NCBI RefSeq assembly: GCF_006345805.1
Contig: NC_042999.1
Span: 135,594,001-135,658,000, forward strand
Source of the DNA: Octopus sinensis
Lineage: Eukaryota
Direction of reading: 5' to 3'
DNA: 64,000 nucleotides
Shown here piece after piece: positions 1 through 64,000 of the stretch. The notes under the pieces are model-generated. The model was not told where the DNA came from and made no database searches. It saw only the letters and a list, made by a program, of their open reading frames with translations. How positions within the stretch are numbered: the first letter of the stretch is position 1; each line of letters begins with the position of its first letter. The position numbers and the translations under genes were made by a program.

Positions 1-76
1 CATAGTATTGCTATGTAAAATTTGATTTGATTTGGTTGAGTCGTTTGAGAAAGCATTGGGAACAGAGATACACACG

Positions 77-204
<128 letters not shown>

Positions 205-1018
205 AGTTACAAATAAAATTCATCGTTGGTGCATGAAATTATCGACACAAACCAAACTTGCTAGTTTGCACTTCCTTATTATCACTATGCTGTTGCAGGG
301 ATTCGAGCACCGACCGCAAGATATTCAGTTAAGGATCACAGGAAGTCACCACAATTTCTCGTGGTTGATTTATAAATCAACCAATCAGCGTGAAGCTGTG
401 AAGTGATATGGCTCCTCGATTGATCTAAAATTTGTCCCCTTTTCACCCTATAAAAACCGTTAATTCGTAATAACTATATTTACCCATTCGATGACTCTTC
501 CCTCTACTTTCTGAAACGCTCTCACTCCATCACACAACAAATTAATTTAGATATTCATTGTATTTAATCCAGTCCGATTTATGTTGAGACACTTCAGCTA
601 TTTATGTTGACTATCCGCATTCCTTGGTGTTCCAATCCAGTTTTATATGTAGAGGAGACATATAACCTGTGGTGTATGCGAGAGATTCGAAATAAAGGCA
701 CCTACCTTCTCTTCGCTCAGACGGAGACCTTTCAGCGGTAATGGATCCTTCAACGCAGCCCGACCCGAACACTAGAAATAGCAGCTGCTTCTCCCCTACC
801 TTGACAACATGCTCACGCGTCTTACTCCCTCGGTGACATCGATCGAAAAGGCCGAATCCTGCCCTGTCTGCGCGCGCGTCACTTCAGCCCCTTCCGGTCA
901 GCTCCCCAGCTGCTGACGTCATCCCACACGCCACCCTGATCTTAAAGATCACAGTCTCTCTACTCCGTGTCGTAGTCCACCATCCAACTGGGAGGGTGCC
1001 TTGCGCGTCGAGATCTTC

Positions 1019-3764
1019 TCAAGCTAGGCACCTCGTTCTCCCCCTCTCCACAATCGTCGTCCGACGAAGCGATAATCCTGCGAAGGTCCAAGACGTTTGC
1101 AGTATTCCATCCACGGAGACGTTGTTTCTGGAATTGACTACCATCACCGTTCCTCTGCTCCATTGAGACGTACAGCGCGCCTTTGGTGGCTTAACCCAGA
1201 CTTCCTCCCCTATTTTCACGCAAGCGGGTCCCTTCTCTTCCGCGTGGCCCTCCGGCGCTTTACTCGGGTGTCTCCATTCATATTTAAATACAGCTCTCTG
1301 TGGCACAGATTTTTCAGCTTGTCCGGATCGGAGAGACAAGTTGTACCAAAAAACTGCTTCAAGCGGCGAAATGTGCCCGCTTTCCGCTATAGCCTTGACT
1401 GTCCGATGGTGCCTCTCTACGATCCCGTTACCGCTCGGCCTATACATAGCTCTAAACAAGCGACGCACCTTCCACCGGTCGAGCATATCCCTGAATGTTT
1501 CCGAACGAAACGCTGCCCCGTTGTCCATTAGCAATTCTTCCACGGGACCTATCTCTAAAAATATCCCGTTCAAAATCTGTACAATCTCGTCAGCAATGCC
1601 CGTTCTCAACTCCCTCCAAATAGCCAGTCGACCATGGAGAGATACATTCACTGACGGTAGTGCGTCACATCCACAGCTAGCATTTACCAGTTGTGCTCCA
1701 CCGAAAGGTTTCCTTGCTCATGCCCACACGGAGCAGGGTCAATGGACTGACACCTGTCGCAGCTCCCGACCACTTTCCGGATGCTTCTAGTGACATTAGC
1801 ATCAATTTTCTTCGCCAGATACAGGGTCCTGTCCACACCCAAGTGATGCATAGCATGCAGTCTCTTCATATCAGAGTCATCCAACCGACACGCCGCAGCT
1901 ATCCCTTTCCGAGCCTCCTCCGGTTCCTCCAACCACGCCCTTTTCACCCTGGTCAGTGCGTTCGCCTTGTTTTTCTCCGAAGGCACGAAAACTACGTTCA
2001 GCTTCAGTCCGAACTCGGCAATCAATTCTCCTAGAACTCCTAGACGGCGCTTCACCAACATCTCCGCGGTACCTTTCGTCCGGACTCTCCTTTCACCGGT
2101 AATCACCGATCCTACCCAGCCAAGCACAGTGGCCGAATCCGTCCGGATTTCAATTGTGCGTAGCCCCCATTTCAGGGCCAAGTTCACCCCTTTCAGCACC
2201 GCGTCTAATTCGGCGACATTGATGTGGTTGAAGTCATCTGCTTTCCGAAGCCAGGCCGCGTCCTCCACCGCAGCGCCTTCGATCGCCAACACAACCCCTA
2301 TCGCTATACTGCTAGCATCACATCAGACGGTCCCGCATTCCGTCTTGGGCACGTACCAGTTCCCTCTGACCGGGTCTTCCGCTCTCGTCCTCTCTAGGAT
2401 TTACTGCATCATCGCCACCTTGTCGCCCCAACTCTCCCCCTCCCTCGTCTCTTGGTGTAATTGCACGCCGTGCGCAGCCATCCAGCGATCGGGTAGTGAC
2501 CGACCGACTTCCCACACACCGAGAACAGCTCTCTCCTGCTGACGCTGGAACTCAGCTCTGGGATTTCATTCCCTCTCCGGAACACCAACTCACTCGATCT
2601 ATCTCTTCGTAGCTTCATCCCCAGTGCAGCTCCCACTTCCATCGACTCCGGTGGCTTCGCAATCAGTCCGAACTTCTCCAGATGTCTAACTACCTCGTTG
2701 GCTGGCACTACAGTTTCGTCCACCAAAATGTCAATGTAGGAACTGGTGGCCTTTCTAATCTTGCCGTCTTTCCCTAGGACGGACTTAAGCACTGCCGCCA
2801 TGATCTTCGGAGCGGAATTCAGTCCGAAACCCAGCCTGGTTAAACAGTACGTCCGGCCTTTGTACCGCACCAGCTGATATCGCCACAGTTTGTCGCTCAC
2901 ATGGAGCTGCAAGTATACCGATTTCAAGTCGACAATCGTCGCTGCCTTGGTCGACTGTCTCCACGCACGTAACGCCTCGCCACAAACGTCTGTCGCCTCA
3001 CCTCCCGTGTGACACGATATATGCTGGTTTAGCTCCCTGAAGTCCAGTACCGGTCTGACTTTTCGCTTCGTAGGCTGCACCACCGCCATCAGGGGTAGTA
3101 CTCCTCTCGTTACCTCCTCCTCACAAGGGACAAGGACCCCTTCCTCGATCCACCTTTCCACCTCGTCTTCAAACTCGACCCTGGCGTGACCTTTCAGGGT
3201 ATGCTGGTAGCAGCTCACTCTGTTTTTCAGCATCGGGGGCTCGTCCTTCCATCGCCACTCTATCGTCCACCGCCTGAAAATCTTTGTCCTCGATGGTGTA
3301 AGCGGCGCAGTCCCTCGCGAGGCTCTTCTCTCTGGCGATCCTGACTCGCAGTGCACGACGCCCCCCACGCTTCTGAACGTGACCTCATCTCCCACAATAC
3401 TGACGCCACCGAGGCGGTTGATGGCGTCCATCCCCATCACCACATCAACCCCGTCTATCACGCGTTCAGTCACAATTACCTGCAGCCTTAGCGTCGCGCC
3501 TCGCACCACTATCTCTACCTTGTTGCTGCCTTTGCAACGGATTTCGCTGCCGTCGACCGCCTGGACGCTACTTGCCCCATTCCATTTCTTCGTTACCCTT
3601 GAAGTCACAAGGGTGGTCGTGCAACCCGTATCCACGAGGGCCTTGAACGTCTTCCCCTCGGCCACGACATCAATTAATGGCAGCGTCTCCAGAAGCGACT
3701 CTACTCGTTTGCGGGGAAAGTTCAAGAGGCAGCAACTTCCCCGCGGTCGTTTCCCTGGTCGCAA
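1019..3764 (-). pseudogene. Gypsy pol (protease, RT, RNase H, integrase), frameshifted
   Basis: LVDTG protease; RT VDLKS..Q, GFGLNSAP, YID-ILV (one Asp of YxDD missing); RH CDAS/ELDA/TDS; integrase VDVTHY, MDNG, NGIVER. Confidence 0.92.
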
Positions 3765-4465
3765 TCACAGGCGATGTGCCTTGTCTGCCTGCATCGATAG
3801 CAAACGGGCCCCGGTTGCGCACACTCCCTCGCCATGTGCGACCCCTGACATCTAAAACACCGACCTGAGAACGGCCGCTGTCGTTGCACGGTAGGCTTCT
3901 GCACGTCTTTCTCCGGCCGTCATCCGTCTTTACGCATCTCCGTTACCGCCATCGCTATCGCATTCCGCCCAGTGTTTCGCGTCAACAGGCGGGCTTGAGT
4001 CACAAGTTCGCTCAGCGCCATCTTTTTACTCCCGGGCAATTGTTGTAGGTGAATCCCTACGTCGTCGGAGAACCCATTTACGAACGCCAGTCGCGCTACT
4101 CTCTCCAGCCCTTCTCCTGTAAACCCAGCCAGCGTGGCTAACCTTCGAACTTCTGCAGCGTATTCGTCCACCTGTCCTCCCGTCCATCTAATCGTACCCA
4201 GCTTAGCAAAAGCTGAATACTCACACTCAGTGTAAGCATCTCTCAGTCGTTGCTCTATCATCTCCTCGATCAGACGTTCTTCCTTGTCCATCTCAAGATA
4301 TAGCGTCAACGCGCTCCCTTCCAAATACAACGCCATAAAACTTGCCACAATGCTTATGCCTTGCAGTCTTGCCACCAGCCTGATTTTATGTATCTAGGCC
4401 ACTACATCGCTTTCACCATTAAAGGGTCTGATAATATCGCTGGCGATCCTGATTTTCGCTGCCAT
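3722..4465 (-). pseudogene. Gypsy gag with two zinc knuckles, interrupted by stops
   Basis: ATG 4465 (MAAKIRIASDIIRPFNGE), premature TAG; CFRCQGSHMAREC and CYRCRQTRHIACDC. Confidence 0.85.
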
Positions 4466-4511
4466 CGTGGTGACGTCTTATATGGAGCGCCGAAATAGCT
4501 TGTGGTGTACG

Positions 4512-4933
4512 TGTAGTGATGCTACTGTGTAGGGTTCAGCGCGCATGCGCAGAATGGGACTACTTCCGGGTGGCCACCGGAAGTCTTCCCCATGCGCATG
4601 TGCGGGAAAACGTTCCCTCAAGCCCGCCAAGCTCAAATCTCACTTCGGCTAGACAGCATTGCGATCGGACGTGCATTCACAGGCTCTGACAACCACTCGT
4701 GCTACGACATAGCGCCAACGACCATCAACCAACTTCAACAAACTAACACGAAGCTGTATATCAGAGGCTGTCTTTCTCCCACCAGACACACGTACAATAT
4801 CGCAATCAATAAACCAGAACTACTGTCTTTTACCTTCAACCTGACTTCGTCTGCATTGTTTTATAAAATTTATATGTGACTAGATCGGATATCGACACCC
4901 TTTCAGTGGAGCGATAACAGATCCTTCGTTACA
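4512..4933 (+). mobile_element. Solo LTR nested in the 5' LTR of the Gypsy element
   Basis: TGTA...TACA ends; 4-bp TSD TACG (4508-4511, 4934-4937); removing it restores the LTR seen at 668; AATAAA on + strand. Confidence 0.93.
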
Positions 4934-5321
4934 TACGCGAGAGATTCGAAATAAAGGCATCTACCTTCTCTTCGATCAGACGGAGACCTTTCAGCGGTAA
5001 TGGATCCTTCAACGCAGCCCGATCCGGACACTAGAAATAGCAGCTGCTGCTCCCCTACCTTAACAACATGCTCACGTGACTTCGATCGAAAAGGCCGAAT
5101 CCTGCCCTATCAGCGCGAGCGTCACTCCTGCCCCTTCCGGTCATCTCCAAGTTCCAGTCAGCTCCCCACCTGCTGACGTCATCCCACATAACCAAAGATT
5201 GAAACTTGAGTCTTTGCGTACGTTTCCTTAGTTCACTAAATGTGTACTTAAAGTTCATTCGCTTAATTTGTCCGAAAGTCGCCAATATCATAGATGAAAC
5301 TGGGGCGGAACTATATAAACC

Positions 5322-5788
5322 TGTAGTGACGCTACTGTGTAAGTTTCAGCGCACATGCGCAGAATTGGATTACTTCCAGTTGGCTACCGGAAGTTTTCCT
5401 CATGCGCATGTGCAGGAACTGTAACCTAAAAGCCTGACCGCAGAATCGGCCTTTCTGGCATGAGCAGTGCTAGCGATCGGACGTGGCTTGACTTTCTCTC
5501 AGGGAACAATCCTACACTCAAAGAACCTCACCCCAACGAAGCGGGAGCGAACCGACGAATCGTCTTGACTCGCACGAGAAAGCATCGCAACCGGTCCTGC
5601 GGATTCGGCGGCCAGTTTCCCTACTAGAGATACACGTGCACTAGTTCTTACCTGTAACCGCAGAATAAACCACCACTTACTGTTATCGAAGACCGCCTGA
5701 CTTTGTCTCCGTTTATTCAACTTAAATTGTATGTGACAGGATCAGATCGGACACTCCTCCAGGGTTCCTGAACTCTCATCCTGTTACA
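5322..5788 (+). mobile_element. Second solo LTR related to 4512-4933
   Basis: TGTA...TACA ends; 4-bp TSD AACC (5318-5321, 5789-5792); first ~100 nt and part of the 3' end shared with solo LTR 1. Confidence 0.92.
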
Positions 5789-6249
5789 AACCTAATTCAC
5801 TCTAATTACATTGATCTAATTAAGCTTTGGGCCAAGTATTTATTTGCGATCCCCGTGAAAAAAAATATAGTTTCCTTCCATCAGAGAACATTGCACCATA
5901 ACTAGTTAAGAAGCTTTTTCCACGTGAACCTTGAAATATTTATTCAAACGCTTATTGGCAGATTACTGTAAGGTTACTAGACAAAAGAATTTTACAATGT
6001 GAATCGTCTGTTATTATAATACAAACACATCTTTCCAACTCGTCACAGCTGTGCTTATTTACGTGACAATTAAATAAAACTTGGAATAAGTTGACTACCT
6101 TCCATCACTACCCCCAATAAATATCTATGTTGCACCTGGGGATCCCTGTGAATCATGCAGTCTTTACAACAATCAGACTTTCTGCGAACACTCCGTCCAA
6201 CCTATATATCATACAGTACACAAAACATCGATACCTCCATTTGCAGATA

Positions 6250-7500
6250 TAGCAACTACGCAGTCAGCAATTACTTTAAATGTACCTAAAGGATCCTGCT
6301 CTATTGATCGCACACATCGAAACACAGTTTGTTGCGAATCGGATCGTTAGCGATGCGACCCAAACGCTTCGCCTTCACCTTACATTATCGTGGAAGTTCG
6401 TGACTTGGTGATGGCTACGCTCAACATAGTCCCGTATGAGATGCTATGAAAGAGACTCATAAAACACACTTTCGTTTCACAGCATTAAATGGACCTCGCC
6501 AACACCTAATAGTGGAAGAACTGGGTGATAAGAAACCGTCACAGCTCCTATGACGAATGAAACTCCTTAAAGAAAACACACTTCTAGGTGAAATATTTAA
6601 ACAACCATTCCTGAAGTGACTTCCTTCTATTATGTGTCTACTAAGGAGTTTACATTGCCGAGTTGGTGGACAGAATCGCAGAGGGTGCAAACTCTTTTTT
6701 CAACTGAGACTCAGATTATACCCACCATACTTCCACAAATCTTTTCGGTGATAGAGCAAACCGTACAGATTCCACGATGATGGCGCAAGTTCAAGCATTG
6801 TCACCTCACAACACATCTTGGTGCAGAAATAGCCGATCCTGGTGTTTAGCTCACCGGCATTCTTGAAATCCCAGTTACTTATCCAGCAAGTACCATTGTA
6901 GATTCAGCATGTACACTCGCTATTGAGAATCATTTCGTTCTTTTTAATTTTTTTTTTTTTTTTTCAAAAGACACTTCTTTCTTTCCGGAATACAAAACAG
7001 CCAGGGTCTAAAGGCAATAAGTGCGCCCGGCTATCATTAACGACCGTTCCAGAGCAGTCGCTTTTTAGGGAAGCGGCACAAGCGCCGAAGTTAGCATTAA
7101 CCAGTTTCTGTTTATTAGAAAACCCGTACAAAGTCTATATTTTTGAAGGTCGATCTGATGAGGGCATGCAACCAAATTCCTGTCGAGTCTGCAGATATTC
7201 CATAAACGCGATTACTACACTTTTTGAATTGTTTGAATTCCTATTTTGATCTACGTAATGCTGCGCAGATATTCCAGTGTTTTATCGATACTGTGACATG
7301 CGGTTTGCCTTTTCTCTATCCATGTATATCGATGGTTTTCTGATAGCAAACAGTACTGAAGACGAACACAAAATAGCATCTGTATCTGCTTTTCGGGTAC
7401 GGCATCATTATTAGGTCCAACAAATGTGTATTTAGAGGTGTCTTTGTCATTCCTCGGACACATCATCAACAAGGAACTTGTAGCAGAATGTATTGACAAA
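6250..7500 (+). mobile_element. Older, heavily decayed Gypsy gag-pol relic
   Basis: gag-like EVRDL...PYE..K..LI...EELGDKKPSQLL; RT-like DLMRACNQIPV, FDLRNAAQIFQ, YIDGFLIA, FLGHII across frameshifts; boundaries approximate. Confidence 0.8.
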
Positions 7501-7620
7501 AGCATAAATGACAAACAATTCTCTCTCCCTTTTATTTATAGTTGTTGTTAGAACGTAGCAGAGAACACTTGCTCTAAAGATCATGTTTTAACTATTTGCT
7601 CTGATATATGGAATATATGG

Positions 7621-7820
7621 ACAAGGGGGTGCTGAAAGATTCCTGGCTTTGGGTAAAAGAAAATACAGTTATGATTTTATTCAACATTTCCCTCTCAGAT
7701 TCACACATTTATTGCAGTGGTTCTTCAGTTTTTCTAAGCCCTGTAAAAGAACTTGGAAGGTTGGGCCTCCAACCAGGTTTTTCATAATACCCTTAAAGCC
7801 AAGAACTTTTCAACTCCATA
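7621..7820. mobile_element. Mariner-derived MITE
   Basis: Terminal inverted repeats (AGGGGGTGCTGAAA..TTCCTGGCTT); homologous to 44134-44350. Confidence 0.7.
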
Positions 7821-9690
7821 TATAGGCGGTGCTCCAGCATGGCTGCAGTCAAATAACTGAAACAGGTAAAAGAATATAGATAGATAGATAGATAAAATTG
7901 TTGAAAATGCACAAGAGAATTATTTTAATCTTTTTAGACAAATTAAAGAGAAAAATCAAGTATAATATTTTAACTTAATTTGTCTAAAAACACTACAATA
8001 ATTCTGTTGATGTTACTGTTTTCATCCATATTTTATTTATACAACACATGTACATAAACCTCTAACCGTTTTTTACTACACACATACATCACCATCATCA
8101 ACATTTAATGTCTGTTTTACATGCTAGCATGAATTGGATGGCTGAACAAGAATTGGTAAGGCCAGGGGCTGCACCAGGTTCCAATCTGTTTTGGCTTGGT
8201 TTTTCTACAGCTGGATACCCTTCCTAATGCCGAACCACCTAACATAGTATTCTAGGTACTTTTTACATGGCATCATCACCAGTGCTTTTTATGTGCCACC
8301 AGCACCCATGCCAATGCTTGTTACATGGCACTTTGATTTTAGGATCCCAATTCAATTCTGGTGTAGTGGGTGGGTCTTCTTGAGTACAGCAATGCACCAC
8401 ATATCTCAGTCCTCTGTCACACACACACATATTTGCATATATCATATATATATATATATATATATATATGCAAATATGTGGATTTGTATCCATTTGACTA
8501 ACCTATAGTTTATAATGCCTACACTGTAAGCAAATATTCTCTTCACACAGAAAAATAGGGCTGGTTAGCTACTTATTCATATATACATATGTGGCACTAG
8601 CCCATAAACGCATTAATACATAGCCCAGTTTTCAATTTCCAATAAAAAAACAAGTGTATTACTTGTTTAGGAAAATCTTGAATATCACTTCTATTTTCCT
8701 TTCTTTATGAACCTGAAGCTAATTTAGGCATGATTGTATTCATGTTTCATGAGGAAGAAATACCCCATGGTTTATGAAGCAACTACTTTGTTTGAAAGGT
8801 TTAGATTAGAGTTGCTGTAGTAACTAGGCCCCTTGATTTTTAATTCTTTGCCTGCCCTGTGTATCACCTCTGATATACAGGTCATATTTCCCTTGTATAT
8901 TGCATTATATATGATACACATTCCCATTTCATTTCAACTTGCAGAGTACCGTGAGACTTATGAAAGGACAGCTTTACATTACTCAAAACATATGAAACAA
9001 GGGCTAACTAAAAGTCTGAAAACAAGCATGGATGGTTAAGACAAACTTATGAAAATGCTCTGGACAGGCAGTGTTAAGGCTTCCTCAATGACCGATGATG
9101 ATCCTTCTAAAAGATTAGAAATCCTGAGTCTTTGAATTCACTTTTGCTATATTTCTCAAAATAATATGTTAGTTTCCTTTCAAATAATTCTTTATTAATG
9201 TTTAATACTCAGAATATTTTTTAAATACCAGAACATAAAGATAATATTGCAAGTGAAATGTGTCACCTGTCTGAAGAAATTGGTTGGTTGAGTTTCCTGT
9301 GCTTGATAACTCTGTAGAATCGATGGTAGTTATAGGTGAAAGAGGCATACAGGCAAAAAGCAAGTTATCCAAAGACAACCTCAATCAATCACCTCTGCTT
9401 GACCAAACACAGATGTTGTCAATCATAAATCAGCCCTGAGTAGAACTATAACCACTGTTCCTTATTTTTTTTTTTAACAGGAATAACATCGTACTCTGTA
9501 CTATGTTAATTAATGTGTCTTACCTTATTTTTAAAGATGGCTGAGAATGATTTGAGGGAAGTTTGATTGTTATTTCTAGCTACCTGAGCAGAGAGACTCC
9601 CTCAGTGACACACTAGCACAAGATAGATGTTTGAGTGAAGCTTTAGTTCATTATTTTACATCTTAAAATATCTTAAAATTTTTTATTTAA

Positions 9691-10135
9691 CCATTTCGTT
9701 ACCAACCCGGCTGAAACCGGCTCTAGCTCTGAGTAAAAATGTCTTCTTTTCATAAGTTTTGAATTAAAATCTTCCACCAAACCTTAGTCACAATTTATGT
9801 TCCTATCACTAGCTTAATGATAACTAAATTATTTTGCTATATTCTTTGTTATATTTAACCCTTTAGTGTTCAGAATACTCTGTTAAATGTAATACTTTTT
9901 CACTCAAATTGTTTTGAATTAATCATGCATTATCTTATAGCTTTGAGGTTTCAATGATGTGATTGTTTATTTTCAGAATGGCATTGTAGGTTAGGAGTGA
10001 GAGGCTAGATATTGCCAGTTTGAATATAAAACATGTAGAATATATTGGGCCGGATTTGGCCGGTTTAAACACTAAAGGGTTAAAGTAATTGAAAGAAACA
10101 CAGAGCATCTTAAAATAAATACAGTAACAATAGGG
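9691..10135. mobile_element. TTAA-flanked (piggyBac-type) MITE with a second TTAA MITE nested at 9859-10079
   Basis: Both have CC(C/A)TT...AGGG ends flanked by TTAA; inner family recurs at 12267-12623 and 20807-20968. Confidence 0.75.
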
Positions 10136-12266
10136 TTAAAGACACCATGTAGTTGGTGTGGCTGCTAACATTTCAGGAAGAGACAAATGAAAGCATGGTG
10201 TGAGACCAATGCCATCTAAGTGAATAAAACACACTTACAACAAGGAGTTCAATAGAATAACTAAGATTTAACATACTGAGAGTTTGTCTCTGTGTTAACA
10301 AGAAAAGAGTTCATATTAAAAACAAAATATTTTCAAGGCATTTAATTGCTTTATTTCATCAATAGTTCAATAAATAAATACATTTGTATTAGGAAGATTT
10401 GAATATCAGGTGTCACAGTGAGCAGAAGTGATGACACCTGGTGAAGGAAAATACCAACACTGTCAACATGGCACACGGTCATTGTGATGTTAGGAATAGA
10501 AATCAGTTTAATTAGTAATTGTGATTAGGAAAACTTCGTTAACTTGAAAATGTGTCAACATATGGATTCCAAACCTACAGAAATATTATAAAGTACCAAC
10601 AACTATTTTATGGAACCAGATATGGAGTTAGATCATTGTTAGGGTCCAAAATGACACCCAACTGCCAACAGAAACAACAGGATTAACAGCAGAGAATGAA
10701 TAAAATTTCATTAAAGAAAAAAAATAAGGAAAAAAAAAGTAATGTTACAGAATTGAGCTGTATACCACAACCCAATAATACTTCATTGTAAAACCTTCCT
10801 TTAGTTTGTATAATGTACACTGTGTGTGAGTCAATATTGAAAAGACTATCTCTGAAAGACAAAGTCTTAAAACTTGGCACTCTACTTCTGAGCAAAATAG
10901 CTTTCTGATATTAAAGAAATACACACACACACACACACACACACCACACATATCTTTCAAATCATTAAATCCATCTTTCTCTAATAACCTCATAGATTGT
11001 AATGGATTAAAAAGAAGTAACCTTTCTCACTCGGAGACACCATTTAATTAACATATTTAGGCAGGAAGAGAGATCAAATACTTAAAAGTCTTGAAATGGG
11101 TATTAACAGCTGTTATTGTGTTTTGATAAGCCATGTTAATTGTAGTTTTATAGTCTTCACCAGGGACGGGGGTTAAGTTTTAATTGTTGTAGAAGGATGT
11201 GAAGTATGGTAATTTGATGGAATACTAAACTAGGTATTTTATAGCTAAATGATCAGGAGCTTTACATCCTGATTTGGCTAACTAGGCCAATCATCCTTGT
11301 TAATTGAAAGAACAAATAGCATATGAGAATAATGGAAAAATATCCAGTTTACACTAAACTTACTGATAAATTATTTCTAACATAGGGACAAGGTTACAAA
11401 TCCTGAGAAAAGGTACAGTCAAGCCTGGAATTTGATTGTTATTATTTTATTCACTCCAAAAGGATGAAAGGCAAAGCCAATCTTGATAGAATTTGAAATC
11501 AGAACATAAAAAAGAATGCATCTAAATATTGGAAGGCAGTTAATCAATTGCTCTCCCATTTCTGCCATCCACCACTCAGAAGCCAGTAATGATGATGAAA
11601 AGCAAAACAAGAAAGTATGGATGGATGAATGAATGAATAAATGAATGAATGAATGAATGAATGAATGCAGTAAGGAAGTAACTTGGCAACAAAATGTAAC
11701 TTGCAACTATGAAGTTATACTCAGTTCACCCCTACAACCATTTCATATTGAGAATGAAAGGAAAAGTGATTTGAAGATGAATTAAAAAAATGGAATGTGG
11801 AAACAAGATACTGTGAAATGTATTTAAACCTATTACTGCTGAGTAAAGATCTTTATAGTAAACCACATTTTACACAGATTGGTCTAATGCCAAAAGTAGT
11901 ACAGATTGTTTAGAAAACTGGAATGATGCACTAGCAAAGGATGAATTAGGTGATAATAGTATCAAAGTAATTTAAAACAGGGTTTATTGTATTTCCTTTT
12001 CTGTTTTGCTTTTAATTTAAAATATACTGGCAAATGGTTTCCATACTGAATTATAAGAACAAGGATTAAAGAGTTCCATCAATAAAACTGCAATGTATTT
12101 AAAAACTGGATATATATCACTCAGCTTGCCTTGGCTAATAAGAAATATTCCAGTTATTGGTGGTTAGTATCAGGAAAAGGATTCAGATGAAAACATTTTT
12201 TTCTCTATAAGATGTAACAGAGTATAGTGTTTCCATGGAAACGTTCATAATTAAGTCATTCTTTAA

Positions 12267-12623
12267 CCCTTTAGCATTCAGATTATTATATCATAATGTA
12301 ATGCTTATGCATTCACACTGTTTCAACTTAATCATGCATTATCTCATAACTTTGAGACTTCAATGATGTGATTGTTTACTTTTAGAGTACCATTGTAGGG
12401 TAGGTGTGAGAGTTTGGATCTGGTCATCATCATCATTTAATGCCTGTTTGCCATACTGGCATGAGTTGGATGGTTTGACAGAAGCTGACCAGCTGAAGGG
12501 CTTTTCAGGCTCCCGGTCTGTTTTGGCATGGTTTCTATGGCTAGATGCCCTTCTTAATGTCAATTTGATCACAAAACAGGTAAAATATTTTGGCCTGATT
12601 TGGCCAGTTTAAATGTCAAAGGG
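12267..12623. mobile_element. TTAA MITE with nested RTE 3'-UTR fragment (~12422-12570)
   Basis: CCCTTTAGCATT...AAAGGG ends with TTAA flanks; internal CATCATCATTTAA tail fragment. Confidence 0.7.
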
Positions 12624-15600
12624 TTAAACCCAGTTATTCAGGAAGTAATATGTTGGAGTGTTAATTAAATCCTTTACCATCTGACAAAAACTTCAACAGG
12701 ATACAGTTCCCTGGATAAAAAGTTAGCAATCATATCTATCAGGGAATATAAACTACTTTTATTCAAGAACAACAAAGAATAGGAACTCAATGTAAATCAG
12801 TTTGGTGTAGAGAGAGTTTGATGTAAAACCATGCCAGCATGGTTCAATCTAGTCAACTGGTAAAGTACAATAAACTAAGTCAGCTTGGGGTTGTTATGAC
12901 CTTATTGGCATGGATTAGTTAACTTAGCAAAAAATCAGTTTAACTACATAATGACACATTTAGCTAACACAGTAACAACACATCTGGTTTAGCTAATTTA
13001 GTAATGGTGTTGTAACTTGGTAAATAGAAAAAAATTATCAATATTAAAAAATTGGAGCAGGGATGTGGTAGGTGAATACAACTACAAACAACTTTACAAT
13101 AAAGTAAAATAATATATGTGTATAAAAAGGCAAAACTTTAACACAAGCCACTATCAAAACTAAATATTAAAAATATGGAAAAGGAAGGAAGATTTACTTA
13201 AAAAATCCTGCTGAAGATAAAATCAATTACTAGAAGTAGAGTTTGCCAATAGGCACATTTGAGAATGGCAAGGCAAGAATTACCATGGTTGGTTTTGTAT
13301 ATTTTAATGAGGTAGTGATATCTGAAGAATCTAGTGGCAGGAGGCATGAGAGAAAAATACTGCAAGTTCAAAATATGGTCAAAGGATTGCACTGAGGTTT
13401 GAAACGTTTACGGGCACCATAATGATCAGAGTGGTACAAAAACAAAAGAAAAAGAGAAAAAAGAAATGAGGTATAAAAAAAATTAAATAAAGATTATGTT
13501 AAAATTAACAACTGTATAATAGAATAAAAAATTACTTGTATAGTTAGAAAACACCAATGCTATTTTCACTAATAAAAAAAAAAATCGGTTTTCAAATTTC
13601 ACTTTTTTAATAAAATATTACACATGTAATATATGATGCTTTTTGACTCGTAACTATATATTTTTCATTTCATTTAATTTCCTGTATGTTTATTTTAAAA
13701 GAAACACTAGACTAAGAAGAATTCTCCAATTGTCTTCAATTGCAATATTGTTACTCTAAGAAACAAGCAGTCATATTACTGTATTTACATATACACTAAG
13801 TTCTAAAAACGAGACTGAACTCATTTTTATGATAATTACATGGTACAGTTAATTCCCACATATTACTTAGGACTTTGTATATAATATGTAATTATAGAAC
13901 AGAATAGTAAATGGCAGCCGAAGATGACTGGAGAACTTACAAAGAATAAACGTAATTTCTTTTGCAATCAAAGAGTTAATAGTCAGCAAGTATCAGATAT
14001 TGTATGAAACTTCATCATGGAAACACAGAATTTTAATCACAATTGTGCTGTTTATAATGTTAAAAGGTGACTACATTATCATTTTTCAATTGCCTGATCA
14101 GTATTTTGACCATTTAATGTAATAGAAATGTTATAATAGTCTAACTTTACTAGCCATGTGTTGAAGTCTATGCTTAAAAAGCCACATACAGGCTAGTTTT
14201 GATAACGAAAATGTGATTGAAAGTATACATCTAGTGAAAATATTGAACAATCATATAAAGTTTACACATAAGAAGCAAATACATTTGATGCGTTCTGCTG
14301 AACAGCACCTGAACGGTGAGTAAAAGGAAACAAAATATATAATGTATAACTACACGATTGAAGCAAATGTTTGGAAACATTTACTGTGGCATATTTCAAC
14401 AATGTTTAACACAAGAAAAAAGTAAAATCTCAGACAAATACTATGATTGATTGATTGATCTTCATCTACTTTCAAAATACAATATTACCAGCAAATAAGA
14501 TATAAAAAAAGAGAGCTGGAGATAAAAAAACATAATAATTTTAGTTTCTTGTTGGTTAATCTAGGATTGAACATTGTAAAGATGTTTATACTTGAAACAA
14601 AGAGAAGTGTACTGGTATAATACATTTGAGAGAGCATTATATCTGTTTATTTTCACTTTGTAAAAATAATAATCATAAAATAAAATAAGAAACACCAATA
14701 AATGAAACAGATATTTAGACATTTAATATACTTAAATATAATATATTAAAAGAAAATTTATTCTGGAGTCCAGATCTTCCTCACTAACATATACAGAATT
14801 TTGCAATAAATAATACAGAAGCTTTGTGAATGTCATTTTAATGAAGTGAATTTTTAACTTTCTTCATAACTAAACTGGTGTTAGAAAACTGACATCATAA
14901 CAAAGGGCAGCTAAGTTTTTCAAAACAACGGTCACACATCCAAAAAAAATCACATATATAAGACACATTTCCTCTCAACTCATTTTAACTTGTTGTCCAC
15001 ATTTAAAATTGTTAATTATATATTTAAAATAATAATTAAAATTTTCAATCAATTTTTCAATTTCAAAAGCACCATTTAGTTTCTGAATTCATTTCTAACC
15101 ATGTTCACAATAATGATCACACTATAGCTATCAGCATCATCATCATCACCATCATTATTATTAATAATAATAATATTATCATTTCATTGTCATCTAAAAT
15201 AAATTATCAGTTTTAACATTATGTTTCAACAAGTTGAATTTGTGGCAAGTGTGATATATTCTAAAATTTGTCATTTCCAAACCATTCAACATATTAGAGT
15301 TTATATCAAGTGATGCTTCGCTTCTGTTTGCTTGATTCAATCAAATAAGATTTGCTTAATAGATTTTTTTTCTGTTCAGATATTCTCCAGCAGCGTTCAA
15401 AGAGTAATCCACTCAGAACAGATTAGCAGAAAAAATAGCAAGTTTATGCTGGAATGTTAACAAGAGCACAACAGAGAAATGTCACTAGGCTATTGGAAAC
15501 TGAAAAAGCAGAAGAGGGCTTCTAAGAGATAGAATTAAAGTTTGCTGCTAAAACAGCCTGGTTTACCAAATGGAAGATAGTTTACAGAAGCAGCATCGAT

Positions 15601-18429
15601 GGTCACAAAATACTTCAAGTTTTATAACAGGAGCTGCAATTAAAAATAGAATATTATAAGCTGAATTATATTGACATACATATCTATTAAATTCAATAAA
15701 ATTAAATAGAAATTTTTCTTTCTTTCTCCTTTCATTCAGTTCTCTATCATTTATTTCTAGCAATCTCAAAATAGTAAAGAATAGACCCATTTTTGACAGA
15801 GGATTACAGAAAAGTTTAGCCCCACCCCAACAACAACAAAATTATAGCAACTGAAAGATTATGGAAGATCTGACAACACATATTGGTGTGCAAATTGGAA
15901 CAACTCCAATGAGAATTAATGCAAGTGCAGTAACTTCAATGTTGAATAACTACACCATGTTAACGAGAAATCAGAATATATATCTCATGATTTATTCTAT
16001 CATATGAATATGGTTTTAAACATCATCATTCTTTAATGTCCGTTTCCTACACTGGCAGGGGTTGGACAGTTTGACCAGAGTTAGCAAGGCAGAGAGCTTC
16101 ACCAGGCTCCAGTTTGATTTGGTTTGGTTTCTACAGCTTGATGCCCTTCCTAATGCCAGCCACTTTACAGTGTGCTAGGTGCTTTTAACATGGCACCATC
16201 TCGAGCAGTTTTACATGGCACTGACATTAGTGTTTTTTTCATGTGTCACTGGCACAAGACTCTTGTAGGCCAATCCGCTTCACCAGTGGGAGTAGGCTTA
16301 ATGCTTCTGCTATGGGAAATGGATCTTAAGTACAGCAAGGCACCAGGTATCTCAGTCCTTTGTCATCTCATCTGATAAATATATTTTGGTATATTGTACT
16401 CAACCAAATATAAATATATTTTGGTATTTTGTAGGTATTGTAAATTGAAGTTACTGCACTTTCATTAATTCTCATTGGAGTCTGTTCCATTTCATTCACT
16501 AGTAGGTATTGTTAGATCTTATATAATCTTCCAGATTCTATAATTTTGTGCATGGAACTAAACATTTTTGTAATCCTTTGTGAGGGAACAGCTTTCAAAC
16601 ACAAGTCTGTTCCAGTTTTCTGTTTTTTATAAGTATTTCTTTTTCCATATTTCCATATCCCTACAAATTAAATCACCACTTTGGATGAAATAACCTCTGC
16701 TACGTGTATTGACTACTTTTTCCCAAAGTACCCAAACACTTCCTGTCTTAAATTAGTATCTACAATGTCTCATATCATTTATATTTTTTATTCTTTGGGT
16801 TAATTCTCATCATAAGCATTGTATTAAAGTGTGATACTTTGCTATATTAAATGTCAATAAAATACCTATAACCTGGACCTGTGTGGTTGATGATTAACTA
16901 TGAAAAAACTGAGACACAAGACAGCAAAATGGCAGAATCATTAGAGTACTAGAGAAAAAAGTACCTAGTGTATTTGTCACACTTTCTCACCACCACCATC
17001 ATCACTTTAATGCCCACTTTTCTATGTTACCATGAATCAAACAAATTTGTGAAGCAAATTTTCTACAACTGGATGCCCTTTCTGTTGCTAACTGTCCCTT
17101 GTTTCTAAGCAAGGTAGTATTTCCACCCATGGCCGCATGTTTTTCACAGATGACTAGAAATGAACAGCATTGTCAATATAATATTGATATTTGTTGACAA
17201 CCATCACATGAAGTTAAGCCAAGGGTGCACACAAACACACACAGCTGGTTTCTTTTAGTCTCCATTTACCAAAACCACTCACAAGGCTTTGGTTAGTCTA
17301 GAGCTATAGCAGAAGACACTTGTCTGAAATACCATGAAGTGGAACTGAATCTGAAACCATGTGCTTAATGAAGCAAGCTTCTTAACTTCACAGTCACACC
17401 TGCGACTTTACATTCTGAGTTCAAATTCTGTTGTAGTCAATTTTGGCATTTATCATTTGCTGAATTGATAGAATAAAATACCCAACCTGGAAAATGGATT
17501 AGCAGAATTGCTTAAGTACTAAACGAAATGCTTTGTAGTATTTGTTCTCGCACTTTGTAGAAAAATTACTGAGGAGTTCACCACATTCATGCAGGCATTG
17601 CAAACTTGTCTCTAACTAGCCAACAAGGGTATATAAAAGATATTTGAAAAACCCAACAGGAAATCACCTTTGTCTTCTGCACAAAAAGTACATGACAAAC
17701 ACCTCCATGAGTCAGTTATTGACTTTGATGGCACAGGAATGAAAAGAAAGGAGACACTTGTGGAGACAAGAGTGTCAGCTAATACCAGTAAAACATTTCT
17801 ACAGAAGAATGGCAGCCACTCCAAACTGTAATTTGATGTAACAAGAAAACTGAACACATATAGTTAAAGTTCCATTAGTGTGACCTACTTGTGTGCGCAC
17901 ACACACACATGTACATCTTTGCCAATGTACACATGCAGGTTCTGTCCAACAAATTCCACTCAAAATTTTTTGGCCAACCTGAAACTATGGTCAAATCCAC
18001 TTTCCCCAAGTTTGTTTGCTTATTCATTTCTAAGCTTTCCACAGTAGAATAAGTCGGATGAACATAATTTTGAGGCATTGTTTTACAGCCAAGTACTTTT
18101 CCTGTTCCTATATTTTAATTTTCATTTTGCCTGTATATTAGTAATGAAGAATAAAGAAGATATGATAAAAAAAATGACAGGATATACTTGTGGAAATCTA
18201 AAGTAAAAGCTTCCATTGATCTAACTTATAAAGCTATTTCATTATTAGAATTTAAAAAATAAACTAAATCTTTTATGTACTTCTTTTGAAATTCACAACA
18301 ATCTGCAGTATTTTACTTTATAGTAATATGACCTTTGCTTATTCCCAAGGATGGGCAGATATGGGTTAAAAGTGTAAAACAGTTTATATATATAAACAAT
18401 ATGTTTCCATTAAAATTACAATTCTGGAC

Positions 18430-18664
18430 CAGAGGTTCTCAACTACATGGTCCAGGAGTGGTGGAGGTCCATTTAAAATTTTGCTGTAAAAAATTTATGT
18501 GCAATAAATTAGTTGTACAAAATATTTTAATTTTTTTCATACAATTCCTAATAATATTTAATTATAAAAATACAGTAAGATTTTTTTATATACATCAAAT
18601 GGCTATGGGAGCCCAGTAGAATAAAATAGGAATCAAATGGGCAAAAAATGGTTGAGAACCACTG
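18430..18664. mobile_element. hAT-type MITE downstream of the RB1 stop codon
   Basis: TIRs CAGAGGTTCTCAAC / GTTGAGAACCACTG; 8-bp flanks only partly match. Confidence 0.7.
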
Positions 18665-18964
18665 TCCTATACAATTAACTTCATATCTGAAGTGTATATA
18701 TACAATATTGATATCCATTATATTTCAATCAGGTTTATCTCAATCTTCAACAAGTATCTTATTCCTAGATATATACATAGTCCTAGACTAGATTCAAAGT
18801 AGGAAACTATATTTCTATACCAAAGCAGAAATAACCTTATCTATCAAGGCACTAAAATACAGCAACACATCTCAGTTATCCAATAGAATTTCCAACAAAC
18901 AACAACTTACAGCTGAAACCAATCCATTTGTCAGTTTACAGCACCAAACTTTAAAGAACAACAA

Positions 18965-19055
18965 TCATTTCTCCATTGTGTTTTCTTTTCTTTCTTTTTG
19001 AGAACTGTCCACTGCCAAAGACCCAGGTCGACTATCAGCAGAGCTGTTGACTTCA
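18965..19055 (-). CDS. RB1: RB1 terminal coding exon: (N)EVNSSADSRPGSLAVDSSQKERKENTMEK*
   Basis: tttcag acceptor, phase 2, ends TGA; terminal EK as in human NKEEK*. Confidence 0.78.
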
Positions 19056-22000
19056 CTGAAAATAGTTATTTTGAAATTAATGACAAGGAACAGGCTCCAT
19101 ATGGCTATTTAAGTAACATTTTTACCAGCAGGGGAGAATATTTTAATATTTTCATCTTCATCCTTTTATTCTAATGCTAACACTACTTGATAAGATAGGT
19201 AAGTATTTATTATTAGCTACCATGTTAAAAAAAAACAACTGATGAAGAGCAAGAGAGTGGCCCAAACCCTATAACATTCAGATTATTAGCAGTTTGTCAA
19301 AAAGAAACCAATAGAATAAGTACCAGGCTCAAAAGAAAGAAAAAACACACACACACACACACACATATATATACAATGGACTTCTTCCGGTTTCTATTCA
19401 CCAAATCCACTCACAAAAGTTTGGTGGGCCGAGGAAGAGGGATTGAACCTGGAACTATGTGGTTGGGAAGCAAACTTCTTACCATTTATGCTAGAATGAA
19501 TTTTAATTGGACAATATTTATTCCAATAAAATTTTACACCAACATAAAATTATAAATTTATATTTCTGAATATAGAATTAAAGTATAAAGATTTAAATAT
19601 ACTCCAAACATATTCAGCCTTGATATAAAGTATTAATATTTGGGATTTATAACATATTTATATGTTATAAATATTAAAGCATATCCCATCAACATCATTT
19701 TGCATCTTCTTTACCAAGGTGGCACAAAGTGAATGAGAATTGTCAAGGGTCAAGTTAGTTCTTATTTGTTAATTTATGCCCTCCTAGACAAATTGGGGCC
19801 ATGTTTCGCTAGCACATTCCATTTCTGACAGGTTTCTCTGGCTGAATGCCCTTCCTATCATAGGCACTTTACAGGATGTACTAGGTACATGTCATCAAGG
19901 CACCAGCATCAGGGAGGTTGTCATGTCCTCAGCAAAGTTAAAGAACTCCTGGTTACTCTAGACTGTCTGCTTGATAAGCTGTTTCAGCATGGTATTCAGT
20001 TAAAATCGCAAAAATGGACATAACCAGCATGGCTTGTTTCAATTGCACATGAATAAATCAAGTACAAAAAAAAAAAAAAAGGATCCAACTGGAATCAAGA
20101 ATGTTACCTGATACTCAAACTCTCTCTCTCTCTCGCTCTCTCCCAGAGGTGATAAATGGACTACAGAGGCAAACTCCCTCTATGTTTACATATTCAGAGT
20201 CCATATTCAAAAATAATCGGTAACAAGTACAACTCACTTTTCAGAAGCAGGTTGAATGTCATCAAATTGCAGAAAGCGCTGTGTCTTCTTCAGAGCTGAT
20301 GACATATAACGTGGCATTGGAGATGATTGTTCTTTCTTTTCAGCAGACTTTAAAAACAACATACAAGAAAAATTTAGCAACATTTAAGAATTCCTCTTAA
20401 AGGGGAGAAAAAAATAATTATCAATAAGACAATAATATAATCCTGCACCTCTCTTATTATTATTATTATTAGTCAACAGTTCATTCATCAGCTTGGTTCA
20501 TTAGTGTACTTGCATCATCCATGCCCTCTCTATGATAGAGAGAATATCACTGATGAGGTCACACATGGCAACAAAATGACTATAATGAATCTAGCTGATT
20601 GATTAATTGATTAATAAAATGATTAAATGGTTAACAAGTTGACTAATATTAAATAAAAGAAGTGAAACAGAACTAGTGTTTGTTATTGGCATAATGATCC
20701 TTCCAAGGTACAAAGAAATCTGTTTCAATACCCGATTTCACATTAAGAAGCTTGCAAACCAAATACAGAAACAAAATTATCATTAAAAACAAAATGTAAT
20801 TATTAACACTTTAGCATTCAGATTACAGTCAAATGTAATGCTTATGATGTGATTGTTTATTATTAGAATGACATTGTAGGGCAGATGTGAGAGGCTGGAT
20901 CTGGATGGTTTGAACATAAAATAAGTCAAATGTTTTGGCCACACGTGACTGGTCTAAATTCTAAAGGGTTAAAAGAAACAGTAATTATCATTAAAAGTCA
21001 ATACTATTATTAAAAATTATAGACTTATCATTAAAAAATATATATAATTAGTATTAAATATAAATAAGAAAAAATATGATTATTTTAAGTTAACAATCTC
21101 TTTATGCCATACATACCTCTTTTGCTGGTGTGGTAGAGACTCTTGAGCTGACTGGGGTTGGGGGTTTAAAGGAAGGGTCTTTCCAGGTATTGGTTTCAGA
21201 TCTAGAGGAAAAGGAGAAATGGTAGCAACAGCAATAATAAAAAATATGTTCAGAGAACTAAGAAAAGCTTGAGATATGTAAATGAAAGCTATCCCAGGAA
21301 CAGAGGAAATAGCAGCCAGCAAAATATGGGTTTAATAAACCGGCAAGTCATTTAACATCTGCTTTTCCATGCTTGCATGGGGCCAACAGAATTTATCAAG
21401 GTAGATTTTCAACAGCCTAGTACCCATCATGTTTCCAAGCAGGGTTATATTTCCTATAGTTAAACATGTTTCCACAAAATACAGGAAACAAACAACCTCG
21501 CTTGTATGACAATGACGCTCATTTACAACCATCATGTGATGTCTAGACTAGAGCACACACACATGACAGGTCTCTCTTAGTTTCTGTCTACCAAATCCAC
21601 TCACAATGCTTTGATTGGACCAGAGGTATAGAAGAAGACACTTGCCCAAAGTGCCATGCAGTGAGACTGCACCCAAGACCTCATGGTTAGGAACCAAGCT
21701 ACTTAACCACAGAGCCACAACTGGATAACTTCCAAAGTGTTTAGGAGACACATCACTAGAATTTTGTGATATCAATACACGGCTTTGACCAATACAGAAC
21801 TTTATAACAACAATAATGTATTTAACATAGGCACAAGGCCTGAAATTTGTTGGGGTGATGGTGGAGAATAGTGAATTATTTCAACTCCAAAATTTGACTG
21901 GTATGTTATTTAATCAATCCAGGATGTATGAAAAGCAAATTTGGAAGGAGGCAAGCCCAAGACTTGACTGATACGCTATTTTATTGACCTCAGCAGGATT

Positions 22001-25000
22001 TGAACCAGGAATGTAAAGTGCTGGAAGAAATACTGCAAGGTTGTCCTACACTCTAATGCTTCTACCATTCCACTGCTCTAATATAATAATACTAATAATA
22101 GTCGTTTCTGATTTGGGCACAAACCCAGCAATTTTGAGGAAAGGGATTAGTCAATTACATCGACCCCAGTATTTGACTGATATTCCATTTCATCAACTCC
22201 AAAAGGACAAAAGGCAAATTTGAACTTTTTTCCTGGTGCTTTAATGATTCCACCAGTTAGCTACCATAACAATTATAATAACTGACAATATTGATTTCCA
22301 ATATAACCATAAGATCACAAATTTTATAGGAGAGTTCAGTTAATTTAATTGAAACAAACTATTGTTTGGTTAATTATTTTACCTAGCAGGAAATGCTGAA
22401 GCATGGAATAAACTACCAGCATCAGTTGTTAGCTGTCAAGACACCACATCCTTCAAATCTTCCATACTTCCTAAAATACATCAACAGTACACCTGATGCC
22501 CCTCAAACCTATTTTGTTTTTAATGACTTATTCACTGTTCACTACCTGTGCATATTCTATGTACTGTTCATGCAGTTTTTGATTACTTTTTCTGAGTTGT
22601 AGTGCACCTGGGAACTGTATACAATAAGTTCATCATTATTTTAAAGCCAGAATGTAACTAAATAACACAAGGCATTGTCTGATGCTCAACAGATCTTCAT
22701 GCTCTTCATCTTAGCCAAGTCTGTATCACAAAAACTGGCAAGGAAATATTTCAGCTCTTAACAATTACTAATCCTCTACAAAACTCAGGTAAGATCCACT
22801 ACAGAATATAACTCAACATCTGCAATGGTTGTTACTACACATACGAACATCCTACACTGCATTAAAGGAAAAATTACATAACTTGGTTTGCACGAAGTCA
22901 CTCATCAACACACTTCATTCTCTGGCTTCTCATTCCATTATTTTTTATGCCATAACTACAGTGGCACTTGCTCCCCAGCATTTGTCAGACTCATGCCGCC
23001 TACACACTCAGACACTTCCAACTAATTTGTCACTGATATTGTGTCCACCCCTCTAGGCCCAAAACTGAACAGCAATCACACCAACCTTTGAGAGCCAGCA
23101 AAAGCCATGAGCACAGCCTTTTCCATCAGACTAATCCAATAATCAGAAATATTAAATTTCTAAATATCTCATAGAGATATGTACGGTGGTAGGGCGATAG
23201 AATGGTGGTATACTGTCAATTTAACGTGACAGTAGGGGATTACACCACCGCTGTTTAGCCCTAGGAAGCATCGACGCCTCCTGATGGCTTTGACACATTT
23301 TTTCCTGTGTGCTTATATATTTACGGACATAGGAAAAAATGTGTCAAAGCCATCAGGAGGCGTCGATGCTTCCTAGGGCTAAACAGCGGTGGTGTAATCC
23401 CCTACTGTCACGTTAAATTGACAGTATACAACCATTCTAATGCAATAATGTCTTCTTTTATATTACTTCATCATAAACAGTGGTTGGCAGCAGCAGAAGT
23501 GGCATAACAACCACTTTTCCGTACAGACTTTTCGTAGGCCAGGTGGCCTTACCTGTTTCCAAGTTAGGTAAGATTTCCATGCAGATTTTCTGGTCAGATG
23601 CCCTTCCTGTTGCCAACCCTCACCTGTTTCCAAGCTAGATAATATTTTTATCATGGCCAGACATGTTCTTGCAGAATATTGGAAATAATATTTCTTGTAT
23701 GACAGCGACACTTTTTGTACAAGTCTCACGTGATGTCAAGACAAGGGGATACAAACATACACACACACTTACTTAAATGTGGTAATAATGAGTGTGGGAT
23801 AAAAATGTTAGAGAGCTTAGTGGTCAAAACGATTCTAGTGTTAATGTATTTGTACACCAAAGCCTTAAGGCAGGGTACATAACTCTGCTTGTCCCACTCC
23901 CACACCAGAGCTGAATAGCTAGCTGCAAGCAGGGAGGACAACCAGCTATTTAAAAAAATATGTTCCAAATAGAACGCTTTTATAAGCCTAAACTACCTAC
24001 CGGCTTACTCTAACACAAAGCAAATAAATAAAAAAAAAAGATTTTGGTGACATATCCAGATTCTCTAAGTTTTCAGGCTGCAGAAGCAGAAAGCAACACT
24101 GAACTACTACGTCCACTTCTCTATGCTTGCATAGGTCAGATAGAGTATATATATATATATATGTGGAAGTGGAAGACTCAAGAAGACATGGGATGAAGTA
24201 CTGAAGAACACCTGACGATGCTGAACCTTTCGGGCGAGATGACAGAGGACCGAGATGCCTGGTGTCTTGTACTCAAGAAAACCCATACTTTGCAGCAGAA
24301 GTGTTAAAATTGGTCCCTCTGGTGGTGTAAAACACTTGTGGTGGCACCATGTAAAAGTGCTCATGCAGTGCCACATAAAAGTGCCCACACACTTGTGGTG
24401 ACACCATGTAAAAATGCCCGTGCAGTGCCACATAAAAGTGCCCAAATACTTGTGGTGGCACCATGTAAAAGTGCCCATGCAGTGTCACATAAAAGTGCCC
24501 AAACACTTGTGGTGGCACCATGTAAAAGTGCCCGTGCAGTGTCACATAAAAGTGCCCAAACACTTGTGGTGGCACCATGTAAAAGTGCCCGTGCAGTGCC
24601 ACATAAAAGTGCCCAAACACTTGTAGTGGCACCATGTAAAAGTGCCCGTGCAGTGTCACATAAAAGTGCCCAAACACTTGTGGTGGCTCCATGTAAAAGT
24701 GCCCAAACACTTGTGGTGGCACCATGTAAAAGTGCCCAGCATGCTCTGCAAAGTGGTTGGCTTAGGAAGGGCATCCATCCACAGAAACAATACCAAATCA
24801 GAATTTGGTGCAGCTCCCCAGTTCTGATCAAATTGTCCAATCCATGCCAGCATGGACAACGGATGTTAAATGATGATGACAATGATGATGATGATGATGA
24901 TGATGCATGTATGCACGCATGTGTGTGTGTTATTGTCTCCTTGCTTTGACTTTATGTGACAAAAGTAGACATCAAAACGTTGATGATGATATATGCAGAC

Positions 25001-28000
25001 ATTACTCACCAACTGCTACAAGTATTAATCTTAGCATGAGAAAAATAGATAAATACTTCTCATTGTTATCAACAATGAAGTATTCCAGTTGTTCAAGCAG
25101 CTTGACTGCATAACTCATTGAATCAGCATGTGAAGTGGTTGAATATCCCACAGACACTTGAACCTTTAACTTAACCCTCAAACAGAAACAGCAAGATACA
25201 TTGTGTGACAAAGCCAATCCTTTGAACTATGAGTACAATTCACACACTATGCTTCAACAGTTTCTGCCTCCACAGTTTCCCCCATAAAGCTTGCATTAAT
25301 CAGAAGTTATGGTAAAAGACACACACCCAAAATGACATACAGTGGGATTGAACCCTGGATCTCATGACTGCAAAGTATTCTTAATCATTTGGCCATGCAT
25401 ACATCAATAGCATGTGCACACACACTCACACACACACACATGTGCATGCAGAATTCCTACCTGTTGGTAGAAGCATCCATCCCGTCACGCGGCCTTTTAG
25501 CTGTGTTCCTAGTGGAGTCATTGTCTAAGTTGTCAAACTGGAGACGTTTCTGAGCTCGGCTTTGAGCAATGGTATCATTGATGTTACGTAATTTCTCAGC
25601 AGACTGGCAGGTAAATAAATAAAAGCAATTTTATTACTTATGCTGTTTGCTTTAAAATGTTAAAAAAAGAATTTATAAAATGACAAGATGATTAATAAAA
25701 TACAGAAAAACAAAGAGGCTACAACATGAATTTGGACGCTCAAAGAACAATAATTTGGCGTTTGCTAAAAAGCATCCGTGAGGTAAACCCGTGTAGCAAA
25801 CCAAATGGCGGTGCCCCAGCATGGCCACAGCTCATTAGCTGAAACTGGAAAAATCAAAAATCAATATCTTTGAAGGTCATAATGAAAGCTACAGGTTTGA
25901 ACCTCAGCTCTAGTATAACTACCAAAAACTATATAGAAAAATAAAAAGTCATGGTGTAATGAATTTGGAGGCTCAAAGAACAGTAATTTAATATAAATAT
26001 ATTTATATATCTTTGAAGGTCATAATGAAAGCTACAGGTTTGAACCTCAGCTCTAGTATAACTACCAAAAACTATATAGAAAAATAAAAAGTCATGGTGT
26101 AAAGTAAGAGAATTTCTAATGTTCATTTTAACCTAAATAGAATCAGTTGTATCGTATGATTATTCTTTTGTCAGCAATATCAGAACTGAAATATCCATAA
26201 TAAATTTAGAATGAAAAATAAATGAATAAATTAAGCCTTTTATTTCATTATAGTAGAATGTGAGGATCACGTGATAGTATGAAGAGGTGAGGTAATCAGG
26301 ATATAGTAAATTGAAGGACAAACAGAATATACAGTGAAAGAAGAGAAACAGGACATAGAATGGTAGAAGAAAAATACAATTTAGAAGGGTAAGAAAGAAA
26401 TACAACATAGTACAAAGAAGAAGAGGCAACACATCAAATGAATGGTAGAGAAATAAAATATAGCATAGTGGGAGAGAAATATAACATAGTATGGTGGGAG
26501 AGGAATAGAATATAGCATGGAAAAAAAGATAACATGAGAAGAGAGAAACAGAACAGAGTATAAGAGCAATATAGAATATAGTAAAATGAATGAAAGATAA
26601 AACATAGTTTGATATATTCTATTTTTACTTTATATCAGATTTTATTATCAACAAATGTCTTTTGTTACAGGTTTCCAACACACCAATCAGTTTCATTGCA
26701 ATTCTAGAGGCAAGAATGACAAAGGCATTTTGAATCACATACACAGGTGTGTGCGCACACACATACACTGGCGAAAATAAATTTAAGACCAATGATAAAA
26801 GTTCTATTTCTTAGAAAATATTTTGTTACTAACACCATACAAATTATTTCTATCTTTTATACCTTATGCAGAATACTAATATGTATTTTGTTCTTGTTGC
26901 TCATTTTTGCTACAATCTTAAGCTTTAAATAAAATTATAATGATACGGTCTTAAACTAATTTTGCCGGTAAATTTGAAACGTTTATATTAATTTAGCATT
27001 AGAATTCTTCAAGTTGTATAAAAATAGTTATTGTCTGCATCATTCAAAAGAGAAATAAATTCTGCATAAGGTGTAAAAGATAAGAATAATTTGTATGGTG
27101 TTAGTAACAAAATATTTTGTAAGAAATAGAACTTTTATCATCGGTCTTAAATTTATTTTCGCCAGTGTATACACATAACAAGCTTCTTTCAGTTTCTGTC
27201 TCCCAAATCCATTCACAAGGCTTTCATTGGTCTGGGCCTATAGTAGAAGACACCTGCCCAAGATGCCATACATTGTGGCTGAATCTAAGACAACATGGTT
27301 GGAAAGCAAGCTTTTTAACCACACAACACACATGTACATACTTTTACCAACCTAAACCAGCAAAAAAGTTTCATAAATTAATGTTTTCAAACTAAAATTC
27401 TGTATGGTATTTGTTCTACTCAGTCTGTCATCCTTGCCATTGTAAATGCAGCAAACCAGAGATTAGCCCATTGGTTGGAGAAAACATGCAATTATTCATA
27501 AAATGCAATATAAATTTTCTTTTTAAAATATATATAAACAAAAAGTAATAGAATACAGTTATAACAATAGAGAAATTGAGATTAATTGTAATTATTACAA
27601 AAAGAAAATCTGAGGAAGCTGTTATAATGAAGAAGTTGAGATGAATAACAGGTCACCAATATAGAAAACATGTGAAGCTTACCCCAACTCCTTCTACAAA
27701 GCAGTACAACTGATCTGTCCTTGGAGTAAGTTGACCTTGTGTCTTGAACAGTGGACTTTTAGCATAACTCACATGAAAGTTCTTCTTGCCTGCAACACTG
27801 GTATTGAAAATAAAGGAACTTTGTTAAAAGCAAAACAAATAAAACTTTCACATAATTGTTAATCTTACTAACAAGCAAAATGAGTTTGTGAAGGTTATGG
27901 TGATAATAAACGTTGATGGAAAATGGATTTAGCAATATTAACAGATTTAAACTGGTAATACAAGACTTAATTCTTTCATGACATAATTTTAATGAAATAC

Positions 28001-31000
28001 ACTGCCCATGTGAAGGCTCACAGCTCAGCGGTTAGAACATTGGGCTCACAATCACGAGGTAGTGAGATTGATTTCTGGACTGGACTGTATGTTGTGTTCT
28101 TGAGCAAGAAACTTTATTTCATGTTGTTCCACTTCATTCAGCTATAGAAATGAATTGCAACATCACTAGTGCCAAGCAGTATTGGCCTTTGCCTTTCCTT
28201 TGGATAACATTGGTGGCATGGAAAGGAGAAGCTGGTATGCATGGGCGATTGCTGGCCTTCCATAAAAAGCAACCTTGTCCAAACTTGTGCCTCAGAGGAT
28301 AATTTTCTAGGTGCAATCCAATAGTCATTAATGACTGAAGGGGGTCTTTACCCTTTTACACTGCTGTTGTGGAAGGATTCTGACCACCCCACCCAAGTGA
28401 CTAAAGGTGAACTGTCTCATTGTTATAAAACAAAGAACTGTGAGCGATTGGCAGTTCGTGTAACTAGCAGTTCACTGTGAGCCTTTGATATAGAGTATTG
28501 AGTCTCGAGTAATAGTAATAGTAGTGCATCATGTATATACTTTATAAAAACTACCCATGTGTTTCAATTCATTTTAGAAAACAATGACAAATTTGGAAGG
28601 ATTTAGTGAAGTAACTTTTGGCCTGGTGCTTGATAAAAGTGGGACTGAATCCAAAGCCATGTGGTTGGGAAGCAAATTTCTTACCATAACAAAATAACTG
28701 TACTTATAATTATGAAGGAAGACTTTAACCCTTCAGCATTCAGATTATTCTGTCAAATGTAATGCTTATTTATTTTTTTAACCTCCCTCAACTGTGCACT
28801 GAAGAATAATTTTGGACAGGGAGTTGTGGCAGGATACATGACCAGGCAAGCTTTCGTCTTTTTAGCTGTGCAAGGAGTTGTTGCTGCCTGCCAGAGTATT
28901 TGTTGACTTGCTGCCTGACAAAGCTGTTAGTTTTGTGTTTTGTTTATGGGGTGGTAACTGCTTCTGCTGGCAGGATAAACTTAGTGAGGGACTGAATGCT
29001 TGGAGAGGAGACTGGCATTGCCAAGCATTTCTAAGGCACACTGAAATTCCATAATAGACACACAAACAAGGCTTTAAAGTATCCTTGATAATTAATTACA
29101 ATATAGTCATACATAATTATATTCTTAATAAAACATATATCAGAAAAGAAGCACACTCTAAAGAATAGAACAGTAATTGTTACAACAAAAAATTTTTATA
29201 TCTAGGACATAGAGTTACCCAAGATTTTGTATCCACAAAGCCAAAGTCTTGTGGACAGTTCGTCAAACTCTATACAAAGACAAAATTTTTTAATTTCTCC
29301 ATTACGGACATGAGGAAGCACTCAGAAATCGAGAAATACATCTTAACAAAGAACATTAATGGGGACAGGTTGAACCAGAGGATAAAACAACCCTTATAGA
29401 CCCAGAAAGGCCTAACCAGCAAACTGGGTGATCCAATTTCCCAGTAGATAGCGCTTCAAGTGGATACATTTAAAAAACACTTTTTTAATATTATTTAATG
29501 CACCTGGTTTCATATAGTCCTTAAGAATTTTGGCTCTCTCCACAATAAAGATCTTGCAACAGCCACTTCCATTAATATATGGGCCTGGATGATCAATTAT
29601 TTTCCACCTGATATCACACAGGTTCCCTTGATCATTGAGGCGCTACAACTGGCAGGCCAGGGATGTAACAAACTGTCTTTCTAGGACTCTGAAGGATGAC
29701 TAATGGTTAAGAAGATATCATTTGAAAGAAGTACTGACAGATCAAACAGATTTACAAGCATGGAATGAGGCCATATTCGCACTCTTGGTAACATATGGTG
29801 CAGGGCCGGTCATCCCATTGGTGTCGAAGATAATTATATGGTCATCATCTGTAGTGGTGGTACTGGAAATGCTGGATACTCCCTCCATATCGCTGATCCT
29901 GGATTGGTCATCATCTCTAGGTGTGGCAATTGTACTGGTGGTAACCTATATTGCAGACCTGGTCACTCTATCTGTGTCTATGGTTTGTTCATTATCTGCA
30001 GTGGTGGTGCCGGGGTTGTCGGTGATGCCCTCTATGATGCTGGTCCTGGACTGGGCGTGACAATTGTACTGGCACGAGATCTGGTTAATCTGCTAATATT
30101 GCTGTTGGATGGTACATTACTGTTAATGTGGATAGCAAGTCTAGGTATCACTGTAGCATCATAAATGACCCCTTCAGCCTTGCATCAGACCCCTACTGAA
30201 CAGTTATTATATACCTTGCAAGAGCAACCTGCCTCCTCTATATTGTGGGTACTTGTTAAAATGTTTTTTATGTTAGGTGCACAACTAAAGGAGACTCTTA
30301 GGCTGTGTCTGTTAAATAAATGCCTGTATCATGTGTGTGTGTGAAACGTTTGTCTATCAATCTAAGGAAAATCTTTCCCACACAAATCTTGACGTTGAGT
30401 GAGAAGGGTGGACCAAACCAAACGACATTTCTGCAGTGCTTCCTTGTCCGGGTGCTAGGGCCAGGCATTTAGGAGATGCAGTCCTTAAACCCACTCGATG
30501 CCAGTATCTCATTGTAGTAGGGGGCAGTGGCATTGAAGAAATCTTGCCTCGAGGATAAATTTGAGATCCTCTTGCTTGCACCTTTCACTAGGTTCTTGAA
30601 AACTATAGGAGGATGGCAGGAGGCAGAGCTAATATAAGACAGCCTCTCATTTGGCTTGTGATGGGGCCTGTATGTACCAGAGCCCAGATCTAAAGTAACA
30701 TTTAAGAAATCTACTATAGTGAGATTAATCTCAATGTTGATCTTGAGACCCTTTGAGCCTGAGGTGCTAATTAGGTCCTTTCTAAGCCTATCTAATGTGT
30801 GGCTGTTGGCTTCTCTAGAGATGGCTAGGGCATCATCTCTGTAGAAGTTGAAGAGGACCAAAGGAAACCGCTTCTTTAAGATGTCCAATCTGATAAGATC
30901 ACAGACATTGGCACTGTCATATGCTCCCATAGCTATATCAAAGGAGCCCTTGGGACTAGATTGCTTGACCCAAGTCGAATCTTTGCCGAACTGCACCGTC

Positions 31001-33920
31001 TTCCTAGCATGCATGATAACTCTAACATCATTATCACTAACATCTGTTAAGCCCTTGGCAAAGGAAAGTACTTTCAACAATAACTCTTTAGAAATAGACG
31101 GATAAAAGTCGACAATGTCGAACTGTGTAAATCTATCCCTGCCTCTGTCCCAGTTGGCAATAAACTATGAGGCTACCTCATTGGTGCTGTGCCATAGAAG
31201 GAGGCTCATGTGTCTTCTTATGTTGTCATTTATCTTCCTCAGTATATACTTACTCACCTGACCAATCGTGGACTTGGCTGGGTTGATCAGGCGGCATTTG
31301 GAGTTAGAGGCAAAATTTGGCTTGTGGTCTTTCGAAGTTATAAAGGCATTTCTCTTGGCCAAGATCTCTACTCTGTCTGCTATACCAAGGTTAATTGCTA
31401 TCTGTTTAGCCTCACAGTTGATGTTATTGTAAGTGTGTGAGGAAGCACATCTGTATTTTTGTGTGACTGAACCATTTAAAAGCCTATCGTAAGTGTATGT
31501 ATCTATCATGTATAAGTTCTTGGTCTTATCCGAGAAGATTAAGGACCTGTCAAAGTTTCTTATTTTTTGTATATCTTCATGGAGTTTGCTTTGAAAAGGG
31601 AAAAAGGACTTACGGAATTTCAGCCTAGGTATTATGCCTAGGTCTGCTTTGAAAGCCTTGTGTTCCTTGACTCAAAGTAGCAACTTCCGAGACTTGATAC
31701 CGTATGTATTGGCCTCAGAGGGTGGTGTGCTTTGATCAAAGACAAAAAAACCTTCCATCTCATGTGCTTTATAAGGTCTATCATTTTCTCCAGTAACATT
31801 TTTGTGTAGAGCTCATTAGAAGGTATTAGGATAAGTATATGTATTTGTTTTGCAAGATTCTTGATGTGAAATTATGTGTTGAAACAGATATTGTTATACT
31901 TGGATGTGGTCATTTTTTGCCAGTTAAACGCAAGCACTAGATGTTTGAGCTTTACTTAAGCTTTATTATTAATATTATTTTTGTTTCTTTGTCAACGATT
32001 TTTCGTCACACATCCTATGACCGCTTCAACGACTCTTTATCCCACATGTCTCCTTTTATTCACCTTAGTCCAGAGAAAGACAAAATGGACTAAGTAAAAC
32101 AAGAGGTAACAGAATGCATGATGAAAGAACTTTGACAAAGAAGAAATAATAATAATAATACCCGCAGTACAGGTATAAAATGTTTGATAAAAATATAAAT
32201 CATCTCATTTACATGGATGATTTAAGGCTTTTTGCAAAAAATGACCAACAACTCAAGGGCTTACTAGCGATAGTCAAACAATTCAGTTACGACGTCAGAA
32301 TGCAATTCGGCCTCGATAAATGTGCAAAAGCTACCTTTATCAAAGGAAAAATGACAGAAACATCTAACGTTAACCTTGACCAGCAGAATGTCATAAATTA
32401 CCTAGGGGTAATTGAAGGGAACGGAATAAGGCATTCAGAGATGAAGGAAAGGATCAGGAGAGAATGCTATCGAAGAGTGAGAGCAATACTCAAGACAGAG
32501 CTGAATGCAAGAAACAGGATCGAAGCGATCAATGCATTAGCCATACCAGTCGTGACTTACAGTTTCAATATCGTTAACTGGTCAATTACTGAAATATGTC
32601 AGCTCGACAGAAAAATAAGAAAACTGTTGACAATGCATAGAATGCTCCACCCTAAGGCAGATACAGAACGACTTTATCTGCCAAGAAAAAAGGGAGGCTG
32701 TGGTCTTTTGCAACTGGCAATAACAATGAAGATTGCTACAATTGGCCTAGACACCTACCTGAAAAAGTCTGAGGACTGGATGTTAAAACTTGTCTCAAAA
32801 CATGAAAACAAGAAAGCATCATACTCAGTAACAAAACAGGCAAAGGAATATCTAAGTGAATTCCGAATACAACCAATTTCGGAATTAGAGATAGACATAC
32901 AAAAAACAAGCACAGAAAAAGCTAGGCGCATGAAAACCCGTGCCAAAACTGCGGCCTTAGATATTCTGAATAATAAATGGCAAGAAAAACCTCTCTATGG
33001 CAAATACCCAAAGAGAGCGAATAATGCAGATATTGACAAAGCCCTGACCCATCAATGGCTAATGGCCTCTGGATTAAAATCTGAAACAGAGGGGTTTATC
33101 ATAGCAGCTCGAGATCAATGCCTACCAACAAGAAACTACCAGGCCAAAATATTAAAGAACGGCAGTAGCCCAACATGTCGTGTATGCCGACAACAAAATG
33201 AAACCATTGATCATGTTGTCTCCAAATGCAGTCTTCTAGCGCCTACAGAGTACCTCAACAGGCATGACAGAGCTGCACAATATATTCACTGGGTAATTTG
33301 CAAAAACCTGGATTTGCCCCATGAAAAAAACTGGTGGGAACACAATCCACCTCCAGTGCTTGAAAATGACCACATCTCACTCCTCTGGAACTTCACCATT
33401 CAAACTGACAGAAAGATAGATGCAAATAGGCCAGACATCATATTGAAAGACTTCAGACAAAGAACAGTGCCTCCTCATTGATATGACTGTCCCAATCGAT
33501 ATAAACGTATCTGTCAAGACCTACCAAAAACTGAGCAAATATAAAGATCTTGAAATAGAAATCAGCAAAATGTGGAAGCTGAAGACTAAAACAATACCTG
33601 TTGTCATAAGTGCCCTGGGAATGATAGCGAAAGGGGCTGATTGCTACCTAACTCAGATACCAGGAAACCCCAAAATGGCAGAAATTCAAAAGATAGTGCT
33701 CATGGGAACTGCTCATATCCTACGCAAAATACTCTCTATGTAATCCCAAGGTTTAAAACAAACTTTTTTTTTTTTATGTATTAGACATTCACTAGTACAA
33801 CACCAAAAAAAAACCCAAATATATGGCACACTAGGCATAACAACAATGTGAACTTCCAACCTGTTGTCTCTGGGTGAGACTTGGAGCCAACTTGTACAGA
33901 CATAAAGCAAAAGTCAAACA

Positions 33921-34000
<80 letters not shown>

Positions 34001-37000
34001 GCTGAAATAAAGATCAAACATGTAGTGTTTGTACTTAACTGGCAAAATATGACCATGCCCAAGTATAACAATAACTATATATATATATGATGTGCATAGT
34101 ATTTACCTGAAAACTGGTGAAGAGGTTACACATGACTTAGGTGTAGAAGAGAGAGGTGGAGTCTGAAAAGTAAGACAACATATTCAAATTAATATTAGAA
34201 CTATGAAAAAAAAAACACTTTACATAACAAGTTTTGTATTTATTTTTTAAAACATTTTACACACACATATGGTGGACAGGAGGGTCCACCGTGTATGTGT
34301 GTGTAAGGTAAAACTTCATCAGGACTGGTTTGATGACAATGACATGGTTGTACTGGCACTGTTGGATGATAAGAGAAAGGCCTACACTGATTAGCAGAAC
34401 CACCCAAACTACCCCTCACAGCATGACAGGTACAGGGACTGTCAAGCCAGAGCCCAGAAAGAGCTTCACAGCAAGCAAGCAGATGGTGGAAGCAGGAAGT
34501 TGAAGAAGAGCAGCTCAATGTCAACACCAACAAGTCCAAGATGCTGTACAGTACCATCAAGGCCATCTATGACCCTTCCAGAAGTGGAACAACCACACCC
34601 TGACATCCACCAATGGCACAACCATCATCAAAGACAAAGAAGGGTTCAGGGCAAGGTGTAAGGAATACTTCAACTAACTCCTAAAGTGGCCATCCACTGT
34701 CAACACCTCAGAAGCCTCTATTCAAGAACCATGACCTGCTGCATAGTGTAAATGAGGTCAAGACTGCCATAAAAGAAACAAACTGTGGCAAAACTCTCCT
34801 TCATCCCATCTCTCTCCTCATGTTCATTTCTCTTCTCTCTCACACACTTTCTTGCTCATATGCCCTCTCTCTCTATTTATATATATAATCTATATATCTT
34901 CCCATCTCTCCTTACCTCTTTCACTCTTTCCTTTTATTAGTTTCTTACCTCCTTCACTCCAACTTTCAGTTTCTACCTACTGTGACCTATAACAAACTGT
35001 CAGCATTGTAAGCAAGGATTGAAAACCTACAGCAGGAAGATATGATCTCAGCAAGCCACAAGGAGAAGCATAACTCCAAATAAATACTTGCATAGAAGAG
35101 ACTATAAACCTGTCCAGGAGAGCAGTAACTCAGTAAGGTGACACTTTAGTCCAAACAGATAACATCACTAGTAAAGTGGAACAATAAAACACACCTGTTT
35201 ATATAGTAAAGTGATTGGCATTATGATAAGCAACCAATGAGTAAATCCATGCCAAAATCACAGTAAATACAAATAAAATGAAATTCCTCAATTGCATATA
35301 TTGGACTATGTAATGGGTTGGTCAAGTGGACCTATCTGAGTATATGTGAGAACCCCTTGACTGTCAGTGAGTAATAGCAAACTTCCTTTAAGGTGTAGAG
35401 TTCAAATAACCTACATACCACAGGATATCCTCCTTGCTTAGTGAAGTGAAAAAAAAATTAATTTTATAATTATCAATGTTGGTATAATGAAAAATAGATC
35501 TATAAAAAGTATAGTGATGCAAGAGAGGAGAGATGTGTTCATATGTACTTTGCACAAGAGTTGAATGGAGAGGAGACTCTACAAGACACCTCACAGGCAG
35601 AGAACATAGGTACACAGTCTTCTAAGTAATAATGCTGTTGATGCTTGAGTAAGCATACTGTTGATGGAGAAATGGATAGATAAATTAATTAACGTACTAA
35701 GAATATGCAACAGAATAATGATGCTTGGACTAATCATAGACAATGCAACTGCAGCTGTTATCTCTACTGATGCACCACAATCAAAACTGACCGATGAACA
35801 AAAGGACTGTTTTTGTGATCATCTCAGGAGCAGTTACTAAAATAGATATGTTGGGAAGTATCATGATGGCTACTCAGGAGTACATAAGGAGAAACCAAGG
35901 CTTCTAAAAGTTTGTGTTCCAAATGAACTATCTGCAACACTAAAATAGACTGATCAGTTACCTGATTACCTACTAAACAAATAAATACATAAAGTTAACA
36001 GAGTGCATATTCATCATGAAGTTGTACTACTCAACATTCAGAAAAATGTATCATTCAACATAGACGAGTGATTGGTGACATCAGAATAAGAAACAATTAG
36101 ACTAAATTAAGACAATCTGGAGAAGGAAAATACCAAAACTAGAACATCCTTCTGATGTTTTAGGTGACACATGATGAGAAGGAGGCAGGAGAGATTCAAA
36201 ACATACAAAACAACTGTTAGTTTTCAATGAGATAATTTAAAGTGGTCACAGATAAGATCTGTGGTTGAAACAAAATACCAAAGCAACATGGTAGTGGAAT
36301 GGTAGTGTAGATCGGGTCCTTTATCTGTACTACTATTCCATTATAAAGGTCTAGAAAATAGGGAGAAAATAGAGAATTAAGAACAATATCAAGGTTTACA
36401 CAGCAATAGAGAGAAGCTGAAAGCAAGAGGCCTACCAATGTTCTGTGATACCAGGGTCAGAAGCATGAAGTGTTCCAAATTGCAAAGCAGTGTATCAGTG
36501 TAAATCAAGACAGTGGGCAAAAGTGTTTAAAATGACAGTGGTACACAACTATTACCAACATTGAGAACAAGACTGGAAATGATATTATGAGGGTTGCTGA
36601 ATATCAAGAATGTATGGGCAGAAGGATTACCTCCAAGTAGACTTTACAGAGGACTTGGCTATTTAAATTGATAGTTATATGGGCAAAATGACCATTAAGG
36701 ATATGAAAGCAGGTAAAGTTGATGGATCATCAGCAGCGATGCCGAAAATATCCAATGAAGTAAGGCTGAAGCTAGTCACTTGCATAGTTAACCAGGTTGT
36801 ATCGGGAAGTGTTATATCCAATGACTGGAACAATATCCTGCAAAGGTACTAAACTAATGGATTAAGTGACAAAAGCAAGAGTTTAGCACAACTGACTGGA
36901 AAGAGATTTAGCTGAGATGAGACACAGTTTAGGTTTGTACCAGGCCAGGATATTACTGGTACCCACTTCCTACTGAGACAACTGAAAGAGAAATTCAGAG

Positions 37001-40000
37001 CTAAGAGTAAACCACTCTACCTAGCAACTGTTGATCTGGAGAAGGTTTTTAACAGGATATCATGCTCTACAGACTGGTGGAAACAATGAAAATTAAGCAT
37101 AAATGAATGACTTTTGAAAGCAGTGAAAGCTATGAACAGCAATGCAGCCTACATCAATGCAGTCTATATCAAGGCTCAGATCACAAATTGCTCCTGTTTA
37201 TTATACTTCACCAGGCCATTAAAGGAGTCTAAGATCAGCTGTGTGTAGAAACTAATATATGCTGATGACCTAGTACTTGTAATAGAATCTTATGACAGAT
37301 TTACAGAAGAAATTTTAGACTTGGAAACAAAACCAAGGAACAAGAGGCCTGAAAGTGAGTTTTAGCAAATAAGAGATAAGTCAGGACTCTGTTGACATCT
37401 GGAAAATGGTCATATCAGATATGCAGAGTAGATAGAAATTGCATACTGTGTACACAGTGGAAACTATGAATGCTAAAGAGGTGTTGTGGGATTGCAGAAG
37501 GCTAACAAAGAAGATAAACTTTGTATGTGGTAGATACAGAAGATTAGTTAGTAGCAAATTCCTTAAAATGTTCAGAAGGCCATCAAGATGTAGTTTGTAG
37601 ATTGTATTAATTGAGTGACCAAATCAGTAGCTGAGTATTCTGAAAATATATTGGTCAGGACAATAACAATGGGTAAAGAGCAGAAAGTTATTACTTATGC
37701 TGGCAATAAAGAGATTCTATCACTGAAGGGTAGACTGATGTACAAAGTGTGATGTTGCATGGCAGTAAGACATAAAGATTGAATGCAGAGGATGTGCAAA
37801 GGCTGGAAACAAATAAAGCGAACATATTCTGCTGGATATGTAATGTTAGTATGCATGAAGAAACAAGCAGAGGAGAGTTCAGAGCAAAGGTATGTACAAG
37901 AGTGTTGTGAACTATAATATTCTATCGTTAATTCCTCTCTACAATAGTAAATAGTAGATACAAAAACAAATATAGAAATCATATTTTGTATTGAGTATGG
38001 AAGTGCAGTGCAGTGTTGAATGATGTTGATGTTGATGAATGTTGTCTTTACTTAATATAAAACAACGCATCTTAATCGTTGGGCAGCCATGATTAACAGA
38101 TCAGAAGGCAAGCTGAACAAAGTTTGAATAAAAGCCTTCTTTTGAATTGGTTTACAATTTTATTCAAACTTTGACTAAATGGATGCCAAAGTGTTCAAGA
38201 GGACTCTACCAGGTGACCTAACCGAGGAAGATTACATTTACTGGAAACGAATGCTACACATCTACATAGCAAAAGCAAAAGTTCCAGATAAATCCAAACT
38301 GGAAGTACTCTTAGTCCTCTGCAGAACAAAGACCTAACCCATTTCAAAGAATCCAAAACCTTCGAGGCAGCAATAGAATGCCTGGGCTTCATGTTTATAA
38401 AGCAAGGTTCAGCCATAATGATGCGTCATGAGCCACAAACTCACAAACAAAAGGAAAACAAGTCTATAGGAGAATTTATGTCAAGCCTTCAGGCACTGGC
38501 CAAGAAGTGCAAAATCCAAGCCCTAACTGCAGACCATTGCCATGCAAACCATTACTGAGGAATTCTAACTGGTGATGCCCTTTTGGCTGGGCTTCTATCA
38601 CCATCAGTCATACAAAGACTTCTTGAGACATTAGACAACAGCTTAGAAATGCTCTATAAACTTGCTCAAACCATAAAACTGAGACCGGGATGAATTATCA
38701 AGACCCCTTCCTATCTAAAAGACCATACGTTTTAAATGCATCGTGACTATAATGTTCTATGATTAATTCCTTTCTGCAATAGTAAATAGTAGATAAAAAT
38801 AATAGAAATCATACTTTGTATGAGTATGAAAGTGTGGTACAGTGTTGAATGACACTGATGGGTGGATGCTATCTTTACCTAACATAAAACAACATGTCTT
38901 AATCGTTGGGCAGCTAAAATTAATAGATCAGACAGTGAGCTGAACAAAGTTTGAATAAAAGTTTTCTTTTGAATTGGTTTACAACAAAGAGGAATCAAAA
39001 GCCACATGCAAGAGACACAGTAGTGCAGGTATAGATATGTAATTTGTAAGGATAATGGCTGTTAAGTAAAGGAAGAGACAGAATATCCCAAGAGTAAAGG
39101 AACTGCAGAAGAAGACTAAGGAAGAGGTAAAAGTCGGTGATGCAGACACAAGAACATATACCTATAAGAAATAAACTCACAAAGAAATAAATTCAAAGTA
39201 TATATTTAACAGAATTAATAAAATACATATTTTGAGAAAATTTGAACTTGAATCATCTAATTTTCTATATTAACTTTCTCATATATTTTCCAAAAAGTTC
39301 TGCACAAATAAATATATAGACAGACACACATGAATGCATGCATACACACATACACACGTTCTCTCTCTCTCTCTCTCTAACAATCACAAACAAGAACATG
39401 CATACAATAAGATTAAAATTTCAATGACACAAACACAAAAATGCACATCTACATTCAGACACAGACTTACAAATAGACCATGCAAAAAACAATTTTCACC
39501 TCTTATTCATTACTATTTTCTTGACTTCAAAAATAATTTTATAAAATCATCCTTGTAATTCCCCTACTCAACCAACTATCCCACACTTTCATCTTATATA
39601 CACATTTACAAGGAATGTAGCAGTGAGAAGTGATTGACTGACCTGTGTGGAAAGGCAATAATTGACTTGGTCTATGGCAAGCTGCCTAACCCATGCCAAT
39701 ATGGAAATTGCATGTAAAATATGATAATGAGGGTGATTAAACACACACACACACACGCAAGAAAGTATGTATGTCATTATTCAGTTTTATTTCAAGATTT
39801 CTTGCCAATAGCAAAAGAGCTGGTTTCTAACCTAGATCCAAGGCTCCTTCACTGGAATTTCAACATCAACAACAGGGTATTTTTGTATGTATGTACATGT
39901 GCAGATTCGTACGTTTTGTTTTATGTATATATTCTCATGCATATAGTTGCATATCTAGACATGCTCATATATACTTAAATGATAAACTTTTGAAAAGTTA

Positions 40001-43000
40001 ACAGATTCTTACAGTTCCATTGAAGGATTGGATCTATGGCCTTTGAATTAGCTTTTTCCTTTCTGGTTTTGAGAAGCCTAATTTCTTGTGTGTCTGTATG
40101 TATGTACATATATAAGTATATACTTGTGCAAATTAACATGTATGGCATACAACCATGAAAGGTAAGGTCAACCTCAGCGGAATTTGAACTCAGAATGTAA
40201 TGGCAAATGAAATGCCACTAAGCATCTTGCCAAGCGTGCTAATGATTCTACAAGCTCTCCACCTTATGCACACTACAGATAATACATGCACATACAGACA
40301 GACTATTTACTTAGAGAAAATACTTAACTCACACTCAGAACCTTGTGATTGCAAAGCAAAATTCCATACCATTCAGCAATTCTGCACACACACACACACA
40401 CTAACAGACACACTATATACTTACAGAAGATACTAAATTGAGGCACACAGGGAAGAATTACCAGACATGTTGTGTTAAAGTCACCATACAGACGCATGAG
40501 GTTTTCAGATTATATCTCTTACCTTTTTAGTTTAACTGAATCAAGACACATCATCACAGTTAAATCCTGTTGGCAGCCCCCATTAAAACTGAATTACTTC
40601 CAAGATTTGAAAAAAAAAAACGCCATCTTTCAAACAAACACAAAGATGAAAGAGATAATGCAGCAAGCAAGCTTCATAGAATACAAGTGAGACTCCCATT
40701 CTGAGTAAACCCCACCCACCCCACTGTTCAGGCAGGCGGTGAATGCACAAGATAACAGTACAATGTAGTTCAAAGACTGTGAGGTTAAGACATTGAATGA
40801 CTGGTAACAGAGGTACAAGTTCAACTTCTGGATGTTTTTTTTGTGTTGTATGACTGCACAAAAAAAGCCATGTCTCTGTCCCAGTCACGTTCTTTAAATA
40901 CATACATATATATGTATTTAAGTACACACACACACACACCACACACACACACACACATATATATATATACACATTATATAGGGTGTCCATAAATTTCAGA
41001 AAAAGAAAAATAAGAATAACTCACCAGGTTTTCAACCAATGGAGGCCAGGTGGAAATGTTCTGATGTTTCTAATAAAACTTATTTTCCAATAAACTGTAT
41101 GAGTTATCTTTATTTTTTTTTTTCTGAATTTTTCATATTGTAAAGTTATTTATGGACACCCTATGTGTATGTATATATATACTCTCTCTATTTCACTCAC
41201 AGATATATATATATAAACATACATTATATATTCATATACACAAATACATACTGACTGTCTGACACTCCATTGGTTATGACAATGAGTGTTCCAGTTGAGC
41301 CTATCAACGGAAAAAACTTGCTTGGGAAATTAACATGCAAGTGGCTGAGCAATCTACAGACATGTGTACCCTTAACGTAGTTCCCAGGGAGATTCAGCAC
41401 GACACAGAATGTGACAAAGCTGGCCCTTTGAAATAGAGGTACTACTCATTTTTGCCAGCTGAGTTGACATATACACACACACACACACATATATACACAA
41501 AATACATGCATACAGCATGCATACATAATGAACAAATAACTGTGAAATGAATTTACTCACTGTTTGTTTGTTAGGTTCAAACTGTAAAATATATGTCTTC
41601 ATAGTTGGTAGGTAGACATTATTATAAAAACCAACAATTGAATCCGTTCTGCCATCTTGGATTAATATCACTTTAAATATCTGGAGAGTGGAAAGAGAGA
41701 TATCAAGAATTAGATGAAGAAATATGAATATCAACTGAGAAATAACTGGAGAAATCATCTGGGGATAGGGGTAAAAAGAGAGAAATTTTTTTAAAGCACT
41801 AAAGTAACAGATTATGTATTTGTGAAGACCCCACCCCCATCCATCTCAGCAAAATCACAGTTCTGTCAAGCCTTCTCCAATGACTCATCTTCTAACATGC
41901 ATCCCTCCCTAATCCCTCAGGTCTGTAAATGCTACCACTTATCACACTACACTTCACATCGTATCCCTACTATTGTCCATTGTAACCTTCTCTCCCTCCT
42001 TAACTCACTCCTATTTTCTTCCTACACTTCTCCTCCCCCAAACTGATATTCACTATGTTAACTCAATCCCTATCTTTAATCATGCACTTACTCACCCACT
42101 TTTCTGTTCTATCCCAAATGCTTCTCAACTGGGGTTCATACGGCCCATGGGAGTCCATATAAGATTTTGTTACTAAAATTTATCTGGTCTTACTACTACA
42201 ATCTTTTATTTTTCTTTTACTTTTATCTGTTTCAATCATTTGACTGCAGCCATGCTGGGGCACAGCCTTGAAGGGTTTTTTTAGCCAAACAAATTAACCC
42301 CAGGACTTACTTCTTAAGCCTAGTACTTATTCTACCAGTCCCTTTTGCTGAACCACTAAATTATGGGGACATAAACACATCAACACCAGTTGTCAAGCAG
42401 TGATGGGAGGGCGGGAGGCAGAGATATAGACACAATGATACACACACAAAAATATATACATATATATATATATATATACATGCACACACACAACAGGCTT
42501 CTTTTAGTTTCTGCCTACCAAATCCACTCACGAGGCTTTGGTTGGCCTGATGCTATAGAAGAAGACACTTGCGCAAGGTGCCACATAGTAGAACTGAACC
42601 ATGTGGTTGGGAAGCAAGTTGCTAACCATACAGCCATGCCAGCACCTATATCAACTTCTTTTTATACAATACCTAATAATATTTAATTATAAAAATACAA
42701 TATGATTTTTGAAACATCAAATGACTAGGAGGATTCACCTGAGTAAAATAGGAATTAAAAGAGTCCATTTCGAACCTGGGTTCTCATTCCTAAGGTACTT
42801 TTCAATACATTATTTACATTTGACACTCCATCGAAAACTAGGTAAATAATGTAAATAATGTTCATAATTCCTCATCTCTGAAATATAGAACTGTATTATC
42901 TAATTGGTACAGAGCCGACATTAGACTTCAATGGAGACATATAGAGAAACTCCATCAAAGACTAGTCAAATGTAAATAATGTATCGAAAAATACCTTAGG

Positions 43001-45461
43001 AATGAGAACCCAATAATATAAATAATAGAGTTAACAAGGACTACTCAAACAAAATTACAAAAAAAAATTAAATTCATAAATATGTGAGAATAAAACAAAT
43101 ACTATTACATTCTGTGTAATAAATAAAATACTTACTTCTTGTTGAGCAAGTGAGATTTCCTTAGATACATTTACAATAGTTTTGAATTTAATCTCTTGAT
43201 GTACTACTCGGCAGATACCATACAGACAGCATACCATAATCTTGAAAATGGAAATTTGAGATCAATAAATGATTTTTAAAAGGTAGATATTAACAATTTT
43301 CTGAAACAGATTTAAAAATACTTATATATTGAGTTTTTAATTTTTAACAAGGCCATACATTAATAAAGGAGAAGTATATAAAGAAACTGAATCACTTAAC
43401 TCTATAACTCCAGAGGGATGAAATTCACGCTCAATACTGGCAGAGTTTGAACTCCAAACATAAAGGAATGTAACCAAACACAAAAAAATATTTAATCCAA
43501 TACATAATCATTCCTGCCTCTCATTTATTTAAAATGTATAAGGCAATGATGGCAAAGATGATGAAGGCACATTCTCATTCTAGTTGTTTTTCACCAATTA
43601 CATTTTAACCCTTTGGAAATGGAATCTCATTTGGAGTTTCAGTGCCAAGAAGACAGATCCCTTTTCACAAGCTCTACAGAGGGTATGCAATTATTTTTCA
43701 AAAACAATTATAAAAAATAAAGTAATTACTTTACATATATAAAACTATATATATTCTTGTAGGAAATTGAATGAACTAATTCAATCTTCTTCGTCATTCA
43801 ACTTTTCAGCCAATAAATTAGCCCTGTTGTCTCCTAAGGTTTAATATCCATTTAACTGGGGTAGCTATGCATCTCTTCTACAAGACACTTGTTCCTGTCC
43901 CTCTATCAGACTTTAACCTTTCATCACTTTTTATAAGGTCTCCTCCAACAATTCTATATCCCCTTGTCACATATAAAGCATTCAGTACACTCTGCAAAGT
44001 GGCTGGTATAAGGAAGGAAAGTCATCTCGCTATAGAAACCATGCCAAAACAGATGTTGGGTTTAGCACAGCTCTCTAACTCACCAGTTCCTGTCAAACTA
44101 TCCAACTTATGCCAGTATGGAAAACAGATGCTACAAGGAGATGCTGAAAAGTTCCTGGCTTTAAGGGTATTGCAAAAGGCCTGGTTGGAGACCTAACTTT
44201 CTGAGTTTTTTTTACAGGACTTAGGAAAATTAAAGGACTGCTACAATAAGTGTTTGAACCTGAGAGTGGAATATGTTGAGTAAAATCATAATTAACTGAT
44301 CCTTTTGTATTTTCTTTCACCCAAAGCCAGGAACTTTTCAGTGGCCCCTGTAAATGATGATGATGATGATAATGATGATACCCTGATATAGATTCAACAG
44401 TTCTACAACGGAATTTCTCTTTCTGTATTTCATTATTTTGTCATGTTATTTGTAATGCTCAATCTAACCCTCACCCACTCCTTCTAAGTAGTCTATCTTC
44501 ATTGCAGATAACATTATGTTTTTAACTCAACTCCAAATTTCCAAAATGTCCAATTATGATTTGCCAAACATATTTCCACAGTATTTCCATTAAACTTTTA
44601 TTCTAGTTGAATTATCAATAAGACGGACTTCTCTAGAGATTTGCAGAACTAACATCTGCTTTTTGATATTGCATTAGTATTCTCAAGAGCAACAAGCCAA
44701 AAATATGGATATGTCAACTATAAAGTTGAGAGGTCAACTTGCCCCAGTTATTCAAGGAAAAGATAAATTTTAAAACATAAAAAGTGACCACATCCTACAA
44801 TGTTACATACCTGGTCAAGATGTCTGTTTCGTAGTAATTCACGATTGTGTATGATACAATGGACAAGACAAGTCCAAACTTTCTGTGTCTGGTGGGGAGA
44901 GGAAAATAAAGATAAAAAAAGTTATAGAGTAGAAAGACTAAAATGACTCGTTTCGTTTATCAAATGGAAAATTGATGGTGAGAATAAAATGTTTCCACTT
45001 AAAAAAACCCAATGCCGATATAATCACCACTGCTACCACTACAATAGTCCCTAATGCTTAATTTTCTGCCGGTTTCCTGTACATGAAGGTTTAATGTAAC
45101 TTGTGCTAATTTACATCTTTTCTTTCCCACCCCAGTTTTATCAAAATATTAAACTCAAAATAGCTATGAACACTAACAAGTATCAGAATCTGGTATGTTG
45201 GTGTTGGCTGTATATACATTTATATACATACAAAGATAATATACATTCTTTTCTTCTATTAGATGTTTCAGTCATTTGACAGTGGCCATGCTAAAGCACT
45301 GCCTTAATGAGTTTTAGTCAAAGAAATCAGCCCCGTGATTTATTCTTTGTAAACCGAGTACTTATTCTATTAGTATCTTGCCGAAATGCTAAGTTATGGG
45401 GACATAAACACACCAACAAGCGATGGTGGAGGGACAAACACTGACACATAAATATATATAT

Positions 45462-45508
<47 letters not shown>

Positions 45509-45937
45509 TATATATCTATATATATATAAAATTCAACTTGTGTGTCTGTGTGTTTAACTTCCCGGCACATCTCCTCCTAGACAACAAATCATAGAACCAC
45601 GAAAAATGGGTCACTTAAAGTTTAGGCGAATGAAAATTGAACTGCGCTATTTCTGTTCCGAAATTCATCTCGCAAGTGAAAAAATTGATAATGTGTTTGT
45701 TTAGGCCTTATCCCATGCATTGAATAGTGAACTTTACTCAGTCAGCTGTTTGACGTGAACTGTGTTCACCACGCGTGCAAGCATGCGTAAATTGCATGAA
45801 AAATAAAAAATCAAGATATAAAAACGAATCGCCATAAACATTGTAGAAATTCGACAAAGAAATGAATTTTCGGGATGTAGCCTGGAGGGTTTTTTTTGGT
45901 ATTTATATATATATATCATAATATATATATGTATGTA

Positions 45938-45991
<54 letters not shown>

Positions 45992-48900
45992 TATGATAAA
46001 AGAAGGCTAACTCTTCCTTCTGTAGAAGAAAAAATTCAAATCGGACCATGTTAACACCAAAAATTATTTACATCAAAAAGGTGCCTTTTTTCTATGAAAA
46101 TCCCTATTTTTTACGATGTTTTGACTGCTGTGTCACCATTTTTTGGTGCATTTCACTTAAAGATAATAACAAGCTACATGCTGCCAAATTTTTACTTTTC
46201 AAAAATTCCAATTCTAAAGGGTCTAAACAAACCGCAACGTCGGGCGATACTGCTAGTATATAAATCAGCAGTAAAGTTACAAAAATGGCATAAATGACTG
46301 GCTTCCATACAGTTTCCATCTACCAGATCCATTCGCGAGGCCTTTGGTCAGTTCAAGGCTTCAGTAGAAAGCACTTACTCAAAATGTTGTGAATCATTTT
46401 TAGTGAATTGATCACTTTTCCTTTCAATATGTGATAAAATTGCCCAATGTTTTCGCTCTATGCCTCAGTTCTTGCATAATCTGACTAGGGCTTATGGAAT
46501 TTTCATATTGGTTTTCAGACATGATTCATTAGTAATTTGTATAATTTCATTATGTAATTAAGCTGTTTTAATGTTTTAAATGTAAAAAAAAAAAAATCTA
46601 GGTTAGATGAAACTCATCATCATCAGCAATATGGAAAGAGAGCAATATGAGTCTCTGTGTTTTTCTTTTTCCTTTCCCTTCATATAACCACCACTAATCC
46701 CTTTTACTTGAAATTCTAATAACAAAATACTTAACTCAGGTAATCTCAGATGTTAGTTTTTGTAGCAATTTAAAACATTTTTTGATATAAGTATTATACA
46801 AGCCACAGTGAAATTGCTAGATACAGTGCTCCAGAATGGTCTCAATACATCCTATTTTAAGAACTATGCTAGAATTAAAGTAATTGCTCTGTTAACAAAT
46901 AAAAGAAGTCTGAATGTCTAGAAAAGAGATTTTATTAGAACATAGGCGCAGGAGTGGCTGTGTGGTAAGTAGCTTGCTAACCAACCACATGGTTCTGGGT
47001 TCAGTCCCACTGCGTGGCATCTTGGGCAAGTGTCTTCTACTATAGCCTCAGGCTGACCAAAGCCTTGTGAGTGGATTTGGTAGACGGAAACTGAAAGAAG
47101 CCCATCGTATATATGTATATATATATGCGTATGTGTTTGTGTGTCTGTGTTTGCCCCCCTAGCATTGCTTGACAACCGATGCTGGTGTGATTATGTCCCT
47201 GTTACTTAGCGGTTCGGCAAAAGAGACCGATAGAATAAGTACTGGGCTTACAAAAGAATAAGTCCCGGGTCGAGTTGCTCGATTAAAGGCGGTGCTCCAG
47301 CATGGCCGCAGTCAAATGACTGAAACAAGTAAAAGAGTAAAAGAGAGTAAAGAGTAAAGTTATAAATACAAACCAGCTCAGGAGAAACTTCCAATGATTC
47401 ACATAATCGGCTAAGTCTTTTGAAAGCAAGATGGCAAACTGAAAATATGGAAAAAAAATATTTATTTCTTACATTAAAATAAAGGAAAAGTATAATCAAT
47501 TGAATCAATTTCTCAGTGCATAAATTGTAATTTTTCTCATCAAACACCAAAAAATTTGGCCTCTCAAACCTATCATACAATGTCATTCTAAAAAATCTAG
47601 AAGCATTGAGATAATGCATGATTAATTCAAAACAATTTGCATAAACATCATGCTTAACAGAATAATCTGAATGTTAAAAGATCTGATGAAAAGTAAGAAA
47701 TTTAGAATAAGGAATACCTTTTGTGAAGAACTGTTTAATTGCTCGCGATCTTTGAGTATTTGATGAATTTGGACTGCTTGGCACCACCACCGTTTGACCA
47801 TTTGACTCAGAGTTCATGGGCATTTTTTCAGGTGTTATGTAATAATAATGATAAAAGCAACTGTTGTTTGGATTATTTTTCGTTGGTGTCATCCTGAAAG
47901 TTAGATATAAATTCTTATTAAATGTTCCCTAATTTATCATGTTAATTTTATTAATGAAAAATAACCAAGTTTTTTTGTCTTAAAATGTTAGAAATTATAA
48001 AATGTTGGAATACTACTACATAAACAGTATCATGGGTGCTGTGTTCTGTCCAAGGTTAATAGTTATTACTACTACCAACCACTTAACAGTGAAGGGTTTT
48101 GTGTTAAGACAGAGTTTCTACAACTGGGTGCTCTTCCTGTTCCTAACACAACTTGTTTTTCAAGTAAGGCATTTCTTTTTTGTTTTTTCATTCCACCAGT
48201 CACTACATGTTGAAAATGAATGAATTATGGGAGTTATGTTTACCACAGAACATAAACATTGTCAACAATTTTGCTCAGTTGGTGTTGATAAAGACAGTGT
48301 CACACACACATCTGACACTCTTCTTTTGCACTCTCACAAATCTACCCATCCAGCTATGCTTGATTTTCAATCCCTATTCTCTCTTCTAGTGAAGGCGCAT
48401 GGCTTAGTGGTTAGGGTATTCAGCTCATGAACGTAAGGTCGTGAGTTTGATTCCCAACAACACATTGTGTCTTTGAGCAAGACACTTTATTTCATGTTGC
48501 TCCAGTCCACTCAGCTGGCAAAAATCTGTAGTACCTATATTTCAAAGGGTCAGCTTTGTCACACTCTGTGTCACGCTGATTCTTCCTGAGAACTACATTA
48601 AAGGTACACATGTTTGTGGAGTGCTCAGCCGTTTGCATGTTAATTTCACGAGCAGGCTGTTCTGTTGATTGGATCAACTGGAACCCTTGTCATTGTAGCT
48701 GACAGAGTGCCAGGTAATTCTCTCTTCTCTTTTTCCACTTTCTTGTATCTTGAGTACACACCCTGACATCTCATCTTCACCATTTTTTTTTCTCTCTTTT
48801 ATGCTGAGGTAACCGTGTATCTCCTCTACAGCAAAACACCTATTCATGTCCCTCTATCATACTTTAGCCTCACAACACCTAGCACAAAACTACTGCAACC

Positions 48901-51900
48901 TTACTCTATCAAGGAGGTCTTATCTTGGCAAGTTACCTGATGAGCTCACTAGTGTCAGTGCAACAAAAAAAAGCACCTAATACACTGTAAAATGATTGGT
49001 GTTAGTAAAGGCATCAAGCTGCAGGAACCACACCAAAGCAGACATTGGAGCTCAATGCAGTCCTCTGGCTCATCAAATCCTGTTAAGCTGTCCAATCTAA
49101 GCCAGTATGGAATATGGACATTAAACAATGATAATGATAACCTTGTATTTATACGCATCACTGCTTAGCACTGCCACCCTGTAATTAGCACTACCAGTTG
49201 TTGTATAATGACAAGAATATCATAGAGACAATCTCACAGTGCACCATGCCCAGTTTCTGTGATTGAAGAGGAGATAACCACTCTGAAATGCATGTGTCTC
49301 ACAGTCTGGATAGGTGGCATTGTGAGCTGATTTTAGGTGTATTTACACCATTTGTCAACAGCAAGAAATTTTCTCCATGACAAAACAGTGAATGGCTTTC
49401 TTGCAGGTTTGAATATGCCCCAAGCATATATGAACTGGTAATAACATTGTATTTAAATGATGATTATGATGAGTTTAATATTAAGTAACTAGACTTACAT
49501 TAGGTTTGTTGCATTTTCACCATTTTTTGCTTCTAAGAGGTTCTCCAGATCCTCATTTGAGATCTCAAACACTGACCTGCCCTGGAATAAATAAGACAAA
49601 GTATACATAAATCAGGAGTGAATTGAGAGAGGTTCCACTAATGTACATACCCACAAACATTCATGTGCACACATATGCACATACACACATATGCATACAC
49701 ACTCACGCACACACAGGTCTAAATGTTAAATGCTAATAGTGTAACACTTACTTCCTTCCATGCATAGCAATCCAAAATATCCTGCTCTATTTTCTGAATA
49801 TGCTGCAAAGAAGACAAACAAATTTCAAACTAAAGATATTATAAATCAAATAATAAATTTAACAAAATACTGATTACAAGGCCAGGTGAGGTAATAATCA
49901 ATTACACCAATCCCAGTGTTCAACTGGTACTTATTTTATAGACCCCGAAATGATGAAAGGTAAAGTCAACATCAGCAGAAATGGAACTCAGAACATGAAA
50001 ACAGACGAAATGCCCCTAAGCATGTTGCCCAGCATGCTAATGATTCTTTCAGCTTGCCGCCTTAATTCAACAAAATATTGATAAACAAGTGTAATGATGG
50101 TGTGCAGAATTATAAACAAAGCATTAAACCTTCCCCGTTCCTTTTAACCAGAAGGTTGATTAAAATTGGAGAATGGAGAATCTGGTGATTTGGTATTTTA
50201 TATTACAAGAATGACCAAGTGGGTAAAGGACAACATAATCAAGAGGTCAAAAGTTCATATCTTGTCACCTGTATTGTATTGTATTTGTAGTCAAGGCACT
50301 TAATTCTCAAATGGCCCAATCCACCTTGCCACAGCCATCTTAACTGAACTGGTTTGGTCATGTGATATAGATGGATGAGGACAATTGCATAAAGATGTGC
50401 CACTCACTTAAAGCGGAGGAAAATTGAGGAAGAGGGCAACCCAAAGAGACATGGGATGAAGTATTGAAGGCCAATCTCAAAACACTGAGCCTTACAAAGG
50501 AGATGACAGAGGACCAAGGTATGTGGTGCATTATTGTGCTGCAGAAGACTCACCCACAACAGAATTGAGATCCTAAAACCAAGGTGTTACATAATAGCAA
50601 TGGTGCTGGTGTCATGTAAAAAGCACTGGTATTGATGCCACCAGCACACTCTATAACATGGTTGGCATTAGGAAAGGCATCCAGCTGTAGAAACCAAGAC
50701 AAAACAGACTATGAAACCTAATGTGGTTTCTGGCCTTGTCAGTTCCTGTCAAGCCATTCAACCCATGCCAGCATGGAAAACGGATGCTGAATGTTGATGA
50801 TGATGATGATGATATGATGATATGTCCACTTTCCATGCTGGTATAGTTTTGACAGACTTGCTAAATCTTTGATGCATCATAGATAAACAATCAATAGAAT
50901 GAACATAAGGGATAAGCAGGTTATTTATTAGCCAACCATTCCTAAATTAATTCTGAAACAGTGGTTGCTCTGGTGTAGCTGTGTGGGTTAAGAAATTAAT
51001 CATTCAAGGTTGCTTTCCAAAGTATTTAAACATCTCTGGTCACAAAAATGGGGAGTAAATAAAAGACCATTGCAAAATACCTCACTGAAGATTAACAATG
51101 CATTATCTAGAGAAACAAAAGATAACTGTTAATAAAACTTAAATACTTTTCGCACAAATACAGGTATAGGTGCAAGTACGGCTGTGCAGTAAGAAGTTTG
51201 CTTTCCAACTTGACCATTAACAGAACTCCAGTGATATGTGATACTGAAAAAGTATTTAGTAAAGATCTAAGGAATGAAAGAAGGATTATGCATATGACAA
51301 GAGAGTATTTATATCTGGCAAACAGATAAGAAAACATATATTTGTAGAAGTGATAAGAGATATAGAGGACACAGTAGATGAAATAGTTTGGCTTGTTATA
51401 CTAGATAGTGAATCTTTTGTCTGATTTCATCTAGAATATGTGCACAGCAGAGATATATTCTTACACATTGAAAACTAAAACACACAGCAACTGAAACATA
51501 TCCACAAGTAGATAGCAAAACTTACCCTGCAAATTTCTCCTGGTAGTTTATTTTCTAATTTTAAGACAGATTCAAGCACCAAGAATAAACAAAATGCCTC
51601 TAGATCAAATACTTTCAATACCCAAGGGAAGGCAAAATCAGGCTGGATGTTCTGAGATTCAACGTTGTTCACTAGACAAATTCAAAATGAAACATTATTG
51701 ATAATATCAACCAAAGCCACGAATAATTATAATTTTACAGATTTAGAAAAAAAAAATCTAAATCATTATTGATAACACCAACCAAACATTCAATTTTAAG
51801 TCAATTTGTTCATAACACATTCAAATTTGCTGGAACAGATGAAGAATAAATATGCAAGTCTTTGTTTACAGCAGATATTGTCTGTGAATTTTACTGGATT

Positions 51901-54900
51901 ACTATGAAGCTGCAATATTTTACTAAGATTCAGTAGAACGTGTTCAAGTATACAAAAAGTGGAGAATAAAAGATTGACATTGACTACAGGCACAGGTGTG
52001 GCTGTGTGGTATAAAGTATGCTTCTGAACCACATGGCTCCAGGTTCAGTCCCACTGCATTGCACCCTGGGCAAATGTCTTCTACTATAGTCTCAGACCGA
52101 GCAAATCTTTGAGAGTGGATTTAGTAATGGAAAATCTGAAAGAAGCCTGTCTTGTGTGTATGTGTATACGTATGTGTGTCTGCATGCATGCATGTCTTTA
52201 TGTTTGTTTGTCCACACCACCGCTTGACAACTGGTGTTGGTGTGTTTACATCCCCGTAACTTAGCAGTTCGGCAAAAGAAATGATAGAATAAGTGCCAAG
52301 CTTAAGGAAAGAATCACTGAGGTTGATTCGTTCAACTAAAATTCAACATAGCTGCAATCTAATAACTATCTGACACTAAAAGTGTTAAAATAATCTTAAT
52401 GCTTTGCTGCAGAAATCAAGGTATATCTGTTCAAAATTTCATTACCCTTAACAGCAGAAAGTAGTTTCAGATAGGCGCAGGAGTGGCTGTGTGGTAAGTA
52501 GCTTGTTTACCAACCACATGGTTCCGGGTTCAGTCCCACAGCGTGGCACCTTGGGCAAGTGTCTTCTACTATAGCCTCGGATCGACCAAAGCCTTGTGAG
52601 TGGATTTGGTAGACGGAAACTGAAAGAAGCCCATCGTATATATGTGTGTGTGTATATATATATATATGCGTGTGTGTGTCTGTGCTTGTCCCCCTAGCAT
52701 TGCTTGACAACCGATGCTGGTGTGTTTATGTCCCCGTTACTTAGCAGATCGGCAAAAGAGACCGATAGAATAAGTACTGGGCTTACAAAAGAATAAGTCC
52801 CGGGGTCAAGTTGCCCGATTAAAGGCGGTGCTCCAGCATGGCCGCAGTCAAATGACTGAAACAAGTAAAAGAGTATACCAATCTTAAATTTTTGCGGGGA
52901 ATGTCATATTCAAAACTACTTTTTGTTGAAATATATGAAGTTTATTATGTGCTAATGTGACTTGCAGAAAATACCAATTCTATTTTTTGGTAGGTATTTA
53001 ACATCATTACTGGAATAACCATGAAATTGAATTTCACAGTTAAAGCATTAACTGAAAGTTCAAGTGAGTTTAACAGAGAAAAATACCTACAGGAAACATT
53101 GTAAGTCATCAGGATTACTTCTGCACTACATGCCATCAAAGCTTTGTGGAGATCATCACTACGGAACATAGTCACAAGAGAAGCTCTTCCAACACGCCGC
53201 TGTTCCTGAAAAAATATATCACACACACACATATATATGTATATAAACATGTGTATACAAATATATACATACATATAAATGTACAAAAACAATATATACA
53301 TATACAGTCACACATATGTACATACACAAACATACATATATCCATATCATCATCATCATCATTTAACGTCCGCTTTCCATGCTAGCATGGGTTGGACGGT
53401 TCGACCGGGGTCTGCGAAGCCAAGAGGCTGCACCTAGCCCAGTCTGATCTGGCAGTGTTTCTACACCTTGATGCCCTTCCTAACGCCAACCACTCCGAGA
53501 GTGTAGTGGGTGCTTTTAACGTGCCACCGGCACAGGTGCCAGGCGAGGTTGGCAACGGCCATGATCAGTTGGTGCTTTTTACGTGCCACCGGCACAGAGG
53601 CCAGTCGAGGCGGCACTGGCAACAGTCACGTTCAGATGGTTCTTTTATGTGCCACCGGCACTGATATCACAACTACAATTTCCATTGATTTTATGTGTGT
53701 AGTTGAAGACACATGGCTCAGTGGTTAGAGCACTGGATTCACAATCATTAGGTAGTGAGTTCAATTCCCATACCAGGCTGTGTGTTGTGTCCTTGAGCAA
53801 GACACTTTATTTCACGTTGCTTCAGTTCACTCAGCTGTAGAAACGAGTTGCGACGTCACTGGTGTCAAGCTGTATCAGCCTTTGCTTTTCCCTTGGATAA
53901 CATCGGTGGCAGGGAGAGGGGAGGCTGGTATGCGTGGGCGACTGCTGGTCTTCCATAAACAAGCTTGCCTGGACTTATGCCTTGGAGGGGAACTTTCTAG
54001 GTGCAATCCCATGGTCACTCATGACCAAAGGGAGTCTTTACCCATTACCCTATGTATGTAGTTTACTTGCAAATCACTTTGTGAGTATGTGTGTGTCCAC
54101 ACACATCTATTTGTATGTACACATGACAGAAAATACAAGTCCAAGAAAAAAGTAAAAGCAGTAGAGTGTTGTTTCTGAAGGTGGGACATGATAATATTTT
54201 GGTGTGGTGTGGATCTTCAGAATGGGGCACAAAAGTGAATAACACTTGCAATGCAGTTTAGATCAAAACTCCCTCTGAATATTTAAATGCTATATACTAA
54301 TTTTGTCTGTCCAAGGTGGGTGTTACAAATATTTTTAGAAAACTGATACAAGACAAATTACATGGAGAAATACTGAAGTAAAGTTTATTCCTAGATTCAA
54401 AGCTTTGAATTTCCATATCTATCATATTCTTCAATACAACTTTAACTGGCACTTCATCAGTTACAACAATGAGGGTTCCAGTTGCTCCTGCTTGTGAAAT
54501 TGTGGCTGGGCACTCCATAAACACATGTACCCTTAATGTAGTTCTCAAGGAGATTCAGCATGACAGAGTTTGACATGGTTAGCCCTTTGAAATACAAGTA
54601 TTATTCATTTTTGCCAGCTGAGTGGACTGGAGCAACATGAAATAAAGTGAGTTACTCAAGGACACAACACGTCGCTGGGAATTGAACTCATGACCTTACG
54701 ATTGTGAGCAGAATACCCTAACCATTAAGCCACATTGGGTGTTGGGTCTTTCTCATGACTTGATGTTTGCACACTGATTAAAAACCTTCACATTTCATAC
54801 AAGATGTTTGTAAGAAAATAAGATGAAGAAATACTTACAGATATTAGAAGAGAATTGAATATATGTAAATAGAGTTTGACGATAATTTGAAACCTCTCTG

Positions 54901-57900
54901 AAGCAAACCGCTTAGTGTCTGGGTCCTGACCTTTTACATCTGTGAAAGATTTTTCAAAGATCTTCCTGTATTTTTCAATTCTATCAGAAATAGATGTGAC
55001 CATACTGGCATTAGAACTCTGAAAGAAAAATTAAGAAAAATTATACATAAGAGAAATATCAAGAAGCAAGTATTGAATAGTAATAATGATTTTTATAATC
55101 TGACAAAGGCTAGAAGTTTTAGTGGCGAAAGTAAGTCAATTACATTGACCTATGTTGTAGGTAAATGCATCTGTACCGATGCTGCATAAATACACCCATG
55201 CCAGTGGCACATAAAAATCACCCATCGCACTCTGTTAAGTGGTCGGTGTTAAGAAGGGCATCCAGACATAGAAACCATGCCACAACAGACAATTGGAATT
55301 TGGACAGCACCCCTAGCTGGCCACTCCATGTCAAACCATCTAACCCGTGCTAGCATGGAAAACAGATGTGAAATGATGACAATGATGATAATGATATATT
55401 ACTGACAGGTCAGAGTTTCAAACAATCGTATATTATCAAAACAATTATACAATCTTTATACTACACAATTCAACAAAAAACAATTTTATAATATTAATTT
55501 TTTGAGCAGTATTAAATAAAATAATATGCTGGGAATAAATGGTTAAACATTACACTTACATAATAAAGTTAAAATACTCACATCTATATAATCTTTCAGC
55601 AATTCCCTGGGGTCCTCAGGTATTTCTTCCAAGATTTTCCATAACTGTTGAACAACAGTCAATGCTGACCTAAAATAAGCAATTAGAAAATTATATTTTC
55701 CCCTCTTTACTCATTCAAAGCACATAACTTTTTTGCAAGTTGGTATCACTGATAAGAAGCATTATGGCAAAAATCAAAGGTTCTAAATGACCACTTAAAC
55801 TATAAGAAATAACAGCTAAATTTCACTCAAGTCACACCAATCTTAAAAAAAGAAGGATGGATAATGCAACCCTATATATACTTTGTCTCAAAAGAAAAAT
55901 CATAGTTGAAATGTCTTTGATCACAGATCTGCTTCATCAGAGATGACCTGGAGTTAACAATATTATTTACTCATTTACTCACAACTGGCCTTATTTGATG
56001 TGTCTTGCTAATAGGAAAACTTACACCTGATAACAATATACACAATACATTTCTTAGTTTTAACATTTTTATATGAACTCCTTAAATATCTAAAACCCTT
56101 AGTATTAACCCTGATAAAATATTAAGAAGCCAACTGGGATTCTTCTCAGCAGTTGCTCATCTAACTAGAAATAGCAGCCAAATCTCTTTCAAACAATACT
56201 CTACCATTTTCAGAAATGGAAATACATATGAAATAACATAGTCCTATATATATGTTATATCTGAGATGGTTATGGCTGGAATGCCTTTGATCATAGGTCT
56301 GCCCAACTAGGACTGACCTAGGGGCTAAACAACAACAAAAAGTACAATAAAGAGCTAAGATGTTACCAATAATCTAACACCAAATCTTGTACTGGTTTCA
56401 CATTTGTTTCACAGATACAATGAGCAATAATAATAACAATCCTTTCTACTAGAGGCACAAGGCCTCAGATTTTGGGGGTAGGGAACTGGTCAATTACATC
56501 AACCCCAGTGTTTCACTGGTACTTAATTTACTGACCCCGAAAGGACGAAAGGCTAAGTCAACCATGGCAGAATTTTAACTCAGAATACAGCAACAGATGA
56601 AATACTGCTAAGCATTTCATCCAGTCTGCTAACGATTCTGCCAGCTCACTGCAATAATAATGATAATAATAGTAGTGGTGGTGGTGGTGTTAGTGACAGC
56701 AGCAGCAGCAGTAGTAGTAGTAGTGTGGCTCTCATGCCTTTTGATCTTAACTGATTGGAAGTGTTATCTTGTACATATTTGTTCTTGGTATAAAAGACGA
56801 GCCACTGCAAATATTCTGCTTAATACCAGACTTGCCAGTCAGTTGCTTGACCTTAACCAGTTGAGCATGTCCCTTGGTGGCTGATGATATGTGCGTTTCT
56901 GATCACAAGCAGCAGTAGTGGAGGAGCATCATAGCCATGTGTTGAGAGGAATTCTTAGAGGTTTGAATAATTCACCTCTGGAAATATAGATGTTTCATTC
57001 ATCATCCTTAAACAAACCTTATTCAGCAACCTTTTGAGTGGGATGGGCTTCTTGACCCAAAGAAAATTCTAACTGGGCCCCACCTGCAAGGTCATATGCT
57101 GCTTATCTTGATATGAGAACATCATCTCATGCACATATGGATGTGATGTATGTGTCTGGTGTACCCTTATCATACAGGTAGTCATGATGGGCATACTGGG
57201 CTTTGTATATTTGTACCCTAGTGTTACCTTGATGGCATGCATTGATCTCTCAGTCAATAATAATAATAGGTACAAGGCCTAAATTTTTGGGGAGTGGGCT
57301 AGTTGATTGCATTAACAACACTTACCGAACTGGTGTGAGTGGAGCAACTACTGAATCCTCAGGTCTGCAAAAGAATTTTAAAAACATCAATGATATTTAC
57401 AAATTATATTATGAATAACTAGAAAAGTTACAGTATTAATTTAATGAAAATACAAAGATGTCTCAAAGTTTTACCTTAGTAATGAAGTTAGATAGAAAAC
57501 AATATTTTTACATACATTTGTTGATATTTTTCTCTATGCATTGTTAGAAGGAATATATATATATATATTTACAGATGTTGTGAGATACATGTATATACCA
57601 GTGAAACAAGTATACAACAGTGAATATATGTGGGAATATTTGAAACTACTAAAAAAGGAATGAGCTAACTGATTCAATTTATGTATATACTGTGTTTGAA
57701 ATAGTGCAAATAGATACAAGAAAATTACTTAAAATTGGGTATTGTATGCAGGAATATTAAATATATGATGAGAATGGATAATAACTGCATATATGTTAGC
57801 ATCACTGTCATAAACCAGTTCAAAGGCTTTTATTCAAACTTTATTCTGCTCACCGTTTAATCCATTAATCACAGCTGTCCAACAATTGACACATTGTTTT

Positions 57901-58261
57901 ATATTAGGTGAAGACAGTATCCATTTATCAATGTCATTCAACACTATGCCGTATTTTCATACTCAATACAAAATAAGATATCTGTATTTTTATCTATTAT
58001 TTACTATTGTAGAAAGGAATTAATGATAGGATATTATAATTACTCTCTCTTTTACTCTTTTACTTGTTTCAGTCATTTTGACTGCGGCCATGCTGGAGCA
58101 CCGCCTTTAATCGAGCAACTCGATCCCGGGACTTATTCTTTTGTAAGCCCAGTACTTATTCTATCGGTCTCTTTTGCCGAACCGCTAAGTGACAGGGACG
58201 TAAACACCAGCATCGGTTGTCAAGCAATGCTAGGGGGACAAACACAGGCACACAAACACAT

Positions 58262-58318
<57 letters not shown>

Positions 58319-61300
58319 ACAGGCTTCTTCCAGTTTCCGTCTACCAAATCCACTCACAAGGCTTTGGTCGGCCCGAGGCTATAGCAGAAGACACTTGCCC
58401 AAGATGCCACGCAGTGGGACTGAACCCGGAACCATGTGGTTGGTAAACAAGCTACTTACCACACAGCCACTCCTGCGCCTATTCATAACAATCACAAAAA
58501 AATGCTTAGTAAATGACTTGTTTGAGCTTAGACGACATGGGATGAAGTACTGAAGAATAATCTCAAGACATTGAATCTTTCAGGCAACATGACAAAGGAC
58601 CAAGATGCCTGGTACCTTGCTGTACAGAAGTGTTAAGACCAGAACTTTGGTTGGTGTAAAGCATGTAAAAGCAAGTGTGCAGTGCCCTGTAAGAGTGCCC
58701 ATGCCAATGCCATGTAAAAGTACCCATGCAGTGCCACGTAAAAGTACCCAGCACACTGTAAAGTAGTTGGCATTAGGAAAGTGCAGCTCCTCAGCTTGCC
58801 AGCCCAGGTCAAACCATCCAATCCATGCCAGCATGGACAACAGACATCAAATGATGATAATGATGATGATGATGAACTGAATATATGTCTAGAGGTTTGC
58901 TTTGGTGACTGGAGTGGTAACAGTTGTGTCCGTAATGTATGTTTATTATTCATATATCATCAAACATCACGTCTCATTCTAAACCTGCACTGCATCCATG
59001 GGTTGATATTTCAAAAACATTCTCCAGTGGCAACATGAGTATCTTATCTCTTTCAATAACACAAAGAGACAATCATTGCACACATCAATGAAACAATCCT
59101 TTATCTCATATTTTATAATGCTGAATGGAATGTTTGTGTAAAATTACAACCAATATAAGGAGGTATGTCAGGTGAGTTCAAAATACAGTTTTCTAATGTT
59201 TTTGCGCTGATGATATTGTAACCATCTAATTGTTAGGCAAACACTCACTCACCAACACAGTACAATCTCTGGCAGGCCTACAGATATGCTGTCCCTTCCC
59301 TTTGCCTATAATTGCAATAGCATTGACAACACCTACAATTACAATAACATTATAGTAACCACAAAAGCTCCAAAAAGTAAAAAATGTGAGATAACAGCTA
59401 AATCCTTACTGCATCTTATGATTTAGGATGCGATGTCCTTAACTGCTATCACATAGATAAGAAGGTTTCACTAAAACTAACATACAAAAATGCATTTAGT
59501 TCTGTGGGCTATCACAAAAGCTGTTCCACTGAATACTCCAGAACAATAATAACTCATGTAAGAGACATACCGAGGTGATGGCTTTCTGTTTTTGATGGGA
59601 GTTGAAGTAACGACAATGGGATCATTGACTAAGAAGAGAAGCTCATTTATATCTCCACTAGCCTGGTAAGACTTCAGATAAATTTTCTCCGTCTCATCAA
59701 CCTATAACAATGGTTAAATAAAATAAAATATATTAAAAACATTATTATTAGTTAGGAAACAAAAAGGGCTATGGGTGGGCAGAAGTTTGGGAGAATGTAA
59801 GGAAAATAGGAATGGGTCATGAAAGAGGAGAGAATAGGTGATAATACATAAAAAAGGGGTGGCAGAGGATCTTTCAAACATTCATTCATATATTAATATA
59901 CACGTGACGTAAGGTGGCGAGCCGGTAGAAATATTAGCATGTCGGGCGAAAAGCTTAGCAGTATTTCGTCTGTCTTTATGTTCTTGAATTCAAATTCTGC
60001 CAAGGTAAACTTTGCCTTTCATCCACTCAGGGTTTATAAATTAAGTACCAGTTGCATACTGGGGTCAATCTAAATGACTGGCCCCCTCCGCAAAAATATG
60101 TGATGTATTAAGTAACTACATATTAATGAAATATAACTACTTACATCTAAATTGCCGTTGGTATATAATACAATTGAATTGACAAACTCTGCGACTGCGT
60201 TCTGGACAGGCTGAAGCTGTAAGAGAACATGAAAAATTTATAATTTATCAATTAAGTATTTATAGTGGTACATAAAATGATTAAAATTTATCAGCAAAAT
60301 AACATCAACAATTGCTCTGTTCAATGTGAAAGGTTTCAAATTAAATGTAATGGAAAGATTAAGGTTGCAGTGACATTTTAGACACACTGGAAACTTGACT
60401 TTCTTGAAAAAAAAAAAAAAAAGAGAGCAAAGCAGGAACAGCCTGTTGTCCTTATTATTACTAAAGAAAACATTAAGGCAGCAAACTGGCAGAATTGTTA
60501 CCACACCTGCCATCTGTACTTTCTGAGTTTAAATGCCAGAGGTCAACTTTGCCTTTCAGGGTCGATAAATTAAGTAGCAGTGAAATCAATTAGTCCCCTC
60601 CCTACAAAATTTCAAGCTTTGTACCTTTAATGGAATCATTAGCATGTCAGATAAAATAAGCTTTGTGTGTGGACTTAGAAGGAAACTGAAAGAAACTTGT
60701 TGTGTGTATGTATGTGTGTGTATAAATACATATATACATATATGTGGATGAAGTATTACTGTCTCTGTCTTATCATCACATGATAGTTGTAAGCTTGTAT
60801 GTTGTCTGGTCATGGGAAATATTACCTTACTAGGTAGCAGGTGAAGGTTGGTGACAGGAAAGGCATTTGGCTAGAGAAAATCCACCTTAACAAATTCTGT
60901 CCAATCCATGTGAGCATGGAAAACAATTGGACATTAAAATGACGTTGATGATATGTGTGTGAATGTTCTGATCAGCAAGTATTTATACTAATTTGCAAGA
61001 GCTTCAATTTGCATGTCGTTCACTTCAGTTTCTTTTTCCTCCAAAGGATTATGTATTTAGTCAACATTGTCTTTTAACATTCCAAGTTTGGTAAATAAAT
61101 ACCAATAATAACCTGCACCAATTCTGTCATCTATATATCTCTGATATGTGAAGGCGCATAGCTCAGTGGCTAGAGCATCAGGCTCACAATCATTAGGTAG
61201 CTGGTTTGATTCTCAGATTGGGCTGTGGGTTGTGTTCTTGAGTAAGACACTTTATTTCATTTTGCTCCAGTTCAATTAGCTGTAGAAATGAGTTGTGACG

Positions 61301-62293
61301 TCACTGGTGCCAAGCTGTATCTGCCTTTCCCTTGGATAACATCGGTGGCATGGAGAGAGGAGGTTGGTATGCATGGGTGACTGCTGGTCTTCCATAAACA
61401 ACTTTGCCTGCACTTATGCCTCAGATGGTAACTTTCTAAGTGCAACCCCATGGTCATTCATGACCAAAGGGGCTTTTTACCCTTTATACCTCTAATGTTT
61501 CTGGACATGCCAATAGAAGAATTGTAAGTATTTTTAGTTATATTTTCCCATGCTTTCATGAGAGGGATTGTTTGCTTTTACTTGATGCCCTTCCTAATAC
61601 TACTTGACTATGACAGAGAGAGTGGAATATGGTTTTTGCTCATTCAGAAATTATTTTGTAAGACAATCTGGATAAGTTTTTCTTCTTGCTCAGGTTGTTT
61701 TCACCAATTTTGTTTTCCAGTAACAGTTCAAATCAGTCACACATCTATGACAGTTGCCTCTGCAGGTTTTTTACCCTGAGAGTAAAAAAATTTCAGACAC
61801 TAAAAAATAAACTAGCATGTGCGGTAAGAGGATTGCTTCCCAACTATATGGTTTTGAGTTCACTCCCACAGCATGGCACCTAGGACAATTATCTTCTACA
61901 GTAGACCCCAAGCCAACCAAAGCCTTGTGAGTGGATATGGTGGACAGAAATAGAAAGAAGCCCAGCACGTGTGAATGAGTGTGTGTGTGTTAGTCCCCCA
62001 CCACCAACTGACAACCAGTATTGGTTTGTTTACATCTCTGTAACTTAGTAATTTCGCAAAAGTAACTCATAGAATATGTACTAGGCTTAAAAAATATGTT
62101 TGATTCGTTTGATGAAACCTTTCAAGATGGTTCCCCAGCAAGGCCACAGTCTGATGACTGAAATAAATAAAAGATTCAAGACAAAAGATAAACAAAGAAC
62201 TATTTACCTCCTTATAGCTTGTACGGAAGTCTTCAGCTAACTGTGAGAGCATTTCTGTAGAGTTGGGGTCAGTGCTAGATTTCTGAAGTTCAT
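18965..62293 (-). CDS. RB1: Retinoblastoma-associated protein (RB1 ortholog), 21 coding exons, 5' end beyond window
   Basis: Exons with canonical GT-AG sites splice into one frame (2135 nt, ends TGA 18965-18967). Translations align by eye to human RB1, e.g. SDDLHKALMACSAEVILMTY vs [37 protein letters not shown] vs DLSFPWILNVLNLKAF; RNRHLDQIMVCCLYGICRV vs RDRHLDQIMMCSMYGICKV. Intron phases match human RB1. RB1 rather than RBL1/2 is inferred from exon structure. Confidence 0.93.
20238..20347 (-). CDS. RB1: RB1 RbC exon B (paralog of exon A): SAEKKEQSSPMPRYMSSALKKTQRFLQFDDIQPASE
   Basis: ttttaaag / gtgagt, phase 0 to 2, 110 nt; same TCTGCTGA start and LQFD motif as exon A. Confidence 0.75.
21117..21201 (-). 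CDS. RB1: RB1 extra linker exon: (R)SETNTWKDPSFKPPTPVSSRVSTTPAKE
   Basis: Strong polypyrimidine acceptor tttctccttttcctctag, gtatgt donor, phase 2 to 0, 85 nt, open frame; no obvious human counterpart. Confidence 0.72.
22640..23100 (+). mobile_element. CR1/L2-type LINE ORF2 C-terminal relic
   Basis: LLILYKTQVRSTTEY-like segment resembles the LYKAQVRP.LEY motif; decayed. Confidence 0.55.
23198..23439. repeat. Near-perfect 242-bp inverted repeat (foldback/MITE-like)
   Basis: Arms about 23198-23310 and 23327-23439 with about 2 mismatches, 16-nt loop, TA at both ends. Confidence 0.95.
24165..24905 (+). mobile_element. 5'-truncated RTE LINE 3' end with expanded 57-bp minisatellite and (GAT)n tail
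   Basis: ORF2-end-like GRLKKTWDEVLK..MTEDRDAW; array ~24335-24740 of about seven 57-bp units built from 33+24-bp subunits; GAT tail 24868-24905. Confidence 0.8.
25461..25603 (-). CDS. RB1: RB1 RbC exon A (ex25-like): SAEKLRNINDTIAQSRAQKRLQFDNLD...DASTN
   Basis: tgccag / gtagga, phase 0 to 2, 143 nt; resembles TSEKFQKINQMV...KKLRFD. Confidence 0.9.
26766..27167. mobile_element. Tc1/mariner-type MITE with ~110-bp TIRs
   Basis: CACTGGCGAAAATAAATT... / ...AATTTATTTTCGCCAGTG with TA on both flanks. Confidence 0.9.
27683..27797 (-). CDS. RB1: RB1 exon (ex23 3' part + ex24): VAGKKNFHVSYAKSPLFKTQGQLTPRTDQLYCFVEGVG
   Basis: taccag / gtaagc, phase 2 to 0, 115 nt; resembles NIYISPLKSP...MTPRSRILVSIGESFG. 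Confidence 0.9.
28010..28357 (+). mobile_element. tRNA-derived SINE family B (also 53703-54055, 61148-61490)
   Basis: A-box (GGCTCAGTGGTTAG) and B-box-like head, CTTGAGCAAG core; three colinear ~345-bp copies. Confidence 0.85.
29100..31990 (-). mobile_element. Near full-length decayed Penelope-like element (probably Naiad-type): RT plus C-terminal GIY-YIG
   Basis: N-terminal MRWK..FF, DKT.N.Y; RT FDIAMGAYD, YRDD, DFLNVTLDL, HPP; CSCK..C..C, VIY, WKII..PY.NG; many stops; clade call from motif recall only. Confidence 0.88.
29209..29273 (-). ncRNA. Degenerate minimal type I hammerhead ribozyme at the Penelope 3' end
   Basis: Minus strand ATAGAGT-TTGACGA-stem II (TCCACAA/TTGTGGA)-AAAA-TCTTGGG-TA-ACTCTAT; stem I 7 bp; two core substitutions. 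Confidence 0.65.
32161..33920 (+). mobile_element. 5'-truncated R4/Dong-clade non-LTR retrotransposon (RT, zinc knuckle, REL endonuclease)
   Basis: YMDD; CRVC..ETIDHVVSKC; RHD; RPDII; CLLIDMTVP restored by removing one base near 33465; KLSKYKDL; flanked by (TAA)n. Confidence 0.9.
33921..33999. repeat. (TAT)11 directly followed by (TAA)15
   Basis: Seen directly; forms a spacer-less 66-bp palindrome 33921-33986. Confidence 0.97.
34107..34162 (-). CDS. RB1: RB1 exon (5' part of ex23): TPPLSSTPKSCVTSSPVF(S)
   Basis: tttcag / gtaaat, phase 0 to 2, 56 nt; resembles PPTLSPIP...PSSPLR. Confidence 0.85.
34290..34800 (+). mobile_element. RTE-type LINE internal fragment
   Basis: IKAIYDP..G..TL.S.NG.TIIKDKEG..ARCKEYF-like translation. 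Confidence 0.65.
35440..39110 (+). mobile_element. Decayed RTE LINE (APE endonuclease + RT) interrupted by an LTR element
   Basis: EN-like ILLMEKWIDKLINV.RICNR, ISTDAPQ; RT DLEK.F, LIYADDL; reading resumes after 38991. Confidence 0.8.
37903..38986 (+). mobile_element. Internally deleted LTR retrotransposon (LTR - gag fragment - LTR)
   Basis: Direct repeats ~37903-38157 and ~38739-38986; TGTTG...CAACA; 5-bp TSD AAGAG; gag-like KSIGEFMSSLQALAKKC..QRLLE; no PPT seen. Confidence 0.9.
40981..41161. mobile_element. Tc1/mariner-type MITE
   Basis: GGGTGTCCATAAAT / ATTTATGGACACCC TIRs extending with an indel; TA flanks. Confidence 0.85.
41561..41680 (-). CDS. RB1: RB1 exon (ex22-like): IFKVILIQDGRTDSIVGFYNNVYLPTMKTYILQFEPNKQT
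   Basis: ctccag / gtgagt, 120 nt; resembles [22 protein letters not shown]. Confidence 0.93.
42778..43011. mobile_element. MITE with ~47-bp TIRs
   Basis: GGGTTCTCATTCCTAAGGTA...CATTTGAC mirrored at right end. Confidence 0.8.
43136..43240 (-). CDS. RB1: RB1 exon (ex21-like): IMVCCLYGICRVVHQEIKFKTIVNVSKEISLAQQE
   Basis: ttcaag / gtaagt, 105 nt; LxCxE-cleft Tyr equivalent present. Confidence 0.93.
44134..44350. mobile_element. Mariner-derived MITE retaining transposase C-terminus
   Basis: TA-flanked TIRs; NKCLNLRVEYVE* resembles mariner KC...GEYVE. Confidence 0.75.
44811..44888 (-). CDS. RB1: RB1 exon (3' part of ex20): TQKVWTCLVHCIIHNRELLRNRHLDQ
   Basis: caccag / gtatgt, 78 nt; RHLDQ motif. 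Confidence 0.93.
45515..46256 (+). mobile_element. Non-autonomous Helitron-like element with internal (TA)n
   Basis: 5' TC, 3' GC-rich subterminal motif GCAACGTCGGGCG then CTAG, inserted between A and T; CpG-rich. Confidence 0.7.
46942..47359 (+). mobile_element. Young tRNA-derived CORE-type SINE family A
   Basis: A/B boxes, CTTGGGCAAGTG core, internal (TA/TG)n, (GAGTAAAA)n tail; near-identical to 52471-52875 and 58041-58482; older copies e.g. 42190-42640, 51985-52360. Confidence 0.9.
47374..47438 (-). CDS. RB1: RB1 exon (5' part of ex20; B pocket): (V)CHLAFKRLSRLCESLEVSPEL
   Basis: tttcag / gtttgt (weak donor), phase 1 to 0, 65 nt; resembles VYRLAYLRLNTLCERL. Confidence 0.87.
47718..47893 (-). 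CDS. RB1: RB1 spacer exon (ex19-like): MTPTKNNP...QRSRAIKQFFTK
   Basis: tttcag / gtattc, phase 2 to 1, 176 nt; end resembles KSTSLSLFYKK; TPxK CDK sites. Confidence 0.85.
48390..48715 (+). mobile_element. tRNA-derived SINE family C (also ~41260-41470 and ~54470-54740, minus)
   Basis: Head shared with family B, different body; three recognisable copies. Confidence 0.75.
49499..49581 (-). CDS. RB1: RB1 exon (ex18-like): GRSVFEISNEDLENLLEAKNGENATNL(M)
   Basis: ttccag / gtaagt, phase 0 to 2, 83 nt. Confidence 0.85.
49752..49802 (-). CDS. RB1: RB1 exon (3' part of ex17): HIQKIEQDILDCYAWKE
   Basis: ttgcag / gtaagt, 51 nt, phase 0 to 0; resembles HLERCEHRIMESLAWLS. Confidence 0.9.
50290..50825 (+). 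mobile_element. RTE LINE 3' end (similar tails at ~53345-53690, 58540-58875, 62611-62860, 63008-63362)
   Basis: WFGHV..MDEDNC, TWDEVLK, 3' UTR with GTAAAAGCAC units, (GAT)n tail. Confidence 0.75.
51526..51671 (-). CDS. RB1: RB1 exon (5' part of ex17): [48 protein letters not shown]
   Basis: gtctag / gtaagt, phase 1 to 0, 146 nt; FPW motif of the A pocket. Confidence 0.92.
52471..52875 (+). mobile_element. Young SINE family A copy
   Basis: Colinear with 46942-47359. Confidence 0.9.
53091..53205 (-). CDS. RB1: RB1 exon (ex15+16-like): EQRRVGRASLVTMFRSDDLHKALMACSAEVILMTYNVS
   Basis: tttcag / gtaggt, phase 0 to 1, 115 nt; donor choice inferred from the phase of the next exon. Confidence 0.88.
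54839..55018 (-). CDS. RB1: RB1 exon (ex13+14-like): SSNASMVTSISDRIEK...ERFQIIVKLYLHIFNSLLIS
   Basis: tttcag / gtaagt, 180 nt, phase 0 to 0; resembles [20 protein letters not shown]. Confidence 0.9.
55582..55669 (-). CDS. RB1: RB1 exon (ex12-like; start of A pocket): SALTVVQQLWKILEEIPEDPRELLKDYID
   Basis: ttttag / gtgagt, phase 2 to 0, 88 nt; resembles TVMNTIQQLMMIL. Confidence 0.9.
57326..57364 (-). CDS. RB1: RB1 micro-exon (ex11-like): PEDSVVAPLTPV(R)
   Basis: ttgcag / gtaagt, phase 2 to 2, 39 nt; matches human PPHTPVR (T373). Confidence 0.85.
58041..58482 (-). mobile_element. Young SINE family A copy (inverted)
   Basis: Reverse complement of 52471-52875. Confidence 0.9.
59571..59701 (-). 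CDS. RB1: RB1 exon (ex10-like): VDETEKIYLKSYQASGDINELLFLVNDPIVVTSTPIKNRKPSP(R)
   Basis: ttatag / gtatgt, phase 0 to 2, 131 nt; resembles KDLDARLFLDHD. Confidence 0.87.
60145..60216 (-). CDS. RB1: RB1 exon (ex9-like): LQPVQNAVAEFVNSIVLYTNGNLD
   Basis: ttacag / gtaagt, phase 0 to 0, 72 nt; resembles FMNSLGLVTSNGLPE. Confidence 0.8.
62208..62293 (-). CDS. RB1: RB1 exon (human ex8-like; RbN): (D)ELQKSSTDPNSTEMLSQLAEDFRTSYKE
   Basis: tttag acceptor, gtaaat donor, phase 1 to 0, 86 nt. Confidence 0.8.
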
Positions 62294-63362
62294 CTAAACA
62301 ACAAAAATAATTCTCAATGAGTATTTTCATTACATAAATTCATATTTTTACATTTTTCCACCACCACCCTCCAACACACAATTTATGACAAGACTACATA
62401 CTAATGGCAAAAAGAAATGGACAGAGGAGTGGCTGTGTGGTAAGAAGTTTGCTTCCCAACCACTTAGTTCTGGTTTCAGTCCCACTGCACGGCAACTTGG
62501 GCAAATGTCCTCTACTATAGACTCAGGCCAACTACCAAAGCCTTGTGAGTGGATTTGGCAGATGGAAACTGAAAGAAGCTCATCATATACATATATATAT
62601 TATATATATACAGGGGGCACATAAAAAGCACCATCCAAATGTGGCTGATGCCAGTACTCCCTGACTGGCTCCCGTACCGGTGGCACATAAAAAGCACTAT
62701 CCAAATATGATCGATGCCAGGCCCACCTGACTGGCTCCCGTGCCAGTGGCACGTAAAAGCACTCACTACACTCTCAGAGTGGTTGGCATTAGGAAGGGCA
62801 TCCATCTGTAGAAACAATACCAGATCAGATTGGAGCCTGGTGTGACCGCTGGCTCTCCCGACCTCCAGGGTGTAAGAGGTTAGTTGGGATAAATTTTAAA
62901 TGGGCATATTTCTAATTGGATAGATTTTGTTGGAGTTTGAATTTTAAATATTACCAGTTTGAATAATAACTTGTACTATTTTTTATTTCTGACTGAACAA
63001 ATTCAACATCATCATCGTTTAACGTCTTTTCCATGCTGGCATGGGTTAGACGGTTCAACTGGGGTCTGGGAAGCCAGGAGGCTGCACCAGGCTCCAATCT
63101 AATCTGGTTTCTACAACTGGATGCCCTTCCTAATGCAAACCACTCCAAAAGTGTAGTGGGTGCTTTTTACGTGCCACTGGCACAGGGGCCAGAGGGGGCT
63201 GGCATTGACCATGTTTGGATGGTGCTTTTACGTGCCACTGGCATTGGAGCCAGAGGAGACTGGCATCAACCACATTTGGATGGTGCTTTTTACATTCCAC
63301 CAGCACAGGAGCCAGTCGAGGTGAGGAGGCTGGCACATTTGGATGGAACTTTTTACATGCCA

Positions 63363-64000
63363 GTGTAATTGCTAAATTATTCCATGCCAACAAAAGCACT
63401 GGGGAGATTGTTAGAGCCACAAAGTATGCCAAATCTACTGTTTTTAGAGTTGTAGCCAATTTGAAGAAAAGTCAGGATGTTCAGAGAAAGCCTCACAGTC
63501 CTTGTAGTAACTGAAAATGCACACCTCGGTACTTAACAGGGCTTAAAAGACCAATTGAGTCAAACCCGTCAAAATCAATGGCTAAGTTGGCTCAAGATTG
63601 GGGAATCAGTAAAATGACCATTTCTAGGGCTGTGAAACAAGACCTCCATATGAAATTGAATGTGAGGAGACACCATAACATTTTAACTATCCACTCCAAA
63701 GCCATTTGAGCAGAAAGAAGCCCCAAACTTTTTAGTCATCTGAAACATCGTGGCAGAGACATCTACATCTTCATGGATGAAAAGAAGTTCATAGTAGATG
63801 AAGTTGCAAACCGTCAGAACTCACAAGTGATAGCATATGACCCTTACCAAGTTCCTTCAGCTATGCATAGCAAGAATCCGGCTTTCATAATGGTCTTTGG
63901 AGCTGTTGCAAGTGATGGGAAATTGATGCCTCCTCATTTTATTGAAGTGAGTCTTAAAATCATCACAGCAGAGTATCTCAAAATCTTAGAAGTGTTGTTG
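63363..64000 (+). pseudogene. Tc1/mariner (maT/DD37D-like) transposase relic, runs off window
   Basis: HTH-like KSTVFRVV; FMDEKKFIV, NRQNSQV, MVFGAVASDGKLMPP; in-frame stops. Confidence 0.85.

What the first reader, a model, noticed from the sequence alone, without database searches (positions are those of the whole stretch)
20238..25603. RB1 C-terminus has a duplicated RbC exon arranged for modular in-frame splicing
Seen: exon A (25461-25603, SAEKLRNIND...QKRLQFD) and exon B (20238-20347, SAEKKEQSSP...QRFLQFD) both start TCTGCTGA, share LQFD and are both phase 0 to 2. An 85-nt phase 2 to 0 linker exon (21117-21201, with TP and TPAK) joins them. A+linker+B, A only (skip 195 nt) and B only (skip 228 nt) all keep frame. 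Established: human ex25 carries part of the RbC-core helix that binds the E2F1-DP marked-box region and the overlapping cyclin/PP1 docking motif KLRF. Inference: this RB has two docking motifs and extra CDK sites; a B-only isoform would lose the EKxxxIN helix and could alter E2F binding.
Basis: partly seen in the sequence, partly recalled or inferred. Interest (0 to 1): 0.7.

Follow-up and report, generated by a model that had tools for sequence, protein, structure and literature searches.

The report
Two extra conserved exons in cephalopod RB1 tail
The octopus retinoblastoma gene (RB1) has two extra, real coding exons in its tail, shared with argonaut and cuttlefish, that add a second protein-docking motif and extra CDK sites, but nothing here shows they are alternatively spliced.

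Summary
On the minus strand lie three canonical AG/GT exons: A (25603-25461, 143 nt), linker L (21201-21117, 85 nt) and B (20347-20238, 110 nt). Their phases are 0>2, 2>0 and 0>2.

The gene is an RB1 orthologue (Pfam RB_A 120, RB_B 102, Rb_C 29 bits).

- **Exon A** matches human exon 25 in length and phase (from memory). It holds the only predicted helix in the tail.
- **L and B are real coding exons.** Same order, phases and splice sites occur in Argonauta hians and Sepia pharaonis. dN/dS against Argonauta is 0.19 (L) and 0.045 (B).
- **Co-inclusion.** Both public gene models include A+L+B together. Aplysia and Tegillarca lack L and B.
- **"Duplicated exon" is weakly supported.** B resembles exon 25 only over the Q[KR]xLxFD motif (shuffle p 0.0005-0.009). 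Its SAEK start is not kept in Sepia (TPQK).
- **Conserved content.** A TPxK CDK site in L, and R-x-L-x-F-D-D at residue 24 of B.
- **Frame modularity** follows largely from conserved phases. Skipping L or B alone breaks the frame.

No transcript data could be reached, so alternative splicing is untested. This is a lineage-specific variant of a known gene, of modest interest.

The parts
34107..34162 (-).
   Evidence: tblastn and blastn with the Argonauta and Sepia micro-exon; boundaries (tttcag|ACT ... TTCAG|gtaaa)
27683..27797 (-). RB1 exon encoding (S)VAGKKNFHVSYAKSPLFKTQGQLTPRTDQLYCFVEGVG; it ends in phase 0 just before exon A and corresponds to the strand part of the human RbC core
25461..25603 (-). 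Exon A, the counterpart of human RB1 exon 25 (143 nt, phase 0>2). It carries the RbC-core helix SAEKLRNINDTIAQ (25603-25562) and the first docking motif KRLQFD (25549-25532)
   Evidence: 36.8 bits to the exon-25 profile; helix
21117..21201 (-). Linker exon L (85 nt, phase 2>0). It is disordered and holds the conserved full-consensus CDK site TPAK (21131-21120) plus one more TP
   Evidence: 84% aa identity to Argonauta; dN/dS 0.19
20238..20347 (-). Exon B (110 nt, phase 0>2). It is disordered and carries the second docking-type motif RFLQFDD (20278-20258) and one SP site
   Evidence: 91% aa identity to Argonauta; dN/dS 0.045
18911..19055 (-). Exon T1, the last coding exon (…NEVNSSADSRPGSLAVDSSQKERKENTMEK, stop TGA at 18967-18965). 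A GTAAGT donor follows at 18910, so it is probably the penultimate exon
   Evidence: (conserved with Sepia, which has the same stop followed by a donor)
13953..15633 (-). Exon T2, a probable final exon that is mostly 3'UTR (acceptor ttgcag|CTCCTG at 15633). It is conserved with the annotated last exon and downstream sequence of Argonauta RB1.

Best explanation
The window holds the 3' two-thirds of an octopod RB1 orthologue on the minus strand.

Exon A is the counterpart of human exon 25. It encodes the helix of the RbC core, which in human Rb binds E2F1-DP1. It also encodes the first K-R-L-Q-F-D motif. In human Rb this motif is at once the cyclin A/E RxL docking site, the PP1 'KLRF' site and the second half of the bipartite NLS.

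L and B are two further bona fide coding exons. They lie between exon A and the ancestral last coding exon (T1). Within the sampled taxa they occur only in coleoid cephalopods. They are normally included together with A.

Together L and B add about 65 disordered residues. These carry a conserved full-consensus CDK site (S-T-T-P-x-K in L), one to five further S/T-P sites, and a second R-x-L-x-F-D-D motif at a fixed position in B.

Most likely function (inferred, not shown): a second docking and nuclear-import handle with additional phospho-acceptor sites. This would tune how cyclin-CDKs and PP1 act on the RB tail.

Shown: the exons, their phases, their conservation, purifying selection, and co-inclusion in gene models. 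Inferred: constitutive inclusion in mRNA, and binding of the second motif to cyclin, PP1 or importin.
For: - RB1 identity: RB_A 120 bits, RB_B 102 bits, Rb_C 28.6 bits; tblastn with human RB1.
- Exon anatomy.
- Same three exons with the same phases and canonical sites in Argonauta hians (A 146, L 85, B 107 nt) and Sepia pharaonis (155, 76, 110 nt).
- Amino-acid identity to Argonauta: A 84%, L 84%, B 91%.
- dN/dS against Argonauta: A 0.04, L 0.19, B 0.045, compared with 0.19 for the neighbouring exon.
- Both gene models join A+L+B.
- R-x-L-x-F at residue 24 of B and TPxK in L in all three species.
- The AF2 model of the Argonauta tail shows a helix only at SAEKLRNINDTIAQ and disorder over L and B.
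- Human reference points: 2AZE chain C is Rb 829-874, and 1PJM is the Rb NLS KRSAEGSNPPKPLKKLR. RxL docking on Rb by cyclins E, A and D is described in bioRxiv 10.1101/397448.
- Aplysia and Tegillarca go from the exon-25 counterpart (phase 0>2) directly to a tail exon.
Against: - No RNA evidence could be reached, so constitutive inclusion rests on two genome annotations. The Sepia model is demonstrably wrong at its 3' end. The basis of the Argonauta model is unknown.
- The Argonauta protein is named 'isoform X2', which hints that isoforms are annotated in some relative.
- The function of the second motif is inferred from pattern matches only.
- Only three cephalopods were compared with two other molluscs. 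Nautilus was not available, so 'coleoid-specific' is provisional.
- Weak second LxF-type motifs occur in gastropod terminal exons and in two unidentified transcripts. The motif may therefore be older than the exons.
Confidence: 0.7

Rival explanations
1. One reading: A and B are paralogous RbC exons used as splicing modules. The tissues would make A+L+B, A-only (L+B skipped) and B-only (A+L skipped) RB isoforms, with one or two docking motifs and with or without the E2F-binding helix.
For: - All three combinations keep the frame through to the T1 stop.
- The same phase pattern holds in Argonauta and Sepia.
- B has 76 nt of conserved upstream intron against Argonauta.
- The Argonauta protein carries an 'isoform X2' name.
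- Argonauta joins B directly to T2, so 3'-end variation does exist in the lineage.
Against: - Both gene models co-include A, L and B.
- L (85 nt) and B (110 or 107 nt) are individually asymmetric. Skipping L alone frameshifts into a stop inside B, and skipping B alone stops at once, which is unlike typical conserved cassette exons.
- All acceptors and donors are strong.
- No flanking intron is conserved with Sepia. Flank conservation against Argonauta is no greater than for other exons, for example the exon at 41680-41561.
- Frame compatibility of L+B skipping follows automatically from the full-length frame.
- A B-only product would lose the only conserved structured element of RbC.
Confidence: 0.15
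2. Origin by tandem duplication: B arose as a copy of exon 25 (A) in the cephalopod stem lineage. It then lost the helix but kept the docking motif. L is a newly exonised spacer that restores the frame.
For: - A and B have the same phase (0>2).
- B matches the exon-25 profile over 'sqKRLkFDd', with shuffle p = 0.005, 0.009 and 0.0005 for octopus, Argonauta and Sepia.
- Sepia B keeps VTPNTKRTQRHLRFDD, which resembles the VTPKSQKRLRFDQ of Lingula and bivalve exon 25.
- B starts SAEK or SSEK in octopods.
- MAFFT places octopus B on the exon-25 column block.
Against: - The similarity is confined to a motif of about 12 residues, a kind that evolves convergently.
- There is no match to the helix half of the exon.
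- Sepia B starts TPQK.
- A against B within Sepia gives p = 0.056.
- No DNA-level similarity was found beyond the first 8 nt.
Confidence: 0.4
3. B is not a duplicate. It descends from an older second LxF(D) motif in the lophotrochozoan RB tail, which became split off by intron gain in cephalopods.
For: - The Aplysia terminal exon encodes STPSVPKSSKSLDFSSEPPQPE, a TP site followed by a basic stretch and L-x-F, in the same order as the end of L plus B.
- Other gastropod-like tails end SPSKAKKSLL or SASKAKRQL.
- Two unidentified transcripts carry RSRKSLNFD and VRKQMRFDDD downstream of the first motif.
Against: - The motifs are short and the alignments are not significant.
- Bivalve tails (Ruditapes, Tegillarca) lack a credible second motif. 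The Tegillarca 'RFVLNF' looks like read-through of a splice donor.
- The taxa of the two transcripts are unknown.
Confidence: 0.25
4. L and B are chance open frames in an intron and are not exons.
For: The first word-index search with A+L+B found nothing.
Against: - Conserved order, phases and splice sites in three cephalopod genomes.
- 84-91% amino-acid identity to Argonauta while the surrounding intron does not align.
- dN/dS of 0.05-0.19.
Confidence: 0.02

Closest known systems
Human RB1 exon 25 / RbC core (Rb 829-874 in PDB 2AZE; KxLxF cyclin and PP1 docking site; bipartite NLS in PDB 1PJM)
   Same: Exon A starts in phase 0 at [ST][AS]EK. It is 143 nt (human length from my own recollection) and ends in phase 2. 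It encodes an N-terminal helix followed by K-R-L-Q-F-D, against human K-K-L-R-F-D.
   Different: The spacer between helix and motif is shorter, and the basic KR of the human NLS upstream half is not evident. Two further coding exons (L and B) follow before the last coding exon. Human has a 50-nt exon 26 with different phases, and a cyclin-D docking helix (895-915; bioRxiv 10.1101/397448) for which no counterpart was seen in T1 or predicted in B.
RB1 gene models of Argonauta hians (GAB1600415.1) and Acanthosepion (Sepia) pharaonis (UniRef 'RB1')
   Same: They have the same A, L and B exons, phases and motif positions, and the three exons are co-included in the predicted proteins.
   Different: - Argonauta lacks T1 and ends ...PSENS* on the T2 exon.
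- The Sepia model uses an internal donor in T1 and runs into low-complexity junk.
- Sepia exon A carries an extra KCLKFD motif.
RB genes of Aplysia californica (XP_005106407.1) and Tegillarca granosa (KAJ8310627.1)
   Same: There is a phase-0 intron before S[AS]EKL and a phase-2 intron after the exon-25 counterpart. The first K[KR]Lx[FL]D motif is present.
   Different: There are no L or B exons: the exon-25 counterpart is spliced straight to a tail exon. Aplysia has a weak second motif (KSLDF) inside that terminal exon.
Tandemly duplicated, mutually exclusive exons (the general class)
   Same: Two neighbouring exons have the same phase and share a motif.
   Different: The lengths differ (143 against 110 nt). 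Similarity is limited to about 12 residues. A frame-restoring linker exon lies between them. The available gene models use both exons together rather than exclusively.

Membership tests
Retinoblastoma (pocket protein) family, RB1-type | RB_A and RB_B pocket domains | tested here: met
   Pfam RB_A 120.2 bits (cut-off 25) and RB_B 101.9 bits (cut-off 26.9) on the spliced window model.
Retinoblastoma (pocket protein) family, RB1-type | Rb_C C-terminal domain (RB1-specific, binds E2F1-DP1) | tested here: met
   Pfam Rb_C scores 28.6-31.1 bits against a cut-off of 21 when exon A is present. With B replacing A the score is 20.0 bits, below the cut-off.
Retinoblastoma (pocket protein) family, RB1-type | Orthology to annotated RB1 of related species | tested here: met
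   The best representatives are Argonauta 'retinoblastoma-associated protein-like' and Sepia 'RB1'. The exons are colinear across the window.
Tandem exon duplication / mutually exclusive exon pair | Same phase and similar length | tested here: inconclusive
   Both are phase 0>2, but the lengths are 143 vs 110 nt (octopus), 146 vs 107 (Argonauta) and 155 vs 110 (Sepia).
Tandem exon duplication / mutually exclusive exon pair | Significant sequence similarity along the exon | tested here: inconclusive
   Only the Q[KR]xLxFD part aligns. Pairwise p is 0.009 and 0.056. Profile scores are 6-11 bits with p 0.0005-0.009, and there is no match to the helix half.
Tandem exon duplication / mutually exclusive exon pair | Exclusive use in transcripts | not testable with these tools
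   No transcript data for octopods could be retrieved. Two gene models use both exons together, which argues against exclusivity.
Cyclin RxL (Cy) docking motif | [RK]-x-L-x(0,1)-hydrophobic in a disordered region near CDK sites | tested here: met
   KRLQF in A and RFLQF in B. The motif is conserved at residue 24 of B in three species, lies in a region predicted to be disordered, and has S/T-P sites in L and B. This is a pattern match only.
Cyclin RxL (Cy) docking motif | Binding to the cyclin hydrophobic patch | not testable with these tools
   This needs pull-down or kinase assays.
PP1 RVxF-type docking motif (as human Rb KLRF) | [RK]-x(0,1)-[VIL]-{P}-[FW] | tested here: met
   RLQF in A and R-F-L-Q-F in B. 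This is a pattern match only, and binding was not tested.

The most novel reading that the evidence does not exclude
Coleoid cephalopods regulate RB by coordinated skipping of the L+B pair, or of T1. This would yield tails with one or two cyclin/PP1/importin docking motifs and different numbers of CDK sites. A rarer form would be a helix-less B-only isoform that cannot clamp E2F-DP through RbC. Together these would be a splicing-level switch on RB control that is not known in other animals.
Probability: 0.12. Interest if true: 0.55.

Novelty: new variant of a known kind. Interest (0 to 1): 0.27.

Why it matters
RB's C-terminal tail is where cyclin-CDKs, PP1, importin and E2F1-DP converge. A conserved insertion that duplicates the docking motif and adds a full-consensus CDK site shows that this regulatory hub can be expanded in evolution. 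It also offers a natural experiment on motif multiplicity in RB control.

The practical value is modest. The result corrects and extends the cephalopod RB1 gene model by adding the micro-exon, L, B and the T1/T2 3' end. It also defines exactly which junctions need to be counted to test for isoforms.

Tried and rejected
- **Word-index protein searches.** All three were used. A+L+B found nothing. Pocket B plus tail found only Sepia and Saccoglossus. The Sepia tail found nothing. The index evidently does not return octopod relatives, so no isoform set could be collected.
- **Spliced window protein as a query.** A substring of the Sepia protein was used instead.
- **PDB sequence search with the octopus tail.** Only a chance hit.
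- **Intron conservation against Sepia.** None beyond the exons.
- **Intron conservation against Argonauta.** Short flanks at many exons, nothing special for L or B except 76 nt upstream of B.
- **Rfam and tRNA scans of the region.** Nothing.
- **Literature searches.** Searches for cephalopod RB splicing and for the two run accessions gave nothing relevant.
- **Exon B as the cyclin-D docking helix counterpart.** Considered and rejected. No helix is predicted and the intron phases differ from human exons 26 and 27.
- **Tegillarca 'KRFVLNF' as a second motif.** Considered and rejected. It probably results from reading through a GT donor.
- **MAFFT alignment of single exon peptides to full proteins (A1).** Unreliable for L and T1, so not used.
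Full report
**1. What is in the sequence**

The finding lies on the minus strand. Reading it and translating confirms three exons with canonical splice sites.

| Exon | Window coordinates | Length | Phase | Peptide |
|---|---|---|---|---|
| A | 25603-25461 | 143 nt | 0>2 | SAEKLRNINDTIAQSRAQKRLQFDNLDNDSTRNTAKRPRDGMDASTN |
| L | 21201-21117 | 85 nt | 2>0 | (R)SETNTWKDPSFKPPTPVSSRVSTTPAKE |
| B | 20347-20238 | 110 nt | 0>2 | SAEKKEQSSPMPRYMSSALKKTQRFLQFDDIQPASE |

The next coding exon, T1, starts at 19055. It ends ...KENTMEK with a stop at 18967-18965. A+L+B, A-only and B-only all stay in frame. Skipping L alone frameshifts into a stop inside B, and skipping B alone terminates at the first codon of T1.

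**2. The gene**

- The spliced window model scores RB_A 120 bits, RB_B 102 bits and Rb_C 28.6 bits in Pfam.
- The window covers the region from about residue 276 of the Argonauta protein to the 3' end. The 5' exons lie outside the window.
- Human exon 25 is 143 nt and starts in phase 0 at TSEKFQKINQ. This is my own recollection of the RB1 exon table. The peptide itself is confirmed by PDB 2AZE chain C, which is Rb 829-874.
- Exon A has the same start, length and phases, so A is the counterpart of exon 25.

**3. Are L and B real exons?**

Yes. The evidence comes from two other cephalopod genomes.

*Sepia pharaonis.*
- The second protein search returned Acanthosepion (Sepia) pharaonis RB1. Its tail reads ...GIG SAEKLRSIND...QKRLQFD... 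SESTFKSPMSPAHSAARGSTTPGKE TPQKKESPSAGPRHVTPNTKRTQRHLRFDDNQGSSE....
- Its locus shows separate exons of 155, 76 and 110 nt with phases 0>2, 2>0 and 0>2 and canonical sites.

*Argonauta hians.*
- The exhaustive representative search added 'retinoblastoma-associated protein-like isoform X2' (GAB1600415.1).
- Its locus has exons of 146, 85 and 107 nt with the same phases.

*Conservation.*
- Amino-acid identity between the window and Argonauta is 84% for A, 84% for L and 91% for B. Pocket exons range from 55% to 85%.
- Nei-Gojobori dN/dS against Argonauta is 0.04 (A), 0.19 (L) and 0.045 (B). The exon just upstream gives 0.19.
- Outside the exons the introns do not align with Sepia. With Argonauta only short flanks align.

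Chance open frames are excluded.

**4. Is B a duplicate of A?**

Only weakly supported.
- Local alignment of A against B gives p = 0.009 in octopus and 0.056 in Sepia. It covers only Q[KR]xL[QR]FD.
- I built a profile from 23 non-cephalopod exon-25 peptides. It scores A at 36.8 bits and Sepia A at 49.9 bits.
- The same profile scores B at only 6.0, 5.8 and 11.4 bits (octopus, Argonauta, Sepia). Composition-shuffle p values are 0.005, 0.009 and 0.0005.
- The B match is confined to the 'sqKRLkFDd' part of the profile. L and T1 do not match.
- The shared TCTGCTGA start is 8/8 in this species only. B begins SSEK in Argonauta and TPQK in Sepia.
- Sepia B keeps VTPNTKRTQRHLRFDD, close to the VTPKSQKRLRFDQ of Lingula and bivalve exon 25. 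This is the best argument for an old duplication.
- Against that, gastropod terminal exons carry a weak second motif. Aplysia has STPSVPKSSKSLDFSS.
- Two unidentified transcripts carry RSRKSLNFD and VRKQMRFDDD downstream of the first motif. The motif could therefore predate the exons.

I leave the origin open: duplication about 0.4, ancestral tail motif about 0.25, the remainder convergence.

**5. Distribution**

- In Aplysia the exon-25 counterpart (95 nt, phase 0>2) is spliced directly to the terminal exon.
- In Tegillarca the counterpart (122 nt, phase 0>2) is followed by a single tail exon.
- The L+B pair is thus not a general lophotrochozoan feature. In the present sample it is shared by Octopoda and Decapodiformes.
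- Nautilus was not available.

**6. What the exons encode**

- AlphaFold2 on the Argonauta tail, with a 13-row alignment, gives a low-confidence and mostly disordered model. It has one tail helix, SAEKLRNINDTIAQ, at the start of exon A. L and B have no secondary structure.
- Pattern scans show K-R-L-Q-F in A and R-x-L-x-F-D-D at residue 24 of B in all three species.
- They also show a full-consensus CDK site, TP[AG]K, near the end of L in all three, plus one to five additional S/T-P sites in L and B.
- In human Rb the homologous KKLRF serves three roles. It is the RxL site for cyclin docking (bioRxiv 10.1101/397448, citing Adams 1999 and Hirschi 2010). It is the PP1 site (own knowledge, Hirschi 2010). 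It is part of the bipartite NLS (PDB 1PJM).
- The most likely role of L+B is therefore a second docking or import handle with extra phospho-acceptor sites. This is inference from motifs.
[quoted passage not shown] Motif multiplicity as such is not new.

**7. Alternative splicing**

No transcript evidence could be obtained. Indirect evidence leans towards co-inclusion.
- Both gene models join A, L and B.
- L and B are each asymmetric.
- All sites are strong.
- There is no unusual intron conservation.
- L+B being a multiple of 3 is required for the full-length frame to exist. A+L being a multiple of 3 has a one-in-three prior.
- A B-only product would drop Rb_C below the Pfam cut-off (20.0 against 21) and would lose the only helix.

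The 'isoform X2' label on the Argonauta protein shows that isoforms are annotated somewhere in a relative, but not what they differ in.

**8.

- T1 is followed 54 nt after its stop by a GTAAGT donor at 18910. In Sepia the donor lies 39 nt after the stop.
- A further exon, T2, has its acceptor at 15633. Together with more than 1.5 kb downstream it aligns to the annotated last exon and flank of Argonauta RB1.
- T1 is thus probably the penultimate exon and T2 a 3'UTR exon.
- Argonauta lacks T1. It joins B to T2, ending ...PSENS*.
- The same join in the window would give ...PASENSCYKT*.

**9. Verdict**

- Supported: two docking motifs, extra CDK sites, and exon A as the counterpart of exon 25.
- Weak: the claim that B is a duplicated exon.
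- Untested, and disfavoured by the indirect evidence: modular alternative splicing.

This is a lineage-specific variant of a well-known gene. The exons are already present in public gene models, though apparently not described. Interest is modest.

Noticed in passing
window 18911-19055 and 13953-15633 (minus strand): The stop-containing exon T1 has a GTAAGT donor 54 nt after its stop. A further exon, T2, is conserved with the last exon and 3' flank of Argonauta RB1. RB1 here probably ends in a separate 3'UTR exon. Argonauta lacks T1 and joins B to T2.
   Followed up: partly
window 34107-34162 (minus strand): A 56-nt RB1 micro-exon (TPPLSSTPKSCVTSSPVF, with S/T-P sites) sits in the 14-kb intron.
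   Followed up: yes
L001 (Sepia pharaonis) 26980-27106 and the annotated CDS up to 28797: The public Sepia RB1 model uses an internal donor inside T1 and then translates about 190 residues of CT-rich low-complexity sequence (FSFAFFFLFS...). The true end is probably ...NEASGSTAGQSSTTMENSPNERKENKIDK*. The pocket A part is annotated as a separate upstream gene.
   Followed up: partly
L001 18821-18975 (Sepia exon A): Sepia exon A carries an additional KCLKFD motif downstream of KRLQFD. This gives three RxLxF-type motifs in the Sepia tail. Octopods have KRPRDG or KRQRCDG at that place.
   Followed up: no
window 24330-24704: A 57-bp minisatellite (6.6 copies, 94% matches) lies in the A-L intron. It produces long spurious ORFs on both strands.
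   Followed up: no
window 58413-58319, 42584-42493, 27272-27182, 21660-21565, 19430-19378, 17296-17247: An interspersed repeat of about 95 bp occurs in at least six copies in RB1 introns. It is also present at least twice in the Argonauta locus (L002 18072-18163 and 37858-37952). It is probably an octopod SINE. No tRNA or Rfam match was found.
   Followed up: partly
window 1019-4375 (minus strand) and 30469-33481: Long ORFs have retroelement character. One is a pol-like ORF set (integrase-like and reverse-transcriptase-like peptides) downstream of RB1. The others are reverse-transcriptase-like ORFs inside the 14-kb RB1 intron. The family was not analysed.
   Followed up: no
L004 (ERR14707600) and L005 (SRR17902662): Two full-length RB transcripts from unidentified invertebrates also carry a second [KR]xLxFD motif downstream of the first (RSRKSLNFD and VRKQMRFDDD). 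The taxa could not be determined.
   Followed up: partly
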